This document shows, in pieces, positions 1 to 64,000 of a DNA stretch of 64,000 nucleotides. The stretch is taken from NCBI GenBank assembly GCA_965232895.1, contig OZ247430.1:3456122-3520121 (forward strand). Direction: 5' to 3'. This stretch comes from Dehalococcoidia bacterium (lineage in GTDB: Bacteria > Chloroflexota > Dehalococcoidia > Lucifugimonadales > UBA3495). Under the pieces are notes generated by a model, which saw only the letters and a list, made by a program, of their open reading frames with translations, ran no database searches and had not been told where the DNA came from. The position numbers were made by a program, and so were the translations under genes. Positions within the stretch are counted from its first letter, which is position 1. Every line of letters starts with the position of its first letter.

Positions 1-899
1 GGGGGTTGGCGTTGCGAGAGCAGGACGCGCCCATCGTCGGGCTGGCGTGTACGGCTACGATTGCCACCGACCGGACCAAACGCGGCGACCACCGCGCTTT
101 CATTGCCGCCTGGGACGATGAGGGGGTGACCACCGACTCGATCGTGCTGGAAAAAGGGCTGCGCGACCGGGCTGAAGAAGAGGACGTGGTCAGCCGTCTG
201 GTCATCGGCGCCATAGCCCGCGCCTGCGGCGTTTCCGCGGAGCTGGATCTGGGATTGGCGCCTTCGGAGCGGCTGGTAACCGAAACTTCCCGACACGCCG
301 AGCCGGTACAACGCCTGCTGGATGGTGAGGCCGCTTGGGTTACGGTTCACCCGGACGGCCGGATGGTCGTGGACGGAGACGCCCCACGGGCCCTGCTGCC
401 CGGTTCGTTTAACCCTCTTCACGTGGGCCACAATGAGTTGGCCGGCGTAGCGTCCGCGGTGCTGGGGGCGCCGGTCGTATTCGAGCTGTCGGTGTCAAAC
501 GTGGACAAGCCGCCGTTGACCCTGGCGGAAGTTCACGGTCGGCTGGACCAGTTCCGGGGCGCCGGAACGGTGGTGCTTACCCGCGCGGAGACCTTCGTCA
601 AGAAGTCTGAGCTCTTTCCCGGCTGCGGCTTCGTCATCGGTTGGGATACCGTCACCCGTCTGATCCAACCCCGCTATTACGGGAATTCGCCGGAGGCCAT
701 GCTGAAGGCTCTGGCAGACATGTGGGCCAGGGGCAGCCACTTCGCGGTTGGTGGTCGCACCGACGACGGCGGAGCGTTCCGATTGCTTTCAGAGGTGAAC
801 ATCCCGGACGGGTTCCGGCCGATGTTCACGGAAATACCCGAAGCCGACTTCCGGCGCGACGTGTCTTCGACGGCGTTGCGGGAAAGAGGTTCCGGTTGA
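1..899 (+). CDS. Nucleotidyltransferase-superfamily protein (cytidylyltransferase-like HxGH domain); 5' end probably outside the window
   Basis: ORF 6..899 begins at a non-ATG codon next to the window edge. The C-terminal half has GSFNPLHVGH, an (H/T)xGH nucleotidyltransferase signature. Confidence 0.55.
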   Translation, partial: GLALREQDAPIVGLACTATIATDRTKRGDHRAFIAAWDDEGVTTDSIVLEKGLRDRAEEEDVVSRLVIGAIARACGVSAELDLGLAPSERLVTETSRHAEPVQRLLDGEAAWVTVHPDGRMVVDGDAPRALLPGSFNPLHVGHNELAGVASAVLGAPVVFELSVSNVDKPPLTLAEVHGRLDQFRGAGTVVLTRAETFVKKSELFPGCGFVIGWDTVTRLIQPRYYGNSPEAMLKALADMWARGSHFAVGGRTDDGGAFRLLSEVNIPDGFRPMFTEIPEADFRRDVSSTALRERGSG

Positions 900-988
900 C
901 AGCAATCCGGTAATTTGATAGATTGACACTAGTCGGCAGGGCTACTAGCTAGGCCCGTTGAAGCCTCGCTTCAGCCGACTGATTTGGT

Positions 989-1753
989 ATGTATATACTC
1001 TATCTGGATGAGTCTGGTGCCCATGGCGAAGCCAGCCACTTCGTGCTCGCCGGCCTTGCTGTGTTCGAACGGGAAATCCATTGGTTCAGTCAGGATCTGG
1101 ATGCCCTACAGCGGGAGTTTTTACCTAACGAAACTGGACCCGTTTTCTTCCACGCTTCGCAACTACGAACAAGGGTCAACGACAACGTCGAGGCACCTTG
1201 GGACAAACTGACGGTGGAACAGCGCCGGGAATTGAAGGACCGGGTGTACGATGTTATACGGACGAGAAGGGCGGTCCTTTTTGCCTGTGCGGTGGACAAA
1301 TCGTACGCCGGCCTCCGTAACGAAGATCCGTATGAACGAGCATTTGAGGATCTGATAAGCAGGTTTGATTTGTTCATGAGTCGGGCAAACCGACAAGCGA
1401 TTGCCGAAGGTTCTGGGGAGCAACGTGGTTTGGTCGTGCTGGCCGAGTCGAGTTATCAAAAAACGCTAGCTCTTTTGGCACAGAGGCTTCGGCAGGAAGG
1501 CACCAGATGGCGCAACCTGCATAACGTGACTGATATTCCATACTTCGCTCCGGCACGAGATACCCGATTGCTCCAATATGCGGATTTTTGTGCAAATGCC
1601 ATTTACGGACGATACCACTCCAAACTCACTGGTGATTTCGACCGAATCGCTCACAAATTCGACATGGAGTCAGGAGTGGTCCACGGATTGGCACATCTCA
1701 CCAGGGACTCATCATGTGTCTGTTTGGCTTGCTTCAGCAGGCACGATCGCTGA
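989..1753 (+). CDS. DUF3800-family protein
   Basis: The N-terminus MYILYLDESG matches the DUF3800 signature as I recall it. The gene is visibly more AT-rich than its flanks. Confidence 0.6.
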   Translation: MYILYLDESGAHGEASHFVLAGLAVFEREIHWFSQDLDALQREFLPNETGPVFFHASQLRTRVNDNVEAPWDKLTVEQRRELKDRVYDVIRTRRAVLFACAVDKSYAGLRNEDPYERAFEDLISRFDLFMSRANRQAIAEGSGEQRGLVVLAESSYQKTLALLAQRLRQEGTRWRNLHNVTDIPYFAPARDTRLLQYADFCANAIYGRYHSKLTGDFDRIAHKFDMESGVVHGLAHLTRDSSCVCLACFSRHDR

Positions 1754-1771
1754 ATTAGCGTAGGTGTACCC

Positions 1772-2185
1772 ATGGTGATTTCGCTGCTCCAAACGTTCAA
1801 CCCGGCTGACTACGCCGGCAACTGGCTGGCGGTAGTAATCGCCATCGCCATCGCGCTGGCGGCTATCGGGGCGATGTTCGCTGGTTCGCAACTGCTTTCG
1901 GCCCGGCGCCGCTCCGCCGTCAAGCTCACGACCTACGAATGCGGGATACCGCCGACGCCGTTCGCGTGGTCGAATATCAACATCCGCTTCTACATCTTTG
2001 CGATCCTGTTCCTGATATTCGATGTTGAAGCGGTCTTCCTGTTCCCGTGGGCCGTGGTATTTCTGCAGGAAAAAGCGGTGAACGGCAACGCCATACCGTT
2101 CTACGCCATGCTGCTGTTCCTGGCCATGCTGTTTTTCGCCGTTATCTACGGGTGGCGCAAGGGGGTTCTGGATTGGCAGAAATAA
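1772..2185 (+). CDS. nuoA: NADH-quinone oxidoreductase subunit A
   Basis: YECGIPP...[24 protein letters not shown]; three TM segments; first gene of the nuo cluster. Confidence 0.93.
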
Positions 2186-2232
2186 ATCCCGTTACTGGAT
2201 CTTCTGAGGAACCAACGACGTCCCCGCTGGCC

Positions 2233-2787
2233 ATGCCGCCCCGGGCCACGGAGATCGTGCTGGGCGCTGGAAATCGGCCCGGCCCAAGCCTGCTCAACCA
2301 GGCAACCGATGGGCGGGTGCCCGGCGTTATCACGGCGACCACTGACCAGCTGTTTGCCATGGCGCGCAAATCGTCGCTGTGGACCCTCAGCTTCGGGCTC
2401 GCTTGCTGCGCCATCGAGATGATCTCCACGTACATGGCCCATCACGATTTTGACCGTTTCGGCGTCGTGACCTGGCCATCGCCCCGACAGTCGGACGTCA
2501 TGATCGTTGCCGGCACCGTGGTCAAAAAGATGGCCGAGCCCATCCGGCTGCTCTACGAGCAGATGCCGGAGCCGAAGTGGGTCATCGCCATGGGCAGCTG
2601 CGCCACGAACGGCGGCCCCTACTATCGTTCCTACTCCGTGGTGATGGGCGTCGACCACATCATCCCGGTGGACGTGTACGTGCCCGGATGCCCGCCACGC
2701 CCTGAAGCGTTGCTGTACGGCATCCTGAAGCTCCAGGAAAAAATCATGGCCGACGCGGGGGATGGCAGTGCCGCACCCTCGGCGTAA
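2233..2787 (+). CDS. nuoB: NADH-quinone oxidoreductase subunit B
   Basis: GLACCAIEM...[11 protein letters not shown]...[12 protein letters not shown] (N2 cluster cysteines). ATG 2233 was chosen because the ORF-track start 2047 overlaps nuoA. Confidence 0.93.
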
Positions 2788-3298
2788 CGCTCCGGAGGCG
2801 GACGCGGAGCCGCCGCCGGATCCCGTTGACCTGCTGGCGCCGGCGCGGCGGGAAACTCTGGATCGCGCCATCGGGGTGCTCGCGCAGTACTCACCGGCTC
2901 CAGGCGCGCTGGGAGACCTGCCACAGGTGTCCGTGCCTGCGGCCGACATCGTTTCCGCGTGCGTGGCCTGCCGGGACGACGACTCGCTGGACTGCCGCAT
3001 GTTGCTCTGCCTGGCGTGCGTGGATTACGAGGATCGTTTTGAGTTGGTCTACATCCTGCAGTCGTTGGCCCGGGAGCAGTCGCTGGTGATACGCACGACG
3101 GTATCCTACGAAAATCCTGCCCTGCCATCGGTGTGCGGAGTATGGCCGGCGGCGGACTGGTACGAGCGCGAGGCGCATGACCTGTTTGGCGTAGCATTTG
3201 ACGGTCACCCCGACCTGTCTCCCCTGCTGCTGTATCCGGAATTTGACGGTTACCCGGGCCGGAAATCGTACGAATTCAATGAGTACCGTGAATTCTGA
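2762..3298 (+). CDS. nuoC: NADH-quinone oxidoreductase subunit C
   Basis: [25 protein letters not shown]...[14 protein letters not shown] is typical of NuoC. Confidence 0.9.
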
Positions 3299-3609
3299 TG
3301 ACCGCTGCTCAGCAAATGGATATCAATGTCCCGGACGATGCGGCTCCGGTGGAGTTGATTGCGCGGGTCGTGCCCAGCGCCGGACAGTTCCTGGCCACGG
3401 TGGATGGGCTGGAACTTCAGAGCAGTGGACGCACTCGGGAGGCTGCGGAGAATGGGTTGGTCCAGGCAATGCGAGGCTGGCTGGAACGGCAGGATACCGG
3501 TGGCCGCCTGGGACAATCGCTGGGACTTGAGAACCTGACCGAGGAAACCGAAATCGTGCTGCGGTTTGTGGACGACGAACCACCCGTTGCGGACGACACC
3601 GGCGGCTAG
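3298..3609 (+). CDS. Small HicB-like (UPF0150-fold) protein
   Basis: FLATVDGLELQSSGRTREAAENGLVQAMRGWLE follows the HicB-like pattern. The start overlaps the nuoC stop (TGATG). Confidence 0.4.
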   Translation: MTAAQQMDINVPDDAAPVELIARVVPSAGQFLATVDGLELQSSGRTREAAENGLVQAMRGWLERQDTGGRLGQSLGLENLTEETEIVLRFVDDEPPVADDTGG

Positions 3610-3612
3610 GCT

Positions 3613-3915
3613 ATGGATCGGATCGTGTACGAAATCGAGGCGAGGCCCATGGGCGCTGGCTGGTCCGCGCGCTGCCCGGAACTGGAAGTGATGGCGTTCG
3701 GCGACACTCAGGAAGACGCCCGCACTTCACTGCGGAAACAGGTTTCGGACTACCTGGAAGACTGCGAAGAAATGGGCATTTTGGAGGAGGTGCTGATCGA
3801 GGCCGGCTTCTACGACAACGGCGAAGCGTGGATGAGCGCCCGCGTGGAACCGCCGCAGCCCAGCCTGCGTTTCATCGGCTCTCCCTTTCCCGAAACCCGC
3901 GAGCCGTCAGCGTGA
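3613..3915 (+). CDS. Small HicB-like (UPF0150-fold) protein
   Basis: WSARCPELEVMAFGDTQEDARTSLRKQVSDYLEDCEEMG resembles HicB-family antitoxin N-domains. Confidence 0.5.
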   Translation: MDRIVYEIEARPMGAGWSARCPELEVMAFGDTQEDARTSLRKQVSDYLEDCEEMGILEEVLIEAGFYDNGEAWMSARVEPPQPSLRFIGSPFPETREPSA

Positions 3916-3947
3916 TCAGCGCGTTGTCGGATTCGATCGCGTAAACC

Positions 3948-5099
3948 ATGGCCGATCCTACTGCCATCACTACCCAGATGCCTGACGGCGTCCGCGAAGG
4001 GACGCAGCCGGTGGAGATGCTGCTCAACATGGGGCCGCAGCATCCGTCGACCCACGGCGTGTTCCGCATGGTGCTCTGGGTGGATGGCGAGAAGGTGGTC
4101 GACGTTGAGCCTCACATCGGTTACCTGCACCGGGGATCCGAGAAGCTCTGCGAGGGCGAGCAGTACCACCAGGTAGTCACACTGTTCGACCGGATGGACT
4201 ACATCGGCAACTTCAACAACGAGTTGGCTTACTGCATGGCCGTCGAGAAGCTGATGGGCCTGGAGGTGCCGGAGCGGGCGGAATACATCCGCGTGATCCT
4301 GTGCGAGCTGAATCGCATCGCCAGCCACCTGCTTTACGTCGGAACCATGGGCCTGGACGCCGGCGCCATGACGCCGGTGATGTTCTCCTTCCGCGGCCGT
4401 GAGCGGGTTCAGGCGTTGTTCGAAGCCGTTTCGGGCGCCCGCTTGATGCACAACTATTTTCGCATCGGCGGCCTCAAGGAGGACGTTCCCGACAATTTCC
4501 GACAGTTGGTGGGAGAGTTGATGCCGCTGCTGCGGGAAGACGTCGAGCAGAGTGACCGCATTCTGACCTTCAACGAAATCTTCCTGTCCCGCCTCAAAGA
4601 CGTCAGCCCGATAGGGGCCGACGAAGCCATCGCCCTGGGCCTCACCGGGCCGATGCTTCGTGCCTGCGGCTATGAGTACGATGTCCGCAAGGCGCAGCCG
4701 TACTCGATATACGACCGTTTCGACTTTGAGGTGCCGGTGGGTCTGGACGGAGATTGCTGGGACCGGCATTGGGTACGGGTCCAGGAGATGTACCAGTCCC
4801 TGCAGATCGTCGAGCAGGCGATGGAACAATTGCCCGAGGGCTCGGTAACTTCGTCTCTGGGCCGGCGCCTGATTCGCCCGGCCGCCGGTGAGGCCTACGT
4901 TCGCGCCGAGAACCCCCGGGGCGAGATCGGTGTGTACCTGGTCAGCGACGGCACCGACCGGCCCTACCGGGTGAAGGTGCGGCCGCCGTCCTTCTGCAAT
5001 CTGTCCGCACTGCGCCGGCTGCTCGTTGACACCTGGCTGGCGGACAGCGTGGTGGTGCTGGGATCGCTGGACATCGTGCTGGGCGAGGTGGACCGGTGA
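3948..5099 (+). CDS. nuoD: NADH-quinone oxidoreductase subunit D
   Basis: LNMGPQHPSTHGVFRMVLWVDGEKVVDVEPHIGYLHRGSEKL. Confidence 0.96.
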   Translation: MADPTAITTQMPDGVREGTQPVEMLLNMGPQHPSTHGVFRMVLWVDGEKVVDVEPHIGYLHRGSEKLCEGEQYHQVVTLFDRMDYIGNFNNELAYCMAVEKLMGLEVPERAEYIRVILCELNRIASHLLYVGTMGLDAGAMTPVMFSFRGRERVQALFEAVSGARLMHNYFRIGGLKEDVPDNFRQLVGELMPLLREDVEQSDRILTFNEIFLSRLKDVSPIGADEAIALGLTGPMLRACGYEYDVRKAQPYSIYDRFDFEVPVGLDGDCWDRHWVRVQEMYQSLQIVEQAMEQLPEGSVTSSLGRRLIRPAAGEAYVRAENPRGEIGVYLVSDGTDRPYRVKVRPPSFCNLSALRRLLVDTWLADSVVVLGSLDIVLGEVDR

Positions 5100-6208
5100 A
5101 TTTCCTGGTCGATCTGGCATGGAGCGCCCTCGGGCTCGCGGTCATGTTCGCCGTGCTGTCGGTGATCGTGTTGTCCATGACCTGGCTGGAGCGCAAGGCT
5201 CTGGGCCGCCTCCAACTGCGCTACGGGCCTACCCGCACGGGATTGTTCGGACTGATGCAGCCCATCGCCGACGCGGTAAAGCTGATCATCAAGGAAGACA
5301 TCATCCCCGACGACTCGGAAAAAGCCATCTTCTGGATCGCACCGGTGATCGTCGTCGTATCCGCCTTCGTCATCTGGGTGACCATACCCGGCGGCGACAA
5401 CGTGGTGATCCGTAACCTGCCTCTGGGACTGTTCTACATCATCGCCTTTGCCGTGATCGGCATCCTCGGGCTGGTGCTGGCCGGCTGGGGATCGGCGAAC
5501 AAGTACGGCATCATGGGTGGGCTGCGGTCGGCCGCGCAGTTGATCTCCTACGAGATCCCGGTGGTCCTGGTGACCGCGGCCGTTGCCATTCTGGCGCAAT
5601 CGCTCGACATGCGTGAAATCGTCGCGCAGCAGTCTTCCTATCCCTACCTGTTGGTTCTGCCGCTGGGCTTTGTGGTGTTCTTCGTCGCCGGCCTGGCGGA
5701 GGTTGGCCGCACCCCCTTCGACATCTACCACGCGGAGAGCGAGGTGGTTGGTGGCCCATTCGTGGAGTACAGCGGCGCCCACTGGTCGGTGTTCTTCCTG
5801 GCCGAGTACATCAACACCTTCGCCATCGCCGCCCTGACGACGCTGCTGTTCCTTGGCGGTTGGGGCGGCCCTGCCCTTCCTGACGTAGTGTGGTTCCTGT
5901 TCAAGACCTACGCCGTGGTGCTGGTGGTGTTCTGGGTGAGGGGAACCTTCCCGCGCCTCCGCATCGACCAACTGATGGCCTTCGCCTGGAAGGTGATGGT
6001 CCCACTGTCCTTCTACACGGTAATCATTGCCGCCGTGTACCGGTTCTACGGCCTGCCCTGGTGGAGCCTGACCATGATGTCCGTCGCCGGGCTGGCGGTT
6101 GCGGGGTGGATCATCTACCGTCGTATGACCGGCCCGGCCCGCCGGGTTGCGGAAGTGCAGCGGCAGCTGGCCGAACGGCGGCGCTCCGCCGCCGGGGCAC
6201 GCACCTGA
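5096..6208 (+). CDS. nuoH: NADH-quinone oxidoreductase subunit H
   Basis: LERKALGRLQLRYGPTRTG...GLAEVGRTPFDIYHAESEVVGG; GTGA overlap with nuoD. Confidence 0.95.
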   Translation: MNFLVDLAWSALGLAVMFAVLSVIVLSMTWLERKALGRLQLRYGPTRTGLFGLMQPIADAVKLIIKEDIIPDDSEKAIFWIAPVIVVVSAFVIWVTIPGGDNVVIRNLPLGLFYIIAFAVIGILGLVLAGWGSANKYGIMGGLRSAAQLISYEIPVVLVTAAVAILAQSLDMREIVAQQSSYPYLLVLPLGFVVFFVAGLAEVGRTPFDIYHAESEVVGGPFVEYSGAHWSVFFLAEYINTFAIAALTTLLFLGGWGGPALPDVVWFLFKTYAVVLVVFWVRGTFPRLRIDQLMAFAWKVMVPLSFYTVIIAAVYRFYGLPWWSLTMMSVAGLAVAGWIIYRRMTGPARRVAEVQRQLAERRRSAAGART

Positions 6209-6256
6209 CCGTCGATGCTGGTATCATATTGGCACGCTCGGCCCGGGTATCTTTCC

Positions 6257-6859
6257 ATGATCACTAACACCCGCAAAATCACCGTCGACGATTTCGAAGC
6301 GATGGCCGCCGATCCCGGTCACCGTTACGAATTGGTGGACGGAGAGTTGGTTGACATGGACGGTAAGCCCAGGCACGGTGCGGTAACGGGAGAGATATAC
6401 TTTTTGCTGCGAGGGCATATCGGACATAGCAACCTGCGCTTTGACGTCGGCGTCAATACCGGTTTCCAGATGGACTCGTTCACCCTGCGATTCCCCGACG
6501 TACACGTGACGTCCTGGGAACGAATGGCCGGGTACGACGAGGGCGTCCCGGGTTGGCCTGCTTTTGCGCCCGACGTAGCGATTGAGGTGGTTTCGGCCAG
6601 CAACACGCCGGCGGCTCTGGATCGTAAAACTGCGGAGTATTTTGAAGGCGGTTCCCTGGCCGTATGGATTGCCGACCCAGACCCACGCACTGTGAAAATC
6701 AGGAGACCAGGGCAACCGGAACGCATCTTTGGCCCGGGTGACGTTCTGAACGGGGAACCCGAAATACCCGGCTTCTCTTGCGCTGTGGCCGACATTTTCG
6801 CGGCGCTGGACTACCGGGCGTCGTCGGCAATCGATGCCGGCCAATCCGGGAGGCAATGA
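6257..6859 (+). CDS. Uma2-family (DUF820) endonuclease
   Basis: ITVDDFEAMAADPGHRYELVDGELVDM...FAPDVAIEVVS is the Uma2 pattern. ATG 6257 was chosen inside ORF 6215..6859. Confidence 0.8.
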   Translation: MITNTRKITVDDFEAMAADPGHRYELVDGELVDMDGKPRHGAVTGEIYFLLRGHIGHSNLRFDVGVNTGFQMDSFTLRFPDVHVTSWERMAGYDEGVPGWPAFAPDVAIEVVSASNTPAALDRKTAEYFEGGSLAVWIADPDPRTVKIRRPGQPERIFGPGDVLNGEPEIPGFSCAVADIFAALDYRASSAIDAGQSGRQ

Positions 6860-7470
6860 TGACCACTGCAACTTCCCCTCCGCTTCACGAGGCAGCTGTC
6901 CATGCGGAAAACGGTTGGCGCAACCTGCCCGACGACCGGCGGTATGAGATGATCGATGGGGATCTGGTGGATCTGCCGCCGATGGGAAGAGCGCCCTCAA
7001 TAGTCGCGGGCAAAATTAATCGCTTGTTCGAACAGCACATTGAAGACGATAATCTTCCTTTCTGGGTGGGGATCGGCGCCTCGTTTCGGTTGGGCTTGTC
7101 AAGCGCGAACTTCAGAATCCCGGATTTATGCGTAACTGCGGAACGACCAGGAACGCTGGCTATCGAAGATGAACCCGGCGTGTGGGAAGGGACGCCCGAC
7201 ACTGCCGTAGAAGTGGTTTCCCCCACCGATACCTACGTGGAGGTTATCGATAAAGCTCGGCTTTACCTCAGACAGGGCGTCGCCACGGTTTTGCTGGTTG
7301 ACGTTTACAACCGGGAAGTAACCGTGCGGCAGTCCACTGGAGAAATCCGCGTCCTCACCGCAGACGACGTACTCACCGGAGAGCCGGTCTTGCCCATGTT
7401 CGCTTGTTCGGTCTCCGAAATTTTCTCCGGGCTGGACCGCGTGGCCGCATTGCGAACGGAGGACGAGTAG
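6856..7470 (+). CDS. Uma2-family (DUF820) endonuclease, tandem paralog
   Basis: RYEMIDGDLVDLPPMG...TPDTAVEVVSPTD; ATGA overlap with the preceding gene; GGGAGG RBS. Confidence 0.8.
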   Translation: MMTTATSPPLHEAAVHAENGWRNLPDDRRYEMIDGDLVDLPPMGRAPSIVAGKINRLFEQHIEDDNLPFWVGIGASFRLGLSSANFRIPDLCVTAERPGTLAIEDEPGVWEGTPDTAVEVVSPTDTYVEVIDKARLYLRQGVATVLLVDVYNREVTVRQSTGEIRVLTADDVLTGEPVLPMFACSVSEIFSGLDRVAALRTEDE

Positions 7471-7472
7471 CC

Positions 7473-8003
7473 ATGCTGGAAAGCCTGAAAGGGATGATGC
7501 TCACCCTGGCGTCGACGGTCTCGGGTTTGCGCCGACCGGTCACGCAGCAGTATCCCAAGGAGGCAACCCCGGTGCGGCCCCGGTTCATGGGGTTCCCGGC
7601 GCTCACGTGGGATGGCCAAATCAGTGAACCTTACTGCACCGGCTGCATGGTGTGCATCCGCAACTGCCCGACGCAGTGCATGTCCGCCAGCATGATGGAC
7701 AATCCCAAGCACGAGGAGGGCGAAAGCAGCCGCCGCAAGATCGTCGATTACTTTGAAATCAATTTGAACCGTTGTATATTGTGCGGCATCTGCGTCGAGT
7801 ACTGCAATTTCGACGCCATCGTCATGAGCCACGAGCACGAGATGAGCACCTACGCGCGCAACGGGGATCGGGTTGACCTCCCTGTATTGCTCGACATCGG
7901 CAAGAAATACCAGGACGATACCGCCTGGATCCCGCCAACTGTGCTGGCCAAGCAGAAAGCCGATGCTGCCAAAGCGGCGGCAGAAGCAGAATCCCCGGCC
8001 TGA
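7473..8003 (+). CDS. nuoI: NADH-quinone oxidoreductase subunit I
   Basis: Two 4Fe-4S motifs (CTGCMVCIRNCP, CILCGICVEYCN); GGAGGA RBS before ATG 7473. Confidence 0.93.
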   Translation: MLESLKGMMLTLASTVSGLRRPVTQQYPKEATPVRPRFMGFPALTWDGQISEPYCTGCMVCIRNCPTQCMSASMMDNPKHEEGESSRRKIVDYFEINLNRCILCGICVEYCNFDAIVMSHEHEMSTYARNGDRVDLPVLLDIGKKYQDDTAWIPPTVLAKQKADAAKAAAEAESPA

Positions 8004-8016
8004 ACCGAGGCTGACC

Positions 8017-8322
8017 ATGCCGAGAGAAGACGAAACTTTCCGCAACATATCGTCGCGCCACCCGCAATACTGCACGTGTGTTGAGTGCGTCGAGAAGCGG
8101 AAGTCCGGCCAGGATGCCACCGTCAGCGGCAAGGTCGGCAAAATTGCCGGCAAGATCGCCGGCAAGGCGGCCAAAGCCGGTAAAATGGGCAAGGGCAAAA
8201 AGCGCGGCAAGACCGGAGCCTCCGGAAACGCCCGCGGCCGAACGCAGTCGGTATCTGAGCCGGTGCGAAAACACAAGGCAGACTGCGAGTGCGCGACCTG
8301 CACGCTCCTCAAGTCAATCTAG
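8017..8322 (+). CDS. Small Lys/Gly-rich protein with two HxxxCxCxxC motifs
   Basis: 101 aa from ATG 8017. HPQYCTCVEC lies near the N-terminus and HKADCECATC near the C-terminus, flanking GKVGKIAGKIAGKAAKAGKMGKGKKRGK. Confidence 0.5.
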   Translation: MPREDETFRNISSRHPQYCTCVECVEKRKSGQDATVSGKVGKIAGKIAGKAAKAGKMGKGKKRGKTGASGNARGRTQSVSEPVRKHKADCECATCTLLKSI

Positions 8323-8481
8323 GTGTTGGTCCCAGAGGATTCCAGGACCGGTCCGCTTATCCAGCAATGCCGTCACCGAAACCAAACCCTCACCACCGGA
8401 GCCGCCAGCGGGGCGGCTCGTACTTTGGCAGTGTACCGGGCGTCTACGTGCGGATCCCGGTAAGCCGGGACACGTAGATCC

Positions 8482-8997
8482 GTGGCGCTGGCCCTGTTCG
8501 CAATCGTGGCCATCTTCACCCTCGGCGGCGCCGTGGGCGTGGTGGCGACTCGTAACGTGGTCCACGCGGCGCTGTTCCTGCTGCTGTCGTTGTTGGGCGC
8601 GGCCGGCGCGTACCTGCTGCTGTTCGCCGAGTTTCTGGCGTTGGTGCAGGTCCTCATCTACGGCGGCGCCGTGACCATCGTCGTGTTGTTCGCGGTGATG
8701 CTGACGCGATCCTCGGAATATCCCCGTATCACTGACAACAAACAATGGCCGCTGGGCTTGATAACGGCCACGGTTCTGGCGGTGGTGCTGGGCGCGGCTT
8801 TCTGGCTGGCTCCCGACGTGGTGGCAGAGCCCCAGGCGCCGGTGTTCACGGAACTGGGCGCTTCCCTGTTCACCAAGTGGGCGCTACCTTTCGAGATCGC
8901 GTCCCTGGTGCTCCTGGTGGCTCTCATCGGGGCCATCATCATCGCCCGAACGCAGAACGTGGCGCAAGGCGAAACGTCCACGGAAGGCGAGGGATAG
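8482..8997 (+). CDS. nuoJ: NADH-quinone oxidoreductase subunit J
   Basis: Hydrophobic; AEFLALVQVLIYGGAVTIVVLFAVML is typical of NuoJ; position in the operon. Confidence 0.9.
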   Translation: MALALFAIVAIFTLGGAVGVVATRNVVHAALFLLLSLLGAAGAYLLLFAEFLALVQVLIYGGAVTIVVLFAVMLTRSSEYPRITDNKQWPLGLITATVLAVVLGAAFWLAPDVVAEPQAPVFTELGASLFTKWALPFEIASLVLLVALIGAIIIARTQNVAQGETSTEGEG

Positions 8998-9004
8998 CCA
9001 CGCG

Positions 9005-9325
9005 ATGGTGCCCCTCCTGTACTTCCAGCTCCTGGGCGCGGCCCTGTTCGGCATCGGTTTCTATGGTGTCCTCGCGCGCCGCAGCGCGGTGCTCATCGTG
9101 TTGTCCATCGAGCTGATGCTGAACGCCGTCAACATCAACCTCATCGCGGCCGCGTCCTACCTGAATGGCACGGGACGTTTCGCCGCCTTCGACGGCCAGA
9201 TCATCGCGATCTTCGTCATCACGGTGGCGGCGGCGGAGGTCGGATTGGCCTTCGCCATTATCCTGCGGATGTATCGCAACCGCGGGACCGTAAACGTCGA
9301 CGAAATCAACCTGCTGAAGTGGTGA
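9005..9325 (+). CDS. nuoK: NADH-quinone oxidoreductase subunit K
   Basis: LSIELMLNAVNINLIA...AAAEVGLAFAIIL. Confidence 0.92.
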   Translation: MVPLLYFQLLGAALFGIGFYGVLARRSAVLIVLSIELMLNAVNINLIAAASYLNGTGRFAAFDGQIIAIFVITVAAAEVGLAFAIILRMYRNRGTVNVDEINLLKW

Positions 9326-9326
9326 T

Positions 9327-11264
9327 ATGCCGCTGGCATTCCTGATCCCAGTCTTCTCCTTCGCCGCCTGCCCGCTGATCATCCTGTTCCAGCGCTGGCT
9401 GCCGTTGCGAGGCGCTCCGCTGGCCATCCTGGCCATCGGCGGCGGTTTCGTCGTGTGGGCGCTGACGACGGTGAGTTTCCTGGGCGCGTCCGCTGACGAC
9501 CCCGCCTGTGCGGTCAGCGGCATCACCGGCGCTTTGACCTGCCATTTCTCCACGTCGTGGTTCGAGGCGGGACTACCCGGCGTCGCCGCGAACGTTGACC
9601 AGGCGATCCACCTGGAATGGGGGATCATCATCGACCCGCTGACGGTGGTGCTCCTGGGACTGGTCACCTTTGTTGCCCTGGGCGTCCAGCTGTATTCCCT
9701 GGAATACATGAAGGGAGACCCGCGCTTCGGGTGGTACTTTGCCTGGCAGGCCCTGTTCGTAGCGGCGATGCTGACCCTGGCGCTGGCCGACAACTTCCTG
9801 CTGCTGTACATCGCGTGGGAGCTGGTGGGCCTGTGCTCCTACCTGCTCATCGGGTTCTGGTTTGAAAACCCCGGCCCGCGAGAGGCCGCGAAGAAAGCAT
9901 TTGTGGTGACCCGGATCGGCGACGTCGGCCTGCTGGTGGGCATCCTGCTCCTGTGGGTCAACGTGGGCAGCTTCAGCATGACGGACGCCTTTGCCGCTGC
10001 CGCGTCCGGCGAGTTGGGCAGCGGCGTCACCACCGCCGCCGCAATCCTCCTGCTGCTGGGCGCCATGGGCAAGTCGGCGCAGTTCCCCTTCCACGTGTGG
10101 CTGCCCGACGCCATGGAGGGCCCCACGCCCGTCAGCGCGCTCATCCACGCGGCGACCATGGTGATCGCCGGCGTGTACCTGGTGGCCCGTGCTTACCCGA
10201 TCTTCGCCGCGTCTCCCGAAGCCATGATGATCGTCGCCGTCGTCGGGTTGATCACCGCCCTGGGCGCGGCGACCATCGCGCTGGTGTCCACCGACCTGAA
10301 GCGGATCCTGGCGTATTCCACCGTATCGCACCTGGGCCTGATGATGCTCTCGCTGGGGGCGTTCGGGTGGACGGCGGCGGTGTTCCACCTGATGGCTCAC
10401 GGCTTCGCGAAAGCCCTGTTGTTCCTGGGGGCGGGAAGCGTCATGCACGGCGTCGGCGCCCACGGCGACGTGGACATCCGCCGCGTCGGCGGCCTGCGCC
10501 GGGCGATGCCCGTAACGGCGGTCGTGTTCTCCATCGGCGCGCTGTCCCTGGGCGGAATTCCGATCCTGGCCGGGTTCTGGAGCAAGGACGAAATCCTGAT
10601 CGCGGTGGAGCACAACCTGCCCGTGATATTCATCGTCCTGACGATGCTCACCGCGTTCCTCAGCGCGCTGTACATGGCCCGCGCCATGTTCGTGGTGTTC
10701 TTCGGACCCGAGGGCGAGGACAGCCACCACGCCCACGAATCGCCCCTGCTGATGACCGGCGTCATGTCGGCGCTGGCGGTGCTGGCGATCGGGTTCGGCT
10801 GGATCGCGTTCAACTGGCCGGGCAGTTTCGACGGCATTGGTGGCTTTGTTTTCTATGACCACGCGGAGAAGTTCCACTTCAACTACGTGCTGGGAGCGCT
10901 GTCGATAATCCTGGCGGTGGGCGCGTTTGTTCTCGCGTGGCTGATTTACGTGCGCCGGGCGATCTCCCACGAACCGTGGCGAGCCCGTTTTGCGGTGATC
11001 CTCCGGGTTGTGGAACGGCGGTATTACGTGGATGAGGCCTACCAGTGGGCCATTGACCGGGTGATACTCACCGTGTCGGCGGCCCTTGCTTTCTTCGACC
11101 GCGCCGTGGTCAACGACGTGGCAGTCAACGGCCCCGCCGACATCGTACGCAAGGCCGGCGTTGCGTTGCGGCTCCACGTCACCGGTCACGTCTATTCTTA
11201 CGCCCTGGCCGTGGCGCTGGGCGTGATCGGGCTGGCGATTTTCTGGTGGCTGCGGTCCGTATAG
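9327..11264 (+). CDS. nuoL: NADH-quinone oxidoreductase subunit L
   Basis: WELVGLCSYLLIGFW...GKSAQFPFHVWLPDAMEGPTPVSALIHAATMV. Confidence 0.95.
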   Translation: MPLAFLIPVFSFAACPLIILFQRWLPLRGAPLAILAIGGGFVVWALTTVSFLGASADDPACAVSGITGALTCHFSTSWFEAGLPGVAANVDQAIHLEWGIIIDPLTVVLLGLVTFVALGVQLYSLEYMKGDPRFGWYFAWQALFVAAMLTLALADNFLLLYIAWELVGLCSYLLIGFWFENPGPREAAKKAFVVTRIGDVGLLVGILLLWVNVGSFSMTDAFAAAASGELGSGVTTAAAILLLLGAMGKSAQFPFHVWLPDAMEGPTPVSALIHAATMVIAGVYLVARAYPIFAASPEAMMIVAVVGLITALGAATIALVSTDLKRILAYSTVSHLGLMMLSLGAFGWTAAVFHLMAHGFAKALLFLGAGSVMHGVGAHGDVDIRRVGGLRRAMPVTAVVFSIGALSLGGIPILAGFWSKDEILIAVEHNLPVIFIVLTMLTAFLSALYMARAMFVVFFGPEGEDSHHAHESPLLMTGVMSALAVLAIGFGWIAFNWPGSFDGIGGFVFYDHAEKFHFNYVLGALSIILAVGAFVLAWLIYVRRAISHEPWRARFAVILRVVERRYYVDEAYQWAIDRVILTVSAALAFFDRAVVNDVAVNGPADIVRKAGVALRLHVTGHVYSYALAVALGVIGLAIFWWLRSV

Positions 11265-11300
11265 AGTTTGCTGGCATGACGCAATATTGCTATCCCAGCG

Positions 11301-11385
11301 CCACGTCGTTATTCCCGCGAAAGCGGGAATCCAGTGCGTCGTTGCGCAACGGCATTCCGGTTTCCGGCTTCGGCCGGAATGACGC
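11301..11385. repeat. Two REP-like hairpin modules in the nuoL-nuoM spacer
   Basis: attcccgcgaaagcgggaat (11311..11330) and cattccgg...ccggaatg (11353..11381). Both match the internal hairpins of the MITE at 24894 and 39678. Confidence 0.6.
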
Positions 11386-11394
11386 TCGCTGATT

Positions 11395-12915
11395 TTGGTC
11401 ATGGGGAATTTCGACCAGGTATCCCTGCTGCTCTTGGTGCTGGTGCCACTGGCCGGCGCGGCGCTGGCCATGTTCCTGCCCAAGGACCGCCCGCGGGATG
11501 CGTGGCAGTTCGCCATCTTTGTCGCTGTCGCGTGCTTCGTCCTTTCGGTCATCGTGTTCCTGCGCTACGACTACGGGGCCGGCGGCGTCCAGATGGTGCG
11601 GGCCTACGACTGGATCGGGCACCCGGTCAACATAACGCTGCACTTCGGGCTCAACGGCATCGGCGCGCCGTTGGTGCTCTTGAACGGTATCGTGCTGCTG
11701 GGCGCGGTGCTGATCAGCCAGACCATCACCCGGCGGACGCGGGATTTCTTCGTCCTGCTCCTCGCCCTCGGCGCCGGTGTGTTCGGCGTGTTCGTGGTGC
11801 GCGACCTGTTCTTCCTGTTCTTCTTCTATGAGCTGGCCGTGCTGCCCATGTACCTGCTGATCGGCGTTTGGGGCAGCAGCACCGACTTCGGCAGCTTCCT
11901 GCGGACCAAGGAATACGGCGCGATGAAGCTGATGCTGATGCTGGTGGCCGGCAGCATCCTGATTTGGGTGGGCATCCTGGCGCTGTACGTCGCATCATCG
12001 CAGGCGGGCGACCCCACCTTCAACATCGACAAGCTGGCCGCGTTGCAGCAGAGCGGAGCGGTTTCCCGCCTCACGCAGCTGTGGGTGTTCCCCTTCTTTG
12101 CGCTGGGTTTCGGCGTGCTGGCCGGCCTGTGGCCCTTCCATACCTGGTCGCCCGACGGTCACGTCGCCGCGCCCACCGGCGTCAGCATGCTGCACGCCGG
12201 CGTGCTGATGAAACTGGGAGCCTTCGGCATCATCCAGGTGGGCATGATCCTCGCGCCGCAGGGCGCGGAGGTGTGGATGCCGGTGCTGATCGGCCTGGGC
12301 ACGGTGAACGTCATCTACGGCGCGATTTCCGCCCTGTCCCAGAACGACCTCAAGTACGTCATCGGCTATTCCAGCGTCAGCCACATGGGTTACGTGCTCA
12401 TGGGCATTGCCACGCTGCACCCGGTGGGACTGGCCGGCGCGGTGCTCCAGATGTTCTCCCACGGGATAATGACGGCCCTGATGTTCGCCATGGTGGGAGC
12501 CATTTACGAGCGAGCCCACATCCGCGACAGCATGATCCTGAACGGCCTCATCAAGCGCATGGGAACGACCACGTTCTTCTTCGCCATCGCCGGCCTGGCA
12601 TCCCTGGGTCTCCCCGGGCTGAGCGGGTTCATCGCCGAATTCATGGTGTTCACCGGGGCCTTCCGCACCTACCTGCCGCTGGCGGTGCTGGGCGTCATCG
12701 GCGCGGCCATCACCGCGGTGTACATCCTGCGTCTCCTGGCCCGTTCCTTCTTCGGCGAGGGCGACCCGCAGTGGGACCACCTCACCGACGCCAGCCCGGT
12801 GGAAAAGGGAGTGGGCGCTGCGTTCGTGCTCATTTTGATTGCGGTGGGCGTCTGGCCCGCCCCGCTGCTGCGGGTCATCAACACCGGCGTGGCAAGCGCG
12901 CTGGCCGCGTTTTAG
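11395..12915 (+). CDS. nuoM: NADH-quinone oxidoreductase subunit M
   Basis: FHTWSPDGHVAAPTGVSMLHAGVLMKLGAFG...YSSVSHMGYVLMG. Confidence 0.95.
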   Translation: MVMGNFDQVSLLLLVLVPLAGAALAMFLPKDRPRDAWQFAIFVAVACFVLSVIVFLRYDYGAGGVQMVRAYDWIGHPVNITLHFGLNGIGAPLVLLNGIVLLGAVLISQTITRRTRDFFVLLLALGAGVFGVFVVRDLFFLFFFYELAVLPMYLLIGVWGSSTDFGSFLRTKEYGAMKLMLMLVAGSILIWVGILALYVASSQAGDPTFNIDKLAALQQSGAVSRLTQLWVFPFFALGFGVLAGLWPFHTWSPDGHVAAPTGVSMLHAGVLMKLGAFGIIQVGMILAPQGAEVWMPVLIGLGTVNVIYGAISALSQNDLKYVIGYSSVSHMGYVLMGIATLHPVGLAGAVLQMFSHGIMTALMFAMVGAIYERAHIRDSMILNGLIKRMGTTTFFFAIAGLASLGLPGLSGFIAEFMVFTGAFRTYLPLAVLGVIGAAITAVYILRLLARSFFGEGDPQWDHLTDASPVEKGVGAAFVLILIAVGVWPAPLLRVINTGVASALAAF

Positions 12916-12927
12916 GCGGTTAACGGA

Positions 12928-14484
12928 ATGCCAATCGACTACACCGCCAACCTCCACCTGCTGACGCCGGAGTTCGTCCTGACGGCACTGGCCTTCCTGG
13001 TGTTCACGGTGGACCTGTTCCTGCCCGAGAGCAGGAAGGAATGGCTGGCTGGCCTGTCGGTGGTCAGCCTGGTGGCCGTGATGGTTGTCGCCATTCTCAT
13101 GCGTCCGTCCGGTTCCGTTGAGCTTTACGGCGGGCTGATCGTCGTCGACAGTTTCGGCCTGTTCTTCAAGATATTCTTCCTGGCCATCGGCGTCGGGATC
13201 ATCGCGCTGTCAGTGGAGTACGGGCGCGATCGCTTCGAGTATCGCGGCGAGTTCTACGGGCTGCTGCTGTTCTCCATCCTGGGCATGAACCTGATGGCCA
13301 TGTCCCGGGAACTGCTCACCGCCTACATCGCCCTGGAGCTGCTGTCCTTCAGCCTGTACGTCATGGTGGCCTACGGACTGCGCGAGGCGCGCTCCAACGA
13401 GGCTGGCATCAAGTACATCATCATCGGCGCGCTGTCGTCGGCCATCATGCTTTACGGGCTGAGCAACATCTACGCGGCGCTGGGAACCACATTCTTCGCC
13501 GGCATCGCCGAGGAATTGGCGTTGCCGGGCACGGTGAGTCCAGTCCTGTGGGTAGGTGTCGCGCTGCTGGTGGTGGGCCTCGGGTTCAAGCTCTCCGCAG
13601 TGCCTTTCCACATGTGGGCCCCCGACGCCTACGAGGGCGCGCCGCTGCCGGTGACAGCGTATCTCGCCATTGGATCCAAGGCGGCCGCGTTCGCGTTGAC
13701 CCTGCGCCTGTTCGCGGAGGCCATCGTTCCCGCCGTAGATCGCTGGGACGAGTGGCAGCTGGTCATCGCCGTGCTGGCTGCCATCACCATGCTGCTGGGC
13801 AACCTGGTGGCGCTGGCCCAGCGGAACCTGAAGCGGCTGATGGCCTACAGCAGCATCGGACACGTGGGCTACGCGCTGGCCGGCATCGCGGTGCTGGGCA
13901 ACGATTTTGCCCTGGCCGCCAAGTCGGTGGTGTTCTACCTGGTGGTGTACGCCGTGACCAACCTGGTGGTGTTCGCCGGCGTCACCGCCTACTACAACCG
14001 CACCGGGCAGGACAACATTGCGGACCTGGCCGGTCTGGCCGACCGGCAGCCCTTTGTCGCCGCTGCCATCGCCATCGGCCTGTTCTCCCTGGCGGGACTG
14101 CCCATTTTCGCCGGGTTCACCGCCAAGTTCTACCTGTTCGCGGCCGTGGCCGACGGCGGTTTCCTGTGGCTGGCCGGCGTCGCGATTTTCGCCAGTCTCA
14201 TCTCCCTGTACTACTACCTGCAGGTGCTCCGCCAGATGTACATCGAGCGGCCGGCCAACCCTGACCACGCGCAAGACGGGCACGAATCCGCCGAAGACCA
14301 CGGCGAGACCCACGGCCACGGCGGCCACGAGGAACCGACGGTTGCGCCGATGCCCCGTCCGTCATTGCTGCTCACGGCCACCATGGGCGCCGGTCTGCTG
14401 GTGGTGGTCTGGTTGGGAATCTACCCCGCCCCGCTGCTGGGCCTGATCGACGCGGCCAGCGCGGCCATCGTGCCGCTGGGATAG
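12928..14484 (+). CDS. nuoN: NADH-quinone oxidoreductase subunit N
   Basis: FKLSAVPFHMWAPDAYEGAPLPVTAYL...MAYSSIGHVGY; last gene of the cluster. Confidence 0.93.
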   Translation: MPIDYTANLHLLTPEFVLTALAFLVFTVDLFLPESRKEWLAGLSVVSLVAVMVVAILMRPSGSVELYGGLIVVDSFGLFFKIFFLAIGVGIIALSVEYGRDRFEYRGEFYGLLLFSILGMNLMAMSRELLTAYIALELLSFSLYVMVAYGLREARSNEAGIKYIIIGALSSAIMLYGLSNIYAALGTTFFAGIAEELALPGTVSPVLWVGVALLVVGLGFKLSAVPFHMWAPDAYEGAPLPVTAYLAIGSKAAAFALTLRLFAEAIVPAVDRWDEWQLVIAVLAAITMLLGNLVALAQRNLKRLMAYSSIGHVGYALAGIAVLGNDFALAAKSVVFYLVVYAVTNLVVFAGVTAYYNRTGQDNIADLAGLADRQPFVAAAIAIGLFSLAGLPIFAGFTAKFYLFAAVADGGFLWLAGVAIFASLISLYYYLQVLRQMYIERPANPDHAQDGHESAEDHGETHGHGGHEEPTVAPMPRPSLLLTATMGAGLLVVVWLGIYPAPLLGLIDAASAAIVPLG

Positions 14485-14530
14485 CTACCGCTTTGGTGAG
14501 TCATGCCTACACCGAGATCAGAGCATCAAA

Positions 14531-15298
14531 TTACGCCGCCAATTCATCGCGCACTGCTTCGCGTTGCGTCCACGGAACCGGGAGCACATCGTAATTCCTT
14601 AGAGCTTCCTGCACGTTGCCAGATACGGATTGGTCGCTATCGTTGAGAAACGCATAGGTGCGAGAATCCGAAGGACGTATATCACGAGTATCGATATAGG
14701 AGAACACAATCGCTTGGGCGATGTCCCGGCTTGGACGGTTTACTGTCCGTAACAGGCGCTCCGGATGAGTACGTGATTTGGGGATAATAAAGTTGAACCG
14801 GTGGTCGTACCCGCTTTGCCCTTTGAGGGTCACGTCAGGGGTGTAACGTATGTCGCAGTCATCTAGCCATGCCGTGACGTCCTCCAGGAATAGGCTCGCC
14901 ACTGTCGACTGTGCCAAGTAAAAGAGATCGTTGACGGCCAGCATGGCTTGGAGGAGATTGTGCTTGCGGACCGCGAAATTGGCTGATCCCGCTTGGACTT
15001 CTAAACGGCGATTTTCAACAAGTTCTACGCCGAAACCCCTTAGTGTGATAGCAAGAATCTCTTGTCGCCGAGGCGTGTCGATGGGGCAGCCGGACATCTC
15101 TAGGTCGTCCAAAGTAAACCCATCATCAGTCAACAAAAACCCATCGCCTGATTTTGTCGCATATATCTGGATATAATCATTGTGCCGGTCCAGATGCGGC
15201 GTCGTAATCTCGTACCAACTGTCGATTTGGCGTAGGGTGGTCTTGTCCTTCAACCAATCCCAATATCGGTCTAGCAAGACTTGGATGTCGTCGTTCAT
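14531..15298 (-). CDS. DUF1828/DUF1829-like two-domain protein
   Basis: WYEITTPHLDRHNDYIQIY matches my recollection of the DUF1828 N-domain, and the C-terminal half looks DUF1829-like. The gene is more AT-rich than nuoN. Confidence 0.55.
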   Translation of the reverse strand: MNDDIQVLLDRYWDWLKDKTTLRQIDSWYEITTPHLDRHNDYIQIYATKSGDGFLLTDDGFTLDDLEMSGCPIDTPRRQEILAITLRGFGVELVENRRLEVQAGSANFAVRKHNLLQAMLAVNDLFYLAQSTVASLFLEDVTAWLDDCDIRYTPDVTLKGQSGYDHRFNFIIPKSRTHPERLLRTVNRPSRDIAQAIVFSYIDTRDIRPSDSRTYAFLNDSDQSVSGNVQEALRNYDVLPVPWTQREAVRDELAA

Positions 15299-15894
15299 TT
15301 GAACAACTCCCGCCTGATGTTGGGTGCGTCAGTCACGTTGGTGAACTTCAAAAAGTCCAGCAGCGTTTGCCAAGTGTCGCTCACATCAGAAAAGTGCTCG
15401 CTTGGCGCAGGAACCGCCCACTTGTCAGCGTATCCCTCAACATAAACATGCAAATGCGGTGCGGGGACTTCAACATCGTCTGGGTTGCGATGTGGAGGTC
15501 CTCCAATATCGAGCCGCGCGAGGATTACAGAACGTCGTGCTCGGTTTTGGAAGGTGTTTTTGGTCAGATTGATCCGACCACGGTACAGGTCCAACGAAAA
15601 GTTTTCACGGCCGTCCATTGATTCTAGCGGAATGATCGCTTTCCCCCCGGTGTATGGGAAACGCCATTGGTTGTCATTGACTTTGCGCTTTTCTACCGCG
15701 AGAAGGGCGTCCGCAATAGCTTGAGCCAAAAGGATGCCTGCCACATTGATCCCCCGGTGATGAGATAGAATTGGCCCTCGTAAGCTCTCCGATTGCCAAT
15801 CGCGCCGGCAGTCTATTACGTGTGTTAGGAAATGCACAAGCGTCGCGATTCTCGCATGGCCACTGCTGCAGTCCTTGGACACTCGACCGAGCAA
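15295..15894 (-). CDS. Hypothetical protein with GGPPHRNPD...PHLHVYVEGY motif (possibly DUF6978-like)
   Basis: ATGA overlap with the downstream gene. The ORF-track start is TTG 15894. GTG 15744, preceded by GGGGA, would give about 149 aa. Confidence 0.5.
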   Translation of the reverse strand: MLGRVSKDCSSGHARIATLVHFLTHVIDCRRDWQSESLRGPILSHHRGINVAGILLAQAIADALLAVEKRKVNDNQWRFPYTGGKAIIPLESMDGRENFSLDLYRGRINLTKNTFQNRARRSVILARLDIGGPPHRNPDDVEVPAPHLHVYVEGYADKWAVPAPSEHFSDVSDTWQTLLDFLKFTNVTDAPNIRRELFK

Positions 15895-15975
15895 CTGTCC
15901 CGAACTCAGGGTGGTTGGCTTGATGTCAGACGAATGACGATGGGGAATATGGGCAGACTGACTTCACAGGAGCAA

Positions 15976-16513
15976 ATGAGCACAATGATCATCGCAGTTA
16001 TCGGCAACTACGACCCGCCACCCCACGTTTACGCTCTCGCTGAGGGCGTCGGCCAGGAGCTGGCCCGACGCGGCATCACGCTGGTGTGCGGCGGTCTCAC
16101 CGGAGTGATGGAAGCGGTGTGCAAGGGGGCAAAGTCGGAGAACGGCGCCACCATCGGCATCCTGCCCGGCGGGTCGCCGCGCTCGGCCAACGAGTGGGTG
16201 GACTTTCCCGTTGCCACCAACATGGGGTTCGCCCGGAACGTGGCGGTGGTCAGCACCGGACAGGCGGTAATCGCCGTTGGCGGCGCGTTCGGAACCCTGT
16301 CGGAAATCGCCTACGCCCTCAGTTACGGCATACCGGTGGTCTCGCTGCACAGCTGGCCGCTGACCCTGCGTGGCGACGGCCTGCCCGTGGGCGACAATTA
16401 CATCATCGCCGATGACCCGGTTGACGCCGTGGACAAGGCGGTGGCCGCGGCCCTGGCCCGCACCGACGAAACCCAGACCGTCGCCTTCTCCGAACCCCTG
16501 CCGGAGGTGCCAA

Positions 16514-16521
<8 letters not shown>
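15976..16521 (+). CDS. TIGR00725/LOG-like (SLOG superfamily) Rossmann protein
   Basis: IAVIGNYDP...[17 protein letters not shown]...[20 protein letters not shown] 15976 has an AGGAG RBS. Earlier starts would overlap the divergent gene. Confidence 0.7.
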
Positions 16522-17818
<1,297 letters not shown>

Positions 17819-17868
17819 ATCAGCGTTCCGTGGCGGTGTTAAGGCCCGGCCCGGATTTGCCTTTTCGG

Positions 17869-17877
17869 TGGTATAAT
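17869..17877 (+). promoter_or_regulatory. Candidate extended -10 element (TGGTATAAT) upstream of gap
   Basis: tggtataat sits about 127 nt upstream of the gap start in the eno-gap spacer. No clear -35 element. Confidence 0.3.
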
Positions 17878-18003
17878 CGCGGACGCCGGCAGGGTCTAAT
17901 CGACCGCGAGAATCTCGCCGCCGCCGGCTGGACGGCACGTATATCGCGTGCTTTGCCTGTCACTGCAATTGGCCACGCTTGAACTGACGGGAGGCATTCC
18001 ACG

Positions 18004-19011
18004 ATGGCGACGCGCATCGGTATCAATGGGTTCGGGCGGATCGGACGTCTGGTCGCTCGGGCGGCGCTTTCACCTACGTACCACGACCGGCTCGATCTGG
18101 TCGCAGTCAACGGACTGGGAGACTCCGATACCGCTGCCCACCTTTTCAAGTACGACAGCACCTACGGCCCGTATGCCGGCGCCGTGGGGACCGATAATGG
18201 GAACATCGTCATCGATGGCAAGTCGATCCGCAAGTTCCAGGAATCGGAGCCGGCCAACATTCCCTGGTCGGAGATGGGCGTCGACATCGTCGTGGAATGC
18301 ACCGGCCACTTCACCGACGCCGCGAAAGCGGCGGCACACATCGAGAGCGGCGGCGCCAACAAGGTCATCATCTCCGCTCCGGCGCGTGGCGCGGACGCCA
18401 CCATTGTGCTTGGCGTGAATGACGAGATATACGACGATGGCGAGCACCGGATCATCTCCAACGCCTCCTGCACTACCAACTGCTTCGCGCCCATGGTCAA
18501 GGTCCTGCACGACGCTTTCGGCGTTGAGCGGGGCCTGATGTCCACCATCCACGCCTACACCAACGACCAGAGCATCCTGGACCGCAACCACCGGGACCTG
18601 CGCCGGGCCCGGGCCGCCGCGCAGAACATCATCCCCACCAGCACCGGCGCGGCCCGCTCCGTGGGTGTAGTGCTGCCCGAATTGAACGGCAAGCTCCACG
18701 GCATCGCCTACCGCATCCCCACGTCCGTCGGTTCCGCCACCGACTTCGTGGCAGACCTCAAGCAGAACGTCACTAAGGACGAGGTCAACGCCGCTTTCAG
18801 GGCCGCCGCCGAAGGCCCGCTCAAGGGCATCCTCGAATATACCGAGGACCCCATCGTCAGCTCCGATATCCGCGGCAACACGCACAGCTGCGTCTTCGAC
18901 GGCCTGAGCACCATGGTCCTGGACGACAGCATGGTCAAGATCCTGGGCTGGTACGACAACGAGTGGGGATACTCGTGCCGCACCGCCGACCTGTGCTGCC
19001 TGATTTCGTAG
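18004..19011 (+). CDS. gap: Glyceraldehyde-3-phosphate dehydrogenase
   Basis: INGFGRIGRLV...SNASCTTNCFAP...WYDNEWGYS. Confidence 0.97.
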   Translation: MATRIGINGFGRIGRLVARAALSPTYHDRLDLVAVNGLGDSDTAAHLFKYDSTYGPYAGAVGTDNGNIVIDGKSIRKFQESEPANIPWSEMGVDIVVECTGHFTDAAKAAAHIESGGANKVIISAPARGADATIVLGVNDEIYDDGEHRIISNASCTTNCFAPMVKVLHDAFGVERGLMSTIHAYTNDQSILDRNHRDLRRARAAAQNIIPTSTGAARSVGVVLPELNGKLHGIAYRIPTSVGSATDFVADLKQNVTKDEVNAAFRAAAEGPLKGILEYTEDPIVSSDIRGNTHSCVFDGLSTMVLDDSMVKILGWYDNEWGYSCRTADLCCLIS

Positions 19012-19024
19012 TGATTCCTGGCGG

Positions 19025-22000
19025 TTGATGCGTTCACCACCCATGGACGCCCGGCGGCTTCGCTGGTTAGCCCCCCTGCGCAGGCTGTGGGGGCCTAATT
19101 TTCTGTTGCCCGCGCTGCTGATCGCCGCGCTGGCCCTGCGCTTGTACGGCATCGACTGGGACGATGGCCACGGATTCCACCCGGACGAGCGGTCGTTCTA
19201 CCTGCGCGCCGACGACATGTTCCGCGTGCTCACCGAAGCGCCGGGACACGAGACCTGGCTGGCGGAGTGGCCCGAAATGCGGGCCGGCTTGCCCGACATT
19301 GGGACCGCGCTGTCAGCAGAGCATAGCCCTCTCAACCCACACTGGTTCCCGTTGGGCAGCGTTCTGATCTACGCGCTGGTGCTCATCCGGTCAGTGGCCG
19401 AGTTGTTCACTGACTGGGGCGCCATGGACATGCGGTTCGCCGGAAGGACGCTGGCCGCCCTGGCCGATACGGCGTCGGTGTTCCTCGTGTTCGCAATCGG
19501 ACGTCGGATGTACGGACGCTGGACCGGCCTACTGGCAGCCGCCCTAACCGCGTTCGCGGTCATCCACATCCAGCACGCTCACTTCTACCGTCCGGAACCG
19601 TTCACTGTGCTCACGTCGCTGGCGGCATTGTGGGCCATGCTCCGGTTGATGGACACGGCTCGGATGCGTGATGCCGCCCTGTTGGGCCTGCTCGTGGGCC
19701 TGGCCATGGCTCCCAAGGTGTCGGTCGCGCCAATACTGGCGCCTCTTTTCCTGGTGTTCCTGTGGACCTGGAAGGACCGGGCCGGCGGCCGCTGGACGGA
19801 TCTGACGGTGTGGTCCGCCGTCCTCTTCGCGCCGACAGTATTGCTGGCCGGAGTGCTGGCGTTGGCCGCGTTTTTCATTACCACTCCGTATGCGTTCCTC
19901 GATTTCAGCGCCTTTGTCTCCGACATCCGGGCGCAAGCAGAAATGGCGCGGGAGGCCGGCCACTGGCCCTTCACCTGGCAATACGCCGATACGCCGGCGT
20001 TCTGGTACCAGATCCGGCAGACGTCGATTTGGGGTTTGGGATTGCCGCTGGGCGTCGTCGCCTGGGTCGCGGCCCCGTTCACCGCGTGGATGGCCTGGCG
20101 GGGAGGAGTCTCGCAGCGCTCCGACCTTCTGTTGCTGGCCTGGGCCGTGCCGGCGTTCGTGTTCCTGGAGTTGTTCGAGGTCAAGTTCCTGCGGTATGTG
20201 TTCCCGCTCATGCCCTTCTACGTGCTCATGGGGGCGCGCATGCTGGTCTGTTTCATAGAATGGACGCAGCGGCAGCGTTCCCGCATTCCGGGAGATGTGT
20301 CCCCTCCGCCCGACGACGCGCCCTTCTCGGAGGAATGGCACGCCACGCCGCCCACCATCGGCGACGATCTGATCTTCGACGAGCCGCTCTTCGGCGATGA
20401 TGCGCCGTTCTCGGAGGAGTGGCACGCCACGCCGCCCACCGGAGGCATGCTGGTGTCGGCCACCGGGCGGCCGGTGGACTCTGACGCCCCGGCAGACCAT
20501 ATGCCCGCGCGTTGGCAACTGTTTGCGGACAGGGGTCGGCGGTACGCTTATCCGGTCAGCGTCGCGGCGCTGGTCATTGTCGTCGCGTCAACGGTCCTGT
20601 ACGCCCTCGCTTTTTCCAGTATCTACAGTCGGCCTCACACTGCGGTCACGGCGGCGGAGTGGATCAACGCCAACGTGCCGCCCGGCGCGTCCATCATCAA
20701 CGGTGGCTCCTTCTGGGACGAGCGCATACCCGACCTCGGCAGGTACGATGTGTGGACGTTTGCCGCCTATAATCCCGACGATGACCGCGGCAAAATCCCC
20801 GATCTAATTGGTCGCCTGTCCTCCAGTGATTACGCGGTCTTCTATTCGAACCGCGCCTACGGGTCGGTGGCCCGGCTGCCCGACGAGTACCCACAGAGTT
20901 CGGCGTTCCTCCACCTGTTTTTCGCCGGAGACTTGGGTTACCGGCTGGAGCGGTCATTCTCCTCATATCCCTCGCTGGCCGGCTTCAAACTGCGGGACGA
21001 CCCCTATGGCCGCGCCGGTCTCCCCGCGCCGCGTGGCGCTGACGGCGGCCGTTCGGAAGCGCGGGCCGGCTTCGGGTTGAACCTGGGGTACGCCGACGAA
21101 AACGTCATCGCGTATGACCACCCGCAGGTGCTGGTGTTCCGAAACGCGGATCGCCTGACTTCCAGTGAAATCAGGTCGCGCATCGAAGACGCGACGGCAC
21201 GGCGAGAGGATACCCCGCAACTGATGCTGCCGCCCGACGCGATGTACGCACAGCAGAGCGGCGGCACCTGGTCGGAGGTGTTCCGGCGGGACGGTTGGGC
21301 CAACCGGGTGCCGTGGCTGAGCTGGTTCCTGGCGCTGGAACTCATTTGCCTGGTTGCCTTCCCGCTGACCTGGTGGATCCTGCGTCCGCTGCACGACCGG
21401 GGACTGCTGTTTTCCCGGGTGGTGGGATTGCTCCTGGTGGCGTGGGTGGTGTGGCTGTTGGTGAACTCCGGCGCTGTCCAGTTTTCGCTGGGAGCCATAA
21501 TTTTCGCCATGCTGATCGTGGCGATACCATCGGCGGCGCTCCTGGCGGCTCGTTGGCGGGAAATGGCCGGATGGCTGCGGGAACACTGGCGCATGGTCGT
21601 CGTCGCCGAGGCGCTGTTCATCCTGGCGTACCTGGCCTTCGTGCTGATCCGAGCGGCCAATCCGGACCTGTGGCACCCGTGGCGCGGCGGCGAAAAGCCC
21701 ATGGAGCTGGCCTATTTCACTGCGGTAGCCCGTTCCTCGGTGCTGCCGCCCTACGATCCGTGGTTTGCCGGCGGGTACCTGAACTACTACTACTGGGGCT
21801 ACTTCATCCTGTCCATTCCCACGCGCCTGACCGGCATCCCGCCGGTAACGGCGTTCAACCTGGCCGTTCCGACCCTCTTTGCCCTGACGGCCACTGGCGC
21901 CGGCGCCCTGGCGTATTACTTCGTCAAAGCGGCCGGCGGGGATCGTGCGGAAGCCTTGTCGCCTAATCCGTCAGATCGCAGTTGGACTCGAATGTTTCCA

Positions 22001-23755
22001 TGGCGGCGCATGCGACGATGGTTGCCCGGCGGCGCGGCAGTAGTGGGTCTGGCGTCAGCAGTGATGGTTGCAGTTACCGGCAACCTCGACGGGGCAGTTC
22101 AGCTTTTTCACATCCTGTCGGCCAGGGTCAACGGCATGGCCGCGCCCCTGTCGAGTTTCGATTTCTGGCGCAGCAGCCGCGCCATACCGGAGATCCCGAA
22201 CTTTGAGCCCAACGCACTGACCCCGTGGCTGGAATCGCGTGACCATGTCGACCTCGGGTTTCACATCACCGAGTTCCCGTATTTCACCTTCCTCTTTGCT
22301 GACCTCCATGCCCACATGATGACCATGCCCTTCGCGCTGCTCGCGTTGGCGCTGGGGTTCGCGACGCTGGTGGGCGTGTCGAAGAGCGGGCCGAAGAGTA
22401 TCTGGACGTGGCTGTGCGCCGCCCTGATGGGGCTGGCGGTGGGCAGCCTGTGGACCATCAACTCCTGGGAATATCCGGCGTACGCCATGCTCATGGTCGG
22501 GTTCGCGGTGGCCGCGGCATGGATGATGGCCGGCGAACTAAAGGCGCGGCTGGCCCTGGGATTAGGCTTGGCAGTGGTGGCCGTGGTGGTGAGTTACGTC
22601 GCCTTCATCCCGTTCCATACCGCAACCGAGACGTTCGGCACCGGTATCGAACCGACTCGCTGGCGCACTCCGTTGACTAACTACCTGCTCATCCACGCAT
22701 TGCCGGTTTTGGCGGCATTTGCGCTGCTGGCGGCGATTTTGCCCCGAGCCTGCGCCCCGCTGCTGGCACGGATCAGATCGGCGACGCCGGTTCCGGCGGC
22801 GCACCAGTGGCTCCTGCTGGGCGTGTTGGCCGGCGTCGCGCTGGCGTGCTACTTCTGGGCGGCGGGCTACCTGACCGCCGGAGCGCTCATGGTCCTGCTG
22901 ACGCTGGTGTGTTGGTCGCTGGCCGCTACGCTGCTGGACGGCCATGAACCGACCGACCGGTCCGACGTGGCGGCGTTGGGCATGCTTGCCGTCGCCCTGG
23001 GCATCGGCATCGGCGTGGACTTCGTGCGCGTCGAGGGTGACATCGCCCGCATGAACACCCTATTCAAGTACTACCTGGTGGCGTGGCTGCTGTTCGGCGT
23101 AGCCGGGGCGTACGGCTTCTGGAGAGGTTGGACGGCGTGGCGTTCTCATCAGAGATTCTTCGGCAGTTTGCTGCGCCTTTCGTTCTCCCAGGTGGTCGCT
23201 ATAGTCGCGGTCGGGGTGATGATATACCCGGCGCTGGCGACGCCCGCGCGTATCCAGGACCGATTCCACTCCACGCCGTTGACTCTGGACGGCGCCGCGT
23301 GGATGCCCGACGCCGTCCACTGGGAGCGTGACGAGCCCATCGAATTGCGCTGGGACGCCGACGCCATCCGCTGGTTGCAGGATAACGTCTCAGGAACCCC
23401 GGTGGTCCTGGAGGCCCACGGCGACCAGTACCGCTGGAATGGCCGGATGTCGGTGTACACTGGGCTGCCCACCGTGATCGGCTGGCCGTGGCACCAGACC
23501 CAGCAGCGCAACGACTGGGACCTGATAAGGGCGCGGGCGCGGGACGTGTCGACCATCTACAACACCCTCAGCAAGAAGGAGGCATTAGACCTGATCGACC
23601 AGTACCGCGTGCGCTACATCGCGGTGGGCGACTTGGAGCAGATCTACTATCTTCCGGACGGCATCAAAAAATTCGAGCAGATGGTTGAGGCCGGCACTCT
23701 CGAATTGGCCTACGCCAACGACCGGACCACTCTCTACCGCGTTGTGCACAGGTAG
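19025..23755 (+). CDS. Very large polytopic membrane protein, Chlor_Arch_YYY/DUF2298-type with a GT39-like N-terminal region
   Basis: 1576 aa with many TM segments and FAGGYLNYYYWGYF (YYY motif). The N-terminus resembles PMT/ArnT-type glycosyltransferases. Confidence 0.8.
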   Translation: MMRSPPMDARRLRWLAPLRRLWGPNFLLPALLIAALALRLYGIDWDDGHGFHPDERSFYLRADDMFRVLTEAPGHETWLAEWPEMRAGLPDIGTALSAEHSPLNPHWFPLGSVLIYALVLIRSVAELFTDWGAMDMRFAGRTLAALADTASVFLVFAIGRRMYGRWTGLLAAALTAFAVIHIQHAHFYRPEPFTVLTSLAALWAMLRLMDTARMRDAALLGLLVGLAMAPKVSVAPILAPLFLVFLWTWKDRAGGRWTDLTVWSAVLFAPTVLLAGVLALAAFFITTPYAFLDFSAFVSDIRAQAEMAREAGHWPFTWQYADTPAFWYQIRQTSIWGLGLPLGVVAWVAAPFTAWMAWRGGVSQRSDLLLLAWAVPAFVFLELFEVKFLRYVFPLMPFYVLMGARMLVCFIEWTQRQRSRIPGDVSPPPDDAPFSEEWHATPPTIGDDLIFDEPLFGDDAPFSEEWHATPPTGGMLVSATGRPVDSDAPADHMPARWQLFADRGRRYAYPVSVAALVIVVASTVLYALAFSSIYSRPHTAVTAAEWINANVPPGASIINGGSFWDERIPDLGRYDVWTFAAYNPDDDRGKIPDLIGRLSSSDYAVFYSNRAYGSVARLPDEYPQSSAFLHLFFAGDLGYRLERSFSSYPSLAGFKLRDDPYGRAGLPAPRGADGGRSEARAGFGLNLGYADENVIAYDHPQVLVFRNADRLTSSEIRSRIEDATARREDTPQLMLPPDAMYAQQSGGTWSEVFRRDGWANRVPWLSWFLALELICLVAFPLTWWILRPLHDRGLLFSRVVGLLLVAWVVWLLVNSGAVQFSLGAIIFAMLIVAIPSAALLAARWREMAGWLREHWRMVVVAEALFILAYLAFVLIRAANPDLWHPWRGGEKPMELAYFTAVARSSVLPPYDPWFAGGYLNYYYWGYFILSIPTRLTGIPPVTAFNLAVPTLFALTATGAGALAYYFVKAAGGDRAEALSPNPSDRSWTRMFPWRRMRRWLPGGAAVVGLASAVMVAVTGNLDGAVQLFHILSARVNGMAAPLSSFDFWRSSRAIPEIPNFEPNALTPWLESRDHVDLGFHITEFPYFTFLFADLHAHMMTMPFALLALALGFATLVGVSKSGPKSIWTWLCAALMGLAVGSLWTINSWEYPAYAMLMVGFAVAAAWMMAGELKARLALGLGLAVVAVVVSYVAFIPFHTATETFGTGIEPTRWRTPLTNYLLIHALPVLAAFALLAAILPRACAPLLARIRSATPVPAAHQWLLLGVLAGVALACYFWAAGYLTAGALMVLLTLVCWSLAATLLDGHEPTDRSDVAALGMLAVALGIGIGVDFVRVEGDIARMNTLFKYYLVAWLLFGVAGAYGFWRGWTAWRSHQRFFGSLLRLSFSQVVAIVAVGVMIYPALATPARIQDRFHSTPLTLDGAAWMPDAVHWERDEPIELRWDADAIRWLQDNVSGTPVVLEAHGDQYRWNGRMSVYTGLPTVIGWPWHQTQQRNDWDLIRARARDVSTIYNTLSKKEALDLIDQYRVRYIAVGDLEQIYYLPDGIKKFEQMVEAGTLELAYANDRTTLYRVVHR
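20312..20440 (+). repeat. Internal 45-nt coding duplication (DDAPFSEEWHATPPT x2, 84-nt period)
   Basis: 20312..20356 and 20396..20440 encode the same 15 aa with a few synonymous differences. Confidence 0.85.
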
Positions 23756-23816
23756 GTGAGTGCCCAGTCGCCCGTTCAGGCAAACCCTGCCCTCGCGCGT
23801 ACATAGTTTCGCAAAT

Positions 23817-23928
23817 CGTCAGAGTCAGGATTTGCGGGATTTTATGATTTGTCAGGATTGGAAGAGTTCCATCACCAACCGTCCCCAATCCTGATAATCC
23901 CGAAATCTCGAAGATCCTGATTCTGACG
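23817..23928. repeat. Long imperfect inverted repeat (about 45-nt arms, 23-nt spacer) built from caggatt-type units
   Basis: The arm 23817..23861 pairs with 23885..23928 (cgtcagaRtcaggat...caggattgg). It lies just downstream of the YYY gene. Confidence 0.7.
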
Positions 23929-24076
23929 TTCCCCCACGCCGCAACCCAGGTGCATATGAGAAACCCGTGCCGCACGCGTCGCTGTCCGCGGCGTCCCGCG
24001 TTGAGTCGACCATGCGGGAGATGACCCCGCCTTTGGTAAGATGCCCTCAGAATATTTTGTGACTGCGAGGTGACCC

Positions 24077-24883
24077 GTGCTCTTTCCGGACCCAACAACG
24101 GATCGGCTGCTGGCCAATCTGGATGTGGGACAGCCCTCCCTCTGCGCCTACGTGTTCAGCCACCCGAACATGGTGGAAGTGGCCGGCCTGGCGGGTATGG
24201 ACTGTTTCATGGCCGACATGATGTTCACCGCTCACGATTGGGACAACATCGCCCACCTGATACGGGCGGCCCGCGGTACCGGCATCTCCCCCATGATCCG
24301 CGTGCAGGCGTTTCCGTGGGCCACCGGCGCCGACCGGCGCACCGTTTCCGATGCGGCCCGCGCCTTGTCCCTCGGGGCCACCGCCGTCACGGTTTCGGTG
24401 GGCTCAAAGGAGGAGGTGCAGGAATTGATGGGTCTGCGGGACGACTGGCACCGCCTCATCCACCTGCGCCGCTTCGACACCGCCGAGGACTTCCCGGAGT
24501 TCAACCGCAAGACCCGGGAGGGGACTTTGGTCGTGCCAACCGTGGAAAGCGAGGGTGGCCTGCGAGACCTCGACGAGATTCTGGCCATCGACGGCATCAG
24601 GTTGGTGTGGCTGGCCGCAGGTGACGTGACCAAGATACTGGGAGTGCCTTTCAAGTACGAAGATCCCAAAGTCATGCGGCTGCTGGAGAACGCCGTGAAG
24701 ACTGCGGAGCAGCACGGCGCGGCCATCATGTACAACATGGGCCTGGACTCGCCGGACTTCGACGCCATGGCGGCATCAGCCAGACGTTATTTCGATGTCG
24801 GGGTGCGTGTGGTCGGCCTGGGAGCCATGGAGTGGCACGCGCAGATGGCCCTGCAGCAAATCCGCCGTGGCGCCATAGGCTAG
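24077..24883 (+). CDS. HpcH/HpaI aldolase-family protein
   Basis: VEVAGLAGMDCFMADMMFTAHDW...PMIRV...VPTVESEGGL...DGIRLVWLAAGD fits the HpcH/HpaI pattern. Confidence 0.75.
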   Translation: MLFPDPTTDRLLANLDVGQPSLCAYVFSHPNMVEVAGLAGMDCFMADMMFTAHDWDNIAHLIRAARGTGISPMIRVQAFPWATGADRRTVSDAARALSLGATAVTVSVGSKEEVQELMGLRDDWHRLIHLRRFDTAEDFPEFNRKTREGTLVVPTVESEGGLRDLDEILAIDGIRLVWLAAGDVTKILGVPFKYEDPKVMRLLENAVKTAEQHGAAIMYNMGLDSPDFDAMAASARRYFDVGVRVVGLGAMEWHAQMALQQIRRGAIG

Positions 24884-24893
24884 GGCGCCGATG

Positions 24894-25056
24894 CAGGGCA
24901 ATCGCAAATGGGCGTTTTTAGTGCCGTCATTCCGGCGAAAGCCGGAATCCAGCGAGCGAAATGGTCAACCATGTTTCACATTCTTTCACCATAGGATCTG
25001 TGGACTCCGGCGAAAGCCGGAGTAACGGAACCATAGTTTCATATGCGATTGCCCTG
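24894..25056. mobile_element. 163-bp MITE, copy 1 (17-bp TIR CAGGGCAATCGCAWATG, two internal hairpins)
   Basis: Its reverse complement aligns end to end with 39678..39840 at roughly 86% identity by hand alignment, with equal length. Confidence 0.75.
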
Positions 25057-25074
25057 ATGAGGTTGGTCGCCGTT

Positions 25075-25104
25075 TTGACCGTGCTGCGAGGGTTACCCTA
25101 TAAT
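25075..25104 (+). promoter_or_regulatory. Near-consensus sigma70-type promoter (TTGACC-18 nt-TATAAT)
   Basis: ttgacc at 25075..25080 and tataat at 25099..25104, 65 nt upstream of the oxidoreductase start and 19 nt beyond the MITE end. Confidence 0.4.
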
Positions 25105-25168
25105 CGCTTGCGCCGCGCCCCGCTTTCGCACCCTGGCGCGCCTCTACGTATCGTTAGGAGGTACTACT

Positions 25169-26203
25169 GTGGCAATCGAATCCGTCCGCGTCGGCCTGAT
25201 CGGCGCCGGCCGTAATACTCGTGATCGACACATTCCGGGGTTCGATGAAACCCCGGGCGTGGAGATCGGCGCCGTCGCCAACCGGTCCCGCGAGTCGGGC
25301 CAGCGTGTTGCCGACGCCTTCAACATCCCCACCGTTTACGACAACTGGGAAGAACTGCTGGAAGACGAGAGCCTTGACGCCGTGTGCATCGGCACCTGGC
25401 CCTACATGCACCGCACGCTGACCATGGCGTCGCTGGAAGCTGGCAAGCACGTGCTGTGCGAGGCGCGCATGGCCATGACCGCCGCCGAGGCCCACGAGAT
25501 GCTGGCCGCGTCCCAGGCGTCGCCCAACCTGGTTGCCCAGATCGTGCCGTCGCCCATGAGCTTCGGGATCGACGACCTGCTGATTCGCCTGATATCCGAG
25601 GGCTTCATTGGCGACCTGATTTCCCTGGATGTCCAATCCCAGACCGGATTCACGGACCGCGATTCCACGCTGCACTGGCGCCAGGACCGCGACATGAGCG
25701 GGTTCAACATCCTGAACATGGGCATCTGGTACGAGGCCATGATCCGCTGGGTCGGCCGGGCGACCCAGGTGATGGCAATGAGCCAGATCACCGTCCCCCA
25801 TCGCCGGGACGACGACGGCAACTGGCGGTCGATCACGGTTCCGGACACCGTCGACATCCTGTGCCGCCTGGCCAACGGAGCCAACGCGCATCTGAAGTTC
25901 AGCGCCTGCGCCGGCCTGTCCCCCGGCAACTCCGTTTGGATCTACGGCACCGACGGAACCATCCATGTGGACGGCCAGATGCGCGTCTACGGCGGAAAGC
26001 GCGGTGATTCCCAGTTGCAGGAAATTGCCAACCCGCCGGAAAACCGCTACTCGTGGTCCGTCGAGCAGGAGTTCATCGCCTCCATCCGGGACGGGGCCCC
26101 GGTGCTGCGCACCCCGTTCAACATCGGCGTGCACTACATGGAGTGGACGGAAGCCGTGACCGTCAGCGCACAAACCGGCGAGGCGGTGTACCTGCCGCTG
26201 TAA
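25169..26203 (+). CDS. Gfo/Idh/MocA-family oxidoreductase
   Basis: VRVGLIGAGRNTRDRHIPGF...DAVCIGTWPYMH...GKHVLCEARMA. Confidence 0.85.
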   Translation: MAIESVRVGLIGAGRNTRDRHIPGFDETPGVEIGAVANRSRESGQRVADAFNIPTVYDNWEELLEDESLDAVCIGTWPYMHRTLTMASLEAGKHVLCEARMAMTAAEAHEMLAASQASPNLVAQIVPSPMSFGIDDLLIRLISEGFIGDLISLDVQSQTGFTDRDSTLHWRQDRDMSGFNILNMGIWYEAMIRWVGRATQVMAMSQITVPHRRDDDGNWRSITVPDTVDILCRLANGANAHLKFSACAGLSPGNSVWIYGTDGTIHVDGQMRVYGGKRGDSQLQEIANPPENRYSWSVEQEFIASIRDGAPVLRTPFNIGVHYMEWTEAVTVSAQTGEAVYLPL

Positions 26204-26228
26204 TCCGACGCGAGGAAACCACAAAATC

Positions 26229-27681
26229 GTAGGGGCGAATGATTATTCGCCCCATAGGCATCAAGTTAAGGGAAGCTGCCGGTAAGATGGTGATTGCATT
26301 CCAATCAATCGCCACCGGAGCTTCCCATGAGCAGTGTGCCAGAAGTTGCCCAGGCCATGAGCCGGGTTCTCACCGGAGTGGCCCAGCAGGCCGCCGCCGA
26401 GACGGGGCTGGTGCAACGGCGTTCCAAACTCACCGGTCCCGGCTTGGTGCAGACCCTGGTTTTCGGTTGGCTGGCCGACCCGGACGCCAGCCTCAGTTCG
26501 CTGACCCAGATGGCGGCCACGCTGGGGGTGACCATCAGTCCCCAGGGCCTGTTCCAGCGGTTCACGCCCCAAGGGGCGGAATGTCTGTACCGAGTTTTGC
26601 AAGAGGCTTTGGGTCAAGTTATTGACGCCGAACCGGTGGCGATTCCGCTACTGCGGCGCTTCACCGCCGTGTTGATCCAGGACAGCTCGGTCATCATGCT
26701 GCCCGACGGACTGAGCGAGGTCTGGGCCGGTTGCGGCGGCAGCGGTTCCTATGGACAGTCAGCCCTGAAACTACAGGTCCGGCTGGATTTGACCACTGTT
26801 TCTGATGCTGGGGCCTTTTCTGACTGATGGGCGAACCCCGGACAGCAATTCTGCGGTGCAGACGGCGCCGGTCCCAGCTGGCGCGCTGCGCATTGCCGAC
26901 TTGGGGTATTACCGACTGGATACCTTCCGGGAATTGGCGGCGCAAGGGGGCTATTTCCTGTCTCGGTACAAAGCCGGAACCAAACTCTACCGGCATGATG
27001 GCGCGGAACTGGACCTGCGGAAGCTGCTGTCCACTCCGTCGGCAACCGGCATTGACCGGCCGGTATTGCTGGGGCGCGCCCACCGCTTGCCTGTCCGCCT
27101 GCTGGCCGTCAAAGCGCCCCCAGAAGTGAGCGCCCAGCGGCGGCGGCAACTCAAAGACCACGCCCGCAAGAAAGGTCAGCAGCCCAGCAAAACCCGGTTG
27201 GCCTTATGCGACTGGACCATCTACGTTACCAACGCGCTCCCATCCCAGATCAGCCGAGATGAGGCAATGGTATTGGCGCGGGCGCGCTGGCAGATTGAAC
27301 TGCTTTTCAAACTGTGGAAGCAACACGGAGGCATTGACCGCTGGCGCTCCGCCAATCCCTGGCGGATCCTCTGTGAGGTCTATGCCAAACTGACCGCCAT
27401 GGTCATCCTGCACTGGACTTTGCTGACTGCGGTCTGGATGTACCCGGACCGAAGCCTGGTCAAGGCCGCCGCCGCCGTCCGTCGCTACGCCGTAATGCTG
27501 GCTACTGCCATGACCGGACTACTTACGGCAACCATGGTCATCGAGCAGATTGGCTTATGCCTGCGCGCCGGGTGTAAAATCCAGCGGCGTCGTCAACGCC
27601 CCGGGTCATATCAACTACTACTCGCCCTAACCGACGACGCTTAACTTGATGCCTATGGGGCGAATGATTATTCGCCCCTAC
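26229..27681 (+). mobile_element. IS4-family insertion sequence, copy A (frameshifted)
   Basis: 17-bp perfect IR ataggcatcaagttaag, bracketed by ggggcgaatgattattcgcccc on both sides. Nearly identical to copies B and C. Confidence 0.9.
26327..27644 (+). pseudogene. IS4-family DDE transposase, disrupted by a +1 frameshift
   Basis: tttc at 26799..26802 replaces gac (52600..52602 in copy B). This splits the ORF into 26294..26827 and 26805..27644. Confidence 0.85.
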
Positions 27682-27707
27682 TTTTTCTGATGGCAGCTGA
27701 TAGCCGT

Positions 27708-28157
27708 TTATTTGGCTTCGTAGTCGGTTTCGTTGAGCAAAAACTCTTCAACCTCCGGAGTCAGGGGCAGTCTTACAACGCCGGTCGCCTCATCACGTAC
27801 TCCGAAACGCTGGCGCGCCTCCGCCAGGCGACTGCTTTGAAGACGCAACCCCTCGCGCAATCCTTCACGTAACCCTTCACCCCTCGCCTTGGCCAACGCC
27901 CGCTCCCGTGCCACTCTTCTGATTTCCTGCTTCGTCTCGAACATTCTTCGCACCTCGTCAAACAGGCCGGCCAGCGGTATCACAAACGCCCAGTACAGCT
28001 TCGTTACCGCGGTTGCAAAGTACCGGTACAGCCAAACCTCTGAATCGCCAAATACCTCCAAGATCACCACGCTGGCGACGCCGGCCAGCGTAAATCCGAC
28101 AATTTGCCACCAGATACCACGGTTGGGCAGTTCCCCGGATAGTCCCGATGCTCTCAT
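27708..28157 (-). CDS. Hypothetical membrane/coiled-coil protein
   Basis: Two hydrophobic segments followed by a charged helix with a GLREGLREGLR repeat. No family recognised. Confidence 0.35.
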   Translation of the reverse strand: MRASGLSGELPNRGIWWQIVGFTLAGVASVVILEVFGDSEVWLYRYFATAVTKLYWAFVIPLAGLFDEVRRMFETKQEIRRVARERALAKARGEGLREGLREGLRLQSSRLAEARQRFGVRDEATGVVRLPLTPEVEEFLLNETDYEAK

Positions 28158-28175
28158 TGTAGCAAATGCGCCGGC

Positions 28176-28718
28176 CTACCGATCAACCAGACAGGCAATC
28201 ACCTGCGCCGCCGCCGTGGCCGCTCGCTCGGACAACTCGGCATCGGTCAGGGTTACGATGGGGTGCTCGATGATCGCCAGCCCGTACTCGGGGTCGCCGC
28301 GCATGCGGGACATGGCGTGGGCCTGGCTCACGAAGGGTCGGGTAGTCAATACGGTGGAAGGGATGCCCAGCAACTCGGTTTCCATTGCATCGTGCACACT
28401 GCACGCGGTGCAGGACCCTCATTCCGCCGTGGCATGTATTGCCACGTCAATGCTCTTTGCGGTGCGCTGCAGGTCCTCGATGCGGGCCGGCCACTGCCAG
28501 CCGCCCTTGTTGTGCTCCACGGCGCCGGCGATGTCGTAGCGTTCGCCGAGGATGGCGGCGATGCGGCGGAGCAGGTCCTCGGAGTGGGGCTTGTTGTTGG
28601 CGAACAAGCCGATCACCTTGCCGTCCAGGGTCGCCGGGCGCTGCGCCAACCGCGACGGAGCCGGCGGGGAGTCGTCACGCGGATCCAGCGTGACGATGGG
28701 AGTGGATTGTGTTGTCAT
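28176..28718 (-). CDS. UGSC-motif selenoprotein (in-frame UGA at 28419..28421)
   Basis: ORFs 28419..28718 and 28176..28397 share a frame. Read-through gives ...AIHATAE-U-GSCTACSVHDAMETE... The paralog at 42626..43165 has the same arrangement. AGGAG RBS. Confidence 0.72.
28391..28405 (-). promoter_or_regulatory. Candidate SECIS-like hairpin (CGUGCA-GUG-UGCACG)
   Basis: A 6-bp stem starts 14 nt after the UGA. It matches the hairpin at 42844..42858 in position and shape, with compensatory changes. Confidence 0.4.
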
Positions 28719-28774
28719 GGGATCATCTCCTGGTTCGGTTCCAGCCCGCAGGATAAAGCGGGATCACGATGGCG

Positions 28775-29776
28775 TCAGTGGGGTACGGCCACCTCGCGGA
28801 TAACCGAGCGGCTGGAGCCCCAGGTGCTGATCAGGCTGATGAAGGCCCCGGCCATGCCGCCCCCGGGCAGGACGGTGATCCGGTCGGCTTCCGGAACCAC
28901 CGGCACCAGCCGATCGTGATCCAGTTCGTGCCCCATTCGTTTCCAGCGCATCCACTCCGATACCGGCAGCCGCGCCTTGTCGTGCAGGAAACCGGCCACT
29001 TGCTGCCGCGACCAGCCGGCCGCCGCCACGTGCTGCATGGCCTCGGGGCTGATGACACAGATCACTTCGGGCATGCCCGGGCCAAAGGCCAGCATGGCGT
29101 GGGCCACGGTGGTCAGGAAGTCCGCCGGATCCCGGTCGCCATGCAGGGTTACCTGCAGGGGCGCCAGGGTGGCGAAGGCTCTCACGATAGTGGCGTCGTC
29201 GCCGTAGCCCAATTCCGATGCCAGGGACGCCCACGGGCTGATGGCCAGGTTCTCCGGGAAGCTGAAGGTGATCTTGCCGGCGTGTCCGAAGGTGCTGTTG
29301 TCCATCACCACCGGAACCGAGCCGTAGAAGTTGGACTTGAACAGGTTCACCGCCCGCCCGATGGCGGCGTTGGCGCGGCTTCCGTTGCCCATCATCTCCA
29401 CGCCGGCGTTCATTCCGATGGCCTCGGCGTAGGGACCGCTGACCACCGTGAGCACGGTGGCGCCGTTGGTGGACGTGCTGCTGGCGTGCAGGTTGAAGCT
29501 GCGGTCCGTTATCGCCGATAGCGACGCCATGACCACCGGGAAGTGTTCCGGCAGGCAGCCGGCCATCACCGCGTTGACGGCGGCCTTGCCGGCTGTGAAC
29601 CGCTTCTGCCGGATAATCTCCGTTCCCAGGTCGTGGTCGGCGTCCACGCCGGCGTAGTCCAGCATGGCCTGTACCCGGTCGGGCGTGGGCGGGACGATGG
29701 GCAGGCCGTCAGTGAGACCGTTGGAGAAGTAGTACTCCTGGGCGTCGTTCCAGTCGGCGAATCTGATGGTGGTCAT
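28775..29776 (-). CDS. Conserved protein of unknown function, partner A of the UGSC selenoprotein
   Basis: 333 aa with NGLTDGLPIVPPT, AAVNAVMAGCLPEHFPVV and RANAAIGRAVNL. Clear paralog of 40751..41824. Confidence 0.7.
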   Translation of the reverse strand: MTTIRFADWNDAQEYYFSNGLTDGLPIVPPTPDRVQAMLDYAGVDADHDLGTEIIRQKRFTAGKAAVNAVMAGCLPEHFPVVMASLSAITDRSFNLHASSTSTNGATVLTVVSGPYAEAIGMNAGVEMMGNGSRANAAIGRAVNLFKSNFYGSVPVVMDNSTFGHAGKITFSFPENLAISPWASLASELGYGDDATIVRAFATLAPLQVTLHGDRDPADFLTTVAHAMLAFGPGMPEVICVISPEAMQHVAAAGWSRQQVAGFLHDKARLPVSEWMRWKRMGHELDHDRLVPVVPEADRITVLPGGGMAGAFISLISTWGSSRSVIREVAVPH

Positions 29777-29861
29777 GTGGCAATCACTCGCGATGTCGGT
29801 GTTTGGGCGATACGGGATTATGCCATCATTCGTTGTTACCCGCGAGTGTCCGCCGGCCAGC

Positions 29862-31259
29862 TCAGTTGCGCAGGCCGCCCCGCCGAAAGTCTGGGGCCTC
29901 CATGGGCATTTCGGTCACCACCAGCGGGTCTTGCAGCCGTGAGGCGATGCGCGGGCGCGCGGATGCGATAGCCTCGATCTGTTGCGATGTGGTGATGATG
30001 GTGGGCAGTCGCTCCTCGTAGCGGTAGCCTACGATCTGGAACAACTTGTCCTCGGCGAAGGGCGTGCTGCGCTCCGCTCCCATGTCGTCCAGCACCAGCA
30101 CGTCGGCGTTGCGGATCCGGTCCAACAGGTCGTCGTGGTTGACTGCGCTGTCCGGGGCGAAGGTGGCCCGAAGATAATCGAGGAGGTCGGCCACCGTCGC
30201 AAAGAAGACCTCGTCGCCCCGGTCTTCGCGCTCGGCCGCGGCGGCCACCGCCAGGTGGGTCTTGCCCACGCCGTACGGTCCGTGCAGGCTCAGCCAACCA
30301 TCGGGACTGTTCGCCCACCGCTGCACGTAGGACTTGGCGGCGCGGAGGCTGCGTTGCTGATCGTCGGTCAGCCGGCCGTTGCCGGCCGGATCGAAAGCGG
30401 CGAAGGTCATCCGCGCCCTCATGTTGGGCGGGATTGCGCCTATGGATCGGCCAGTGGAACCGCCCACCCTGCCCAGCCGGTAGAGCCGCCCGAACCCGTC
30501 CGGTGATTCCAGCCGGGTGCGCAGGAAGTCGTCCAGCCGGTTGGGGTCGCCGCGCAGGGTAACCACCGTGGGCAGGCGGGCAGCGTGCCGGGAAGCCAGC
30601 AATTGGAACAGCCGCTCCTGGGTCCACGGAGTAGACGGACGAGTGGGCAGGTCGTCCAGGACCAACAATGGCGCGTGGCGAACCTGATCGAACAGGTCAA
30701 CGAATGGCTGATCGGCTTCGTCATCGAAACCGCTGCGCAGGTAGTCGATGAGGTCCGCCGCGGTGATGAACAAGGCCGGGCTGCCCAGCTCGATCCGGCG
30801 GTTGGCGATGGCGGCGGCCAGGTAGGTCTTGCCGCTCCCGCTGGGGCCGACGAGGGTGAGCCATCCCTCGGGGCTTTCGGCGTAGGCGACGGCGGCGGTC
30901 AGGGCATTGCGGAAAGCCTGCCGTGCTGCTGGCTCCTGGCTCAGGCCGTCCGGATTGGCATTCTCGAACGTGGCCTGGCGCAGGGACCCGAGATTGCTGT
31001 ACCGCTCCAGGGCTTCGATGCGCTGGCTTCGGTCGGTGTCCTGTTCCTGGCACCGGCACGGGAACACCTTGCCGAAATCGGGATTGGTTACGTGGACCTG
31101 CCGCGTGACCCAACCCGCCCCGCCGCACCGCTCGCAATCCTCAGCCCCGTTCCGGCTCTCCGGGCTCCCAGGGTAGTCGACCGTATCGGCGTCGATAGCT
31201 GTCCAGGTATCCCGAGCGGCTATCCGGCGCAATATCGCTCCCAGGCTCTCCATGCTCAT
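29862..31259 (-). CDS. DnaC/DnaI-like helicase loader with two tandem AAA+ modules and an N-terminal Cys cluster
   Basis: Walker A/B occur twice (GPSGSGKT...LLVLDD; GPYGVGKT...VLVLDD). CERCGGAGW...FPCRCQ at the N-terminus. Follows dnaB and the dnaD-like gene. Confidence 0.8.
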   Translation of the reverse strand: MSMESLGAILRRIAARDTWTAIDADTVDYPGSPESRNGAEDCERCGGAGWVTRQVHVTNPDFGKVFPCRCQEQDTDRSQRIEALERYSNLGSLRQATFENANPDGLSQEPAARQAFRNALTAAVAYAESPEGWLTLVGPSGSGKTYLAAAIANRRIELGSPALFITAADLIDYLRSGFDDEADQPFVDLFDQVRHAPLLVLDDLPTRPSTPWTQERLFQLLASRHAARLPTVVTLRGDPNRLDDFLRTRLESPDGFGRLYRLGRVGGSTGRSIGAIPPNMRARMTFAAFDPAGNGRLTDDQQRSLRAAKSYVQRWANSPDGWLSLHGPYGVGKTHLAVAAAAEREDRGDEVFFATVADLLDYLRATFAPDSAVNHDDLLDRIRNADVLVLDDMGAERSTPFAEDKLFQIVGYRYEERLPTIITTSQQIEAIASARPRIASRLQDPLVVTEMPMEAPDFRRGGLRN

Positions 31260-31971
31260 GGCTTAAGTCTCTGCCTCGGTCGGTTATGCTCGCCCCGGAT
31301 TGGGTTTGCCGCTCCTGTTGCTTGCGGCGTAGCACTGCATCTATAAACCGCCATGTGCGTACGTTGCGTTCCGCCGCGATGGCTATGGCGTCGGCGATCC
31401 ATTCCGCCGGATACTCCTCTTCCGCCGCTCGCAACTGCTCGGCTAAGCTATGACCGTACGGGCCGATGTGCTGCTCGTATAACGCGAATATGTTAGCACG
31501 CGGTGCTTCGATTGTCGGCGAATCAGGATGCAGTTCCGGCGCATCGGGGTTCGCCTGTCGCGCCAGGTCGGCGCCGGTCAGCTCCGAGAGGTCCGCCGTC
31601 TCTAAATAGCGCCGGCAGTCGTCGTCGTTCAGCAGGACGCGCATCGTTCCGCGATCGCGTATCGCCGTCAGCGTGCCGCGATCGAGGGCGGCCCCCAGCC
31701 CGGCTCGCACGGAATTCTCGACTCTGCCGGACAGCGCGGCGCCCAGCACCCGATCATCCAGCAGATCCTCCAGGGCGACGGAAGGCGGAACCGATCGGCG
31801 CTTAGGTTCGTCCGCCAGGAGGGCCAGCGCCCGCAGCGTCACCTTGAGTTCGACGATGTCGTCGATGTCGGCCAGCCACTGCGACAGGGCCGCCGCCGGT
31901 ATGGGGATCCGGCGTGCGTTGGCCGGCAGTGGTTCTGGGTAAATCCGCGCTTTGCCAGCGACGTCATCCAT
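31141..31971 (-). CDS. DnaD-domain replication protein
   Basis: NIFALYEQHIGPYGHSLAEQLRAAEEEYPAEWIADAIAIAAERNVRTWRFIDAVLRR is DnaD/DnaB_2 C-domain-like. The 3' end overlaps the next gene by 119 nt. Confidence 0.7.
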   Translation of the reverse strand: MDDVAGKARIYPEPLPANARRIPIPAAALSQWLADIDDIVELKVTLRALALLADEPKRRSVPPSVALEDLLDDRVLGAALSGRVENSVRAGLGAALDRGTLTAIRDRGTMRVLLNDDDCRRYLETADLSELTGADLARQANPDAPELHPDSPTIEAPRANIFALYEQHIGPYGHSLAEQLRAAEEEYPAEWIADAIAIAAERNVRTWRFIDAVLRRKQQERQTQSGASITDRGRDLSHEHGEPGSDIAPDSRSGYLDSYRRRYGRLPWEPGEPERG

Positions 31972-33357
31972 CTAGGCGACGGACTCCTCGTAGCGCGCCA
32001 GCTCGTCGAACCGCATCAGGTTGTCCCGGAAGTAGAGGTGGAAGCTCCCGGTGGGTCCGTGCCGGTGCTTGGCTACGATCAACTCCACGAGGTTGCGCGG
32101 ATAGGGCCTTCCCGGCGCGTGCTGCTCCCACTCTTCTTCGGTGAAGTTGCGGTCCTCGCGGTACAGGAAGGTCACCACGTCGGCGTCCTGCTCGATGCTG
32201 CCGCTGTCCCGCAGGTCGGAAAGCTGCGGGCGATGTCCGGGCCGGTTTTCCACCACGCGGCTGAGCTGCGAGCAGGTGAAAACCGGCACGTTCAGGTCCC
32301 GGGCCATGCCCTTCAGAGACCGGGAGATCTCGCTGATTTCCTGCACCCGATTTTCGCCATAGCCCTGCCGCCGGCCGCCGCCCTGGATCAGCTGGAGGTA
32401 GTCGACCACCAGGAAGTCCAGCCCATGCTCCAGCTGCAGCCGTTGGGCCTTGCTCCTCATGTCCATGGTGGTCTGGAAGGGGGTGTCGTCGATGAAGATA
32501 GGGAGCCCGGAGAGCAGACCCACGGCGTCGGATATCACGTTCTGCTCGTTTTCTGACAACAGGCCGAGGCGCAGCCGGTGCGAGTCCACTCCCGACTCGG
32601 CGACGAGCATCCGCATCGCGATCTGCTCGCGGCTCATCTCCAGGCTGAAGATGCCACAGGTCTGGCCGGACTTGGCCGCGTTGGTGCAGATGTTCAGGGC
32701 CAGGCTGCTCTTGCCGAGGCCGGGCCGTGCGCCGACGATCAGCAGGTCGGAACGCTGCATCCCGCCCAGCAGGTTGTCGAAGTCGCTATAGCCGCTCTGC
32801 AGGGGTGGCTCGTCGGTCAGGGACACGTCGCCGATGTCGCCCTGCAGGTAGACGTCGAGCACCGAGCTCAGCGGGATGAAGCCCCGGTCGTCGCCGGCCG
32901 GGCGGACACCGAAGAGCACCTCCACCGACTGGCGCATCGTTTCGTCGACGTCCGAGCTCTCGTCGAACCCCAGCTCGGCAATGCGGTTCCCGGCTGCGAT
33001 GATGCGTCGCTTGGCCGCCGTCTCGGCGACGATGGCGGCGTAGTGCTCCACGTTGACCGACGTGGGTGTGCCGGCGATGAGTTGTCCCAGGTAGGGCAGC
33101 CCACCCACCTGCTCTAACCGCCCCTGGGTTTGCAGCTCCCGGGCGACGGTGATCTGGTCGATGGCCTCCTGGCGAGAGAAAACCGCCAGGCAGGCGGCGA
33201 AGCAGAACTGGTGCCGGGCCCGGTGAAAGTCCTCGGGCTTGATCACCGGGGTGACCCGATGCAGGGCGTCGCCGTCAATGAGCAGCGCGCCCAGCACCGC
33301 GGCCTCGGCCTCAAGGTCGTGGGGCAATTGCCGTTCACTGTACGGGTCGGCAACCAC
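31972..33357 (-). CDS. dnaB: Replicative DNA helicase
   Basis: LPHDLEAEAAVLGALL...GARPGLGKSSLALN...VDYLQLI...LSQLSR. Confidence 0.97.
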   Translation of the reverse strand: MVADPYSERQLPHDLEAEAAVLGALLIDGDALHRVTPVIKPEDFHRARHQFCFAACLAVFSRQEAIDQITVARELQTQGRLEQVGGLPYLGQLIAGTPTSVNVEHYAAIVAETAAKRRIIAAGNRIAELGFDESSDVDETMRQSVEVLFGVRPAGDDRGFIPLSSVLDVYLQGDIGDVSLTDEPPLQSGYSDFDNLLGGMQRSDLLIVGARPGLGKSSLALNICTNAAKSGQTCGIFSLEMSREQIAMRMLVAESGVDSHRLRLGLLSENEQNVISDAVGLLSGLPIFIDDTPFQTTMDMRSKAQRLQLEHGLDFLVVDYLQLIQGGGRRQGYGENRVQEISEISRSLKGMARDLNVPVFTCSQLSRVVENRPGHRPQLSDLRDSGSIEQDADVVTFLYREDRNFTEEEWEQHAPGRPYPRNLVELIVAKHRHGPTGSFHLYFRDNLMRFDELARYEESVA

Positions 33358-33425
33358 GGCGTACCGGTCCTCTGTTGGAAAGCCGCAGCAATATTCGCTG
33401 CGACGAATTGGCGGTTACTGGCCGA

Positions 33426-33875
33426 TTACTCTTCCACGGCCGCGATGACGTTGATGGTCGCCCGAATCTCGCTGGATAGGTTCAGCACGACCTCGTACTC
33501 GCCGGGTTCGCGGATGGGTTCGACGCTGCTGGTGATGCGGCGGTCGATGTCGCGCTCCAGCAGCTCTCCGATGGCGTCCGCGATTCCGATCCCGCTGATG
33601 GCGCCGTAGTAGCGGCCGGTGGGAGTGACCCGGCCCGGGATGGTGACGGTGAGGTTGTCCAGCGCTTCGGCCAGTTCCTCCACGACCTGCGTCTCCCGCG
33701 CCCGCTGCTGGTCGCCTTCGACCTTGATCTTGTCCAGGCGTTTCATCGTTTCGTCGGTGGCGATTTCCGCCAAACCCTTGGGCAGCAGGTAGTTGCGCGC
33801 GTAGCCGCGCGAGACACGCTTGACCTCGCCGGCCCGGGCCTGGTCGGGAACGTCGTGCAGGAACAGCATCATCAT
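33426..33875 (-). CDS. rplI: 50S ribosomal protein L9
   Basis: GEVKRVSRGYARNYLLPKGLA; immediately upstream of dnaB, which is the conserved order. Confidence 0.9.
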   Translation of the reverse strand: MMMLFLHDVPDQARAGEVKRVSRGYARNYLLPKGLAEIATDETMKRLDKIKVEGDQQRARETQVVEELAEALDNLTVTIPGRVTPTGRYYGAISGIGIADAIGELLERDIDRRITSSVEPIREPGEYEVVLNLSSEIRATINVIAAVEE

Positions 33876-34125
33876 GGGTGGGGCCTCTCAATATTTGTGA
33901 TTGCCGGCGACCAACCATGTGCCGTGCCGACGTTCGCGATCTGCTGGGTCGAGTTTGGCCACCCATTATAGACCATCCCGGTTGAGGTCGGCATCGACCG
34001 TACGTCGCTACGCTGCTCACGACGGCAGGCCATGACGTGAAGACCCCGCCGGATCGCATGCTCAACGGCGTGCCCGGTGCGGTAGAATGGGCCGGACCAA
34101 CGCCACGCCATTCCGGAGGCACCAT

Positions 34126-34791
34126 ATGTCTTTCTGCGATGAGATCGAGCTCGAGTCCCAGCAACAACGCGACGCCATGGCGTTCCATCCCTTTGTGCAG
34201 GGCATCGGCAATGGCACGCTCCCGTTGGACCGGTTCAAGCACTTCATCACCCAGGACTACGTGTACCTCATCGATTTTGCCCGAGTCCTCGCCCTTGCTT
34301 CGGCCAAGGCTCCCGATCTGCCGGCGATGTCGTGGTTCGCCCGCGCGGTGGACTACATCCTGAACACGGAGATGGACCTGCACCGCTCGTATTGCGCCCA
34401 GTTCGGCATTACCGAAGCCGAGTTGGACGCCACCCGGCACGCGCCAACGTGCTACTCGTACACCAGCTATCTGCTGCGCGTCGCCCACCAGGGAACGTTC
34501 GGTGAAGTGGTCGCCGCAGTGTTGCCCTGCATTTGGGGATATTGGCGCGTCGGTGAACGCCTGGCTGACCAGGGGCTGCCGGACCACGCCGGCTACGCCC
34601 AGTGGATCCAGATGTACGCCGCGGCCGAACAGCAGTCGGTTGCGGAGGAATGCCGCGAAATCTGCGACCGCATCGCCGCCACGGCCGGGCCCGCCGAGAT
34701 CGCCGCCATGAAAGAGGCGTACATCACGTGCACACGCTACGAGCAGGCCTTCTGGGAGATGGGCTGGACGCTGGAGGATTGGCCCGTATAG
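34126..34791 (+). CDS. tenA: TenA-family protein (thiaminase II / aminopyrimidine aminohydrolase-like)
   Basis: HPFVQGIGNGTLPLDRFKHFITQDYVYL...AAVLPCIWGYWRVG...YEQAFWEM; GGAGG RBS before ATG 34126. Confidence 0.8.
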   Translation: MSFCDEIELESQQQRDAMAFHPFVQGIGNGTLPLDRFKHFITQDYVYLIDFARVLALASAKAPDLPAMSWFARAVDYILNTEMDLHRSYCAQFGITEAELDATRHAPTCYSYTSYLLRVAHQGTFGEVVAAVLPCIWGYWRVGERLADQGLPDHAGYAQWIQMYAAAEQQSVAEECREICDRIAATAGPAEIAAMKEAYITCTRYEQAFWEMGWTLEDWPV

Positions 34792-34836
34792 CCGTCCTCA
34801 GACACGGATCAATTGCACGGGCATCGTCGGCGAACG

Positions 34837-34911
34837 TGGTCGGGGTGGGCAGATTCGAACTGCCGATCTCCTGCTCCCAAAGCAGGCGCCTTGCCGCTAG
34901 GCCACACCCCG
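34837..34911 (-). tRNA. tRNA-Pro (UGG)
   Basis: Cloverleaf folded by hand. Acceptor cggggtg/caccccg, anticodon loop tttggga, GTTCGAATC T-loop, CCA encoded. Confidence 0.9.
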
Positions 34912-34948
34912 ACGTCTCCCTCCCGACGGCCCGGGCGATCTGGCAAAG

Positions 34949-35020
34949 TACCCCCGCGGAGACTCGAACTCCGGTCTCTGGCTCCGGAGGCCAGCACTCT
35001 ATCCACTGAGCTACGGGGGC
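34949..35020 (-). tRNA. tRNA-Arg (CCG)
   Basis: gcccccgtagctcagtggatagag..., anticodon loop ctccgga, GTTCGAGTC T-loop, no encoded CCA. Confidence 0.88.
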
Positions 35021-35132
35021 ACTTTCGATTTTAGCACAACCGGCGGCGCGACAATTCGCGTTGCCGGATCAGTGATCATGCCGGCCATATGCGAACCCGC
35101 CCAGGCTCCGGCTGACCAGGCTGGCTTGCCGG

Positions 35133-35164
35133 CCAACAAAAGACGGCTCACGCAGGTGAGCCGT
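35133..35164 (-). terminator. Rho-independent terminator downstream of tRNA-Asp
   Basis: A 9-bp stem (acggctcac/gtgagccgt) with loop gcag. On the minus strand it is followed by CUUUUGUU. Confidence 0.55.
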
Positions 35165-35178
35165 TTCGGAGTTTGCGA

Positions 35179-35254
35179 TGGCGACCCGGATCGGATTCGA
35201 ACCGACGATCTCTGCCTTGACAGGGCAGTATGTTAACCACTACACCACCGGGCC
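35179..35254 (-). tRNA. tRNA-Asp (GUC)
   Basis: ggcccggtggtgtagtggttaacat..., anticodon loop ctgtcaa, discriminator G, CCA encoded. Confidence 0.9.
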
Positions 35255-35410
35255 GCAAAACACGCGAGATCATCGCGCGTTGAAATATTGTAGTCAGCAG
35301 GCCTCGGTATTGTCAAACCAAGTTGCGGACTTGCGGCAATACCAGGCCCAATCGACTGCGCCGACGGCCGGCTATAATTGCCGGAAACGATAACCATCAG
35401 GAGGAACCCC

Positions 35411-35935
35411 TTGATTCGCAGTATTGATGGCAAGACTCCGCAGATCCATCCCAGCGTGTTCGTTAGCGAGACCGCCTATATCGTCGGCGACGTGATAATC
35501 GGCGAGGGAACCAGCATCTGGCCGGGAGCGGTAATACGGGCCGACTACGGTCAGATCGTCATTGGCAAGAACTGTTCCATCCAGGACAACTGCGTCCTGC
35601 ACACCGACGACTACCTGGAACTGGGCGACAACGTGCTGATGACCCATGGCGCGGTGATCCACGGCGGCATTGTGGGCAACAACGTGATGATCGGGGTGAA
35701 CGCCGTTTGCCTGGAGGACTGCAAGGTCGGCGACTACGTGCTCATCGGCGCCGGGGCCATTGTCACCGGGACGCCCATACCCAACGAGTCGCTGGTCATT
35801 GGCGTGCCGGGCCGGATCCGCGAACTGCCGGAGGTGCACCGCAAGCGGCTGGAAAACCCGACGGCGCGCTACCAGGAAAACGGACGGCGGTTCATCGCCG
35901 CCGGTCTGGGGCTGCAAATCCCTGCGTCCGACTGA
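35411..35935 (+). CDS. Gamma-carbonic-anhydrase-like hexapeptide-repeat protein
   Basis: IHPSVFVSETAYIVGDVIIGEGTSIWPGAVIRADYGQIVIGKNCSIQDNCVLH. TTG 35411 lies 6 nt after an AGGAGG RBS. Confidence 0.85.
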   Translation: MIRSIDGKTPQIHPSVFVSETAYIVGDVIIGEGTSIWPGAVIRADYGQIVIGKNCSIQDNCVLHTDDYLELGDNVLMTHGAVIHGGIVGNNVMIGVNAVCLEDCKVGDYVLIGAGAIVTGTPIPNESLVIGVPGRIRELPEVHRKRLENPTARYQENGRRFIAAGLGLQIPASD

Positions 35936-35972
35936 TTCGACGACGGCGCGGATAGCCCACGGATGCCCGGAT

Positions 35973-38900
35973 TTACGCGGCCTTTGCCGGGTACTCGGTA
36001 CAGCTTTCGTCCTGGAGCAGCAGGTCCTGCACGCGCTGTTGCAGCTCGGCGCACACCGCGGTTGACACCGTGGGGATCTCCATCAGCACCGTGCGTCCTT
36101 CTTTGAGGTTGAGCTCCAGGTAGACCTTGTCATCGCCGGTGTATTCGAGCATGACCCGGATGGCCTGCCGCAGGCGGTACCGGTCCTCGTCCGGCTGGTC
36201 GGTTTCGACCATCCGCACCAGGACTCCGGACTCCCGGTGTCCGTTGGAGGGTGCGGCGGGAGATGGTGCAGGCGCGGGCTTGCTGCCGTTGGACCGCGGA
36301 CTTTTGGCGCCATTGCCGGGGTTCGGGGCCGTCGGCTTGCTCGCGGACTCCGGCGCGGTCTGGCCCGCCGGAGCCTGCGGAGCATTTTCCGGCAGCTCGT
36401 ACTCCTGGGCCTCGTAGCAGGCGATGGAGAAGTCGTCACCGCGTATCTGAAGGCGGCCCGTTACGCGCGCCACGCGGCCCTGTTGCCAGACGTGCGCCGT
36501 CTTTTCCAGCGAGTCGGGCCAGACCATCGCCTCCACCTGTCCGCCCACCATGGCCAGGTCCACCCGCAGGAACTTGCGATTGTCCCGGGTGTAGCGTTCG
36601 GTGACGGCGGCGATGTGCCCCAGGAGGGTCACCGTGCTGCTGAGCATCTCTTCGTCCAACTGGTCCACCGAGTTGTAGGCGTCGCCCGGGGTGATGGCGG
36701 CCAGGGCCAGCAGTGGGTTGTACGACAGCGCGACCCCGAGGTACTCCTTTTCCAGGTTGGCTTTTTCCTGGGGAGTGTAGTCGTCGTGGGACGTGTCCAA
36801 CTCCAGCAGCGTGCCGCCGGCGCCGCTGTCCATCTCCTCGCCGAACATGCCGAACTGTCCGGAGTTGCGGTTCCGCGTTTCCTGTTGCGCCAGCGCCCAG
36901 ATGCGGTCCAGGTTGCCGATCACCGTTGCCCGGGGCTCCAGCGAATCGAAGGCCCCGGCCTTGGCCAGACCTTCCAGGGTTCGCCGGTTCAGGCCGGAAA
37001 CGTCCACCCGGCGGCAGAAATCGGTGATCGACGCGTAGGGTCCCTTGGCAACGCGCTCGGTAACGATCGGAGTGATGGCCGCCTCGCCCACGGTCTTGAT
37101 GGCAGCCAGCCCGATGCGCAGCTTGCCGCTTTGAGTGCGGTCGCCCGGCGTGTCGATGGTGTAGTGGATGCCGGAACTGTTCACGTCGGGCAACTCGATC
37201 CCGATGCCCATGCGCGTGCATTCGTTGATCGAGGCAACGTAGCGGTCGCCGTGGTCCAGCCGGCAGTTGAGCACCGAGGCCATGTACTCCAGCGGGTAAT
37301 GGGTCTTGAAGTAAGCGGTCCAGTAGGAGATCAGCCCGTAGCTGACGCTGTGGGCCTTGTTGAAGGCGTATCCGGCGAAAGGCTCGATCAGGTTGAAGAT
37401 CTCCGCGCCCATCTGCTGGCTGTAGCCCTGCTGCACCGCGCCGGACACGAACCGTTCGCGCTCCTCGGCCATCAGTTCCGGGATCTTCTTTCCCATGGCC
37501 TTGCGGACGGTGTCCGCCTCGCCCAGGGAATAGCCGGCGAAGTTCTGCAAGACGTGCAGAACCTGGTCCTGGTAAACGATCACGCCGTAGGTCTCGTCCA
37601 GCAACTCCTGCATGCTGGGGTGCGGATACGTGACCTGCTCCTTGCCGTGCTTGGAGCGAATGAACCGGTCGATGTGCTCCATCGGGCCCGGGCGGTAGAG
37701 GGCGATCATTGCCGCGATGTCGCCCAGATCAGATGGCTTGAGTTCCTTGATGTACCGCTGCATGCCGGCGCTTTCCAGTTGGAACAGGTCGGTGGTGTTG
37801 CCGGTGCCCAGCAGTTCGTAGGTGGCTTCGTCGTCCAGCGTCAGCCGGCTCAGGTCGATGCGGATGCCGCGTTCCTCGTCCAGCAGCTTGATGGTGCGAT
37901 CCAGGATGGTGAGGTTGGTCAGGCCCAGGAAGTCCATCTTGAGGAGGCCCAGCTTGGCCACCGGGTCCATGGAATACTGGGTCATCATCACCGGGCTGTT
38001 CTCGTCCCCCCGTGCCGGACGCTGCAGCGGGACCGTTTCCGTCAGGGGCTCGTCAGCAATCAGCACGCCCGCGGCGTGGGTGCTGACGTGGTGGACGATG
38101 CCTTCCAGCGCCTGGGCGTTGTCCACCAGATCCCGGATCGCCGCGTCGCGCGCGTAGGTGTCCGACATTTCGGGGTTGGCGGTCATGGCGTCCGCGATGG
38201 TTCGGGACTTGAAGGGAACCATCCGGGCGATGCGGTCGACGTCGCCGTAACTCATGCCCAACCCGCGACCGACGTCGCGCAGGGCCGCCTTGGGCCCCAT
38301 GGTTCCAAAGGTAATGATCTGGGCAACCCGATCGCTGCCGTACCGGTCGATGACGTAACGGAGCACCTCATCGCGACGGTCGTCCTGGAAGTCCATGTCG
38401 ATGTCGGGCATTTCCTTACGCTCGAAGTTCAGGAAACGCTCGAACACCAGGTTGTACCGCATCGGGTCGATATCGGTGATGCCCAGGCAGTACAGCACCA
38501 CGCTGGCTGCGGCGCTCCCCCGCACGCCGAACAGGATTTGCTGCTTGCGGACGAACGAGATGATGTCCCACACCACCAGGAAGTAGTTGGCGAAACTGGT
38601 CTGCCGCACGACCTCCAGCTCATACTCCATGCGGGCGCGGGCAGCGTCGTTGTTGATCCCGTACCGCTGGTTGAAACCCTCCCAGCAGATGCGCCCCAGG
38701 TAGGCGTCCGCGTCCTCGTTGTTGGGCGTGGGATACCGGGGAAGGTGCATCTGCCCGAACCCCAGCGACACGTTGCACTGCTGCGCCACCTCGCCGGTGA
38801 TGTCCACAGCCTGCGGGAAGTCGTGGAACAGCGCGGCCATCTCGTCGGCGGACCTGATGTAGTACGACGAATCCTCCATCCGCAGGCGTTTGTCATCCAT

Positions 38901-39581
38901 CACGTTGGTGCCGGTCTGGATGCAGATATACACGTCCTGGTACTGGTAGTCGGACTGGCGGACGTAATGGGCGTCGTTGGTTACCAGGAGGGGTACGCCG
39001 GTTTCCCGGTTCAGGCGAACCAGGCCATCATTGATCCGGGGCAACTGCTCAATATGCTCGTGCCGCTGCAATTCCAGGAAGTAGTTTTCGCCGAACAGCT
39101 CGCGATACCAGCCGACCATCTGCTTGGCGTCCTGGTAGTTGCCGTCGGCCAGCAGGGTCGGCACCTCGGCGGAGGGGCACCCGGACAGGCAGATCAACCC
39201 GCTGCGGTGCCGATCGATCAACTCCTTGTCGATGCGGGGCCGGTAATGGAAACCTTCCAGGTGGGAGAGGGTCACCAGCTGCAGCAGGTTGCGGTACCCG
39301 GTGTTGTCCCTGGCGATGAGCACCAGGTGGTTGGCGGTGCGCTCGTTGGGAGTGCGGTCATGCCGGCTGCCGTGGGCAACGTAGAACTCGCAGCCGATGA
39401 TCGGCTTGATCCCGGCTTCCTTGCATTCGGAGTAGAAATCGACCACGCCATACAGCGAACCGTGGTCGGTGATGCTCATGGCGTCCATGTCCAGCTCGCG
39501 CGTCCGGTTCACCAGATCCGGGATGCGACTGATGCCATCGAGCATGCTGTATTCGGTGTGTGTATGCAGGTGAGTGAACAC
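35973..39581 (-). CDS. dnaE: DNA polymerase III alpha subunit
   Basis: MFTHLHTHTEYSMLDG (PHP domain)...FLGLTNLT...; 1202 aa. Confidence 0.97.
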   Translation of the reverse strand: MFTHLHTHTEYSMLDGISRIPDLVNRTRELDMDAMSITDHGSLYGVVDFYSECKEAGIKPIIGCEFYVAHGSRHDRTPNERTANHLVLIARDNTGYRNLLQLVTLSHLEGFHYRPRIDKELIDRHRSGLICLSGCPSAEVPTLLADGNYQDAKQMVGWYRELFGENYFLELQRHEHIEQLPRINDGLVRLNRETGVPLLVTNDAHYVRQSDYQYQDVYICIQTGTNVMDDKRLRMEDSSYYIRSADEMAALFHDFPQAVDITGEVAQQCNVSLGFGQMHLPRYPTPNNEDADAYLGRICWEGFNQRYGINNDAARARMEYELEVVRQTSFANYFLVVWDIISFVRKQQILFGVRGSAAASVVLYCLGITDIDPMRYNLVFERFLNFERKEMPDIDMDFQDDRRDEVLRYVIDRYGSDRVAQIITFGTMGPKAALRDVGRGLGMSYGDVDRIARMVPFKSRTIADAMTANPEMSDTYARDAAIRDLVDNAQALEGIVHHVSTHAAGVLIADEPLTETVPLQRPARGDENSPVMMTQYSMDPVAKLGLLKMDFLGLTNLTILDRTIKLLDEERGIRIDLSRLTLDDEATYELLGTGNTTDLFQLESAGMQRYIKELKPSDLGDIAAMIALYRPGPMEHIDRFIRSKHGKEQVTYPHPSMQELLDETYGVIVYQDQVLHVLQNFAGYSLGEADTVRKAMGKKIPELMAEERERFVSGAVQQGYSQQMGAEIFNLIEPFAGYAFNKAHSVSYGLISYWTAYFKTHYPLEYMASVLNCRLDHGDRYVASINECTRMGIGIELPDVNSSGIHYTIDTPGDRTQSGKLRIGLAAIKTVGEAAITPIVTERVAKGPYASITDFCRRVDVSGLNRRTLEGLAKAGAFDSLEPRATVIGNLDRIWALAQQETRNRNSGQFGMFGEEMDSGAGGTLLELDTSHDDYTPQEKANLEKEYLGVALSYNPLLALAAITPGDAYNSVDQLDEEMLSSTVTLLGHIAAVTERYTRDNRKFLRVDLAMVGGQVEAMVWPDSLEKTAHVWQQGRVARVTGRLQIRGDDFSIACYEAQEYELPENAPQAPAGQTAPESASKPTAPNPGNGAKSPRSNGSKPAPAPSPAAPSNGHRESGVLVRMVETDQPDEDRYRLRQAIRVMLEYTGDDKVYLELNLKEGRTVLMEIPTVSTAVCAELQQRVQDLLLQDESCTEYPAKAA

Positions 39582-39677
39582 GATTGAGAACCTGTTATTG
39601 GTTAAGGATTGAAGATATGGTGGGTAGGGAATGATAGCAGGGGGCGGTTCGCCGCGCTATTACCCGGAACGATTACC

Positions 39678-39840
39678 CAGGGCAATAGCATATGAAATTA
39701 TGGCTTCGTCACTCCGGCGAAAGCCGGAGGCCACAGGTCCTATGGTGAAAGAATGTGCGGCATGGTTGACGATTTCGGTCACTGGATTCCGGCTTGCGCC
39801 GGAATGACGACACTAAAATCGCTCATACGCGATTGCCCTG
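39678..39840. mobile_element. 163-bp MITE, copy 2, flanked by a 10-bp direct repeat AACGATTACC
   Basis: TIRs cagggcaatagcatatg / catacgcgattgccctg. aacgattacc occurs at 39668..39677 and again at 39841..39850. Confidence 0.8.
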
Positions 39841-39943
39841 AACGATTACCGCGATGCCCCGAGGCTTTGCGCCGCAGGGTGGACTTGTGGCTCGCCGTTA
39901 ATCGCAAAGGCGGGCCACTGCTGAACCGGAGTCCTGGCGGAGC

Positions 39944-40384
39944 CTACCCCGGAATTTGCCTGGCGAGGTCGGCAACGCGGGCTACGGTGGAGAGAGGTGG
40001 AATGACGCCGGGCGGGGTTGGCGTGTTGGCAACCCGGAGCAGCTCCGCTACCGGGATGCGGAGCTGCCGGTGCAGGGTCTCCGCCATCGCCAGCGTCATC
40101 TCCTGTTCGCCGGCCAGTAATTCTTCAATATCGCCCTGGTCGCCCAGCAGTTGATTGATAGCCTGTACCGTCCAGCCCTTTTCCTCAACCCAGAACCGAA
40201 TGAGTGCCCGGCCTTCGGGGACGGGCATCGGAATGTTGCGATACTCGTAGAGCAGAACCAGGTCAACCAGGAGGTCGAGCTCTTCATCCTCCGGAGTGTC
40301 AGGTTCGGCATCCATCAGAATTTCAATGCGAGCCAATGCCGCTTCGTATTCCTCTTCGGTCCGGACTGGCTTGATATTACACAT
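39944..40384 (-). CDS. higA: HigA-family antitoxin (HTH)
   Basis: TEEEYEAALARIEILMDAEPDTPEDEELDLL followed by an HTH-like C-domain. Lies 3 nt downstream of higB. Confidence 0.75.
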   Translation of the reverse strand: MCNIKPVRTEEEYEAALARIEILMDAEPDTPEDEELDLLVDLVLLYEYRNIPMPVPEGRALIRFWVEEKGWTVQAINQLLGDQGDIEELLAGEQEMTLAMAETLHRQLRIPVAELLRVANTPTPPGVIPPLSTVARVADLARQIPG

Positions 40385-40387
40385 TCC

Positions 40388-40681
40388 CTAAACCTCCGCG
40401 GCGTTGATACGGTCGTACTCGGTGTGGCTGCCGATAAAGCGGATGTAAACTGCTCGCCGCCTGTAATTGATATTGACTACTAATCGATAGTCGTTGCCTT
40501 TGATGTTGAACACTACCCGGTTGCCAGCAATGATACTCGCGTTGGCGAATTGAGCCCTCACTGCTGCCGGTGTATCCCAGTTTGCATCGTCAGCATCCTG
40601 ATACCAACTGCGCAAGGGCCGTTCTGCATCAGCATGGCGCTCCCAAAATTCGCGCAATGTCCTCTTGGAGAAGACCCTCAT
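40388..40681 (-). CDS. higB: HigB-family toxin (mRNA interferase)
   Basis: MRVFSKRTLREFWERH...VVFNIKGNDYRLVVNINYRRRAVYIRFIGSHTEYDRI is the HigB_toxin pattern. Confidence 0.85.
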   Translation of the reverse strand: MRVFSKRTLREFWERHADAERPLRSWYQDADDANWDTPAAVRAQFANASIIAGNRVVFNIKGNDYRLVVNINYRRRAVYIRFIGSHTEYDRINAAEV

Positions 40682-40750
40682 CGTAGCGCCGGGTTCCAGT
40701 GGCTGGAATTGCGAAGCGCCATATCTACTGGCCTCGGTTCTCCGGTGCGA

Positions 40751-41824
40751 TCAGCCCGGGATCTCTATCTTCTCCGTCACCACGCGGGTCACTCCCCAAC
40801 CGGCGAGCCAGGCGGAGTGACGGCCGTCGCCCCCGGCTACCACCACTACGATGTCGTCGACCTGCGGCGCTATCGGCACCATGGTATTCGGGTCGTCATC
40901 ATTAACCCAATCCGGGTAGTTGCGGTTGCCCCAGTGTCCCAGGCCCGACAGGTCGGCGATGGACATGCGCGCGTTGGCGAACACGTACTCGCGAACGTCC
41001 TGCTTGGTGAACCCGTCCGCCGCGATTTCCGCCGCGTGCTCCGGGCTCAGCACCAGCGTCACCTGCGCCCCGGTTCCGATCTGGTAGTAATTCGAAAAGC
41101 CGGTGGCCCGGGTCCCTTGCACCAGCGTGCGGAGCACTTCGGTTCCGGTGGATACCGTCGTCTCCATGATCGGGTAGAAGCCCCTGATGGCGTGGAGGGT
41201 CACCATGCTGTCTTCGGGATCGAGCCCCAGCTCCACGTGCCTCGGCTCCCACGGGCTGCGCGCCTCGTTCTCCGCGAAGCAGAAAGAGTACCTGCCAGGC
41301 ATGGCCAGGGTGGCCTTGTCCATGTCGCCGATGATGAGACCGGCTACGTTGCGCACGAACAGGCGCAGCGCCCGGCCGATGGTAGCGTTGGCCCGGTAGC
41401 CCGGCCCGAACGCCCCGGAATCGCCGTTGATGCCCAGGCGCTCGGCAATCGGGCCGTTCACGATCACCACCGGCGCGGCGCCGCCCGTGGTGGCCTGGCA
41501 CCCGGCCAGGTTGAACGACGTTTGCAGGGCCGCCTTCACGCACGCCACCACCACCGGAAAATACTCGGGCCGGCACCCGGCCATCACCGCGTTGATCGCG
41601 ACCTTCTCGATGGTGACCACCGAGTTGGACGGCTGCGCGATCCCCAAGGACAGGGCCGGGTCCTCGCCCCAAGGCCCTAGCATGCGCTGGACCGCATCTT
41701 CCGTGGCCGGAACGACGGGCATACCGTCAGTCCATCCCTGCTCTTCGTAGTAGTCCTGGATCGCGTCGTAGGAGTCAGGCACGTCGATGCGTCGCGAGTT
41801 CAAGGCTCGACTGTTGCTTGTCAT
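40751..41824 (-). CDS. Conserved protein of unknown function, partner B (paralog of 28775..29776)
   Basis: QGWTDGMPVVPAT, VAINAVMAGCRPEYFPVV and RANATIGRALRL align with partner A. ATG 41824 was chosen inside ORF 40751..41929. Confidence 0.7.
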   Translation of the reverse strand: MTSNSRALNSRRIDVPDSYDAIQDYYEEQGWTDGMPVVPATEDAVQRMLGPWGEDPALSLGIAQPSNSVVTIEKVAINAVMAGCRPEYFPVVVACVKAALQTSFNLAGCQATTGGAAPVVIVNGPIAERLGINGDSGAFGPGYRANATIGRALRLFVRNVAGLIIGDMDKATLAMPGRYSFCFAENEARSPWEPRHVELGLDPEDSMVTLHAIRGFYPIMETTVSTGTEVLRTLVQGTRATGFSNYYQIGTGAQVTLVLSPEHAAEIAADGFTKQDVREYVFANARMSIADLSGLGHWGNRNYPDWVNDDDPNTMVPIAPQVDDIVVVVAGGDGRHSAWLAGWGVTRVVTEKIEIPG

Positions 41825-42590
41825 AACGTTCACTCTTCTGAAGTGGATTTTGTGGTTCGTCGCGTGTGTACAGGTCCGCAACGACGCCGAAATGGTCGGA
41901 TAGCCGCCGGTCCCCGTCCGTGTTGTCAATCGTCGTCAGTGAGCCGGCGGACAGATCGCCGCTGATGGCGATGTGATCGATTGCGCGCCGCCCCCGCAAT
42001 CCAAGCCCGGCAGTGGCTATGGTCAAGCCCGGCGTTGGTCCGGCAAGCATGGTCTCTTGCAATTCGGCGCGCACCGGATTGAGTAGTGGCGGAAATGGGC
42101 GTCGTCGTTGTCCGATCTGTTGGTTGAAGTCGCCCGTCAGGACGACCGGGTATGACGCTTTGCGGTTTAGAATCGAAGCCAAGCCTTTGAGATACGTGGA
42201 ATGTTCTTCCCACGGTCGTTTGTCCCTGGATCCCACGTTCACGTTGGCGTTGTGCCAGGGGATGCAGACCCCGATTACCATCACGTCGCCAATCGAGGTT
42301 CGGGTGATCCCGGACACGAACCGTCCGGGCGGCATTGCGGAGTCGCCAGACCAGTCTATGTTTCGCCAGGGGTGACGCGACCAGAGCAGGACCTTGCGCC
42401 GCCCTTGAATCACGGGACCCCCGGAGTAGGGTTGCGGCCAGATCGAGTAGCCGCATCCCGCGAGCAGATTCTTGCTTGTCTCCGTGAGGCAGATCACCTC
42501 GGGATCATGGCTCGCAATGCGGCGCAAAACTTCTGGGCTACGCGCCGCAGCGGGCGTAGCCCATTGAACATTCCAGTTGACCACTTTCAT
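41775..42590 (-). CDS. Endonuclease/exonuclease/phosphatase (EEP) family protein
   Basis: MKVVNWNVQW...VICLTE...VLTGDFN...DHIAISGD...SDHFGV. Confidence 0.8.
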   Translation of the reverse strand: MKVVNWNVQWATPAAARSPEVLRRIASHDPEVICLTETSKNLLAGCGYSIWPQPYSGGPVIQGRRKVLLWSRHPWRNIDWSGDSAMPPGRFVSGITRTSIGDVMVIGVCIPWHNANVNVGSRDKRPWEEHSTYLKGLASILNRKASYPVVLTGDFNQQIGQRRRPFPPLLNPVRAELQETMLAGPTPGLTIATAGLGLRGRRAIDHIAISGDLSAGSLTTIDNTDGDRRLSDHFGVVADLYTRDEPQNPLQKSERYDKQQSSLELATHRRA

Positions 42591-42625
42591 GTTGAAAGCG
42601 GCTGGCTATCCGACGCGACCGGGGT

Positions 42626-43165
42626 TTACTTCCCGTTGGTCAGCATCTCGGCGATCCGGCCGGCGTAGTCGTGCGCCAGTTGCTGCACGTCCGGTATTGA
42701 CCGCGAAGCCAGCGGGCTGGGCAGAGCCAGGATCTGAACGCCAGGCATTCCCAGCGAGGAGGCGCGGGCGTACGCGGCCCGGGTGAAACTCTCGGTGATT
42801 ACGCTCACAGACGGGACGCCGCGGGTTTCGGTAACTACTGTGTCGTGGAGACCCCACGCCGTGCAGCTCCCTCAATCCGCGATTCCGTGCACCACCGCAT
42901 CGCACTGCTCGATCAGTTCTTCGATGGTCTCGTCGGAGCAGGGAGCGCTGAAGCTGAACTTGCGCAGGTACACCACCTTCTCGACGGCATACTCCTCCTC
43001 CAGGATGACCTGAAGCTCCTGCAGGAAGTTGTCGGAATGGTACTTGCGGTTTTCCAGCAGGCCGATGGTCTTGCCGGAGAGGCTGGGCAACCGGTCGGTC
43101 GCCGCGCGCTCCTCGGTTTTTTGCTCCGGACGCGGGTCCAGTATCTGGATGGTTGCAGTCGTCAT
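42626..43165 (-). CDS. UGSC-motif selenoprotein, paralog B (in-frame UGA at 42872..42874)
   Basis: ORFs 42872..43195 and 42626..42808 share a frame. Read-through gives ...AVVHGIAD-U-GSCTAWGLHDTVV... ATG 43165 follows a GGAGG RBS. Confidence 0.72.
42844..42858 (-). promoter_or_regulatory. Candidate SECIS-like hairpin (CGUGGG-GUC-UCCACG)
   Basis: Starts 14 nt after the UGA, the same offset as in locus A. Stem positions 5 and 6 covary relative to locus A. Confidence 0.4.
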
Positions 43166-43192
43166 GATTCCTCCGATTATTCTTTCAACCGC

Positions 43193-43217
43193 CATTCTCG
43201 TGAAAGCGGGAATCCAG
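43193..43217. repeat. Degenerate REP-like hairpin (cattctcgtgaaagcgggaatccag)
   Basis: Same family as 11311..11330 and the MITE hairpins. Lies in the spacer between the GuaB3-like gene and the UGSC-B gene. Confidence 0.45.
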
Positions 43218-43220
43218 AGT

Positions 43221-44357
43221 TTATCCCAGCATCTGATAGTGCTTGCCCTCGGTTTTGATGGCCGGGGCGATGACCATTTCGGTCTTGTGGAAATCGCGGA
43301 CGGTGTACGCGCCGCACATGCCCATGGCCACCCGCAAGGCGCCGACGAGGTTCTGGGTTCCGTTGGTGACGCTGGACGGCCCGTGCATCAACTGCTTCAG
43401 GGAGCCCTTGGTGCCGACGTTGATGCGCGTGCCCCGGGGCAGTTCGGGGTGTGCGTTCGCCATGCCCCAGTTGTAGCCGCGGCCCGGAGCCTCCGCCGCC
43501 TGCGCAAAGGGTGTGCCCAGCATCACTCCGTCAGCTCCGCTGGCTATCGCCTTGCAAACGTCGCCGCCGGTCCGCAGTCCGCCGTCAGTGATCACGCTGA
43601 CGTACCGCCCGGTGCGCTGGAAGTAGTCCTCCCGGGCCGCCGCGCATTCCAGGGTTGCGGTCACCTGCGGTACGCCGACCCCGGTCACCTCGCGGGTGGT
43701 GCAGGCCGCGCCCGGGCCGACCCCGACCAGCACGGCATCGATCCCAGTTTCCATCAACTCGCTGGCTACGCTGTAGCTGACGCAGTTCCCGACCACCACC
43801 GGAACATCGAGCGATTCGATCAACTCGGCAAAGATGAGACCCCGGTAACTGCGGGACATGTGCCGAGCGGTGGTTACGGTGGATTGCACCACGATGATAT
43901 CGGCGCCGGCCTCGACGGCCATCGGGCTCAGCCGCTTGGTGGTCTGGGGCGTGAACGCGATGGCGGCGATGGATCCAGTCTGCTTGATTTCCTGGACACG
44001 CTCGCCGATGAGGTGATCCTGGACCGGCTGGCTGTAAACTTCTTGCAGGTACTCCGTGACCTCGGCCTGGTCCATGGAGATGATTTCCTCCAGGACCGAA
44101 TACGGATCTTCGTAGCGCGTGTACAGGCCCTCGCCGTTGAGCACCCCCAGACCGCCCATTTCGTGCATCAGGGTGGCGAATCGGGGAGACACGGATCCGT
44201 CCATGGCTGAGGCCATCACCGGAGCGTCGAAAGAGTATTGGCCGATGCTCATTTTCGTGGACGTCATTTCCGGGTTGATTGTGACATCGCCCGGGACGAT
44301 CGCGACTTCATCAAAGCCATAGGATCGTTCCAGTTCTTTGAGCAAACGCCTGACCAT
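43221..44357 (-). CDS. GuaB3-type IMP dehydrogenase-related protein
   Basis: [12 protein letters not shown]...MASAMDG...[20 protein letters not shown]; 378 aa, no CBS insert. Confidence 0.85.
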
Positions 44358-44491
44358 TGTGTCACCTCAAAGCTTGCCGTGAAGGATGTCGAACTATAGT
44401 GAAAGGCCGCATTAACCGTCAACCCAAATGCGGGTTAGACACGAAAATCCGACGGGGGAACCATTCCAATTGATCAGTAATTCTAGCATTC

Positions 44492-44517
44492 GGGGGCGCC
44501 TTTTTCAGGGCGCCCCC
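44492..44517. terminator. Strong GC hairpin downstream of clpC (possible terminator)
   Basis: gggggcgcc / ggcgccccc is a 9-bp stem with loop tttttcag. The T-rich tract is on the plus strand only. Confidence 0.4.
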
Positions 44518-44546
44518 GGTTGTTTTCTTCGACCGTGCGTCGCGGA

Positions 44547-47024
44547 TCAGGCCACAGGCAAGGCGGCCATCTCGCCTTTCCGCACCTTGATGCAGATCTT
44601 GCCGTCTTCGTCCATGTCGACGATCGCGGTGTCTCCCGGCTCGAATTGTCCTCCGAGGAGTTCGTCGGACAGCCGGTCCTCGACTTCGTTCTGGATCAGG
44701 CGGCGCAATGGTCGCGCTCCCAGGACTGGATCGAAGCCGTTTGCGCCCAGGTACTCCTTGGCCGGCTCGGTCAGCTCGACGCTGATCTCCCGTTCCTTGA
44801 GCTCGTCGCGGACCATGTTCATCATCAGGTCCACGATCTGGTGGATCTCTTCCCGACTCAGCGCGTGGAACACTATCGTGGCGTCCAACCGGTTCAGGAA
44901 CTCAGGGCGGAAGAAGCGCTTTACTTCATCCATCACCTTGTCTTTCATACGCTCGTACGCTTGGTGGTCCGTCTGAGCCTGGTCGGACTTGATGGCGAAC
45001 CCCAGCGAGGTGTCGCGTTTGATCAAGTCTGAGCCCAGGTTACTGGTCATGACGATGATCGAGTTGCGGAAGTCCACGCGGCGGCCCCGGGCGTCGGTCA
45101 GTTGACCGGCGTCGAAAATCTGCAGCAGGATGTTGAAGATTTCCGGATGCGCCTTTTCAATCTCGTCCAGCAGGATCGCGCAGTAGTTCTTCTTGCGAAC
45201 GCCCTCGGTTAGTTGGCCGCCCTCGTCGTAACCGACGTAACCCGGAGGGGCGCCGATCAGGCGGGCGGTGGTGTGCCGCTCCTGGAACTCCGACATGTCC
45301 AACCGGATCATGTTGTCTTCGTGACCGAACAGGAACTCGGCCATGGCGCGAACCAATTCGGTCTTGCCCACTCCGGTGGGGCCAAGGAAAAGGAACACAC
45401 CGATGGGATGGCGCGGGTCCTTGAGGCCGGCGCGAGCGCGGCGCACCGCCTTGGAGATGCCCACGATGGCTTCGTCCTGGCCGATGATCCGCTTGTGCAG
45501 TTCCTCTTCCATACGGAGCAACCGCTCGGTTTCTTCCTGCGCCAGCCGAGTCACCGGGATGCCGGTCCACATGCTGACCACCTCGGCGATGTCGTCCTCG
45601 GTGACCTGTGTGCGTTCCTTGCTCCGGTCGGCTTTCCACTCGCGCTCCATGTCGCCCACGTTCTCGGACAAATGGAGCTCACGGTCGCGCAACTCGGCGG
45701 CAACTTCGTACTGTTGCGAGGCGATGGCCTCGTCCTTTTCCTTGCGCACGCGCTCGAGGACTTCCATCGCGTCCTTGACTTCTTGCGGGGCGTGGCTGCC
45801 GCGCAGGCGAACCCGCGAACCGGCTTCGTCCAGCAGGTCGATAGCCTTGTCGGGAAGGAAGCGGTCGGGAATGTACCGGGTTGACAGCGTGGCCGCGGCC
45901 CGCACTGCGTCCTCGGTGATATCCACGTTGTGGTGTTCCTCGTACTGGCCTTTCACGCCGCGCAGGATGTCCACGGTCATTTCGGCGTCGGGTTCTTCCA
46001 CCCGGACAGGCTGCAGCCGCCGCTCGAGGGCCGGGTCGCGCTCCACGTACTTGCGGTAGTCGTCCAGTGTGGTCGCGCCAATGCACTGGATCTCGCCCCG
46101 GGCCAGTGACGGCTTCAGGATGTTGGAGGCATCCACGGCGCCTTCAGCGGCTCCGGCCCCGACCAGTGTATGGATTTCGTCGATGAACAGAACGCAGTTG
46201 CCGGAGGTCTTGATCTCTTCGATGACCTTCTTCAACCGCTCCTCGAACTCGCCCCGGTACTTGGTTCCCGCGACCAGGGCGCCCATGTCCAGAGTGACCA
46301 GTCGCTTGCCCTGCAGCGTGTCGGGCACGTCTCCTGAGGAGATCTGCTGGGCCATCGCTTCCACGATGGCGGTCTTGCCGACGCCGGGTTCACCGACCAG
46401 GACCGGGTTGTTCTTGGTTCGGCGACTCAGGATCTGGGTCACTCGTTCGATCTCAGTGTCACGGCCGATGACCGGGTCCAACTTGCCGCCGAGGGCTGCG
46501 TTGGTCAGATCGACGCCCAGCTGGTCGAGCGTGGGAGTGCGGGTGCTGGACCGGCTGCTGGTGGTCCCACTGCCGGTACCGGAGTTGCTGAGGATGCGAT
46601 GGGTCTCGGCGCGAACCTTTTCCAGGTTGACGCCCAAGCTTTCCAGGACGCCGGCGGCTACGCCTTCGCCCTCCCGCAGTAGGCCGATCAGCAAGTGCTC
46701 CGTGCCAATATAGGTGTGGTTCATCCTTCGGGCTTCATCAACCGCCAACTCGACGACCTTCTTGGCCCGGGGGGTGAGACCGATCTCGCCCTGAGCCGGC
46801 CGCTCGCCTCGCCCGATGATGAACTCAACGGCCGAGCGCACCTTGGTCAGGTCAACGCTCAACCCGGACAACACTCGAGCGGCGACGCCCTCGGTCTCCC
46901 GTACCAAGCCGAGCAGGATGTGCTCGGTCCCGATGTAGTTGTGGTTGAACCGCTGCGCTTCTTCCTGGGCCAGGGACAAAACCCGCCGTGCCCGCTCTGA
47001 GAACTTCTCGAATCTGCTGCCCAT
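44547..47024 (-). CDS. clpC: ATP-dependent Clp protease ATP-binding subunit ClpC
   Basis: Two Clp_N repeats and two AAA+ modules ([17 protein letters not shown]), UVR-like linker. ATG 47024 follows an AGGAG RBS. Confidence 0.96.
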
Positions 47025-47494
47025 GAGACTCTCCTGGGTTGAGGTCGGGCCAACCGATGCATGCTGGCCGTGCCATTTTACCGCATTCAGGCAAAAATAA
47101 AAGCGGCTTTGCCACCGAATCGTAACGGTAAAGCCGCTTGGTTGAGGTATCAACCTATCGCGCTGTGTGGCCTACAATCGCCTGCGAAATCTTGGTGCGT
47201 CATCACGCCCGCCCCCGACCATCCTTAGGGTTTGGTACTTTCCGGCGGTGACCTATTTTCCCACTCCGTTACCAGAGCAGTATCGTCGGCGCTGGGGCGT
47301 TTCACTTCCGTGTTCGGGATGGGTACGGGTGGGGCCACCCCGCTTGAACCACCAGAAAGTAACTGTGTGAATTATTGCGCATTGTCGGCGATTTTGCAAG
47401 GGTGTCACCAGGGGGAATTTCCGTGGATGCTCGCCCACGGCCGATCCGGGGCCCTGTGCTATACTCAAAACGGTGGCTGGAAATCGCTTCACCG

Positions 47495-47570
47495 GGGCCG
47501 TTAGCTCAGCTGGCAGAGCACCGGACTTTTAATCCGGGTGTCGTGGGTTCGATCCCCACACGGCCCACCA
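47495..47570 (+). tRNA. tRNA-Lys (UUU)
   Basis: gggccgttagctcagctggcagagc..., anticodon loop cttttaa, GGTTCGATCC, CCA encoded. Confidence 0.93.
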
Positions 47571-48109
47571 GTGCTCGAATTTCACGCTCTTTCCCGCGAA
47601 GATCGCCGCGCGAATCAGGCGGCGGCAGGGAAGGAACGTGGTTAATCTCGTCCGGGAAACCCCCAATGCTGGAGAACATCTCGCTGAAGCGTGCGACCAT
47701 CCGGGCGGTTCCTCGTCTGTCCACGAGTTGATCACAGGCCTTGCCAACTGACGAGCCGAATGCCTGGCGGACACCCGCCGGCTCATCCGCGACCCAGAGG
47801 CCATCGAGGATTGGACATAGCGGTGAACGCCCCTCTGATCCCCGCGGGGTGTGCACGTCAACGCCAACGGGGTCAAGGTCAGGCTGATGCCCACCCTCTT
47901 CCCGGGGGTGCATCTCGAGGATTCAAGCGGTCTTTTTAACGCTGGCCGTGATGGCGGCAAGCGCCGGGCTATCGACATGGGCAGGGGTTACGTGATCGAC
48001 GAACGCACCCTGAAGGAGTTGCTCCAGGAAACGCCGGGTTACAATAGCAACCACCCCGCGCCGAAGAGCAAAGGTTCCCGGGCGGTGTAACTATTCTGGA
48101 GTGAGCGCC

Positions 48110-48589
48110 ATGGCCGACCGGGTTCCAGCGAAGCCCCGCAGAGCTTCTACCAAAACCACCGACAACGCCACCGGCGAGGTTAAACTCCTCTCCGGCGGCA
48201 ACCCTCAGATCGCCAAGGCCGACGGCGATGCCCCGGTACAGGCCTACATTGCGGCCATGCCGGAATGGAAGAGCGATGTCGGTCGCCGGCTTGATGATCT
48301 GATCGTGCGCACCCTGCCCGACGTGCGCAAGGCGGTGCGGTGGAACTCGCCCTTCTACGGGGTCGAGGGTCGGGGCTGGTTCCTCAGCTACCACGTTTTC
48401 ACCCGCTACGTGAAGGTCACTTTCCTCAATGGATCCTCGCTGGATCCGCTGCCACCCGTCGAATCCAAGGACATAGACACGCGCTACTATCATATCTACG
48501 AGGACGGCGCGATCGACGAAGAACTCGTCGAGCATTGGATCCGGCAGGCGGCCGCGATCCCGGGCTGGAAAGGGTTCGACACTCTGTGA
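48110..48589 (+). CDS. DUF1801 (YdhG-like) domain protein
   Basis: VQAYIAAMPEWKSDVGRRLDDLIVRTLPDVRKAVRWNSPFYG...YVKVTFLNG. Confidence 0.75.
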   Translation: MADRVPAKPRRASTKTTDNATGEVKLLSGGNPQIAKADGDAPVQAYIAAMPEWKSDVGRRLDDLIVRTLPDVRKAVRWNSPFYGVEGRGWFLSYHVFTRYVKVTFLNGSSLDPLPPVESKDIDTRYYHIYEDGAIDEELVEHWIRQAAAIPGWKGFDTL

Positions 48590-48640
48590 AGCATCGTGCG
48601 TCGACCGCCCTTTGTCGAGTAGCCCGCCGGTCACCTGGAC

Positions 48641-48802
48641 ATGGACAAGCTGGAATTTGAGGTGAGCATCGGCGCCGGCCCGTAAGAGGTGTGGCGTGTT
48701 CTGCATGAGGACGCGAAGTTCCGCGTTTGGGCGGCGGTCTTCTGCGAGGGATCACACCGCGAAGGTGATTGTAACGCTGGCGGCATGGTCCGTAGAGACT
48801 GA
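48641..48802 (+). pseudogene. Possible SRPBCC-domain gene remnant (internal TAA, truncated)
   Basis: MDKLEFEVSIGAGP*EVWRVLHEDAKFRVWAAVFCEGSHREGDCNAGGMV resembles an SRPBCC N-terminus but stops after about 50 codons. Confidence 0.3.
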
Positions 48803-48844
48803 AAGGCCTGTAACGGCTAGAGTTTGCATCAAGGAGAAACCGCA

Positions 48845-49264
48845 GTGCGCGTGATGGTGTTGGTGAAAGCCACCGAAGACAGTGAGGCCGGGGTCATGCC
48901 ATCGACAGAACTCATCGAGGCCATGCTGGCATTTAACGAGGAACTCGTGAATGCCGGCGTGATGCAGGCTGGCGACGGTCTGAAGCCTTCTGCACAGGGC
49001 AAGCGCGTCGCCTTCGACGGAACCGAGCGCACCGTGATCGACGGCCCCTTCCCCGCCGTCAGCGAACTGGTAGCCGGCTTCTGGATCTGGGAAGTCGCGA
49101 GCCTGGACGAAGCCGTGGAATGGGTCAGGCGATGCCCAAACCCAATGCCCGGCCCCAGCGAGATAGAGATCCGCCCCCTGTACGAGATGGAGGATTTTGC
49201 CGAGGCGATGACTCCCGAACTGGTCGAACAGGAAGAGCGGTTGCGCGAGAGCGCCGGTTCCTGA
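48845..49264 (+). CDS. YciI-family protein
   Basis: VMVLVKATEDSEAG...GPFPAVSELVAGFWIWEVASLDEAVEWVRRCP; AAGGAG RBS before GTG 48845. Confidence 0.8.
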   Translation: MRVMVLVKATEDSEAGVMPSTELIEAMLAFNEELVNAGVMQAGDGLKPSAQGKRVAFDGTERTVIDGPFPAVSELVAGFWIWEVASLDEAVEWVRRCPNPMPGPSEIEIRPLYEMEDFAEAMTPELVEQEERLRESAGS

Positions 49265-49327
49265 AGATGGGAACCGGTAGCCTGAGACGCACGTAATCCC
49301 ATTTGGTCGCACGTTGGCTTTGACGCA

Positions 49328-49771
49328 ATGACGAATATCAGATTGGCAAACGCCCAAGACCAAGATGCCGCCATAGACCTGGTACGCCGGCTCCTGACCG
49401 AACTCGGCGGTACCCCGGCTCCCGCGGAAGCCATGGCTGCGGTGTTTGGCCAGTTCGCCGATGATGGGCCAGCGGGGTTCGTCGCCTTGGCCGAGGACGA
49501 CGGTCGCTTCGTCGCCGTCTGCACCGTGTCCTTCGTGGAGGCGCTGCGCAGCGTCGGCCGCTACGCGATCATTCAGGAGATGTACGTCGACCCCAGCGTG
49601 CGGAGTTCCGGCGTCGGCATGGAGGTTCTCCAATTTACCCTTGACCATGCCGTGGCGCGCGGCTGCGCTATGGTCGAACTGGGAACGCCGTACCACGGTG
49701 AAAGGCAGATCCAGTTCTACCAGCGAGCCGGCTTCACCGAGGTCGGCGCGCGCCTGCGCTGGCGGCCGTAA
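49328..49771 (+). CDS. GNAT-family N-acetyltransferase
   Basis: IQEMYVDPSVRSSGVGMEVLQFTLDHAVARGCAMVEL...FYQRAGF. Confidence 0.85.
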   Translation: MTNIRLANAQDQDAAIDLVRRLLTELGGTPAPAEAMAAVFGQFADDGPAGFVALAEDDGRFVAVCTVSFVEALRSVGRYAIIQEMYVDPSVRSSGVGMEVLQFTLDHAVARGCAMVELGTPYHGERQIQFYQRAGFTEVGARLRWRP

Positions 49772-49779
49772 CCCGACCC

Positions 49780-50298
49780 ATGCCAGCCAGCCCCATCCTC
49801 GTCCGCCATTGCGAGGCGGGGGGCCAGGAACCCGACGCGCCGCTCACTGTTGCCGGCCAGCGACAAGCCCGGGAATTGGCGGCCTTCCTGCCCACCCTTC
49901 CCGTCGATGCAATCGTCGCCAGCGCCTACCTGCGGGCCCGGCAATCCGCCGAACCCGCGGCGGGCCTCCTGCATCTTCGGATTGAAGTTGATCCCCGTCT
50001 CGACGAACGCATCCTGTCGCCGGCTCCAATCGACACCTGGCGACAAGTGCTGCGCGATTCCTTCGCCGATCCTGACCTGAGTGCGCCCGGCGGCGAATCC
50101 GCTAATGACGTGCTACTGCGTGCGTGGTCCGTCTTGAATGATCTGCTGGCAGGCTCCCCGGAACTCCCGGTAGTCGTCACCCACGGCAACCTGCTGGCCC
50201 TGGTTCTCCATTCGATTGATTCCGGTTTCGGCTATGCGGGATGGGAAACCTGTCCAACCCCGATGCGTATCAGGTCGACGTTGGCGACGACGGGGTGA
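49780..50298 (+). CDS. Histidine phosphatase (phosphoglycerate mutase-like) family protein
   Basis: ILVRHCEAG...PLTVAGQRQA...ASAYLRARQSAEP...VVVTHGNLL. Confidence 0.72.
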   Translation: MPASPILVRHCEAGGQEPDAPLTVAGQRQARELAAFLPTLPVDAIVASAYLRARQSAEPAAGLLHLRIEVDPRLDERILSPAPIDTWRQVLRDSFADPDLSAPGGESANDVLLRAWSVLNDLLAGSPELPVVVTHGNLLALVLHSIDSGFGYAGWETCPTPMRIRSTLATTG

Positions 50299-50424
50299 CG
50301 AGCTTCCAACGCCTTTGGAACCCGTCGATCCTGCGCTGATCGTTCGGTTGCGCCCGTTTGCCGGCGCATATAAAGTGGGCCGGAAGTAAGCCAGGCATCG
50401 AAAATCCCAAAGAGGAGGCACACC

Positions 50425-51180
50425 ATGGCCAGGTTGGAAGGTAAGGTCGCCCTTATCAGCGGCGGCGCTCGCGGTCAGGGCGCCATCGAAGCGCGCATGT
50501 TCGCCGAAGAAGGCGCCAGCGTTGTCATCGGCGATATCCTGGATGATCAGGGTCGCCAGACCGAGGCCGAGTTGCAGGAACTCGGCTACAACGTCACCTA
50601 CGTGCATCTCGACGTCACCAGCGAGTCTGACTGGGAGGCGGCGGTGCAGTCGGCCGTGGACACCTATGGCAAGCTGGATGTGCTCCTGAACAACGCGGGC
50701 ATCCTGATCCGCAAGAACATCGAGGAAACCACCGAAGACGACTGGGACCGCATCTTCGCCGTCAACGCCAAGGGCGTCTTCCTGGGCACCAAGGCGGCCA
50801 TCCCGGCCATGCGCGAAGCCGGCGGCGGTTCGATCATCAACATCTCCTCCACCGCCGGCCTGGTCGGCAGCCCCAATGGTTCAGCCAGCTACACCGCCAC
50901 CAAGGGCGCGGTGCGGCTGTTCACCAAGTCCACCGCCATCCAGCACGCCCGCGAGGGCATCCGCTGCAACTCCATCCACCCCGGCCCCATTGAAACCGAC
51001 ATGATCGCCGACACGCTGAACGACCCCGCCAACATGGCCCTGCGCATGCAACGCCTGCCCCTGGGCCGCGTCGGCAAGCCCAGCGAGATCGCCTACGGCG
51101 CGATCTACCTGGCCTCGGACGAATCGTCCTTCGTCACCGGCTCCGAGGTCGTGATCGACGGCGGGACGACCGCCGCTTAG
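50425..51180 (+). CDS. SDR-family oxidoreductase
   Basis: GKVALISGGARGQG...NNAGI...SSTAG...YTATKGAV. Confidence 0.92.
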   Translation: MARLEGKVALISGGARGQGAIEARMFAEEGASVVIGDILDDQGRQTEAELQELGYNVTYVHLDVTSESDWEAAVQSAVDTYGKLDVLLNNAGILIRKNIEETTEDDWDRIFAVNAKGVFLGTKAAIPAMREAGGGSIINISSTAGLVGSPNGSASYTATKGAVRLFTKSTAIQHAREGIRCNSIHPGPIETDMIADTLNDPANMALRMQRLPLGRVGKPSEIAYGAIYLASDESSFVTGSEVVIDGGTTAA

Positions 51181-51191
51181 GAGGTATCCGC

Positions 51192-52001
51192 ATGGCAACA
51201 GTCATCGACACCCATTGCCACGCCTCGCCCTACTGGTTCGAGCCGGTGGAAATCCTGCTCGACGAGATGGAGCGCGCCGGCGTTGACCAGGCGGTCCTGA
51301 CCCAGTTCTTCGGCGTGTTCGACAACAGCTATCTGATCGAGGCGGTCAAGCGGTTCCCCGGTCGGTTCGCCGTCATCGCCATCGTCGATCACACTCAGCC
51401 CGACGCTGTGGATCGAGTGGCCGAGCTCAAGGATCAGGGAGTGGACGGCCTGCGGTTCCAGTGCTCGTGGCGTTCTCCGGGTGACGACCCATTGGCGTTG
51501 TGGCGCAAGTGCGCCGAGCTGGACGTGGTTGCCAGCGTCATGGGTCCGGCGGAACACTACGCCGCGCCGGAGTTCGAGGAGATCATCCGCGAACTGCCCA
51601 ACCTGAACGTCGTGATCGAGCACCTGGCCGGCGTCGGCGCGTTCTGGGGCCCCGGCCGCGCGGACACGGAAATCCCCATGGACGCCTACCGCCGGTCACT
51701 GGAGTTGTCAAAGTATCCCAACGTGTACCTGAAGATACCGGGCCTGGGTGAGTTCTGCCCGCGTCCCCAACCCTTCCGCCAGCCGATACCTTTCGACAAC
51801 ATCCCGCCGCTGATTGAGATGGCGGTGGAGGCCTTCGGCGGCGACCGCCTCATGTGGGGCAGCGATTTCCCGCCCTCGGCCAACCGGGAGGGCTACCGCA
51901 ACGCCCTGCGCTTCCCCATGGAACTGATCGACTACCCCAGCACGGAGGCGCGGGACATGGTCTTCGGGGGCACCGCGGCGAACCTCTGGGAGTTTCGTTA
52001 G
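51192..52001 (+). CDS. Amidohydrolase-2 family (metal-dependent hydrolase) protein
   Basis: VIDTHCHASPYW...VVIEHLAG...MWGSDFPP. Confidence 0.8.
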   Translation: MATVIDTHCHASPYWFEPVEILLDEMERAGVDQAVLTQFFGVFDNSYLIEAVKRFPGRFAVIAIVDHTQPDAVDRVAELKDQGVDGLRFQCSWRSPGDDPLALWRKCAELDVVASVMGPAEHYAAPEFEEIIRELPNLNVVIEHLAGVGAFWGPGRADTEIPMDAYRRSLELSKYPNVYLKIPGLGEFCPRPQPFRQPIPFDNIPPLIEMAVEAFGGDRLMWGSDFPPSANREGYRNALRFPMELIDYPSTEARDMVFGGTAANLWEFR

Positions 52002-52029
52002 GCGGGCATTACCCTGTTGGCACAATCAC

Positions 52030-53468
52030 GTAGGGGCGAATGATCATTCGCCCCATAGGCATCAAGTTAAGGGAAGCTGCCGGTAAGATGGTGATTGCAT
52101 TCCAATCAATCGCCACCGGAGCTTCCCATGAGCAGTGTGCCAGAAGTTGCCCAGGCCATGAGCCGGGTTCTCACCGGAGTGGCCCAGCAGGCCGCCGCCG
52201 AGACGGGGCTGGTGCAACGGCGTTCCAAACTCACCGGTCCCGGCTTGGTGCAGACCCTGGTTTTCGGTTGGCTGGCCGACCCGGACGCCAGCCTCAGTTC
52301 GCTGACCCAGATGGCGGCCACGCTGGGGGTGACCATCAGTCCCCAGGGCCTGTTCCAGCGGTTCACGCCCCAAGGGGCGGAATGTCTGTACCGAGTTTTG
52401 CAAGAGGCTTTGGGTCAAGTTATTGACGCCGAACCGGTGGCGATTCCGCTACTGCGGCGCTTCACCGCCGTGTTGATCCAGGACAGCTCGGTCATCATGC
52501 TGCCCGACGGACTGAGCGAGGTCTGGGCCGGTTGCGGCGGCAGCGGTTCCTATGGACAGTCAGCCCTGAAACTACAGGTCCGGCTGGATTTGACCACTGG
52601 ACTGATGCTGGGGCCTTTTCTGACTGATGGGCGAACCCCGGACAGCAATTCTGCGGTGCAGACGGCGCCGGTCCCAGCTGGCGCGCTGCGCATTGCCGAC
52701 TTGGGGTATTACCGACTGGATACCTTCCGGGAATTGGCGGCGCAAGGGGGCTATTTCCTGTCTCGGTACAAAGCCGGAACCAAACTCTACCGGCATGATG
52801 GCGCGGAACTGGACCTGCGGAAGCTGCTGTCCACTCCGTCGGCAACCGGCATTGACCGGCCGGTATTGCTGGGGCGCGCCCACCGCTTGCCTGTCCGCCT
52901 GCTGGCCGTCAAAGCGCCCCCAGAAGTGAGCGCCCAGCGGCGGCGGCAACTCAAAGACCACGCCCGCAAGAAAGGTCAGCAGCCCAGCAAAACCCGGTTG
53001 GCCTTATGCGACTGGACCATCTACGTTACCAACGCGCTCCCATCCCAGATCAGCCGAGATGAGGCAATGGTATTGGCGCGGGCGCGCTGGCAGATTGAAC
53101 TGCTTTTCAAACTGTGGAAGCAACACGGAGGCATTGACCGCTGGCGCTCCGCCAATCCCTGGCGGATCCTCTGTGAGGTCTATGCCAAACTGACCGCCAT
53201 GGTCATCCTGCACTGGACTTTGCTGACTGCGGTCTGGATGTACCCGGACCGAAGCCTGGTCAAGGCCGCCGCCGCCGTCCGTCGCTACGCCGTAATGCTG
53301 GCTACTGCCATGACCGGACTACTTACGGCAACCATGGTCATCGAGCAGATTGGCTTATGCCTGCGCGCCGGGTGTAAAATCCAGCGGCGTCGTCAACGCC
53401 CCGGGTCATATCAACTACTACTCGCCCTAACCGACGACGCTTAACTTGATGCCTATGGGGGCGAATGA
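52030..53468 (+). mobile_element. IS4-family insertion sequence, copy B (intact)
   Basis: Same IRs as copy A. The right boundary is set at the centre of the palindrome shared with copy C. Confidence 0.9.
52128..53444 (+). CDS. IS4-family DDE transposase
   Basis: VLIQDSS..., RIADLGYY..., ARARWQIELLFKLWKQ (R-x3-E-x6-K). ATG 52128 follows GGAG. The ORF track starts at TTG 52095. Confidence 0.9.
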   Translation: MSSVPEVAQAMSRVLTGVAQQAAAETGLVQRRSKLTGPGLVQTLVFGWLADPDASLSSLTQMAATLGVTISPQGLFQRFTPQGAECLYRVLQEALGQVIDAEPVAIPLLRRFTAVLIQDSSVIMLPDGLSEVWAGCGGSGSYGQSALKLQVRLDLTTGLMLGPFLTDGRTPDSNSAVQTAPVPAGALRIADLGYYRLDTFRELAAQGGYFLSRYKAGTKLYRHDGAELDLRKLLSTPSATGIDRPVLLGRAHRLPVRLLAVKAPPEVSAQRRRQLKDHARKKGQQPSKTRLALCDWTIYVTNALPSQISRDEAMVLARARWQIELLFKLWKQHGGIDRWRSANPWRILCEVYAKLTAMVILHWTLLTAVWMYPDRSLVKAAAAVRRYAVMLATAMTGLLTATMVIEQIGLCLRAGCKIQRRRQRPGSYQLLLALTDDA

Positions 53469-54907
53469 TCATTCGCCCCCATAGGCATCAAGTTAAGGGA
53501 AGCTGCCGGTAAGATGGTGATTGCATTCCAATCAATCGCCACCGGAGCTTCCCATGAGCAGTGTGCCAGAAGTTGCCCAGGCCATGAGCCGGGTTCTCAC
53601 CGGAGTGGCCCAGCAGGCCGCCGCCGAGACGGGGCTGGTGCAACGGCGTTCCAAACTCACCGGTCCCGGCTTGGTGCAGACCCTGGTTTTCGGTTGGCTG
53701 GCCGACCCGGACGCCAGCCTCAGTTCGCTGACCCAGATGGCGGCCACGCTGGGGGTGACCATCAGTCCCCAGGGCCTGTTCCAGCGGTTCACGCCCCAAG
53801 GGGCGGAATGTCTGTACCGAGTTTTGCAAGAGGCTTTGGGTCAAGTTATTGACGCCGAACCGGTGGCGATTCCGCTACTGCGGCGCTTCACCGCCGTGTT
53901 GATCCAGGACAGCTCGGTCATCATGCTGCCCGACGGACTGAGCGAGGTCTGGGCCGGTTGCGGCGGCAGCGGTTCCTATGGACAGTCAGCCCTGAAACTA
54001 CAGGTCCGGCTGGATTTGACCACTGGACTGATGCTGGGGCCTTTTCTGACTGATGGGCGAACCCCGGACAGCAATTCTGCGGTGCAGACGGCGCCGGTCC
54101 CAGCTGGCGCGCTGCGCATTGCCGACTTGGGGTATTACCGACTGGATACCTTCCGGGAATTGGCGGCGCAAGGGGGCTATTTCCTGTCTCGGTACAAAGC
54201 CGGAACCAAACTCTACCGGCATGATGGCGCGGAACTGGACCTGCGGAAGCTGCTGTCCACTCCGTCGGCAACCGGCATTGACCGGCCGGTATTGCTGGGG
54301 CGCGCCCACCGCTTGCCTGTCCGCCTGCTGGCCGTCAAAGCGCCCCCAGAAGTGAGCGCCCAGCGGCGGCGGCAACTCAAAGACCACGCCCGCAAGAAAG
54401 GTCAGCAGCCCAGCAAAACCCGGTTGGCCTTATGCGACTGGACCATCTACGTTACCAACGCGCTCCCATCCCAGATCAGCCGAGATGAGGCAATGGTATT
54501 GGCGCGGGCGCGCTGGCAGATTGAACTGCTTTTCAAACTGTGGAAGCAACACGGAGGCATTGACCGCTGGCGCTCCGCCAATCCCTGGCGGATCCTCTGT
54601 GAGGTCTATGCCAAACTGACCGCCATGGTCATCCTGCACTGGACTTTGCTGACTGCGGTCTGGATGTACCCGGACCGAAGCCTGGTCAAGGCCGCCGCCG
54701 CCGTCCGTCGCTACGCCGTAATGCTGGCTACTGCCATGACCGGACTACTTACGGCAACCATGGTCATCGAGCAGATTGGCTTATGCCTGCGCGCCGGGTG
54801 TAAAATCCAGCGGCGTCGTCAACGCCCCGGGTCATATCAACTACTACTCGCCCTAACCGACGACGCTTAACTTGATGCCTATGGGGCGAATGATCATTCG
54901 CCCCTAC
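53469..54907 (+). mobile_element. IS4-family insertion sequence, copy C (intact, head-to-tail with B)
   Basis: The predicted protein is identical to that of copy B. Ends ...cttaacttgatgcctatggggcgaatgatcattcgcccctac. Confidence 0.9.
53554..54870 (+). CDS. IS4-family DDE transposase
   Basis: Identical translation to 52128..53444. Confidence 0.9.
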   Translation: MSSVPEVAQAMSRVLTGVAQQAAAETGLVQRRSKLTGPGLVQTLVFGWLADPDASLSSLTQMAATLGVTISPQGLFQRFTPQGAECLYRVLQEALGQVIDAEPVAIPLLRRFTAVLIQDSSVIMLPDGLSEVWAGCGGSGSYGQSALKLQVRLDLTTGLMLGPFLTDGRTPDSNSAVQTAPVPAGALRIADLGYYRLDTFRELAAQGGYFLSRYKAGTKLYRHDGAELDLRKLLSTPSATGIDRPVLLGRAHRLPVRLLAVKAPPEVSAQRRRQLKDHARKKGQQPSKTRLALCDWTIYVTNALPSQISRDEAMVLARARWQIELLFKLWKQHGGIDRWRSANPWRILCEVYAKLTAMVILHWTLLTAVWMYPDRSLVKAAAAVRRYAVMLATAMTGLLTATMVIEQIGLCLRAGCKIQRRRQRPGSYQLLLALTDDA

Positions 54908-54927
54908 CCATCATTGGAGGCTTCACA

Positions 54928-55449
54928 ATGCCAAGATTCGCAGTTGACCTCAACACCGCAGACGGCCGCGCCAAGGTCGGAGGACAACCCTGGCGGGTCG
55001 CTCCCGGCCTCGTGCCCGGCGAGCCCAACGAAGGCCTGACCGCTCGACTGCTGGCCACGCCGGCGCGCCTGGCCGACTTCGACGACTCCGGCTGGGACAT
55101 CTGCGACAACGTCCGCCAAAGCCTGTCGGAGGGTTTCACCTTCGCCTGGTACCGAATCGCCGTCACGCTGCCCGAGACCATCGACGGCGTTAACGTCGCG
55201 GGCTACCGGGTCTGGTTCGAGACCAACTTCGACAACTACGGCGAGGTCTGGGTCAACGGCGAAATCGACCGGGCCTACGGCAGCATCGTCGGCCTGAACA
55301 CGCCGCACCGCGTGGAAATCGCCGAGGTCGGCGAGCCCGGCTCCAGTTACGTCATCGCCTGCCTCTGCCTGAACGGCCCCCTGGCGGCGCCGCGTGGCGG
55401 CATCTTCATGCGCTTCGCCACCCTGGCCTTCGAGGCGACGGACAACTAA
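54928..55449 (+). CDS. Hypothetical protein, possibly a galactose-binding-domain-like jelly roll
   Basis: GGAGG RBS. FDDSGWD...FAWYR...VWFETNFDNYGEVWVNGE resembles GH2-type sugar-binding domains. Weak call. Confidence 0.4.
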   Translation: MPRFAVDLNTADGRAKVGGQPWRVAPGLVPGEPNEGLTARLLATPARLADFDDSGWDICDNVRQSLSEGFTFAWYRIAVTLPETIDGVNVAGYRVWFETNFDNYGEVWVNGEIDRAYGSIVGLNTPHRVEIAEVGEPGSSYVIACLCLNGPLAAPRGGIFMRFATLAFEATDN

Positions 55450-55530
55450 AGGCGCAGCGCGTTATGCTGCGATGACACGGGGGGGTTGTGCAACCGGCCC
55501 GTGTTGATTGCGCGTACGGGAGGCACTGTG

Positions 55531-56055
55531 ATGGCGAACTGGCGGCATTGCCCGGCAGTGGAACAGGATGTGGAGCGGCACGGTGGGCTGTGGGTATTCA
55601 AGGAAACCAGCGTATCGCTGTATCGTCTATATGAACATCTGGCCGCTGGCGGCACGGTGGGCAGTTTCGCCGAGCAGCACGGCGTGGACACCGAGCAGGT
55701 AGTTGCGGCGCTGGAGTACGAAGCCGAGGGTTTTCGCGCCGACCTGCTCATCCGTCCGGATGGCGCGGGGGAAATTGCTCCAATTCACGCCATAGAACCG
55801 ACCGGCGACGAGATACCCGATTGGGGCAGTTGCACGGTGGTAGCGCGAGCTGCTGGCAAAGTCAGCGGAGCGTGGGTATTCACCGACAGTCGCTTGCCGC
55901 TGTGGGCGATGTACTCCGAGTTGGCGGCCGGCACGACGATTGACGAATTTGTGGATTGGTACTGTGGGAGCAAGGCCAAAGTGGTAGCCGTGCTGGAGCA
56001 TGAGGCGAAGGCTTTACGTACGGAAATACCGACTGCTCATGCTCATACTGCTTGA
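55531..56055 (+). CDS. Tandem DUF433 protein (antitoxin-like)
   Basis: Two repeats (GGLWVFKETSVSLYRLYEHLAAGGTVGSFAEQH; SGAWVFTDSRLPLWAMYSELAAGTTIDEFVDWY). GGGAGG RBS. Confidence 0.7.
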   Translation: MANWRHCPAVEQDVERHGGLWVFKETSVSLYRLYEHLAAGGTVGSFAEQHGVDTEQVVAALEYEAEGFRADLLIRPDGAGEIAPIHAIEPTGDEIPDWGSCTVVARAAGKVSGAWVFTDSRLPLWAMYSELAAGTTIDEFVDWYCGSKAKVVAVLEHEAKALRTEIPTAHAHTA

Positions 56056-56344
56056 CCACAGTGTTCCCCAACCCTTGCGAGCATACCTGCCGGCCCACAC
56101 CGTTCACACCGCCGAGCAACTGGGATGGGATCGCTTGCCCGATGGTGAGGTGATGACACTGGCGGAGGAAGCGGGGTACGAGTTACTGATCACCTGCGAC
56201 AAGGGCATCCGTTACCAATAAAATTTAGTCGGCAGAAACCTCTCAGTTCTGGTGTTGATGTACAACAACTGGCGGTTGATCCGCGCCAGGGTTGATGCCA
56301 TCACCGCTTCCATTAACGAAATGGGGCCTGGCGAACTTCGGTAG
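56039..56344 (+). pseudogene. DUF5615-type PIN-like gene with a premature TAA at 56219..56221
   Basis: MLILLDHSVPQPLRAYL...LLITCDKGIRYQ*NLVGRNLSVLVLMYNNWRLI... The frame continues sensibly past the stop to TAG 56342..56344. Confidence 0.55.
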
Positions 56345-56411
56345 GTCACCATCATTTAGGGGCGGGTCCACGACCCGCCCCAATGCTTTGCTTCGGGAGC
56401 GACCGGTTCGC

Positions 56412-57158
56412 TTACGACAGGTGCTGCCCGTAGAACTGGAAGATGCGCGGCCAGGCGGCGTTGGACGCTTCCACCGCGTAGCTGGGCCGGTCGACCGCAA
56501 CGAACCCGTGGCCGGCGTTGGGGTAAATCTCGTACTCCCATGACTTGCCGGCGGCCTTGATGGCGGCGTCGGTGGCCTTCACCTCGTCCACCGAGGGTCG
56601 CGCGTCATCCTCGCCGAAAATTCCCAGCAGCGGACACGACAGGTCGGACACGAACTCGATGGGAGCGTGAGGCATGGCCGCCGTCGGAGGCTCGCTATCC
56701 CGCGGGGTCACGCCGCCGCCCCAGCAGTCCACCGCCGCGCTGAGGCCCTTGAGCTTGCACGCGGCCAGGAACACCTGACGTCCGCCGGAGCAGAACCCGA
56801 TGATGCCCACCTTGCCGTTGTAGTTGGACAGGTGGCGCAGGTAGCTGATGGCGCCCTCGGCGTCGCCCAGGGTGCGGTCGTCGGGCATGCCGCCCGCCTC
56901 GCGGATGCTGTTGCTGTTGGCGACCGGGTCGTCGTGGCCCTCGCGATAGTGCAAATTGGGCATGATGGCGATGTAGCCGTTGTGCGCGAACATGCGGGCC
57001 ATTTGCTTGCTGGCCTCGTCCCAGCCGGGCATGTGGTGGAACAACATCACCGCCGGAAACGGGCCCTCTCCGAGAGGGCGCGCCAGGTAGGCGTTGATGC
57101 CGTCTCCGTTGTGTCCTTCTACCCAGATGTGCTCGGCCATCATTCCTTGGTTGGGCAT
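56412..57158 (-). CDS. Dienelactone hydrolase-family protein
   Basis: FPAVMLFHHMPGWDE...GIIGFCSGG...YPNAGHGF. Confidence 0.85.
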   Translation of the reverse strand: MPNQGMMAEHIWVEGHNGDGINAYLARPLGEGPFPAVMLFHHMPGWDEASKQMARMFAHNGYIAIMPNLHYREGHDDPVANSNSIREAGGMPDDRTLGDAEGAISYLRHLSNYNGKVGIIGFCSGGRQVFLAACKLKGLSAAVDCWGGGVTPRDSEPPTAAMPHAPIEFVSDLSCPLLGIFGEDDARPSVDEVKATDAAIKAAGKSWEYEIYPNAGHGFVAVDRPSYAVEASNAAWPRIFQFYGQHLS

Positions 57159-57318
57159 AACGTGGTACCTCCGCTGCGAAAATGGTTTCTTGGTTTAGCG
57201 CATGCATCCGGGCGGTCAGCGGTTTGCGCAGACTCCGCGACGCACGAACGAAGGTTACTATCGGCCCTGCTGCAAGTCAAACGAGAAGGAGCGTCCATCC
57301 CGCACGCACAGCGTTCAG

Positions 57319-58095
57319 CTAACCCAGTCCCGCCTGCGTCAACAGCACCTTGAGCATCCGGCCCATCTGCGCCTCGTGATGCGAAGCGAACGCGGTGAAC
57401 TCCCGGAGGTTGCGGGCCGCTTCGTGCTCGGGATTAAACCGCTCACCCATGAGCTCGTAGTCGCCCGCCAACTCCCGGTTCCAAATGCGTAGCTCGTCCA
57501 GGGTCAGCTGCGGTTCGAACTGAAAGCCGTAGGACACGCCATAGCGGAACGCCATCGGAATACGCACGTATCCGCCATCGCGCCGCAGCATGGTGCCCTC
57601 GGCCAGCAGCGTTCCACCGGGCGGGACGGTGAACTGTTCCCCGTGCAGAGTGGGCGCCAGAGGGATGTTGATCTCGCCAAAGGCTGGATCGGCACGCCCG
57701 GCTTCGGTGACGTCAATTTTTCGCAGCCCGAACTGGTACCCGCCAGTGGGTGCGACCGCGCCGCCCAACGCCCGCGACAGCAACTGCGCACCCAGGCAAA
57801 TCCCGACCACCGGCGTCGGTTCCCGGTTGCCCACGTCGCCGGTGGCGGCCGCTCGCAGGTAGGCCATCTCCTGTATCAGCGCCGGGTAGTTGTCATTGGC
57901 CGACATCGGGCCGCCCAGCGCGAGTACAAGATCAACATCAGACAAGTCAGGAGCGCCGAATTTGTCGAAGTCTGGAGCGCACGCATACACCGGCACTGTA
58001 ATCAGATCGAAGCCGGCATCGTGCAATATGCCGGTGAAGTTGCCCCCGAGCGTTTCCACAGGATGGTGCTGGATGATCACTGCTCGCTTGGTCAT
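57319..58095 (-). CDS. Class I glutamine amidotransferase-like protein
   Basis: VVGICLGAQLLSRALGG...; GATase1-type fold. Confidence 0.78.
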   Translation of the reverse strand: MTKRAVIIQHHPVETLGGNFTGILHDAGFDLITVPVYACAPDFDKFGAPDLSDVDLVLALGGPMSANDNYPALIQEMAYLRAAATGDVGNREPTPVVGICLGAQLLSRALGGAVAPTGGYQFGLRKIDVTEAGRADPAFGEINIPLAPTLHGEQFTVPPGGTLLAEGTMLRRDGGYVRIPMAFRYGVSYGFQFEPQLTLDELRIWNRELAGDYELMGERFNPEHEAARNLREFTAFASHHEAQMGRMLKVLLTQAGLG

Positions 58096-58619
58096 CCGGC
58101 GGTTGCTCCTCGGCGTGCCAAATCAGCCAACACCAACCGGTCCGTTGGGAACGCCAGCGGCTCCGGCGGCTCTTCCGGCGCAAACCACTCGACCTGGTCC
58201 AGGTCGTCCGAGGCGGCGGTTTGCCCTCCTGTAACTGTCCCGTAAAACCAGATGCCGACGGTCAGCGAGGCCGGGTTGTGAAAGTTCGAATGCACCGCGC
58301 ACACCTCACCAATTCGCACCACCAACCCCGTCTCCTCCTCGAACTCACGACGCGCGGCATCCCGGATATCCTCGCCCCACTCGACATAACCGCAGGGGAT
58401 GCACCATTCCCCGACGTTGCCCCCGGCGGACCGCCGCCCCAGCAATACCCGTCCTGCTGCGTCCAGAACTACCACCGCCACGCCGACCGCCGGGTTACGG
58501 AAGTGCACGAACCCGCACGACCCGCAGGACGGCCGGGGCAGCCCACCCCGAACCCGGGTGCCGATTTCCTTGCCGCACCGGGGGCAATAACGATAGTCGG
58601 GCGAAACCGAGTCTGTCAT
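58092..58619 (-). CDS. NUDIX hydrolase with an N-terminal zinc ribbon
   Basis: CPRCG...CGSCG, then GEWCIPCGYVEWGEDIRDAARREFEEETGL (Nudix box). Confidence 0.85.
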   Translation of the reverse strand: MTDSVSPDYRYCPRCGKEIGTRVRGGLPRPSCGSCGFVHFRNPAVGVAVVVLDAAGRVLLGRRSAGGNVGEWCIPCGYVEWGEDIRDAARREFEEETGLVVRIGEVCAVHSNFHNPASLTVGIWFYGTVTGGQTAASDDLDQVEWFAPEEPPEPLAFPTDRLVLADLARRGATAG

Positions 58620-58628
58620 CGATCTGGT

Positions 58629-60209
58629 TTACGTCGCGGCCCGGCCCCGCCGCAGCGCGCGACCCGGCAACGCTCCGGTGTTCTCGCACTGCTGGATCAC
58701 CACCCGGCCGTTGACGATCACGTACTCGATGCCCACCGGGTACTGCTTGGGGTTCTCCTTGGTAGCCAGCGCCTTTACCGTGTCCGGGTTGAACACCACG
58801 ATATCGGCCTTGAACCCGTCGCGCAGCAGGCCGCGGTCGGGGATGCCCAGCCGCTGCGCCGGGAATGAGGTCATCTTGCGGATGGCCTCGGGCAGCCGCA
58901 GGTGCTTCTCGGCGCGCACGAACTCGGCCAGCACGATGGGGAAGCATCCGTAGGTTCGCGGGTTGGGATACTCGCCGAACAGGATAGCGTCCGACGCGAT
59001 CATGCCGTAGGGGTGGGACACGAAGGCGTACAGCGTCTGCGCGTTGGTGCCCAGGCCCACGGTGCTGATGCCCAGGTTCTCTTCCAGCAGCAGGTCAAAC
59101 AGCGTGTCGGCCGGATCCTGCCCGCGCATCTCGGCGATGTCGGTGATGAGCCGGCCGTCGTAGATCTGGTTCTCCGGCCTGGTGAAGTTGGTCAGCCAGT
59201 TGTTCTCCAGCCGGCTCGGAGTGATCTCCCGCCTCATTCGCGCCCGGTCGTCGGCGTCCTGTAGCGCCGCGATGAGCCGCTCCGGCCCGCCGTCCTTGGC
59301 CCAGTGGGGCAACCCGATAGTCGGTGTCGTTCCCGAATACGGGTAGGTGTAGCAGTCGAAGGTGCAGTCGATGCCCTCGGCCCGGGCGTCCTCCACCAGA
59401 TCCAGGTGACCCAGGTGGCTGCCCACGCCGGACACCGATTGCCGGTAGTGCGTCAGGTGGACCGGGATGCCGCTGCGCCGTCCGATTTCCACTGCCTCGT
59501 GCCACGGCGCCAGGTACCCCTGGCTCAGCAGGCTGGCCCGCGTGTGCGTGTGGTAGATGCCGCCCATTGCTGCCGCCGTTTCGGACAGAGCAACCAGTTC
59601 GGCGGTGTCCGCATACGCGCCCGGCGGGTAGTCCAGCCCTGTGGACAGTCCCCACGCGCCCTCTTCCATGGCCTCCCGCACCACCGATTGCATGTCGGCA
59701 ATCTCGCTATCAGTCGCGTCCCGCTGCTCCCAGCCCACGCTCCAGATGCGCACCGGCGAGTTGCCCAGGATATAGGCCATGTTGATGGCGACCGAGTCGT
59801 CGTACTTGCCCAACAGGTCGGCCACGGTGAGCCAGTCCGCCGGCATGGGCGGGTAGCCGTTCAGCCCCGCGTCCAGCCAGATGTAACGGTGCAGTTCCTC
59901 CTGCGTCCTGAACGGAGCGTGGGAGATGCCGTCGATTCCCACCAGTTCTGTAGTCACGCCCTGCCGGACCTTCGGGTCGTGGTGCGGTTCGCCCAATATG
60001 GTCAGCCCGGCGTGGGAATGCAGGTCGACGAACCCGGGGCAAACCACGAGCCCGGTGGCGTCGATTACCCGCGCGGCGTTCTCGCGCAAGTCCGCGTCGT
60101 CGCCCCGGTGGATCGTCACCGTATCGCCCGTGATTGCCACCGCGGCACGGAACCCGGGGCTGCCCGAGCCGTCAATCACCTGCCCGTTGGAGATCAGTAG
60201 GTCTATCAT
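58629..60209 (-). CDS. D-aminoacylase-type amidohydrolase
   Basis: MIDLLISNGQVIDGSG...PGFVDLHSH... ATG 60209 was chosen inside ORF 58629..60296. Confidence 0.82.
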   Translation of the reverse strand: MIDLLISNGQVIDGSGSPGFRAAVAITGDTVTIHRGDDADLRENAARVIDATGLVVCPGFVDLHSHAGLTILGEPHHDPKVRQGVTTELVGIDGISHAPFRTQEELHRYIWLDAGLNGYPPMPADWLTVADLLGKYDDSVAINMAYILGNSPVRIWSVGWEQRDATDSEIADMQSVVREAMEEGAWGLSTGLDYPPGAYADTAELVALSETAAAMGGIYHTHTRASLLSQGYLAPWHEAVEIGRRSGIPVHLTHYRQSVSGVGSHLGHLDLVEDARAEGIDCTFDCYTYPYSGTTPTIGLPHWAKDGGPERLIAALQDADDRARMRREITPSRLENNWLTNFTRPENQIYDGRLITDIAEMRGQDPADTLFDLLLEENLGISTVGLGTNAQTLYAFVSHPYGMIASDAILFGEYPNPRTYGCFPIVLAEFVRAEKHLRLPEAIRKMTSFPAQRLGIPDRGLLRDGFKADIVVFNPDTVKALATKENPKQYPVGIEYVIVNGRVVIQQCENTGALPGRALRRGRAAT

Positions 60210-60249
60210 GGTTGGATGATAGCACGCGCGTTGAGGAACGGACGCGACG

Positions 60250-61086
60250 ATGAATCTGTTGTCTCGGTTTTTCAGAAATCTGTCCGCCGTTGACAAACGG
60301 GGGCAGTACGTTTCCGAATACAGTGTCCATCCGCACGGCTTGACCTTTCTGACGGACGTCAGCGCCGGCCGCTGGGTCGAGGACGGGTTTTCGCCGCGCT
60401 TTTCGACCCTGGGCGCGCTGGTCCCGGGCGGTTTCGAGGCACACGGTCGCGTCCTGCATCCGGCGCTGGACGATGCGTTTGAACCGGTGCAGTGGTCAAC
60501 GGTGGCGAAGTGGTCCGGTCGCGTCCATCACCCGTTGATGTCCTTCGAGGGCATCTCCTCCCCGGCCGACGGTCACGGAGCCGGTGGTCGCCCTTGGCTT
60601 GAGGACCCCAATCATGGAAGCATGGAAGAGGAAACGGCAACGGAGTTGGCCGGGTTCCTTTCGCGCTTCACCGGAACGCCGGAGCGTTGCTATTTCGGCG
60701 TGTGGGAAGGTTACGGTCAGTACTCGGGCGGCGCCGCCATGCTGACTTCCGACGGTCGCGGCCGCCCGCTGGGTATTCCCCGCGACATCCGGCGGGCGCA
60801 GCGCGTCAAGGGCGTGGGCCGCGACTATCTGCTCTACGCGGGCCGGCTGGAGCAAATCGTCGAGTTTTACAGCAACTTCCTGTCCGAACCGCCCAACGTC
60901 TGGTGGCCCGAGGATCGCGCCTGGTTTGTCGCCACCGACATCGATCTGGACTCAACCTACGTCGGCGGTAACCGGGAGTGCATTGCGGCGCTGTTGGATC
61001 ATGACTCGCTGGAAGCTGTGCCCGCCGATTCCAATGCGTCAATCGCTATGACTGCGGACACCATCAACCTGGGCAATCCAACCTGA
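60250..61086 (+). CDS. Hypothetical protein
   Basis: An intact 278-aa ORF with CYFGVWEGYG and WWPEDRAWFVATDIDLDSTYVGG. No family named with confidence. Confidence 0.5.
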   Translation: MNLLSRFFRNLSAVDKRGQYVSEYSVHPHGLTFLTDVSAGRWVEDGFSPRFSTLGALVPGGFEAHGRVLHPALDDAFEPVQWSTVAKWSGRVHHPLMSFEGISSPADGHGAGGRPWLEDPNHGSMEEETATELAGFLSRFTGTPERCYFGVWEGYGQYSGGAAMLTSDGRGRPLGIPRDIRRAQRVKGVGRDYLLYAGRLEQIVEFYSNFLSEPPNVWWPEDRAWFVATDIDLDSTYVGGNRECIAALLDHDSLEAVPADSNASIAMTADTINLGNPT

Positions 61087-61122
61087 ATGCGGCCGGGCCA
61101 GGCGAACGCCGCCGCGCTCATT

Positions 61123-61530
61123 TCATTCCGAGTGCAACGCCAGCCGGCTCCGACCGAAATCATACTCCATGCGGACCTGGTTCAGCAGGTCGCGTCCCAG
61201 CAGGGAATCCAGGCCGTCGGTGACGGGATCGGGTTTAGCAATGGAAATGTGGATCTCAAACTCCTGGGCGCCGCCGTCAGTCTCGGCAAACGTGAGCACG
61301 GCCGGCTCCATATAGTAGAGCAAAGCGCCGCCCGCGCTGATGAACTCGGCGGGATTGTCCAGCAGGTCGAACGGGCAATGCAACATTAGTCCGTCGGCTG
61401 GATGCAGGATCGTGGTATCTGAACCTGTGTCGACCAAAAAGGTTACCGGCGCTTTCAAACCGAACCTTGGCAGCAACAAATCACAGCTCACCCAGGGTAG
61501 CCCGTCGCTGGTGAAGTAGCCGATTATCAT
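61123..61530 (-). CDS. Retropepsin-like aspartyl protease
   Basis: FLVDTGSDTTIL (DTG active site) and SLLGRDLL. ATG 61530 overlaps the upstream stop (ATGA). Confidence 0.7.
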   Translation of the reverse strand: MIIGYFTSDGLPWVSCDLLLPRFGLKAPVTFLVDTGSDTTILHPADGLMLHCPFDLLDNPAEFISAGGALLYYMEPAVLTFAETDGGAQEFEIHISIAKPDPVTDGLDSLLGRDLLNQVRMEYDFGRSRLALHSE

Positions 61531-61844
61531 CGCCGGCGCTTCCGCCATACGGTCGGGATGCGCCGGCGTGGATTGGTATCCAACCGCAGCACTACCGAAT
61601 TGGGCGAATACGCGCCGCATTTTTCGAGCTTGTCCAGAATGTCATGAAGTGAATCTCCCACAACTAGTTTCCAGTTGTCTCCCAGGGCGATCCACTGATC
61701 AGGATACCTGGTCGTCAGCTCGCTACGGTTGTCACGCAGGAGTTTCGAGCGTGCCGAGTAGTCTTGTAATCCGACCGTTATTTCCTCTGGGGTTTCAGAC
61801 GGTCGCTGCGGTACGACCGGGTGCCGTGGCGTGATGGCTTCCAT
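61527..61844 (-). CDS. DUF5678-like small protein
   Basis: YPDQWIALGDNWKLVVGDSLHDILDKLEK; GAGGGA RBS before ATG 61844. Confidence 0.55.
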   Translation of the reverse strand: MEAITPRHPVVPQRPSETPEEITVGLQDYSARSKLLRDNRSELTTRYPDQWIALGDNWKLVVGDSLHDILDKLEKCGAYSPNSVVLRLDTNPRRRIPTVWRKRRR

Positions 61845-61990
61845 GAATTGTTCCCTCTTCGGGCCGGCGAGATACTGGTTCAATTTAGCATTGGCACGAT
61901 CCAGGCTGCAACGCGCACCGCGTCCGTCCATGACTTCCGTCTGCTACACTGCCGCTCACTCTGCGGATCCAACCCCATTGGAGGCACAAC

Positions 61991-62776
61991 ATGACTGAAC
62001 TTGATGACCGCTACGAACGCGGGCAGGAAACCCGGCGCATGTTTGGCGGCGGACAGATCACCGGTGGCTCGTCGCCCGGCGCATGGGACATCGCGCCCGA
62101 TCTCGAACGGATTCTCGGCGAAGCCCTCTTCGGCACCATCTGGAAGCGGCCGGCCCTGACGCCCGTGCAGCGCGAGATGATCACGTTGTCCTGCCTGATC
62201 GTCCTGAACCGCGAGGTACAGCTCAAGCGGCACCTGGGCAACTCCCTCAATATCGGACTCACCCCGGAGCAGGTGGTGGAACTGATCATCCACGACACCT
62301 GGTACGGCGGCGCGCCGGCCGGCATCCAGGCCCTGACCATCTGCAAGGAGGTGTTCGAGGAGCGCGGCATCGACTTCACGCCAGCCCGCATCCACGACTC
62401 CAACGAGGACCCCGACAGCCTGTTCCAGCGGGGCGACGAGTACCGCCGCAACTACATGGGTGGCGGCGGTGGTGCGCGGCCTGCTCCTCCGACTGAGGCA
62501 GAGCGCGAATTGGGCCGCGTCACCGGCGAGTACTACTGGGGAGCCACCTGGACCCGCCCCGGCCTGGATCTGCCCAGCCGATGCCTCTGCACCATGACCT
62601 GCCTCGCCGCCCTGGGACGCGAGGGTCCGCTGCGCAGCCACATCCGCGGCGCTCTGAACATCGGTTTCACCCAGGACCAGATTATCGAGGTCTTCGGGCA
62701 CATGACCCTGTACGCCGGTATCCCCTTCGCCCGCGGCGCCATGGACATCGCCAACGACATTTTCAACAACGGCTAG
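61991..62776 (+). CDS. Carboxymuconolactone decarboxylase (AhpD-like) family protein, two CMD domains
   Basis: FGTIWKRPALTPVQREMITLSCL... and WGATWTRPGLDLPSRCLCTMTCLAAL... Confidence 0.85.
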   Translation: MTELDDRYERGQETRRMFGGGQITGGSSPGAWDIAPDLERILGEALFGTIWKRPALTPVQREMITLSCLIVLNREVQLKRHLGNSLNIGLTPEQVVELIIHDTWYGGAPAGIQALTICKEVFEERGIDFTPARIHDSNEDPDSLFQRGDEYRRNYMGGGGGARPAPPTEAERELGRVTGEYYWGATWTRPGLDLPSRCLCTMTCLAALGREGPLRSHIRGALNIGFTQDQIIEVFGHMTLYAGIPFARGAMDIANDIFNNG

Positions 62777-62797
62777 TCGGTCACGCATACCTGGTTA

Positions 62798-62888
62798 GTC
62801 ATTGCGAGCGCAGCGTGGCAATTTCGTTGGGGCCAGGATCGTCACTGCATCGACGGGGTTGCCACGTCGCTTTGTTTCTGGCGATGAC
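62798..62888. repeat. 91-bp hairpin repeat (gtcattgcgagcgcagcgtggcaa ... ttgccacgtcgctttgtttctggcgatgac)
   Basis: The two arms are imperfect reverse complements. It is a gtcattgcgag-type interspersed palindrome. Confidence 0.6.
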
Positions 62889-62951
62889 AGGTTTGCAGGA
62901 ACTGGGTGTTTGTGAGTGGCTAGTCAGAGCTTCGTAACTCAACCAAACGAC

Positions 62952-62979
62952 GCAGGGGCGAATGATCATTCGCCCCTAC
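62952..62979. repeat. Solo copy of the IS-flanking palindrome (ggggcgaatgatcattcgcccctac)
   Basis: The 22-bp core at 62955..62976 is identical to the cores bracketing IS copies B and C. No IS is adjacent. Confidence 0.85.
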
Positions 62980-63003
62980 CCGTTTCTCCGGCTTGGTCGG
63001 CCG

Positions 63004-64000
<997 letters not shown>

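Follow-up and report, generated by a model that had tools for sequence, protein, structure and literature searches.

A solo copy of the candidate phage-defence pair PDC-M24 lies in a low-GC islet flanked by nuoN and a SLOG gene in a Dehalococcoidia genome

A two-gene cassette in the genome of a Dehalococcoidia bacterium is assigned here, from its profile matches, to PDC-M24, a phage-defence candidate that is already catalogued in PADLOC. The window (the whole stretch of DNA that was analysed, 64,000 nt) contains the cassette within an inserted low-GC islet of 1494 nt (14485..15978), which stands in place of the ancestral spacer of about 82 nt between nuoN and a LOG-like gene. The two genes, referred to as A (DUF6978) and B (DUF1828 and DUF1829), are both read from the minus strand. 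We hold with middling confidence that the islet is a horizontally acquired PDC-M24 module, serving in defence against, or exclusion of, phages or mobile elements, with A as the effector and B as the regulator or sensor.

The islet differs in composition from everything around it. Its GC content of 52.5% is the lowest of any 1494-nt segment in the 64 kb, the remaining segments having a mean of 63.2% (sd 2.1, minimum 55.2), which places the islet at z = -5.0. GC3 is 0.59 in B and 0.57 in A vs. 0.89 in nuoN, 0.91 in nuoM, 0.84 in the LOG-like gene and 0.85 in eno. The first-pass annotation of this DNA had set 50% GC in the cassette against 70% in nuoN; the composition is atypical when computed and the contrast stands (z = -5), with a gap slightly smaller than those figures suggest (nuoN has 65%). 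The contrast in composition is real and far beyond chance.

The same site is empty in a close relative (L083), whose nucleotide identity to the window is 94.1% as far as the nuoN stop codon at 14484 and 92.1% from 15979, with only 82 nt and no cassette between nuoN and LOG. Because of this empty site, sequence comparison identifies the cassette as an insertion, with the close relative as proof. The site is also empty in 12 further relatives; the empty-site spacers are heavily diverged in alignment, and both loss and never having gained the cassette fit L083. Atypical composition and presence/absence variation at a conserved site, by which a horizontally acquired islet is recognised, were thus both found. 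Around the islet, a search for marks of mobility revealed no integrase, tRNA gene or flanking direct repeats, Rfam gave no match, and no terminators were found.

On one side of the islet lies nuoN (12928..14484, plus strand), an open reading frame with 97% amino acid identity to L083, which is convergent with B. In L083, nuoN is followed by the hairpin GGGGGCGAATTTTTATTCGCCCC; the 46-nt spacer between nuoN and B in the window folds no better than shuffled sequence, and the ancestral intrinsic terminator of nuoN is, on these predicted folds, absent. On the other side, a SLOG cluster-4 ('LOG-like') gene (15985..16521, plus strand; PF18306 at 3.1e-40) is divergent from A and is followed by eno. 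The start of the SLOG gene is probably the ATG at 15985, given that the ATG further upstream, at 15976, has no counterpart in a syntenic relative (L001). Adjacency of LOG and eno is kept in most of 80 metagenomic relatives, and adjacency of nuoN and LOG in 13 of the 80.

Gene A (15295..15744, minus strand) encodes a DUF6978 protein of 149 aa that corresponds to PDC-M24A by Pfam and PADLOC. At first pass, the upstream gene had been drawn as a longer minus-strand frame (199 aa from a TTG, reaching 15894 at its longest); the frame itself is confirmed, its length is not, and the real start is read as the GTG at 15744-15742. This assignment follows from the family models, which align to the 199-aa frame only from residue ~54-56, from the length of DUF6978 homologs (mostly 149 aa), from a putative RBS (GGGGGA; 15750..15755, minus strand) 5 nt before the GTG, where L001 has GGAGGA, and from an ATG in L001 at the position matching GTG 15744. 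The stretch upstream of this start is just 67% conserved between the window and L001, as non-coding DNA would show.

Both frames lie on the minus strand where they had been placed, and the ATGA overlap reported between them (15295..15298, minus strand), formed by the stop of A and the start of B, is real when read directly from the sequence and would provide translational coupling. A putative RBS for B (GGGAG; 15308..15312, minus strand), likewise read from the sequence, stands 8-9 nt before the ATG within the 3' end of A. With low confidence, a candidate promoter of the pair (TTGTGC-15 nt-TAATAG; 15813..15839, minus strand) may be proposed; in an A-LOG intergenic region that is otherwise 67% identical between the window and L001, both of its hexamers sit within the only blocks that are well conserved. 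A consensus promoter scan did not call it. To judge by this arrangement, A and B are co-transcribed and translationally coupled.

The assignment to PDC-M24 is based on profile matches to both proteins. A matches DUF6978 at 2.4e-42 in Pfam and PDLC04538 (PDC-M24A) at 8.4e-54 in PADLOC, over model positions 3-145 of 146, and four more PDC-M24A models in PADLOC also match it. Gene B (14531..15298, minus strand; ATG start) encodes 255 aa and corresponds to PDC-M24B, with PDLC04539 (PDC-M24B) matching at 1.7e-100 over the full length (1-255/255) and phrog_5059 at 3e-67; in Pfam, residues 33-122 match DUF1828 at 3.6e-24 and residues 160-246 match DUF1829 at 1.7e-28. The domain calls of the first-pass annotation (DUF1828, DUF1829 and DUF6978) are correct, and the motifs that it quoted for the two products are present in the translations.

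PDC-M24 belongs to a set of 145 untested candidates derived from genes that lie inside other defence systems, and is given in the guilt-by-embedding list as cassette CAS_00098 (FAM_00129>>FAM_00065, count 153; Payne, Hughes, Fineran and Jackson, 2024, bioRxiv 10.1101/2024.01.29.577857). The window pair agrees with it in matching both models from end to end and in having A followed directly by B on one strand. Embedding in BREX, DISARM or type I R-M, by which PDC-M24 was discovered, is seen for the family and not in the window, and the PADLOC call for PDC-M24 does not require it. The independent survey of loci reported here recovers the embedding in type I R-M operons that gave rise to the candidate; however, PDC-M24 was derived from embedded genes, whereas the window copy is a solo islet between nuoN and the SLOG gene in Dehalococcoidia. 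Since PDC-M24 is a prediction only, membership says little about function. A literature search found no paper on 'PDC-M24', and for DUF6978, DUF1828 and DUF1829 it found no functional report except that on DS-6B.

The two genes behave as a unit well beyond this genome. Of 80 loci selected by B, spread over many phyla, 68 have A immediately before B in the same orientation, with a junction of 0-15 nt. Among the remaining B-selected loci, five have remnants of A or three-gene variants, and B stands without A in 11 of the 80, two of them with remnants of a disrupted A. When loci were selected by A, B followed A in all 13 (9/9 viral and 4/4 chromosomal) and A without B was found in 0 of 13, the asymmetry with the B-only loci resting on these 13. 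The presence of B-only loci and the absence of A-only loci is what would be expected if A is harmful alone. The pair is also present in 7/7 phage and plasmid examples, its distribution is patchy over more than 15 phyla, and the distance matrices of A and B are strongly correlated (Mantel r = 0.909, a value reached by 0 of 999 permutations), and the co-occurrence of the two genes, set as a check at first pass, is upheld. In many phyla, and on phages and plasmids, the two genes are passed on together, by descent and by transfer. Compared with L001, dN/dS is 0.081 for A and 0.035 for B, and strong purifying selection of this order (0.04-0.08) indicates that the window copy is functionally maintained.

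Such a unit would also suit a plain toxin-antitoxin (TA) addiction module that stabilises mobile elements or R-M operons and has no anti-phage role. A and B are two small co-directional genes (149 aa and 255 aa) with a 4-nt overlap, the pair is found on plasmids, prophages and islets, and B is seen without A but A never without B. A DUF1829-containing protein is also the neutraliser in HipAD (PDC-M66/DS-6), a validated system in which a HipA-like kinase toxin is encoded upstream and a DUF3037-DUF1829 protein downstream (PMC13092281, PMC12548924). PDC-M66/DS-6 is, like the window pair, a two-gene module of the same guilt-by-embedding catalogue with DUF1829 in its downstream protein. However, its upstream protein is a kinase where the window pair has DUF6978, its N-terminal domain is DUF3037 where B has DUF1828, and DUF1829 is the one domain that the two share, with a role in HipAD that is itself only modelled. 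An addiction module without a defence role seems quite unlikely to us, because neither protein matches a recognised toxin or antitoxin family, no DNA-binding antitoxin domain (HTH, RHH or AbrB type) was found in A or B, and both exceed the usual type II TA proteins in size and, by far, in conservation. In addition, two diverged lineages have kept the pair intact at a fixed chromosomal site, under strong purifying selection, a setting in which addiction would bring no obvious gain. TA function and defence can coexist and are not mutually exclusive.

The survey of genomic neighbourhoods returned the enrichment near defence genes that the first-pass annotation had envisaged, in the form of a strong association with type I R-M. 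Genes of the hsd type occur in the flanks of 58 of 80 loci, and in 37 of 54 long-flank loci the order hsdM-hsdS-[A-B]-hsdR is found on one strand, with hsdR starting within ~45 nt of the B stop codon in ~20 of those 37. Annotated examples adjoin two genes that recall Gabija in composition (OLD-family ATPase/TOPRIM and UvrD helicase, by Pfam hits only), and other annotated neighbours include an NTase and M78/DUF4411 cargo. In temperate phages the pair lies between integrase and repressor, in one case adjoining a superinfection-exclusion gene, and it is also present on a conjugative IncP plasmid. The carriers are prophages, satellites and plasmids; copies on prophages and plasmids occupy lysogeny modules or accessory regions, where R-M genes are absent. 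In the 64-kb window no hsd homolog was found, the copy here being solo and not embedded; hsd genes are likewise absent beside the pair in L001, in 8/9 viral contigs and in 4/4 A-selected chromosomal loci. The existence of solo copies implies that adjacent R-M genes are not strictly needed. Solo copies, the window copy included, have housekeeping genes as neighbours (nuo, eno, prfA/prmC, cobalamin genes and dxs) and not defence islands, which speaks against a defence role. Taken with the co-occurrence, the composition, the empty site and the PADLOC match, this context supports the earlier description of a foreign, mobile and tightly coupled two-component module of a conflict or TA-like kind.

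The usual position of the family raises the possibility that the pair assists or guards type I restriction enzymes in the manner of PrrC, with the window copy as an orphan that relies on an R-M system elsewhere in the genome or is idle. A and B would then cooperate with the HsdMSR complex, e.g., by detecting that anti-restriction proteins have inhibited it and setting off an abortive response, or by regulating HsdR. PrrC (the anticodon nuclease of EcoprrI, a type Ic R-M locus) is the textbook gene at the hsdS-hsdR site and is activated upon inhibition of EcoprrI. The A-B family usually occupies this same position, often with hsdR 0-45 nt from the B stop, and both may form a second line behind the type I enzyme. 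The identity of B across phyla (60-65%), unusual for a defence protein, would also fit contact with a conserved partner. However, PrrC is a single ATPase-nuclease that is nearly always embedded; A-B consists of two proteins, and many copies are solo, like the one here, or borne by phages and plasmids. Sequence and domain similarity between them is absent, as neither A nor B resembles PrrC/RloC (ABC-type ATPase and anticodon-nuclease domain) in Pfam, NCBIfam or PADLOC. The window pair, moreover, does not lie between hsdS and hsdR, and the loci where hsd genes are missing, including the window itself, L001, the viral contigs, the A-selected chromosomal loci, and the prophage and plasmid copies, all count against a guard function. 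The site is also shared by many unrelated autonomous systems (e.g., TgvAB, GmrSD-like genes and the pair of Gabija-like composition). TgvAB, a type I-embedded two-gene system of Vibrio cholerae VPI-2, is GmrSD-like and autonomous, with both genes required (PMC11411939). It resembles the A-B family as a two-gene cassette in a type I R-M operon, but its target is modified DNA and its nuclease domains are recognisable (DUF262/DUF1524, GmrSD), whereas A-B has no recognisable nuclease domain. On balance, a guard of type I enzymes is on the unlikely side.

A non-conflict function, e.g., as a small pair of enzymes in metabolism or regulation or as a factor controlling lysogeny, with the pair hitch-hiking in variable regions, could account for the housekeeping neighbours of solo copies and for the enzyme-like sets of invariant polar residues in A and B. 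It appears very unlikely given that the pair is patchy over more than 15 phyla at 60-65% identity, that presence or absence differs between close relatives, and that no metabolic neighbour co-varies with it. The foreign composition of the islet, the strong embedding in R-M operons and the carriage by prophages, satellites and plasmids are also against such a function. Defence or exclusion stays the preferred reading, and the remaining evidence concerns how A and B might divide the task.

Similarity searches gave few leads on either protein. A search of PDB sequences with both family profiles (HMM) produced no match, NCBIfam returned nothing for A or B, and Pfam searched at E up to 10 with 25 and 24 family members gave no weak hit that recurred consistently. 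Beyond DUF6978, DUF1828 and DUF1829, Pfam matched nothing in A or B, and no known toxin, nuclease or antitoxin family is among the matches. Neither protein matched the PDB by sequence or, significantly, by fold, and the roles of effector and regulator are accordingly inferred.

A has a neutral pI and a near-invariant polar cluster (K19, R77, H85-x-N87-P-D89 and H97-x-H99), which suggests a metal- or ligand-dependent active site. In the streptococcal phage branch N-x-N replaces H97-x-H99, which weakens the case for a catalytic role of H97 and H99. The AF2 model of A is confident (pLDDT 87.8, pTM 0.85), and Foldseek found nothing significant for it in the PDB. Against BFVD, Foldseek found one uncharacterised phage protein (TM 0.54), which is probably a member of the family. 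Several class assignments were considered for A and not adopted. A PH/PTB domain was discarded as the top PDB matches have TM <0.3 and rmsd >11 Å (Foldseek). Judged by motif, an HNH or His-Me finger would fail on a hairpin without the following helix in the model, and an HIT protein (HxHxH) on a Tyr in place of the third His and no fold match. For a cupin (HxHxxxE) the motif fits, but a fold match is absent. Longer DUF6978 proteins (P0288, P0327 and others) have N-terminal extensions that resemble over-called starts, P0287 is an A-B read-through, and no informative fusion was found among them.

B is widespread, with at least 6474 clusters of relatives at 90% identity in a word-based search, and acidic, with a pI of 4.84 for the whole protein and 4.68 for the N-terminal domain (~125 aa). 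Its AF2 model has a mean pLDDT of 62.7 and is good in the N-terminal domain only, the C-terminal domain being below 50 (about 35-45). For the N-terminal domain, the top Foldseek matches were SicP, SpcU, InvB, YbjN and AmyR, all non-significant (E 0.1-1, TM 0.35-0.48 on target). This domain, small and acidic, resembles type III secretion chaperones and YbjN in the alpha-beta-alpha-beta-alpha succession of its secondary structure; the resemblance of the modelled domain to them may serve as a lead and not as a classification, the matches being non-significant. Deeply conserved residues of B are D140, N187, D203, R208, N219 and D220. A PD-(D/E)xK nuclease was set aside for DUF1829 as unsupported, as D165, K174 and E180 are invariant in the close clade only and are replaced in phage homologs. 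An apparent fusion of B to HsdR (P0026) proved to be an artefact, caused by a frameshift in a contig covered only 2x.

A mechanism for the pair can be proposed along these lines. A (DUF6978) would be the effector and B its regulatory or sensor partner, the acidic DUF1828 domain of which bears a weak likeness to type III secretion chaperones and to YbjN. HipAD, with its upstream toxin and downstream DUF1829-containing neutraliser, offers a precedent for this division of roles. The DUF1828 and DUF1829 domains of B would bind A and hold it inactive until infection disturbs the A-B complex and A is released. Once free, A would keep the phage from growing, and the cell would probably pay for this (abortive infection). 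In copies embedded in a type I R-M operon, the pair would form a co-expressed second line of defence. A more far-reaching version is advanced only tentatively and is doubtful. In it, DUF6978 would be a new type of anti-phage effector, its fold lacking any solved relative, with a chaperone-like DUF1828-DUF1829 sensor. The strong preference for the hsdS-hsdR junction would mean that the pair monitors the type I complex, or the anti-restriction proteins attacking it, much like PrrC but through unrelated proteins, and solo copies would be guards that have since become free-standing.

For this genome the finding is an ordinary one, namely one small imported islet of the defence type. The PDC-M24 family offers a clean test case for why defence cassettes settle between hsdS and hsdR, and for whether this position reflects co-regulation only or functional coupling. 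If PDC-M24 works as a defence system, it would bring in an effector that, though confidently modelled, lacks relatives among PDB structures. Three widespread DUFs would also gain a function, among which DUF6978 comprises about 1400 clusters at 50% identity in an exhaustive search.

The islet between nuoN and the LOG-like gene (a SLOG cluster-4 family gene, divergent from gene A and followed by eno) holds two minus-strand genes. Gene B (14531..15298) encodes 255 aa from an ATG start and shares an ATGA, read from the sequence at 15295-15298, with the upstream gene A, as the first-pass annotation had described. That annotation also carried the upstream gene up to 15894, which corresponds to the maximal open reading frame (199 aa, TTG start), but the real gene is shorter. 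Pfam and PADLOC profiles begin to align only at residue ~54-56 of the 199-aa frame, most homologs of protein A have 149 aa, and a GTG at 15744 (minus strand) is preceded, at a distance of 5 nt, by a GGGGGA ribosome-binding site. In L001, a more distant Dehalococcoidia MAG that carries the cassette at this site and has flanks of 85-90% nucleotide identity, GGAGGA and an ATG occupy the same spot, and the region upstream is just 67% identical to that of the window, typical of non-coding DNA. Gene A is therefore placed at 15295..15744.

Protein B matches DUF1828 (3.6e-24) and DUF1829 (1.7e-28) in Pfam, the two domains originally suspected in it, and protein A matches DUF6978 (2.4e-42). No NCBIfam model matches A or B, and in PHROG each matches a family of unknown function. 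In PADLOC-DB, A corresponds to PDC-M24A (8.4e-54) and B, over its full length, to PDC-M24B (1.7e-100). The PDC set comprises 145 phage defence candidates, single-gene (S) and multi-gene (M), taken from cassettes of genes that lie inside BREX, DISARM and type I R-M loci, and its supplementary table lists PDC-M24 as CAS_00098 (FAM_00129>>FAM_00065, count 153; Payne et al., 2024, 10.1101/2024.01.29.577857). The window locus has every sequence-level feature of PDC-M24, and thus belongs to this catalogued candidate kind. A specialist may find this unsurprising, given that PADLOC would flag the locus; it directs attention to a tractable, wholly uncharacterised system. In a literature search, no paper found mentioned PDC-M24, DUF6978 and DUF1828 received passing mentions alone, and DUF1829 was found solely as part of DS-6B in the validated HipAD/DS-6 system. 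New here are the empty-site proof of insertion and the corrected start of A, the figures for co-occurrence in both directions and for co-divergence of the pair, the split between embedded and solo copies, the copies in prophage lysogeny modules, and the sets of deeply conserved residues.

The composition of the cassette is clearly foreign, and the initial impression of atypical GC content holds when computed. The islet (14485-15978) has 52.5% GC against 63.2 ± 2.1% in other equal-length windows of the 64 kb (minimum 55.2%; z = -5.0), and contains the three lowest 1-kb GC windows of the whole stretch. B has a GC3 of 0.59 and A of 0.57, while the values for nuoM, nuoN, the LOG-like gene and eno are 0.84-0.91. 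An empty-site relative, the 825-kb metagenomic contig L083, is 94.1% identical in nucleotides to the window over 8573-14484 and 92.1% over 15979-22519; its nuoN stop and LOG start are separated by 82 nt, intrinsic terminator included, instead of the 1494 nt in the window. This spacing is 83-250 nt in 13 relatives, L083 included, and neither A nor B was found in any of 80 LOG-selected loci. The cassette is an insertion at the nuoN-LOG site, and its absence from L083 and presence in the more distant L001 therefore indicate a presence/absence polymorphism within the lineage. The cassette is under strong purifying selection (window against L001: dN/dS of 0.035 in B and 0.081 in A), which excludes a decaying remnant. 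A search around the cassette for an integrase, tRNA, flanking repeat, Rfam element or terminator found none.

Several minor observations concern the insertion site. The intrinsic terminator that lies in the spacer after nuoN in L083 (5919-6000) was lost through the insertion (window 14485-14530). nuoN and B are convergent, with stop codons 46 nt apart, the 14485-14530 spacer has no hairpin better than chance, and nuo read-through would run antisense to B. Between the window (14531-15744) and L001 (9555-10768), dS is 1.22 for B and 0.87 for A against 0.44 for adjacent nuoN, two to three times the nuoN value, while L083, closer to the window, is without the cassette; the high values are either inflated by weak codon bias or reflect cassette alleles that predate the divergence of the hosts and passed between them by recombination. 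The LOG start is probably the ATG at 15985, as the ATG at 15976 belongs to the insert and corresponds to ATT in L001 (region 15976-15987). A second low-GC islet (~900-1800, GC ~0.50-0.54) carries a plus-strand gene for a 254-aa DUF3800 protein (989-1753; Pfam 2.2e-15), which has no PADLOC match. The next gene is nuoA (1772-2185), which means that a foreign-looking insert stands at both ends of the nuo operon.

The A-B pair moves as a unit. A B-alignment scan with one genome per species yielded 584 relatives, and the best 80 loci were analysed; these come from Chloroflexota, several Pseudomonadota classes, Planctomycetota, Acidobacteriota, Nitrospirota, Bacillota, Bacteroidota, Myxococcota, Verrucomicrobiota and others, and outside Dehalococcoidia their B proteins are still 60-65% identical to that of the window. 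In 68 of these best 80, A immediately precedes B in the same orientation, 0-15 nt apart; non-canonical loci include two with disrupted-A remnants and three three-gene variants. Starting from A, B was found downstream in 9/9 viral contigs, down to 27% identity, and in 4/4 chromosomal loci. More divergent homologs of B, at 23-56% identity, are carried by prophage Lj965, Staphylococcus phage 37 and streptococcal Javan phages, and by plasmids (IncP-1 pRSB223, Acetobacter pAOF1 and an S. epidermidis plasmid), with a DUF6978-family ORF immediately upstream in all seven phage and plasmid examples examined. Furthermore, the A and B distance matrices (80 pairs) are correlated with a Mantel r of 0.909, reached by 0/999 permutations. 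The proposed tight coupling, and the co-occurrence of the homologs elsewhere, are thus borne out.

The pair is also concentrated where defence genes accumulate, an association that the first-pass annotation had proposed to look for. Type I R-M genes flank 58 of the best 80 loci, and of the 54 loci flanked by 5 kb or more on both sides, 37 have the order hsdM ... hsdS - [A-B] - hsdR on one strand (~69% embedded, ~31% solo). hsdR starts 0-45 nt after the B stop codon in ~20 loci. Other defence-type cargo in the hsdS-hsdR gap includes NTase subunits (Pfam-annotated examples), a Peptidase_M78 and DUF4411 pair (L081, 8208-9493) and, directly upstream of A-B in locus L082 (5924-9573), an OLD-family ATPase/TOPRIM with a UvrD helicase, a Gabija-like composition by Pfam hits alone. 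In temperate phages, A-B sits between the integrase and a CI-type repressor, once beside an annotated superinfection-exclusion gene. The remaining loci are solo islets amid housekeeping genes, and since no hsd homolog lies within the 64-kb window, its copy is of the solo type. The hsdS|hsdR position makes a guard role for type I R-M, like that of PrrC, an attractive reading, but one weakened by the abundance of copies that are solo or carried by phages and plasmids, that of the window included. In several phyla, the genes beside solo copies repeatedly resemble prfA (RF-1 in 4 loci), prmC (PrmC_N in 4) and a phosphoglucomutase-family gene (PGM_PMM in 5), as in L034, L046 and L062, where the ORFs immediately preceding A measure ~1065, 900 and 1407 nt, and also in L057. 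This recurrence suggests a second preferred insertion site.

The confidently predicted structure of A (pLDDT 87.8, pTM 0.85) has seven short strands with an N-terminal and a C-terminal helix. No significant neighbour was found among PDB folds (best E = 0.2, TM <0.3), the single BFVD match is an uncharacterised phage protein, and neither family profile matched PDB sequences. DUF6978 comprises ~1387 clusters at 50% identity, nearly all free-standing proteins of 145-155 aa. Across 103 diverse members, Q8, K19, S42, E47, D52, R68, R77, H85, N87, P88, D89, H97, H99, Y101, E103 and G104 are conserved; the most distant members keep K19, R77, H85, N87, H97, H99 and D107, apart from one streptococcal phage branch that differs at H97 and H99. 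B is acidic (pI 4.84 whole, 4.68 N-domain). Its N-domain is modelled fairly well and its C-domain model is unreliable; the best, non-significant fold matches of the N-domain are the secretion chaperones SicP, SpcU and InvB, YbjN/AmyR and the MotA C-terminal domain. Deeply conserved in B are E30, D37, D41, T57, D58, R78, Q117, D124, D140, N187, D203, R208, N219 and D220. A PD-(D/E)xK reading of B was rejected, as the candidate residues D165, K174 and E180 lack conservation.

The cassette is imported, intact, selected and translationally coupled, and the chances that it is a defence module are about even; a plain addiction module and a function outside genetic conflict are, beside the PrrC-like guard, the rivals to be weighed against this. 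As a defence or exclusion system, A would be the effector, while B would restrain A and sense infection, a division of labour that is much less probable than the defence reading itself. The small size of A and its enzyme-like polar cluster suggest the effector role. The same polarity is suggested indirectly by the occurrence of B without A in 11 of the best 80 loci (two with disrupted A included) against A without B in 0 of 13 A-selected loci (9 viral, 4 chromosomal), and by the chaperone-like size, charge and approximate fold of the B N-domain. By analogy, HipAD (DS-6, PDC-M66), the sole validated system that includes a DUF1829 protein, likewise encodes this protein downstream; it neutralises the toxin encoded upstream, and its deletion is toxic (PMC13092281, PMC12548924).

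Some members of the families depart from the usual form. The three-gene variants (L031, L033 and L078, ~8700-10762) consist of a divergent DUF6978 gene, a divergent DUF1828/DUF1829 paralog and canonical B, and all are embedded in type I R-M operons. In three Vicinamibacteria loci, A is disrupted and B intact: L018 (8805-9959) has an unrelated ~385-aa protein, beginning MRVSICDRGALS, directly upstream of B, L040 (9471-10001) has a relative of this sequence joined in frame to a C-terminal remnant of A, and L019 (3450-3656) has a short C-terminal remnant alone. A streptococcal phage branch of DUF6978 (Javan249, L175 1965-2444; Javan642, L178 1961-2449) replaces the near-invariant H97-x-H99 by N-x-N (GNRINIF / GNRVNIF) and retains H85-x-N87. 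The DUF6978 gene that precedes the DUF1828 gene lacks annotation, or is annotated too short, in the database entries for pAOF1 (L173, 5519-5995), Javan249 (the gene given above) and the S. epidermidis plasmid (L177, 2504-2968).

What the first reader, a model, noticed from the sequence alone, without database searches (positions are those of the whole stretch)
28176..28718. In-frame UGA fuses two ORF-track fragments into a U-G-S-C selenoprotein
ORFs 28419..28718 and 28176..28397 are in the same frame. They are separated only by TGA (28419..28421) and seven sense codons. Read-through gives ...KSIDVAIHATAE-U-GSCTACSVHDAMETELLGIP..., a coherent ~180-aa protein with a single RBS-equipped start.

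The paralog at 42626..43165 has TGA at the homologous column, followed by the same GSC. Two diverged copies keeping TGA at one column argues for selenocysteine over decay. The motif matches what I recall as the NCBI 'UGSC family (seleno)protein'. Its function is unknown. U-x-x-C suggests a redox centre.
Basis: partly seen in the sequence, partly recalled or inferred. Interest (0 to 1): 0.7.

Follow-up and report, generated by a model that had tools for sequence, protein, structure and literature searches.

The report
Two UGSC-family selenoprotein genes
The window carries two genuine selenocysteine-encoding genes of the already described but functionally uncharacterised "UGSC" family, each paired with the same unnamed partner gene, in a sponge-associated SAR202-type Chloroflexota bacterium.

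Summary
On the minus strand, 28718..28176 and 43165..42626 are single genes of about 180 aa interrupted by one in-frame TGA (28421..28419 and 42874..42872), each followed by G-S-C.

- **Family:** both match Pfam PF24696 and NCBIfam NF041046, "UGSC family (seleno)protein".
- **TGA conserved:** the column is TGA in 164 of 164 homologous loci I fetched, and Cys in rarer full-length homologs.
- **Downstream frame translated:** the 80 codons after the TGA are under the same purifying selection as the upstream part (dN/dS about 0.11).
- **SECIS:** synonymous variation collapses in codons +2..+12. A hairpin there places G23-U24 in its loop, at the same position as in the E. coli fdhF SECIS.
- **UGA still a stop:** it ends 12 of 36 other genes in the window.
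- **Sec machinery:** the nearest published relative (SAR202 bin87) is reported to have SelA, SelB and SelD. The window's own genome could not be checked.

So these are new members of a known family.

- The predicted fold is flavodoxin-like, not thioredoxin-like.
- A 333-357 aa partner with no Pfam or NCBIfam family is adjacent in Chloroflexota, Actinomycetota, Proteobacteria and haloarchaea.
- The two are fused in one Variovorax protein and often clustered with trxB/trxA.
- The Sec motif region weakly resembles that of PrdB.

Together these suggest a two-subunit reductase recycled by the thioredoxin system.

The parts
28176..28718 (-). UGSC-family selenoprotein gene, copy 1 (type A, ..HATAE-U-GSCTAC..). 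It encodes 180 aa including Sec; ATG at 28718, stop TAG at 28178..28176.
   Evidence: The gene is syntenic in 84 related loci.
28419..28421 (-). In-frame TGA read as selenocysteine (copy 1).
   Evidence: TGA in 85/85 type-A homologs. Cys occupies this column in full-length homologs.
28377..28418 (-). SECIS element of copy 1, overlapping codons +1..+14. The upper hairpin CGUGCA-GUG-UGCACG lies at 28405..28391, which is nt 17-31 counted from the U of UGA.
   Evidence: Fold. Codons GCG TGC AGT GTG are invariant in 86 unique genes and synonymous entropy collapses there. G23-U24 sit in the loop at the same position as in E. coli fdhF.
28775..29776 (-). Partner gene A (333 aa) with no Pfam or NCBIfam family. 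It lies immediately upstream of copy 1 on the same strand and ends in TGA.
   Evidence: A homolog lies upstream on the same strand in 80/84 type-A loci.
42626..43165 (-). UGSC-family selenoprotein gene, copy 2 (type B, ..HGIAD-U-GSCTAW..). It encodes 179 aa including Sec; stop TAA.
42872..42874 (-). In-frame TGA read as selenocysteine (copy 2).
   Evidence: TGA in 79/79 type-B homologs.
42830..42871 (-). SECIS element of copy 2. The upper hairpin CGUGG-GGUCU-CCACG lies at 42858..42844 (nt 17-31 from the U of UGA). Its loop letters GGUCU are the same as in E. coli fdhF.
41775..42590 (-). Endonuclease/exonuclease/phosphatase-family gene lying between copy 2 and its partner. A homolog of it was found only in L085 and L086; L088 has a gap of similar size but no homolog detected. 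Probably not part of the module.
   Evidence: Pfam PF03372, E 8e-14. The UGSC-to-partner gap is 8-200 nt in 48 type-B loci and overlaps by 9 nt in one, against about 800 nt here.
40751..41824 (-). Partner gene B (357 aa from the ATG at 41824). It is a paralog of partner A (35% identity, E 1e-56).
   Evidence: A homolog lies downstream on the same strand in 52/78 type-B loci; 24 of the other 26 loci have less than 1.5 kb downstream of the Sec codon.

Best explanation
Both loci are intact genes for cytoplasmic selenoproteins of about 180 aa in the UGSC family. What is shown, or very strongly supported, is the recoding. During translation the in-frame UGA is read as selenocysteine. A stem-loop starting 13 nt after the UGA, inside the coding sequence, presents G23-U24 in its apical loop to SelB, as in the classical E. 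coli fdhF SECIS. Translation then continues for 80-81 more codons to a TAG or TAA stop.

The function is inferred, and I put it at roughly 50%. The Sec sits at the N-terminus of a helix on a flavodoxin-like alpha/beta domain and, with the Cys three residues later, forms a U-x-x-C selenenylsulfide redox centre. The protein works as the redox-active small subunit of a two-component enzyme. The large subunit is the conserved 333-357 aa partner encoded next to it, which has an invariant Cys in its M-A-G-C motif. The oxidised centre is re-reduced by thioredoxin reductase or thioredoxin. The substrate is probably a small organic acid or CoA ester. The genome carries two diverged copies of the whole two-gene module.
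For: **Recoding**
- TGA is conserved in 164/164 homologous genes from Dehalococcoidia/SAR202 genomes and metagenomes.
- Cys occupies the column in natural full-length homologs P0246, P0288, P0319, P0338 and P0363.
- dN/dS downstream of the UGA is 0.11-0.12, against 0.11-0.17 upstream.
- Normalised synonymous entropy is 0.20 in codons +2..+12 against 0.64 elsewhere (type A, p 1e-5), and 0.33 against 0.71 (type B, p 5e-4).
- A hairpin at nt 17-31 is present in both subfamilies. There is one compensatory C-G to G-C exchange between them. The loop position matches the verified fdhF SECIS, and in type B the loop letters match too.
- UGA is an ordinary stop for 12/36 other ORFs in the window.
- The nearest relative, bin87, is reported to have SelA, SelB and SelD.
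- A Paracoccus Sec-form homolog has selB 4.4 kb away.

**Function**
- The AlphaFold model of a Cys form has pLDDT 91 and five beta-alpha units, with Cys100 at the N-cap of helix 101-116. Foldseek finds only flavodoxin-like folds.
- The partner is adjacent in 80/84 type-A and 52/78 type-B loci.
- The partner is also adjacent in Arthrobacter, Roseovarius and Natrinema, with hhalign probability 100% and E about 1e-60.
- UGSC and partner are fused in one 545-aa Variovorax protein.
- trxB or trxA lies in the same cluster in Arthrobacter, Roseovarius and Variovorax SRS16, and a TrxB-like flavoprotein in V. boronicumulans.
Against: - No tRNA-Sec, selA, selB or selD lies in the 64 kb window or in 1.96 Mb of related flanks. 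The window's own genome could not be searched, so the machinery is shown only for a relative.
- The hairpins are not individually more stable than shuffled sequence (z -1.2 and -1.6), and Rfam has no matching SECIS model.
- Only one compensatory pair supports the helix, because the element is nearly invariant within each subfamily.
- Nothing about function is experimental. No trxB or trxA lies next to the modules in this window or in the Dehalococcoidia loci.
- The partner has no significant fold or sequence relative.
- The similarity to PrdB is weak (hhalign probability 49%).
Confidence: 0.8

Rival explanations
1. The genes are pseudogenes: formerly continuous genes inactivated by a nonsense mutation, with the downstream frame decaying.
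For: Gene callers split every homolog into a 99-aa and a roughly 65-70-aa ORF.
Against: The same TGA is present in 164/164 homologs spanning about 57-98% identity. The downstream frame is always open for 79-87 codons, and dN/dS downstream is 0.11-0.12.
Confidence: 0.01
2. This is a naturally split gene: two separate polypeptides (99 aa and about 73 aa) are made and assemble, with UGA acting as a true stop.
For: A GTG or ATG lies a few codons after the TGA in copy 1.
Against: The codons between the TGA and that start (G-S-C-T-A-C-S) are the most conserved of the protein and would be left untranslated. No ribosome-binding site precedes the internal start. Cys forms and the Variovorax fusion are continuous. 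In the model the motif sits mid-domain between strand 3 and helix 3.
Confidence: 0.02
3. UGA is read through as a standard amino acid (Trp, Cys or Gly), either by a reassigned genetic code or by near-cognate suppression, without selenocysteine.
For: Sec machinery was not seen directly in this genome. Cys misinsertion at UGA is known under selenium limitation (my own knowledge).
Against: UGA ends 12/36 confident ORFs in the window, including both partner genes. A SECIS-type hairpin under strong synonymous constraint follows the UGA. The nearest relative is reported to have SelA, SelB and SelD.
Confidence: 0.03
4. On function, the protein is a free-standing thioredoxin-fold thiol:disulfide oxidoreductase. 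This is the guess in Zhang & Gladyshev 2008. It would act on its own and not as a subunit of a dedicated enzyme.
For: It has a U-x-x-C motif like many Trx-, Prx- and Grx-like selenoproteins. [quoted passage not shown]
Against: The high-confidence model is a five-fold beta-alpha, flavodoxin-like domain, and Foldseek returns no Trx-fold hits. Gene linkage with one partner family is near-obligate across four phyla, and a fusion protein exists.
Confidence: 0.1
5. On function, it is a Stickland-type 'selenoprotein B' analogue. Sec attacks a substrate carbon bound to the partner, forms a Se-C adduct, and the Cys resolves it. This would resemble GrdB/PrdB, rather than the centre acting as a simple electron relay.
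For: PrdB matches the Pfam UGSC model at E 9.8e-4 across the Sec motif. hhalign of UGSC against authentic PrdB gives E 1.7e-4 over 55 columns..DAV..A[GD]-U-G[ST]C..E..G[IV]P[ST]... trxB-trxA operon partners occur here, as in grd operons (the grd comparison is my own knowledge).
Against: hhalign probability is only 49%. UGSC does not match Pfam GRDB even at E 10. The partner shows no similarity to the pyruvoyl proprotein PrdA (probability 0.2%).
Confidence: 0.2

Closest known systems
UGSC-containing selenoprotein family (Zhang & Gladyshev 2008, PMC2398784; NCBIfam NF041046; Pfam PF24696)
   Same: Both copies have a full-length HMM match, the U-G-S-C motif at the family's Sec column, and a length of about 180 aa. 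Sec forms far outnumber Cys forms, as reported for GOS (255 Sec against 21 Cys). The link to a second domain also fits: the paper's 'UGSC/Unknown_1 fusion' is probably the partner family found here.
   Different: Nothing essential differs; these are two further members. Copy 1 scores 110 bits, below NCBIfam's 125-bit equivalog cut-off. The published guess of a thioredoxin-like fold is not supported by the model.
E. coli fdhF-type bacterial SECIS element
   Same: It is a hairpin inside the coding sequence directly after the UGA. The apical loop carries G23-U24 at the same distance from the UGA, the type-B loop GGUCU has the same letters as fdhF, and the helix ends at nt 31.
   Different: The stem sequences differ, and no bulged U17 equivalent is evident. 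The type-A loop is only 3-5 nt (A-GUG-U). SelB binding is untested.
Selenoprotein B of D-proline / glycine / sarcosine / betaine reductases (PrdB, GrdB; Pfam PF07355)
   Same: The Sec motif U-G-[ST]-C follows a beta-strand ending in A-[GD]. About 12 residues later comes E-x-x-G-[IV]-P-[ST] and another strand. There is a weak reciprocal profile signal (E 1e-3 to 2e-4). It is accompanied by a separate larger subunit, and sometimes by trxB/trxA.
   Different: UGSC has no GRDB-domain match and is shorter, lacking the PrdB N-terminal region. The partner is unrelated to PrdA/GrdE. The hosts are aerobic or marine Chloroflexota, Proteobacteria and haloarchaea, not Stickland-fermenting Clostridia.

Membership tests
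UGSC family (Pfam PF24696 / NCBIfam NF041046) | Full-length match to the family HMM above the curated cut-off | tested here: met
   Pfam gives 146.1 bits (copy 1) and 169.6 bits (copy 2) against a cut-off of 25. NCBIfam gives 127.2 bits for copy 2, which passes the 125 cut-off, and 109.9 bits for copy 1, just below it.
UGSC family (Pfam PF24696 / NCBIfam NF041046) | U/C-G-S-C motif at the conserved column | tested here: met
   The motif is TGA-GGG-TCC-TGC in copy 1 and TGA-GGG-AGC-TGC in copy 2. These align with CGSC or CGAC in Cys forms.
Bacterial selenoprotein gene | In-frame UGA conserved in orthologs and aligned with Cys in some homologs | tested here: met
   164/164 homologs have TGA. Cys forms are P0246, P0288, P0319, P0338 and P0363.
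Bacterial selenoprotein gene | Downstream reading frame conserved as protein | tested here: met
   dN/dS downstream is 0.110 (type A) and 0.124 (type B), against 0.168 and 0.109 upstream. C-terminal fragments carry precomputed Pfam UGSC hits.
Bacterial selenoprotein gene | SECIS stem-loop at the right distance downstream of the UGA with G in the apical loop | tested here: met
   The hairpin spans nt 17-31 with G23-U24 in the loop. Synonymous-site constraint has p 1e-5 and 5e-4. The geometry matches the verified fdhF element. Function in SelB binding was not tested.
Bacterial selenoprotein gene | Sec-decoding machinery (selA, selB, selC, selD) in the same genome | not testable with these tools
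By proxy, SAR202 bin87 (91.6% nucleotide identity over 19 kb) has COG1921 SelA 3, COG3276 SelB 1 and COG0709 SelD 1 in Slaby et al. 2017 Table S4.
Bacterial selenoprotein gene | Selenium actually incorporated | not testable with these tools
   This needs 75Se labelling or mass spectrometry.
GrdB/PrdB selenoprotein B (Pfam PF07355) | Match to the GRDB domain | tested here: not met
   No GRDB hit at E up to 0.1 for the window proteins, or at E up to 10 for 8 family members.
GrdB/PrdB selenoprotein B (Pfam PF07355) | U-G-T/S-C Sec motif in a similar sequence context | tested here: inconclusive
   PrdB matches the UGSC HMM at E 9.8e-4 and 19.7 bits, below the cut-off. hhalign gives probability 49%, E 1.7e-4, over 55 columns.
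GrdB/PrdB selenoprotein B (Pfam PF07355) | Pyruvoyl proprotein partner (PrdA/GrdE) | tested here: not met
   Partner alignment against PrdA gives hhalign probability 0.2%.
Thioredoxin-fold oxidoreductases | Thioredoxin fold | tested here: not met
   The AF2 model (pLDDT 91) is five consecutive beta-alpha units. Foldseek PDB hits are TIR, flavodoxin, lumazine synthase and FMN reductase folds, with TM at most 0.47 and no Trx.

The most novel reading that the evidence does not exclude
UGSC and its unnamed partner may form a previously unrecognised class of reductase. It would be selenium-dependent and recycled by the thioredoxin system, with a Sec module that is a distant, stand-alone relative of the selenoprotein B of Stickland reductases. 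The class would be widespread in aerobic marine, soil and sponge-associated bacteria and in haloarchaea, with two paralogous modules per SAR202 genome. It would act in the breakdown of a small organic acid or CoA ester. The recurrent neighbours point that way: family III CoA-transferases, CoA-ester lyases, and TRAP or TTT carboxylate transporters.
Probability: 0.3. Interest if true: 0.65.

Novelty: new member of a known kind. Interest (0 to 1): 0.35.

Why it matters
The selenoprotein call itself is routine: the family has been described since 2005-2008, and NCBI's pipeline has a model for it. [quoted passage not shown]

The context assembled here turns 'function unknown' into a testable two-subunit, thioredoxin-dependent reductase hypothesis. 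That context consists of:
- a near-obligate partner family with no Pfam or NCBIfam model;
- a natural fusion of the two;
- trxB/trxA operon partners;
- a flavodoxin-like rather than Trx-like fold;
- a PrdB-like Sec motif.

It also shows that gene callers split these genes in essentially every public Dehalococcoidia genome.

Tried and rejected
- **Sec machinery in the window:** ARAGORN, Rfam and ORF inspection found none.
- **tRNA-Sec in related flanks:** none in 164 related loci covering 1.96 Mb.
- **Identifying the window's own genome:** an exact-protein look-up of GuaB3 was not on record.
- **Rfam SECIS models:** a search of the copy-1 region found nothing relevant.
- **PDB sequence search:** nothing for UGSC or the partner.
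- **Foldseek on the partner:** only insignificant hits, the best being class I fumarate hydratase at E 2.5e-3, TM 0.24-0.30.
- **Permissive Pfam scans:** uninformative for both families.
- **Partner as a PrdA/GrdE homolog:** rejected.
- **Figure S1A of PMC2398784 (UGSC/Unknown_1 fusion):** held only as an image, so identity of 'Unknown_1' with the partner could not be confirmed.
- **Housekeeping neighbours in Dehalococcoidia (GuaB3, DnaE, ClpB, DnaB/DnaC):** judged lineage synteny, not functional linkage.
- **Convergent Gfo/Idh/MocA gene downstream of type-A modules:** present in 50/56 close and 11/28 distant loci, but it is on the opposite strand and absent from type B, so it was left as a weak lead.

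Full report
**1. The observation**

On the minus strand, the ORF 28718..28422 (99 aa, ATG preceded by GGAG) ends at TGA 28421..28419. The same frame continues G-S-C-T-A-C-S-V-H-D... for 80 codons to TAG at 28178..28176.

A second gene, 43165..42626, behaves the same way. Its TGA lies at 42874..42872 after ..HGIAD, followed by G-S-C-T-A-W... for 81 codons to TAA. The two read-through proteins are 30% identical over their whole length, with the TGA in the same column. The description is accurate in every detail.

**2. Family**

With Cys substituted for the stop, both proteins match Pfam PF24696 'UGSC family' end to end (146 and 170 bits; cut-off 25). They also match NCBIfam NF041046 'UGSC family (seleno)protein' (110 and 127 bits; cut-off 125).

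The family was described from the Sargasso Sea and GOS metagenomes. It is listed as one of the major aquatic selenoprotein families, with 255 Sec forms against 21 Cys forms, a U-x-x-C motif, unknown function, and a fusion to an 'Unknown_1' domain (PMC2398784). It is still listed as uncharacterised in 2022 and 2026 reviews.

**3. Is the UGA really decoded?**

*The homologs.* Nearly all of the 240 listed hits in the 5.8-billion-protein collection are 99-aa N-terminal fragments, because gene callers stop at the UGA. They fall into two subfamilies. Type A has ..HATAE-U and includes copy 1. Type B has ..HGIAD-U and includes copy 2.

I fetched 80 type-A loci from GTDB genomes, all of them Dehalococcoidia, SAR202 or Chloroflexota MAGs. 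I also fetched 80 type-B loci from metagenomes.

- The column is TGA in 85/85 type-A and 79/79 type-B genes.
- The downstream frame stays open for 79-87 codons in nearly all complete genes (two type-A exceptions run 83 and 113 codons), and the real stop is mostly TAG or TAA.
- dN/dS downstream of the UGA is 0.11-0.12, the same as upstream at 0.11-0.17. The downstream half is therefore translated.
- A profile search of 1.84 billion representatives found 1,873 clusters at E up to 1e-3. A few are full-length Cys forms such as ..GDCGSC...
- UGA is an ordinary stop for 12 of 36 confident ORFs in the window, including both partner genes. The code is therefore not reassigned.

*The SECIS.* Across 86 unique type-A genes, the codons GCG-TGC-AGT-GTG after the UGA are invariant although they are 2- to 6-fold degenerate. 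Normalised synonymous entropy in codons +2..+12 is 0.20 against 0.64 elsewhere (p 1e-5). In type B it is 0.33 against 0.71 (p 5e-4), and dS drops about 3-fold.

The constrained stretch folds into a hairpin at nt 17-31, counted from the U of UGA:

| Subfamily | Hairpin |
|---|---|
| Type A | CGUGCA-GUG-UGCACG |
| Type B | CGUGG-GGUCU-CCACG |

There is one compensatory C21-G27 to G21-C27 change between the subfamilies, and RNAalifold recovers this helix for the joint alignment. G23-U24 lie in the loop at exactly the positions they occupy in the E. coli fdhF SECIS. I confirmed that sequence against 5,419 E. coli genomes. The single-sequence folding energies are not significant on their own.

*The machinery.* None lies in the window or in 1.96 Mb of related flanks. 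The closest sequences are L001 and L021, at 91-92% nucleotide identity over 19 kb.

L021 belongs to SAR202 bin87 from the sponge Aplysina aerophoba. Slaby et al. 2017 list SelA (3), SelB (1) and SelD (1) for that bin, and note that SelA and SelB are enriched in sponge symbionts. This is proxy evidence only.

**4. What the protein is**

An AlphaFold model of the Cys form P0246 (pLDDT 91, pTM 0.83) shows five beta-alpha units. The Sec/Cys lies at the N-cap of the helix after strand 3.

Foldseek against the PDB returns only weak flavodoxin-like hits: TIR, flavodoxin, lumazine synthase and FMN reductase, with TM at most 0.47. No thioredoxin fold appears, so the published 'likely Trx-like fold' is not supported.

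**5. The partner**

Each copy is linked to a paralogous ORF. Partner A is 28775..29776. Partner B is 40751..41824. They are 35% identical (E 1e-56), and neither matches any Pfam or NCBIfam family.

- A homolog lies upstream on the same strand in 80/84 type-A loci.
- A homolog lies directly downstream (at most 200 nt away) in 49 type-B loci and about 800 nt away in three more, 52/78 in all. All but two of the other 26 are too short to tell.
- The partner family has at least 3,085 database members, all called 'hypothetical'.
- Its model (pLDDT 85) has no significant PDB match.

In annotated plasmids, the 'UGSC family (seleno)protein' again sits next to a partner homolog in Natrinema, Arthrobacter and Roseovarius, confirmed by hhalign at probability 100% and E about 1e-60. 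A protein of partner size also flanks it in Halalkalicoccus, Halorientalis, Variovorax and Paracoccus.

In Variovorax boronicumulans the two are fused in one 545-aa protein. Thioredoxin reductase, with or without thioredoxin, lies in the same gene string in four cases:

- Arthrobacter (trxB-trxA-partner-UGSC);
- Roseovarius;
- Variovorax SRS16;
- V. boronicumulans, as a TrxB-like flavoprotein.

Family III CoA-transferases, CoA-ester lyases and TRAP or TTT transporters also recur. A Paracoccus Sec form has selB 4.4 kb away.

**6. A lead on mechanism**

I recalled the PrdB sequence from memory and validated it at 79-92% identity against annotated prdB genes. It matches the Pfam UGSC model across its Sec motif at E 9.8e-4.

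hhalign of the UGSC alignment against authentic PrdB sequences gives E 1.7e-4 and probability 49% over 55 columns..DAV..A[GD]-U-G[ST]C...E..G[IV]P[ST]... This suggests remote kinship with the selenoprotein B of Stickland reductases but does not prove it. The partner is not related to PrdA.

**7. Verdict**

The finding is real and correctly interpreted: two new members of a known, automatically annotatable selenoprotein family. The selenoprotein call rests on strong comparative evidence.

The functional model is a U-x-x-C redox subunit of a two-component reductase recycled by the thioredoxin system. It is an inference from gene linkage, a fusion and a predicted structure. The two-subunit linkage and the fold assignment go beyond what I found in the literature available to me, and they make the family's function testable.

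Noticed in passing
window 26805..28157; also 52095..53444 and 53521..54870: Two identical tandem IS4-family transposase genes (449 aa) lie at 52095 and 53521. A truncated copy (279 aa, the same C-terminal sequence) lies at 26805..27644. Together with an unannotated 149-aa ORF (27708..28157), the truncated copy sits between UGSC copy 1 and the Gfo/Idh/MocA gene. In relatives such as L001 those two genes are adjacent, so this looks like a recent insertion.
   Followed up: partly
window 41775..42590: An endonuclease/exonuclease/phosphatase-family gene is wedged between UGSC copy 2 and its partner. A homolog of it was found only here and in L085 and L086; L088 has a gap of similar size but no homolog detected. 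The other type-B loci have the two genes at most 209 nt apart.
   Followed up: partly
window 47240..47356: A 5S rRNA gene stands alone between clpB and tRNA-Lys. No 16S or 23S gene lies anywhere in the 64 kb, so the rRNA genes appear to be unlinked.
   Followed up: no
codon before the UGA: window 28422..28424 and 42875..42877; all L loci: The codon immediately 5' of the Sec UGA is almost fixed: GAA in 97% of type-A genes and a single Asp codon in all type-B genes (GAT in the window copy). This hints at an upstream context requirement for Sec insertion.
   Followed up: no
L080 10283 and 11384: One Dehalococcoidia genome (CBDANJ010000008.1) has two type-A UGSC genes 1.1 kb apart, both with TGA.
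   Followed up: no
L177 3906..6605 and L178 2920..5582: In the haloarchaea Halalkalicoccus jeotgali and Halorientalis litorea, the UGSC gene is flanked on both sides by hypothetical proteins of about 330-340 aa. These may be two partner paralogs. Haloarchaeal family members are Cys forms.
   Followed up: no
window 25169..26203 and 24077..24883; L001, L165: A convergent Gfo/Idh/MocA oxidoreductase lies downstream of type-A modules in 50/56 close and 11/28 distant loci, often followed by an HpcH/HpaI-type lyase. It may be functionally linked or may just reflect synteny.
   Followed up: partly
window 29862..31259: A 465-aa protein with two IstB/DnaC-like AAA+ ATPase modules is encoded between a DnaD-like gene and dnaB on one side and partner A on the other. 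It is conserved in the close relatives.
   Followed up: no

Follow-up and report, generated by a model that had tools for sequence, protein, structure and literature searches.

The window, by which is meant the whole stretch of 64,000 nucleotides analysed here from a Dehalococcoidia bacterium, carries two loci at which a gene for a selenoprotein of the UGSC family is found together with a gene for a larger protein of an uncharacterised family, hereafter referred to as the partner (Table 1). This pairing of a UGSC gene with a 333- or 357-amino-acid paralogue, as claimed in a preliminary description of the DNA, was confirmed by the open reading frames, the alignments, the Pfam search and an HMM scan, and the scan of all six frames detected exactly two partner genes and two UGSC genes within the window. 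All the shared motifs quoted earlier for the larger proteins were recovered, and it is in these that conservation within the family is highest.

Table 1. Positions of the genes and hairpins of loci A and B within the window
Feature	Position	Strand	Size or family	Basis
Partner A	28775..29776	(-)	333 aa, uncharacterised family	ORF and translation
UGSC-A selenoprotein gene	28176..28718	(-)	180 codons	Read-through translation
SECIS-like hairpin, UGSC-A	28381..28415	(-)		Fold of window sequence
UGSC-B selenoprotein gene	42626..43165	(-)	179 codons	
SECIS-like hairpin, UGSC-B	42834..42867	(-)		Fold and comparison with homologues
Endonuclease/exonuclease/phosphatase-family gene	41775..42590	(-)	271 aa, Pfam PF03372 (Exo_endo_phos)	E 8.3e-14
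Partner B	40751..41824	(-)	357 aa, paralogue of partner A	

At locus A, the stop codon of partner A and the start codon of UGSC-A are separated by 56 nt. Partner A carries Cys74 within the sequence NAVMAGC and a Ser at position 172, where the family has its second conserved Cys, and its closest homologue, with 95% identity, is labelled 'hypothetical protein, Chloroflexi bacterium'. The in-frame TGA of UGSC-A is located at 28421-28419 in the context HATAE-U-GSCTA, and the HMM matches on both sides of it. UGSC-A matched Pfam PF24696 (UGSC) with E 1.5e-42 (146.1 bits against a gathering score of 25 bits, profile positions 1-171), and gave a full-length match to NCBIfam NF041046 with E 1e-31 and 109.9 bits, against a cut-off of 125. 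At locus B, the TGA of UGSC-B is at 42874-42872 in the context GIAD-U-GSCTA, and the matches were E 7.3e-50 for PF24696 (169.9 bits, profile positions 1-171) and 127.5 bits for NF041046, above the 125-bit cut-off. For translation of UGSC-B, the start at 43165 is better than the upstream ATG at 43195, because it is preceded at 5 nt by GGAGG, and because a weak promoter-like site (43204-43176), which overlaps 43195, lies upstream of it. Apart from this site, the promoter and terminator scans gave nothing beyond chance. Both genes of the locus B pair are present as described earlier, and the stretch left unlisted between them proved to be the Exo_endo_phos gene, the end of which overlaps the start of partner B. 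A contig with a 94%-identical partner (L201) has this gene as well, and in relatives at 74% identity (L202, L203) the syntenic IMPDH-UGSC-partner-DnaE locus lacks it; the gene is a lineage-specific insertion at locus B, and probably stands outside the UGSC/partner module. Partner B retains both conserved cysteines at positions equivalent to 74 and 172, and no identical protein on record was found by exact look-up.

Full-length alignment of partners A and B gave 35% identity (E 3e-57), and UGSC-A and UGSC-B are 30% identical (E 4e-28), while orthologues of each copy were found elsewhere at 74-95% identity. As judged from the sequences, the two loci are ancient diverged paralogues, and recent duplication is excluded. 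The term 'duplicated module' of the preliminary description thus holds for the presence of two paralogous pairs and not for any recent event, the low identities pointing to ancient paralogy. Replication and housekeeping genes surround both loci, and this neighbourhood offers no hint on the function of the module.

UGA codon and downstream hairpin of the UGSC genes

Comparison of homologous sequences showed that the UGA of UGSC is a Sec codon. The homology runs on past TGA in 200 independent loci, and the HMM matched both sides of TGA in all 120 metagenome loci. Among the UGSC homologues adjoining partners, the codon aligned with U is TGA in 78 of 81 and the Cys codon TGC in the other 3, the archaeon Natrialba being among the sources of these three. 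The only tRNAs detected within the window were tRNA-Pro, -Arg, -Asp and -Lys. The 120 listed matches to UGSC-B are all fragments of 97 to 124 amino acids, nearly all of 99, and these cover only the N-terminal half that precedes TGA. In gene calling, UGSC is broken off at the UGA, which leaves fragments of about 100 amino acids; the same mis-calling also yields chimeric 'partner' ORFs that start within UGSC.

A hairpin follows the UGA in both genes. For UGSC-A, its core stem is formed by pairing of nucleotides +17 to +22 with +26 to +31 counted from the U of UGA (28405..28391), with an apical loop of G23, U24 and G25 and a lower stem spanning +7 to +41; for UGSC-B, the core stem is located at 42858..42844, and the apical loop GGUCU includes G23 and U24. 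Among 148 unique homologues, this 6-bp stem (17-22/26-31) is paired in 92-100%, and the loop is G23-U24-N in 147. Pair 21-27 is CG in 120 and GC in 26 of these homologues. It is C-G in UGSC-A and G-C in UGSC-B, a double change by which pairing is kept and the encoded residues are altered on both sides. For the metagenome subset, part of the 3' arm of the hairpin was fixed by the search pattern used to collect the loci. With the 74 unique sequences derived from genomes, which had been collected without this pattern, the RNAalifold consensus gave the same stem, and G23 and U24 were unpaired in 69 of the 74; the pair-by-pair counts refer to the pooled set, in which the genome-derived sequences were not counted apart. 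No SECIS family of Rfam was matched at the gathering score, and the folding energy of the hairpin was not better than that of shuffled sequence (z +0.6 to +0.7). The case for a SECIS element rests, therefore, on conservation and covariation.

Sequence and predicted fold of the two proteins

UGSC-A and UGSC-B share with the UGSC family (PF24696, NF041046) the U-G-S-C motif, the length and the Sec codon. The U/C-G-S-C motif follows strand 3, as E-U-GSCTA in UGSC-A and D-U-GSCTA in UGSC-B, and an alignment of 29 family members shows no variation in its C/U, G, S and C columns. The Pfam search up to E 10 gave, besides UGSC itself, only an unrelated ATR1 WY-domain (0.013), and no match to PDB was obtained by sequence. 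The fold was modelled with AF2, for which the Cys-type UGSC domain of a naturally occurring fusion protein served as input. The model has a pLDDT of 89.8 and shows a beta-alpha repeat of five strands, and its best PDB matches were flavodiiron protein, azoreductase and flavodoxin, with TM of about 0.45, so that UGSC is predicted to have a generic flavodoxin-like alpha/beta fold. The thioredoxin fold suggested previously (PMC2398784) was rejected, as the AF2 model shows the flavodoxin-like repeat instead. UGSC was also rejected as a relative of GrdA, GrdB or PrdB, because no sequence match was detected and no such structure was among the top 50 Foldseek matches.

The partner gave no match to Pfam or NCBIfam up to E 10 and none to PDB with either the single sequence or the profile, and the earlier statement that the large protein belongs to no assignable family was upheld; its RefSeq label is 'hypothetical protein'. 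The family is large, amounting to about 7,000 clusters when grouped at 50% identity, and is distributed among marine SAR202-like Chloroflexi, soil Rokubacteria, Proteobacteria, Actinobacteria and haloarchaea. Among 481 members, Cys74 is conserved in 467, Cys172, in the context F-C-F, in 447, Arg141 in 479 and Glu175 in 480, and other near-invariant polar residues are Asp23, Thr31, Thr103, Arg134, Asn136 and Asp159. Cys74 is replaced by Ala or Gly in nine members, at least three of which still adjoin a Sec-containing UGSC and eight of which keep Cys172. Since Cys74 is missing from these nine and Cys172 from partner A, neither Cys is strictly required. The proposal that the Cys of NAVMAGC works with the Sec is plausible, and no experimental data bear on it.

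The AF2 model of partner A has a pLDDT of 87.4. With this model, Foldseek gave only weak resemblances: the best match was class I fumarate hydratase (7xky_A, E 4e-4, probability 0.95, TM 0.30), followed by IRG1 and MmgE at E 0.03-0.3, and superposition on structures of the fumarate hydratase and PrpD types gave TM of 0.24-0.34 with rmsd above 15 A. The resemblance being weak, the partner was not placed with class I fumarate hydratase or with PrpD; as regards a class I Fe-S fumarate hydratase in particular, the TM values are only 0.30-0.34, and two Cys columns are conserved in place of the three ligands of a [4Fe-4S] cluster, neither of them invariant.

Linkage, fusion and redox context

Linkage of the UGSC and partner families is near-obligate, and fusion is frequent: in hundreds of other genomes the two genes nearly always adjoin each other or form one. 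The linkage was shown by comparison of gene neighbourhoods in both directions. Starting from the partner, 74 of 80 loci in species genomes proved to have the UGSC gene, for the most part some 60 nt downstream. Starting from UGSC, with metagenome loci that had been found by a UGSC-only DNA pattern, the partner was detected in 97 of 120, and in 37 of the 38 flanked on each side by 1.1 kb or more, L094 being the sole two-flank locus without it. The gap in the metagenome loci is 62 nt (median), with both genes on the same strand. Among 130 full-length partners, 8 lacked UGSC within 3 kb. The finding of UGSC unlinked to the partner in other genomes, which would have refuted the coupling put forward at the outset, was thus not made. 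Retention of the linkage through rearrangement, another early suggestion, was also borne out: 67 same-strand loci are partner-first and 29 are UGSC-first, at least six switches of gene order were inferred on a neighbour-joining tree, which is rough, and fusions occur in both orders. Functional coupling of UGSC and partner is, on this comparative evidence, near certain. No conserved third gene family was found, the next commonest neighbour being present in at most 21 of 80 loci, and the neighbourhoods of the pair are heterogeneous and name no substrate.

Fusion to UGSC was observed for 45, or about a third, of the best 150 partner representatives at 50% identity. The fused UGSC is complete in 12; only the post-UGA half is attached, on the N-terminal side, in 29, and only the pre-UGA half, on the C-terminal side, in 4. 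In-frame genomic fusions are also known. In further members, other modules are fused to the partner: P0298 is a partner with a low-molecular-weight thioredoxin-reductase-like domain carrying a CAVC motif; P0308 and P0329 are partners fused to FeThRed_B, the catalytic subunit of ferredoxin:thioredoxin reductase; and in P0330, an AhpC/TSA redoxin with CxxC is fused to the partner in place of UGSC. All these alternative fusion partners were shown to be disulfide-reducing modules. A trxB-like gene adjoins the pair in at least 11 loci, and an annotated operon on a Roseovarius plasmid reads LysR, hypothetical protein (the partner), UGSC family (seleno)protein and trxB; the TrxB-like protein of the Roseovarius plasmid pTHAF8_b is FIU85_RS20935. 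In P0262, P0263 and P0318, the fused UGSC domain lacks both redox residues (IGGS, IGAA and SGVY, respectively), and there has a non-redox role, perhaps a structural one. Since other redox modules or a redox-dead UGSC may accompany it, the partner is the constant element and the redox module the interchangeable one.

A putative two-component reductase

From these observations we consider it fairly probable that the two genes of each locus make up a self-contained two-component oxidoreductase dependent on selenium, in which electrons are transferred from UGSC to the partner; the chemistry is inferred, with neither a structure of the complex nor an experiment behind it. UGSC would be the dedicated redox subunit, with the Sec, decoded from UGA via the SECIS hairpin inside the coding sequence, placed in U-G-S-C at the end of strand 3 and the start of a helix. 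Its Sec-x-x-Cys pair would cycle between selenol/thiol and selenenylsulfide. The partner would be the substrate-handling subunit, with a pocket in which Asp, Thr, Arg, Asn and Glu are near-invariant, together with one or two conserved Cys. Electrons may flow from NAD(P)H or ferredoxin through proteins like thioredoxin reductase or ferredoxin:thioredoxin reductase to UGSC, and then to the partner active site, where the Cys74/Cys172 site would reduce an unidentified small molecule, probably anionic. Physical contact between UGSC and partner, the reductive direction of electron flow, the part of Cys74 and Cys172 in catalysis, and the small anionic nature of the substrate are all inferences.

A more specific reading, held only tentatively and at slightly less than even confidence, is that the partner is the catalytic subunit of a class of Sec/Cys-dependent reductases that is very widespread and has gone unrecognised, that has a fold absent from PDB, and that acts on abundant but unidentified organic acids. 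UGSC would then be its selenium-bearing module for electron transfer and bond cleavage, analogous to selenoprotein A of glycine reductase, independently evolved, and used by aerobes. Glycine reductase and D-proline reductase (GrdA/GrdB, PrdA/PrdB) consist of a small Sec/Cys redox protein or subunit and a substrate-specific protein encoded adjacently. The Sec is responsible for the reductive bond chemistry, after which it is left as a selenenylsulfide, and the small protein is re-reduced by thioredoxin reductase and thioredoxin. The UGSC/partner pair resembles these systems in the adjacent coding of a small Sec/Cys redox protein and a putative substrate-specific protein. It differs in that no relation in sequence or fold was detected, nothing points to a pyruvoyl proprotein, only two genes are involved, and most of the organisms carrying the pair are aerobic heterotrophs (Dehalococcoidia/SAR202-like, Rokubacteria, Burkholderiales and Rhodobacterales). 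Haloarchaea carry Cys forms of UGSC, and Natrinema zhouii and Candidimonas nitroreducens (L072) have natural pairs of the Cys type. Likeness was also noted to methionine sulfoxide reductases, peroxiredoxin/AhpF and arsenate reductase, in which a catalyst with one or two Cys is served by an interchangeable dithiol or selenol-thiol donor, and in which natural fusions to thioredoxin-like domains and Sec/Cys alternation occur; the partner, however, is homologous to none of these single-cysteine reductases. As to the substrate, class I fumarate hydratase and enzymes of the MmgE/PrpD/IRG1 fold act on C4-C6 di- and tricarboxylates. Carboxylates would fit the conserved arginines of the partner, and also the carboxylate transporters and CoA-transferases sometimes found near it, whereas class I fumarate hydratase has three cluster-ligand Cys against the two conserved Cys of the partner and shares no sequence similarity with it.

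The roles of the two subunits could be reversed, UGSC being the actual catalyst, for example one similar to a peroxidase or disulfide reductase selenoenzyme, and the partner a non-catalytic scaffold, specificity factor, chaperone or regulator. The Sec of selenoenzymes is normally catalytic, neither Cys of the partner is strictly invariant, and the linkage and fusion data are silent on which subunit catalyses. This arrangement is nevertheless judged unlikely, because the many near-invariant polar residues of the partner, such as Arg141 and Glu175, are typical of an active site, and because the partner also occurs with an AhpC/TSA redoxin, FeThRed_B or thioredoxin-reductase-like domain replacing UGSC and with UGSC domains devoid of the redox pair. 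Less credible again is a relay for sulfur or selenium trafficking, made of a persulfide or perselenide carrier and a transferase, rather than a substrate reductase. A Cys facing a Sec/Cys pair on another protein does resemble a persulfide relay, and part of the partner gave weak Foldseek matches to PurM-like selenophosphate synthetase; these matches (E about 0.1-0.3) are, however, at chance level, the genes for cysteine desulfurase, SelD, YedE/YedF and rhodanese are not recurrent in the neighbourhoods, and the fused modules donate electrons to disulfides and are not sulfur carriers. Coincidental adjacency, or an in-frame TGA due to a pseudogene or sequencing error, with no functional module at all, might be read from the splitting of UGSC into fragments of about 100 amino acids by gene callers (all 120 listed UGSC-B homologues) and from the unexceptional folding energy of the hairpin, but is ruled out by the comparative data, namely the homology across TGA, its alignment with Cys codons, the covariation and near-constant GU loop of the hairpin, and the linkage that holds both ways.

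Since the mid-2000s, UGSC has been ranked, in the available portions of the literature, among the most abundant prokaryotic selenoprotein families of ocean metagenomes (PMC2398784, PMC9312934, PMC13188914), and reviews up to 2026 give no function for it (PMC9312934, PMC13188914). The literature consulted treats it as standing alone, and ascribes to it a 'likely Trx-like fold'. In the 2008 paper of Zhang & Gladyshev, a fusion of UGSC to a conserved 'Unknown_1' domain with a conserved Cys is recorded (PMC2398784). 'Unknown_1' may be the partner family. In contrast to the stand-alone, Trx-like protein of the literature, the UGSC described here has a near-obligate large partner and a flavodoxin-like predicted fold. 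The near-obligate pairing, the fusions, the swappable redox module and the thioredoxin-reductase-like operon genes altogether turn UGSC from an orphan of 20 years into a defined candidate for a two-component enzyme with a testable partner. Cultured and tractable hosts include Roseovarius sp. THAF8, Paracoccus versutus, Variovorax and Natrinema, and the natural Cys forms of UGSC are expressible in E. coli.

Conserved linkage of the UGSC and partner genes

The preliminary description had inferred functional coupling between the small selenoprotein UGSC and the large protein encoded beside it, here called the partner. Linkage was followed in both directions. Eighty loci were retrieved from GTDB species genomes by the partner alone, and a UGSC gene was found in 74 of them, nearly always starting 20-200 nt past the partner stop on the same strand. 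For the reverse test, metagenome contigs were scanned with a DNA pattern of the UGSC motif only (G/A-D-TGA-G-S-C-N15-H-D). All of the loci thus obtained (120/120) carried true UGSC genes, and the partner was present on the contig in 97/120. Where each flank measured at least 1.1 kb (38 loci), it was present in 37. This near-obligate linkage strongly supports functional coupling, which we regard as very nearly certain. The linkage was also kept through rearrangement, as had been proposed: both gene orders are common (partner-then-UGSC, 67 loci; UGSC-then-partner, 29; median gap, 62 nt), and a neighbour-joining tree of 130 partner domains gave a rough estimate of at least six order switches.

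No third conserved gene family was detected among the 80 loci, each neighbour type being found in at most 21. The commonest neighbours were ABC transporter parts, SDRs, TctC/TRAP binding proteins, HpcH aldolases, amidohydrolases, CoA-transferases and LysR regulators. Among the metagenome UGSC genes flanked by 1.1 kb or more on each side, one alone lacked a partner (locus L094, 2580-3083, minus strand); it lies near genes whose products resemble, by reading of translations only, NUDIX-type hydrolase, D-Ala-D-Ala dipeptidase-like and phosphotriesterase-like proteins.

Two old paralogous modules among housekeeping genes

The presence of the two-gene module at both loci was confirmed by the ORFs, by pairwise identities and by a six-frame HMM scan of the 64-kb window, which contained exactly two partner/UGSC pairs. 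UGSC-A begins 56 nt past partner A. Locus B is of the UGSC-first type, and the start of partner B overlaps the end of a middle gene by about 50 nt. Identity was 35% end to end between the partners (E 3e-57) and 30% between the UGSC proteins (E 4e-28), and orthologues of each copy occur in further Chloroflexi/Dehalococcoidia assemblies (A, 95% identity; B, 94%). The modules had been called duplicated; the paralogy of the two pairs stands, but the copies, each with its own close orthologues, are old paralogues and did not arise by a fresh duplication.

Features of loci A and B and their surroundings
Feature	Position	Strand	Remarks
DDE transposase gene	26805-27644	+	PF01609, 2.5e-18; about 500 nt from end of locus A
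149-aa ORF	27708-28157	-	Between transposase and locus A; no Pfam match
UGSC-A	28718->28176	-	180-codon frame; one in-frame TGA at 28421-28419, context HATAE-TGA-GSCTA
Partner A	29776->28775	-	333-aa ORF, locus A
465-aa protein	29862-31259	-	Two IstB/DnaC-like AAA+ modules; immediately upstream of partner A, beside DnaB
DnaB gene	31972-33357	-	Neighbour of the gene for the 465-aa protein
Pro/Arg/Asp tRNA cluster	34837-35254
DnaE	35973-39581		Flanks locus B
HigB-toxin gene and adjacent small gene	40388-40681 and 39944-40384	- (both)	HigB Pfam 5.5e-31
Partner B	41824->40751	-	357-aa ORF
Middle gene of locus B	42590->41775	-	Exo_endo_phos family, 271 aa; between UGSC-B and partner B
UGSC-B	43165->42626	-	179-codon frame; TGA at 42874-42872, context GIAD-TGA-GSCTA
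IMPDH-like gene	43221-44357		Flanks locus B
Clp-type double AAA+ ATPase	44547-47153		ClpB/ClpC-like; flanks locus B
5S rRNA gene	47240-47356	-	tRNA-Lys 140 nt away, other strand

The order IMPDH-like/UGSC/partner/DnaE is preserved without the middle gene in 74%-identical relatives (loci L202 and L203), and the contig of L201, with a partner protein 94% identical, carries the Exo_endo_phos gene as well as the one for the HigB toxin. As the Exo_endo_phos gene is present in L201 and missing from the syntenic L202 and L203, it is inferred from this comparison to be a recent insertion into the operon of locus B. HigB and its small neighbour lie directly downstream of partner B, and more distant syntenic loci lack HigB. 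The small gene, without a Pfam match, possibly encodes an antitoxin. Since the neighbours include DnaB, DnaE, a Clp-type ATPase and an IMPDH-like protein, both modules are placed among housekeeping genes, in contrast to the catabolic islands of many other genomes. No match to 23S or 16S rRNA was found anywhere in the window.

Selenocysteine decoding of the UGSC genes

Both UGSC-A and UGSC-B matched Pfam PF24696 (1.5e-42 and 7.3e-50, respectively) and NCBIfam NF041046, the latter above the equivalog cut-off for UGSC-B and below it for UGSC-A. Homology extends across the TGA. Of 81 homologues adjoining partners in species genomes, 78 have TGA as the aligned Sec codon and the other three, including that of the archaeon Natrialba, have TGC. 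A 6-bp stem located 3' of UGA (nt 17-22 and 26-31, numbered from the U of UGA) is common to 148 unique sequences, with pairing in 92-100%. Compensatory exchange was observed at pair 21-27 (CG 120, GC 26), pairs 19-29 and 18-30 vary too, and the apical loop is G23-U24-N in 147/148. UGSC-A and UGSC-B themselves differ by a compensatory double change that affects the amino-acid sequence as well (C-S-V versus W-G-L). In the SECIS of E. coli fdhF, SelB recognises an apical loop in which G and U lie at fixed distance from UGA. Part of the hairpin 3' arm was preset by the DNA search pattern in the metagenome subset. For the genome-derived subset, gathered without that pattern, only the common fold was checked, the pair-by-pair counts being those of the pooled set; its RNAalifold consensus reproduced this stem, G23 and U24 being unpaired in 69/74 unique sequences. 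The hairpins of the window copies were not more stable than shuffled sequence, and no Rfam model matched the UGSC hairpins.

Gene calls in public databases end at the UGA: among the matches listed, all 120 UGSC-B homologues (P0391-P0510) are fragments, roughly 100 aa in length (97 to 124, nearly all 99), that match the query in its N-terminal half alone. Locus L007 carries, about 800 nt downstream of its intact UGSC gene, a second, N-terminally truncated copy (12349-12642) that keeps the TGA and is 70% identical to UGSC-A. In the model of the UGSC domain (pLDDT 89.8), five strands form a beta-alpha repeat, and the redox motif lies where strand 3 ends and a helix starts; the PDB structures that match this model best are flavodoxin-like domains rather than thioredoxins.

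The partner family and its redox context

That the large protein belongs to no assignable family was borne out. Neither Pfam nor NCBIfam gave a match up to an E of 10, no PDB entry matched by sequence or profile, and homologues in cultured Roseovarius, Variovorax, Paracoccus, Natrinema and Halalkalicoccus are labelled 'hypothetical protein' in RefSeq. At 50% identity the family comprises 6,972 clusters (E 1e-3 or better) or 2,042 (E 1e-30 or better), distributed over Dehalococcoidia, Rokubacteria/Methylomirabilota, Burkholderiales, Alphaproteobacteria, Actinobacteria, Acidobacteria and haloarchaea. Among 481 members, Asp23-Gly-Leu-Pro, Thr31, Thr103, Arg134, Asn136, Gly140-Arg141 (Arg in 479), Asp159 and Trp182 are near-invariant, as are Glu175 (in 480), Cys74 of the NAVMAGC motif (in 467) and Cys172 (in 447). 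Cys172 is kept in 8/9 members without Cys74; partner A has Cys74 and Ser at 172. The AlphaFold2 model, a confident one (pLDDT 87.4, pTM 0.89), resembled only weakly its best PDB match, the class I fumarate hydratase alpha subunit (E 4e-4, TM 0.30); IRG1/MmgE-type proteins ranked next.

Fusion to UGSC was found in 45 of the 150 best family representatives: 12 have a complete N-terminal UGSC domain, mostly Cys-type CGSC and in a few cases with both redox residues lost, 29 start with the post-UGA half and four end with the pre-UGA half. The post-UGA-half fusions are Sec-type fusions truncated by gene calling, and ORFs spanning both genes across the TGA occur in genomic loci too. The Sec-type fusions are called as 'partner' proteins starting with the last 60-100 or so UGSC residues (P0249, P0251 and others). 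Other family members are fused to a low-molecular-weight thioredoxin-reductase-like flavoprotein with a CAVC motif (P0298), to the ferredoxin:thioredoxin reductase catalytic subunit (P0308 and P0329, the latter carrying UGSC as well) or to an AhpC/TSA-type redoxin with CxxC that replaces UGSC (P0330). A trxB-like gene adjoins the pair in at least 11 loci, and the annotated order on a Roseovarius plasmid is LysR/hypothetical (partner)/UGSC family (seleno)protein/trxB. All modules joined to the partner are electron deliverers to a disulfide.

Several partners depart from the common arrangement. Seven of the 150 representatives (P0242, P0245, P0248, P0254, P0269, P0270 and P0339; 616-741 aa, six of at least 709) are tandem double-partner proteins whose chains contain no UGSC domain. 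Two homologues without recognisable UGSC, one at locus L069 (9977-11035; no UGSC gene within 10-kb flanks) and the protein P0388 (no UGSC domain), end in short Cys-pair tails (GACIDCEPP, PECDC), which might stand in for a separate redox module. A divergent copy at locus L026 (4883-6763), with Gly at 74 and no Cys172, ends in GCSADEC; it is preceded by an ORF resembling a degenerate UGSC N-terminal half (GKRIGFVSN..., below the HMM threshold) and followed by an ArsC/Spx-like small ORF.

A redox relay is the mechanism we favour, with moderate confidence. UGSC would serve as a dedicated redox subunit, its Sec/Cys pair being reduced by donors of thioredoxin-reductase or ferredoxin:thioredoxin-reductase type, and would then reduce the Cys74/Cys172 site of the partner or a substrate bound there through the conserved Arg, Asn, Asp and Glu residues. 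The data show the gene structures, the signals for Sec decoding, the near-obligate linkage, the fusions and the redox character of every alternative module; contact between the two proteins, the direction in which electrons flow, the role of both cysteines and an anionic small-molecule substrate are inferred. A strict model in which Cys74 pairs with Sec is weakened because neither cysteine of the partner is an absolute requirement, redox-dead UGSC domains occur in some fusions and a few partners stand alone. As to the substrate, the weak resemblance of the predicted fold to C4-C6 dicarboxylate enzymes, and the occasional proximity of CoA-transferases, MaoC/enoyl-CoA hydratases, HpcH-type lyases and carboxylate transporters, are leads only.

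UGSC is an already recognised family without an assigned function (PMC2398784, PMC1976440, PMC9312934, PMC13188914). A UGSC protein fused to a conserved 'Unknown_1' domain, itself bearing a conserved Cys, was noted in 2008 (PMC2398784); this domain may be the partner family, the identity being unconfirmed. No description of the partner family or the operon was found in a paper library searched for UGSC selenoproteins and for family names and accessions. The logic is similar to that of glycine and proline reductases and of Trx-recycled single-cysteine reductases, but UGSC/partner fails every membership test for those families. UGSC and its partner represent an undescribed, very widespread candidate for a two-component selenoenzyme.

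Follow-up and report, generated by a model that had tools for sequence, protein, structure and literature searches.

A selectively maintained UGSC-family selenoprotein gene with an in-frame UGA in a Dehalococcoidia genome, and its pairing with a second gene

Positions 42626-43165 on the minus strand of the window (the whole stretch of 64,000 nt of DNA that was analysed) are a single, selectively maintained selenoprotein gene of the UGSC family. Codon 98 of this gene is an in-frame UGA, which the genomic and comparative data indicate is most likely decoded as selenocysteine (Sec) by the SelA/SelB/SelD/tRNA-Sec system of the genome. The best explanation of the data as a whole combines one maintained UGSC gene, decoding of Sec98 by way of a hairpin, a flavodoxin-like fold, and a Sec98/Cys101 centre that would serve a partner protein (probability approximately 0.85). 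The gene is a new member of a catalogued family, and none of the features of the module is confined to this locus.

The family corresponds to the "UGSC-containing protein" of Zhang and Gladyshev, which has 255 Sec and 21 Cys forms in GOS and belongs to the selenoprotein families found most abundantly in ocean metagenomes. It is described in the literature as a protein of unknown function, "likely" of thioredoxin-like fold and sometimes fused to a domain named "Unknown_1" (PMC2398784, PMC1976440, PMC9312934, PMC13188914). It also ranks among the most abundant selenoprotein families of aquatic samples, and its function has been unexplained since 2005-2008.

Reading frame and start of the gene

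The gene, its UGA and its ribosome-binding site were placed as follows (window coordinates):

42626..43165, minus strand: UGSC-family selenoprotein gene of the "UGSCxxW" subtype, 179 codons plus TAA, with Sec as codon 98 (read-through translation, matches to NF041046 and PF24696, orthologues in 36/36 genomes, dN/dS 0.05-0.11 on either side of the UGA)
42872..42874, minus strand: in-frame UGA, most likely the Sec codon U98, in the context GIAD-U-GSC (TGA invariant in 30 aligned orthologues; Sec machinery in the genome)
43170..43174, minus strand: Shine-Dalgarno sequence GGAGG, 5 nt ahead of the ATG at 43165 (sequence inspection)

The ORFs at 42872..43195 (-) and 42626..42808 (-) share one frame, and the 63 nt separating them are free of stops. 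When 42623-43195 (-) was translated with TGA as U, we obtained an unbroken protein with one U (...EQCDAVVHGIAD-U-GSCTAWGLHDTVVTETRGVPSVSVITESF...LTNGK), and the read-through frame ended at the TAA at 42626-42628 (-). The common frame, the open link and the single-U translation thus bear out the original prediction that the two fragments are one gene, mis-split at a UGA at 42872..42874. GC3 was 0.84 before the UGA and 0.79 after it, similar to the neighbouring genes. Two plus-strand ORFs (42783-43013 and 42845-43258) were treated as high-GC shadow frames; the GC3 of 0.79-0.84 and the conservation sit in the minus-strand frame.

By comparison of the orthologues, the ATG at 43165 is the conserved start, as had been proposed. 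The conserved region opened with MTT[A/G/P]TIQILDP, which corresponds to this ATG, in 30/30 orthologues; the stretch upstream was unconserved and was closed in several genomes by a stop codon 4-6 codons before the ATG; and GGAGG lies 5 nt before it.

The earlier note had also described an N-terminus parallel to that of a locus A, and a second recoding event. Locus A was found as another *GSC locus of the window at 28176-28718 (-), with the N-terminus MTTQSTPIVTLDPRD at 28718 (-) and its own *GSC at 28421, and the gene studied here is indeed a second instance of recoding in the window. It shares ~29% identity with locus A and falls in the other clade of the family. At this level of sequence divergence the two are best described as ancient paralogues (W-type vs C-type, 29% identity) rather than recent duplicates.

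Membership in the UGSC family

The 179-aa read-through protein (with U written as C) matched the NCBIfam model NF041046, "UGSC family (seleno)protein", with 127.5 bits, a thin margin over the cut-off of 125, and the Pfam model PF24696, "UGSC family", with 169.9 bits (cut-off 25) over profile positions 1-171 of 172; the E-values against the UGSC models were 4e-37 and 7e-50. When the UGA was scored as a stop in the genome search, the NF041046 score was 120 bits, just below the cut-off of 125. A scan of species-representative genomes gave more than 590 UGSC loci, distributed over Dehalococcoidia, Alpha-, Beta- and Gammaproteobacteria, Rokubacteria, Binatia, Actinomycetota, Myxococcota and others. 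The codon at the Sec position was TGA in 79 and TGC in one of the best 80 of these loci.

The gene resembles the family (type example Hyphomonas neptunium ABI76733.1) in its full-length HMM match above both curated cut-offs, in U-G-S-C with a TGA-encoded U followed by the HD...E..G.P...F motifs, in the hairpin right behind the UGA, and in its linkage to a putative "Unknown_1"-type partner, which was a fusion in the 2008 paper (PMC2398784). It differs from other UGSC proteins in belonging to a distinct clade, in which Trp replaces the third Cys (UGSCTAWGLHD) and the partner lies downstream rather than upstream. It differs further in that an EEP-family gene stands between the two genes of the module and that the "HP" motif reads "SP": the His of this otherwise invariant motif was Ser in 13/35 W-type sequences, namely those of this genus and its nearest relatives. 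With the third Cys lost to Trp and the His also lost, the chemistry of this clade may differ from that of other UGSC proteins.

Selection across orthologues

An orthologue of the gene, 77-97% identical and with one TGA each, was found in 36/36 same-genus genomes in a search of 60 relatives, and the TGA column was invariant in the 30 orthologues that were aligned. Pairwise Nei-Gojobori dN/dS values among the orthologues were 0.05-0.10 before the UGA (codons 1-97) and 0.08-0.11 after it (codons 99-177). Neutral evolution downstream of the UGA, which the original prediction had named as the outcome that would speak against it, was thus absent among the orthologues, and by these ratios the segment downstream of the UGA is under purifying selection. 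A dN/dS comparison with locus A, which had also been suggested, was run and was uninformative, being near saturation (pS ~0.6; identity 30% upstream and 27.5% downstream of the UGA); because the paralogue pair within the window was near saturation, the 30 orthologues were used for dN/dS instead.

Probable selenocysteine decoding

The genome (4.28 Mb in 2 contigs, 62.7% GC) contained a tRNA-SeC with anticodon tca at C1:341096-341192, and matches to selB (352.8 bits), selA (542.3 bits) and selD (371.2 bits), all above the curated cut-offs. Seven matches to the UGSC model were found in the genome, with one in-frame TGA each. Together with the family HMM matches and the conserved hairpin after the UGA, the Sec machinery agrees with the earlier assignment of the gene to the UGSC-family selenoproteins.

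TGA was the commonest terminator of the genome (395/874 long frames), and in the paralogue P2 it serves both as an internal codon and as the terminator. Recoding is therefore local or context-dependent, and the code itself is not changed.

The selD gene (locus L020, G000:C1:2589083-2590003 (+)) is itself a selenoprotein gene with one in-frame TGA (...SHCAG-U-AAKLS...), and a strong hairpin lies behind its UGA (-28.5 kcal/mol over 60 nt).

A conserved hairpin behind the UGA

The following element was located by folding the 55 nt after the UGA:

42834..42867, minus strand: SECIS-like hairpin within the coding region; lower stem 42863-42867 / 42834-42838, apical stem-loop 42844-42858, loop GGUCU at 42849-42853

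Only a few nucleotides separate the UGA from the hairpin, which overlaps with codons 100-111. The folding energy of the hairpin was no better than that of shuffled sequences (z -0.75 and -0.46); the argument for a SECIS element is therefore one of conservation and covariation. In the 30 orthologues, the stretch of nucleotides 7-44 past the UGA was invariant, except for one internal-loop site, whereas synonymous divergence elsewhere was 0.6-1.1. Synonymous-codon entropy was 0.21-0.37 in windows over codons 91-116 (minimum at 96-111), compared with ~0.7-1.3 elsewhere, and then recovered; the trough itself lies at codons 96-116. In the first 15 codons past the UGA dS was 0.24, compared with 0.72 further downstream.

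The six apical pairs were formed in 98.4% of cells in a set of 52 distinct sequences, drawn from the seven paralogue groups and from further families in the order. One apical pair swapped between CG (36) and GC (16) without any unpaired intermediate, and the pair that follows changed from AU to GU. The swap also alters the protein (Cys to Trp, Val to Leu), so that motif and RNA stem change in concert.

The only Cys (TGC) form among the 80 family loci, from a Candidatus Binatia MAG (L125, 123-656 (+)), acts as a natural control for this constraint on the RNA. This form keeps S-W-S-L-H-D, but uses AGC and CUG for the AGU and CUC of the Sec forms, so that the apical pair is broken and the GU loop is gone. 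All four lines of hairpin comparison agree, each drawing on few independent events and on related, non-independent sequences; on their evidence the conserved hairpin would be a putative signal for Sec insertion at codon 98.

As in SECIS elements of the Escherichia coli fdhF type, the hairpin lies within the coding sequence, has an apical stem from 13 nt past the UGA, and carries a G/U-containing apical loop, GGUCU. The loop of the E. coli fdhF SECIS has a GGUC core. Unlike in the fdhF type, the stem here is built from codons of the family motif W/C-G/S-L/V-H-D, with overlapping protein and RNA constraints, and the SelB site is putative. No SECIS family was found in the window at the Rfam gathering threshold, at which only tRNAs and 5S rRNA were matched.

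The partner gene and its surroundings

Two genes follow the UGSC gene on the same strand:

41775..42590, minus strand: EEP-family (endonuclease/exonuclease/phosphatase) gene between the UGSC gene and the partner gene (PF03372, E 8e-14)
40751..41824, minus strand: partner gene, 357 aa; the genome has seven such genes, all of them next to a UGSC gene or fused with one (AF2 pLDDT 92; Cys84 and Cys182 near-invariant)

All UGSC genes of the genome (7/7) adjoin, or are fused to, a member of one partner family of ~340-350 aa. Among the best 80 loci, which represent many phyla, the partner was located ≤4 kb from the UGSC gene in 73, and eight UGSC-partner fusions were found in this sample, in addition to one in this genome. 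The position of the partner followed the subtype: upstream in 43/43 UGSCxxC genes, and downstream or C-terminally fused in 30/30 UGSCxxW genes. On a maximum-likelihood tree the W forms were one clade resulting from a single change (branch support 92/89.9, with the motif columns left in); the gene-order rule thus reflects one old split and not 73 independent observations. The fusion in this genome, P7 (locus L007, G000:C1:2319514-2321154 (-), ~570 codons), joins a UGSC domain (H-U-GGCTSWLAHD) at its N-terminus to the partner domain in a single frame.

No conserved third gene was found around the 80 loci. The neighbours were lineage-specific, the counts being 16 for a luciferase-like monooxygenase, 12 for the Lin0512 family, 11 for a HIBADH-type dehydrogenase and 10 for LysR. 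The partner matched no family in Pfam (E up to 10) or NCBIfam, and profile searches of the PDB with UGSC and with the partner returned nothing meaningful. Just two cysteines of the partner were near-invariant, C84 in AINAVMAGC and C182 in FCxAENE. No consistent compensating Cys was found in the partners of W-type UGSC proteins; the partner of P5 has Ala at the sole candidate column. A stop inside the partner match of locus L106 was examined as a possible Sec codon and rejected, as it is merely the gene end. A few partners bear an N-terminal CPTC/CATC extension, with a thioredoxin match below the Pfam cut-off.

In 30/30 loci of the genus, the gene order GuaB3-like gene, UGSC, partner was retained, and these three genes were 84-100% identical across them. 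The EEP gene had no match in 4/30 of the orthologous loci, was 40-67% identical where present, and had a GC3 of 0.68, compared with 0.79-0.86 in its neighbours. On this pattern it is probably a variable insert and not part of the UGSC-partner module. This fast-evolving gene looks like the occupant of a variable cargo slot within a conserved gene pair. At one orthologous locus (L052 of genome G021, about 1230-2040 (-)), the UGSC gene lacks its normal stop, and a 91-residue C-terminal extension (...EDEQPNPQATKETLYPQCLCGCGEDKNPKSRFKQGHD...) takes the place of the EEP gene.

Predicted folds

The AlphaFold2 model of the UGSC protein, built with an 82-sequence alignment, had a pLDDT of 93 and a pTM of 0.86, and was composed of five parallel beta-alpha units (flavodoxin/Rossmann-like). 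Sec98 was placed in the loop between strand 3 (E90-96) and helix 3 (H99-114), and Cys101 in the first helical turn. The best PDB matches to this model (TM 0.41-0.53) were lumazine synthase and SIS, CheY-like and flavodoxin-like domains; the 50 best did not include a thioredoxin. The confident model, with its five beta-alpha units and without a thioredoxin among the top 50 PDB matches, therefore predicts a flavodoxin-like fold for UGSC and leaves the thioredoxin-like fold suggested in 2008 unsupported. The likeness to thioredoxin-fold selenoproteins (Trx-like, Prx-like and SelW-like UxxC/CxxU proteins) lies in a redox-type UxxC motif that opens a helix preceded by a strand. The order of elements differs, the thioredoxin fold being beta-alpha-beta-alpha-beta-beta-alpha.

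The AF2 model of the partner (pLDDT 92, pTM 0.92) had no close relative in the PDB; its Foldseek matches included a Toblerone-fold hydrolase at E 2.5e-3.

Likeness to GrdB and PrdB

The Sec region of UGSC has the same arrangement as that of the GrdB/PrdB selenoprotein B family (PF07355): a strand, a helix opening with U-x-x-C, the residues E, G and P/T at +15, +18 and +20, and the next strand, in identical register. When the UGSC profile was compared by hhalign with a profile of GrdB/PrdB-like proteins, which comprised 16 sequences only, the probability was 88.7%, below 95% (P 2.5e-6, 84 columns), and the alignment superposed the two Sec and the two Cys positions; masking of the Sec column lowered the probability to 80%. 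Control alignments (reversed, 20 shuffled, and with the partner profile) reached ≤20, the reversed and shuffled ones ≤19.7, compared with 45.9 for the UGSC-GrdB/PrdB pair. The likeness was significant only between profiles, as a single-sequence hhalign was not significant. None of the 82 UGSC sequences matched PF07355 in hmmscan (E up to 10), because the PF07355 model ends just before the Sec. The profile comparison suggests that the Sec module of UGSC is probably a remote homologue of the GrdB/PrdB Sec module, without implying membership in PF07355.

Like GrdB/PrdB, UGSC is predicted to act with a second, larger subunit. Unlike them, it lacks their long N-terminal region, and its partner, which has no pyruvoyl-proprotein signature, does not belong to the GrdE/PrdA pyruvoyl proproteins.

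The genome also encodes a PrdB/GrdB-like selenoprotein (PF07355) at G000:C1:2900343-2901480 (+) (locus L174, ...VDLVLLTPT-U-PLC-THAVSVLARVFEEAGLTTVAI...), which shares this register with UGSC. Most public relatives of this protein are pieces of 232-238 aa, approximately half of the protein, and are likewise mis-split.

Proposed function and alternative explanations

With odds slightly better than even, Sec98 and Cys101 would form a selenol/thiol redox or nucleophilic centre that serves the ~350-residue partner in a two-subunit enzyme. In this mechanism the pair would either alternate between the selenol/thiol and selenenylsulfide states or act as a nucleophilic centre, and re-reduction would be performed by thioredoxin or a similar dithiol. 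The partner, encoded two genes downstream, would be the substrate-binding and probably catalytic subunit that UGSC serves. Such an arrangement would resemble the glycine and D-proline reductases, in which the GrdB/PrdB Sec module serves a substrate-binding subunit. During D-proline reduction PrdA binds the substrate, which is attacked by the Sec of PrdB; replacing this residue by Cys (U151C) leaves an inactive protein (PMC11229817).

More tentatively, and with somewhat less than even odds, the sequence and model comparisons would allow a broader reading. UGSC and its partner may be a widespread two-subunit selenoenzyme, with a Sec module that shares GrdB/PrdB ancestry and a substrate subunit without a pyruvoyl group or a relative of solved fold; the seven diverged pairs may be substrate-diversified, Sec-dependent reductases. 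If so, seven pairs (two clades, one pair fused) in one SAR202-type genome would act on dissolved organic compounds. The two-subunit Sec-dependent enzyme becomes a testable proposal through the fixed pairing with the partner, a gene order set by clade, a predicted fold unlike that of thioredoxin and a probable kinship with GrdB/PrdB.

Four other explanations were weighed, and are given in descending order of probability. The reading in the literature, that UGSC is a free-standing thioredoxin-like thiol oxidoreductase whose link to the 350-aa protein is incidental or regulatory, is unlikely. A UxxC at the N-terminus of a helix is indeed what thioredoxin-type proteins have, and the UGSC and partner genes are non-adjacent here, but the predicted topology of five beta-alpha units found no thioredoxin among its 50 best PDB matches. 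Adjacency or fusion to the partner at 73/80 loci and at 7/7 in the genome, the eight fusions plus one, and the lack of any other gene conserved nearby also speak against it.

We likewise consider it improbable that Sec98 and Cys101 are metal or Fe-S ligands which, with the two Cys of the partner, hold an inter-subunit cluster of a hydro-lyase-like enzyme. This idea draws on the best structural matches of the partner, weak Foldseek hits to class I (Fe-S) fumarate hydratases (E 9e-5 to 3e-4), and on C84 and C182 of the partner being one or two ligands short of a cluster site, for which UGSC could supply the rest. Those matches, however, had TM values of 0.24-0.30 and an rmsd of about 16 A, no link between the partner and Fe-S hydro-lyases was found at the sequence level, and the likeness to the GrdB/PrdB Sec module points to the chemistry of a selenol nucleophile.

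Read-through of the UGA as Trp, Cys or Gly, by near-cognate tRNAs or a reassigned code, is very unlikely. Read-through alone would keep the frame open and conserved, and one relative has TGC at the Sec codon. Set against this, TGA is the commonest genuine stop of the genome, which holds a full Sec system and a selD that is also a TGA gene; a conserved hairpin occupies the position of a bacterial SECIS and is absent from the TGC form; and UGSC is catalogued as a selenoprotein family (PMC2398784, PMC13188914).

Least probable of all is that the UGA is a true stop, the locus being a decaying pseudogene or a 97-aa N-terminal protein followed by a 60-aa GTG-started ORF: standard ORF calling splits the locus, and the public protein-database relatives of this subtype (120 listed of 152) are all short N-terminal fragments of 99-124 aa, nearly all 99 aa, that hold the pre-UGA part only, but such fragments are the usual gene-caller output for any selenoprotein, purifying selection is equal on the downstream and upstream parts, the frame and the TGA are retained in 36/36 genomes, the open 63-nt link is the most conserved stretch of the gene, and the full-length family HMM match crosses the UGA.

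As the listed public entries are short N-terminal fragments, the selenoproteomes of sponge- and ocean-associated Dehalococcoidia are undercounted; this genome has seven UGSC genes, selD and the PrdB-like gene.

Other features of the window

At 39944-40681 (-), just downstream of the partner gene, a 146-aa ORF comes after a HigB-type toxin gene (PF09907, E 5.5e-31), and the two look like a toxin-antitoxin pair. The sequence ...PTWGITDWIPSGNWRRKG...CGSCCPLRRQ... occurs three times in the window on the plus strand, at about 26239-27644, 52040-53444 and 53514-54870; matching 449-aa ORFs were found at 52095-53444 and 53521-54870 (+), and the three are probably copies of a mobile element.
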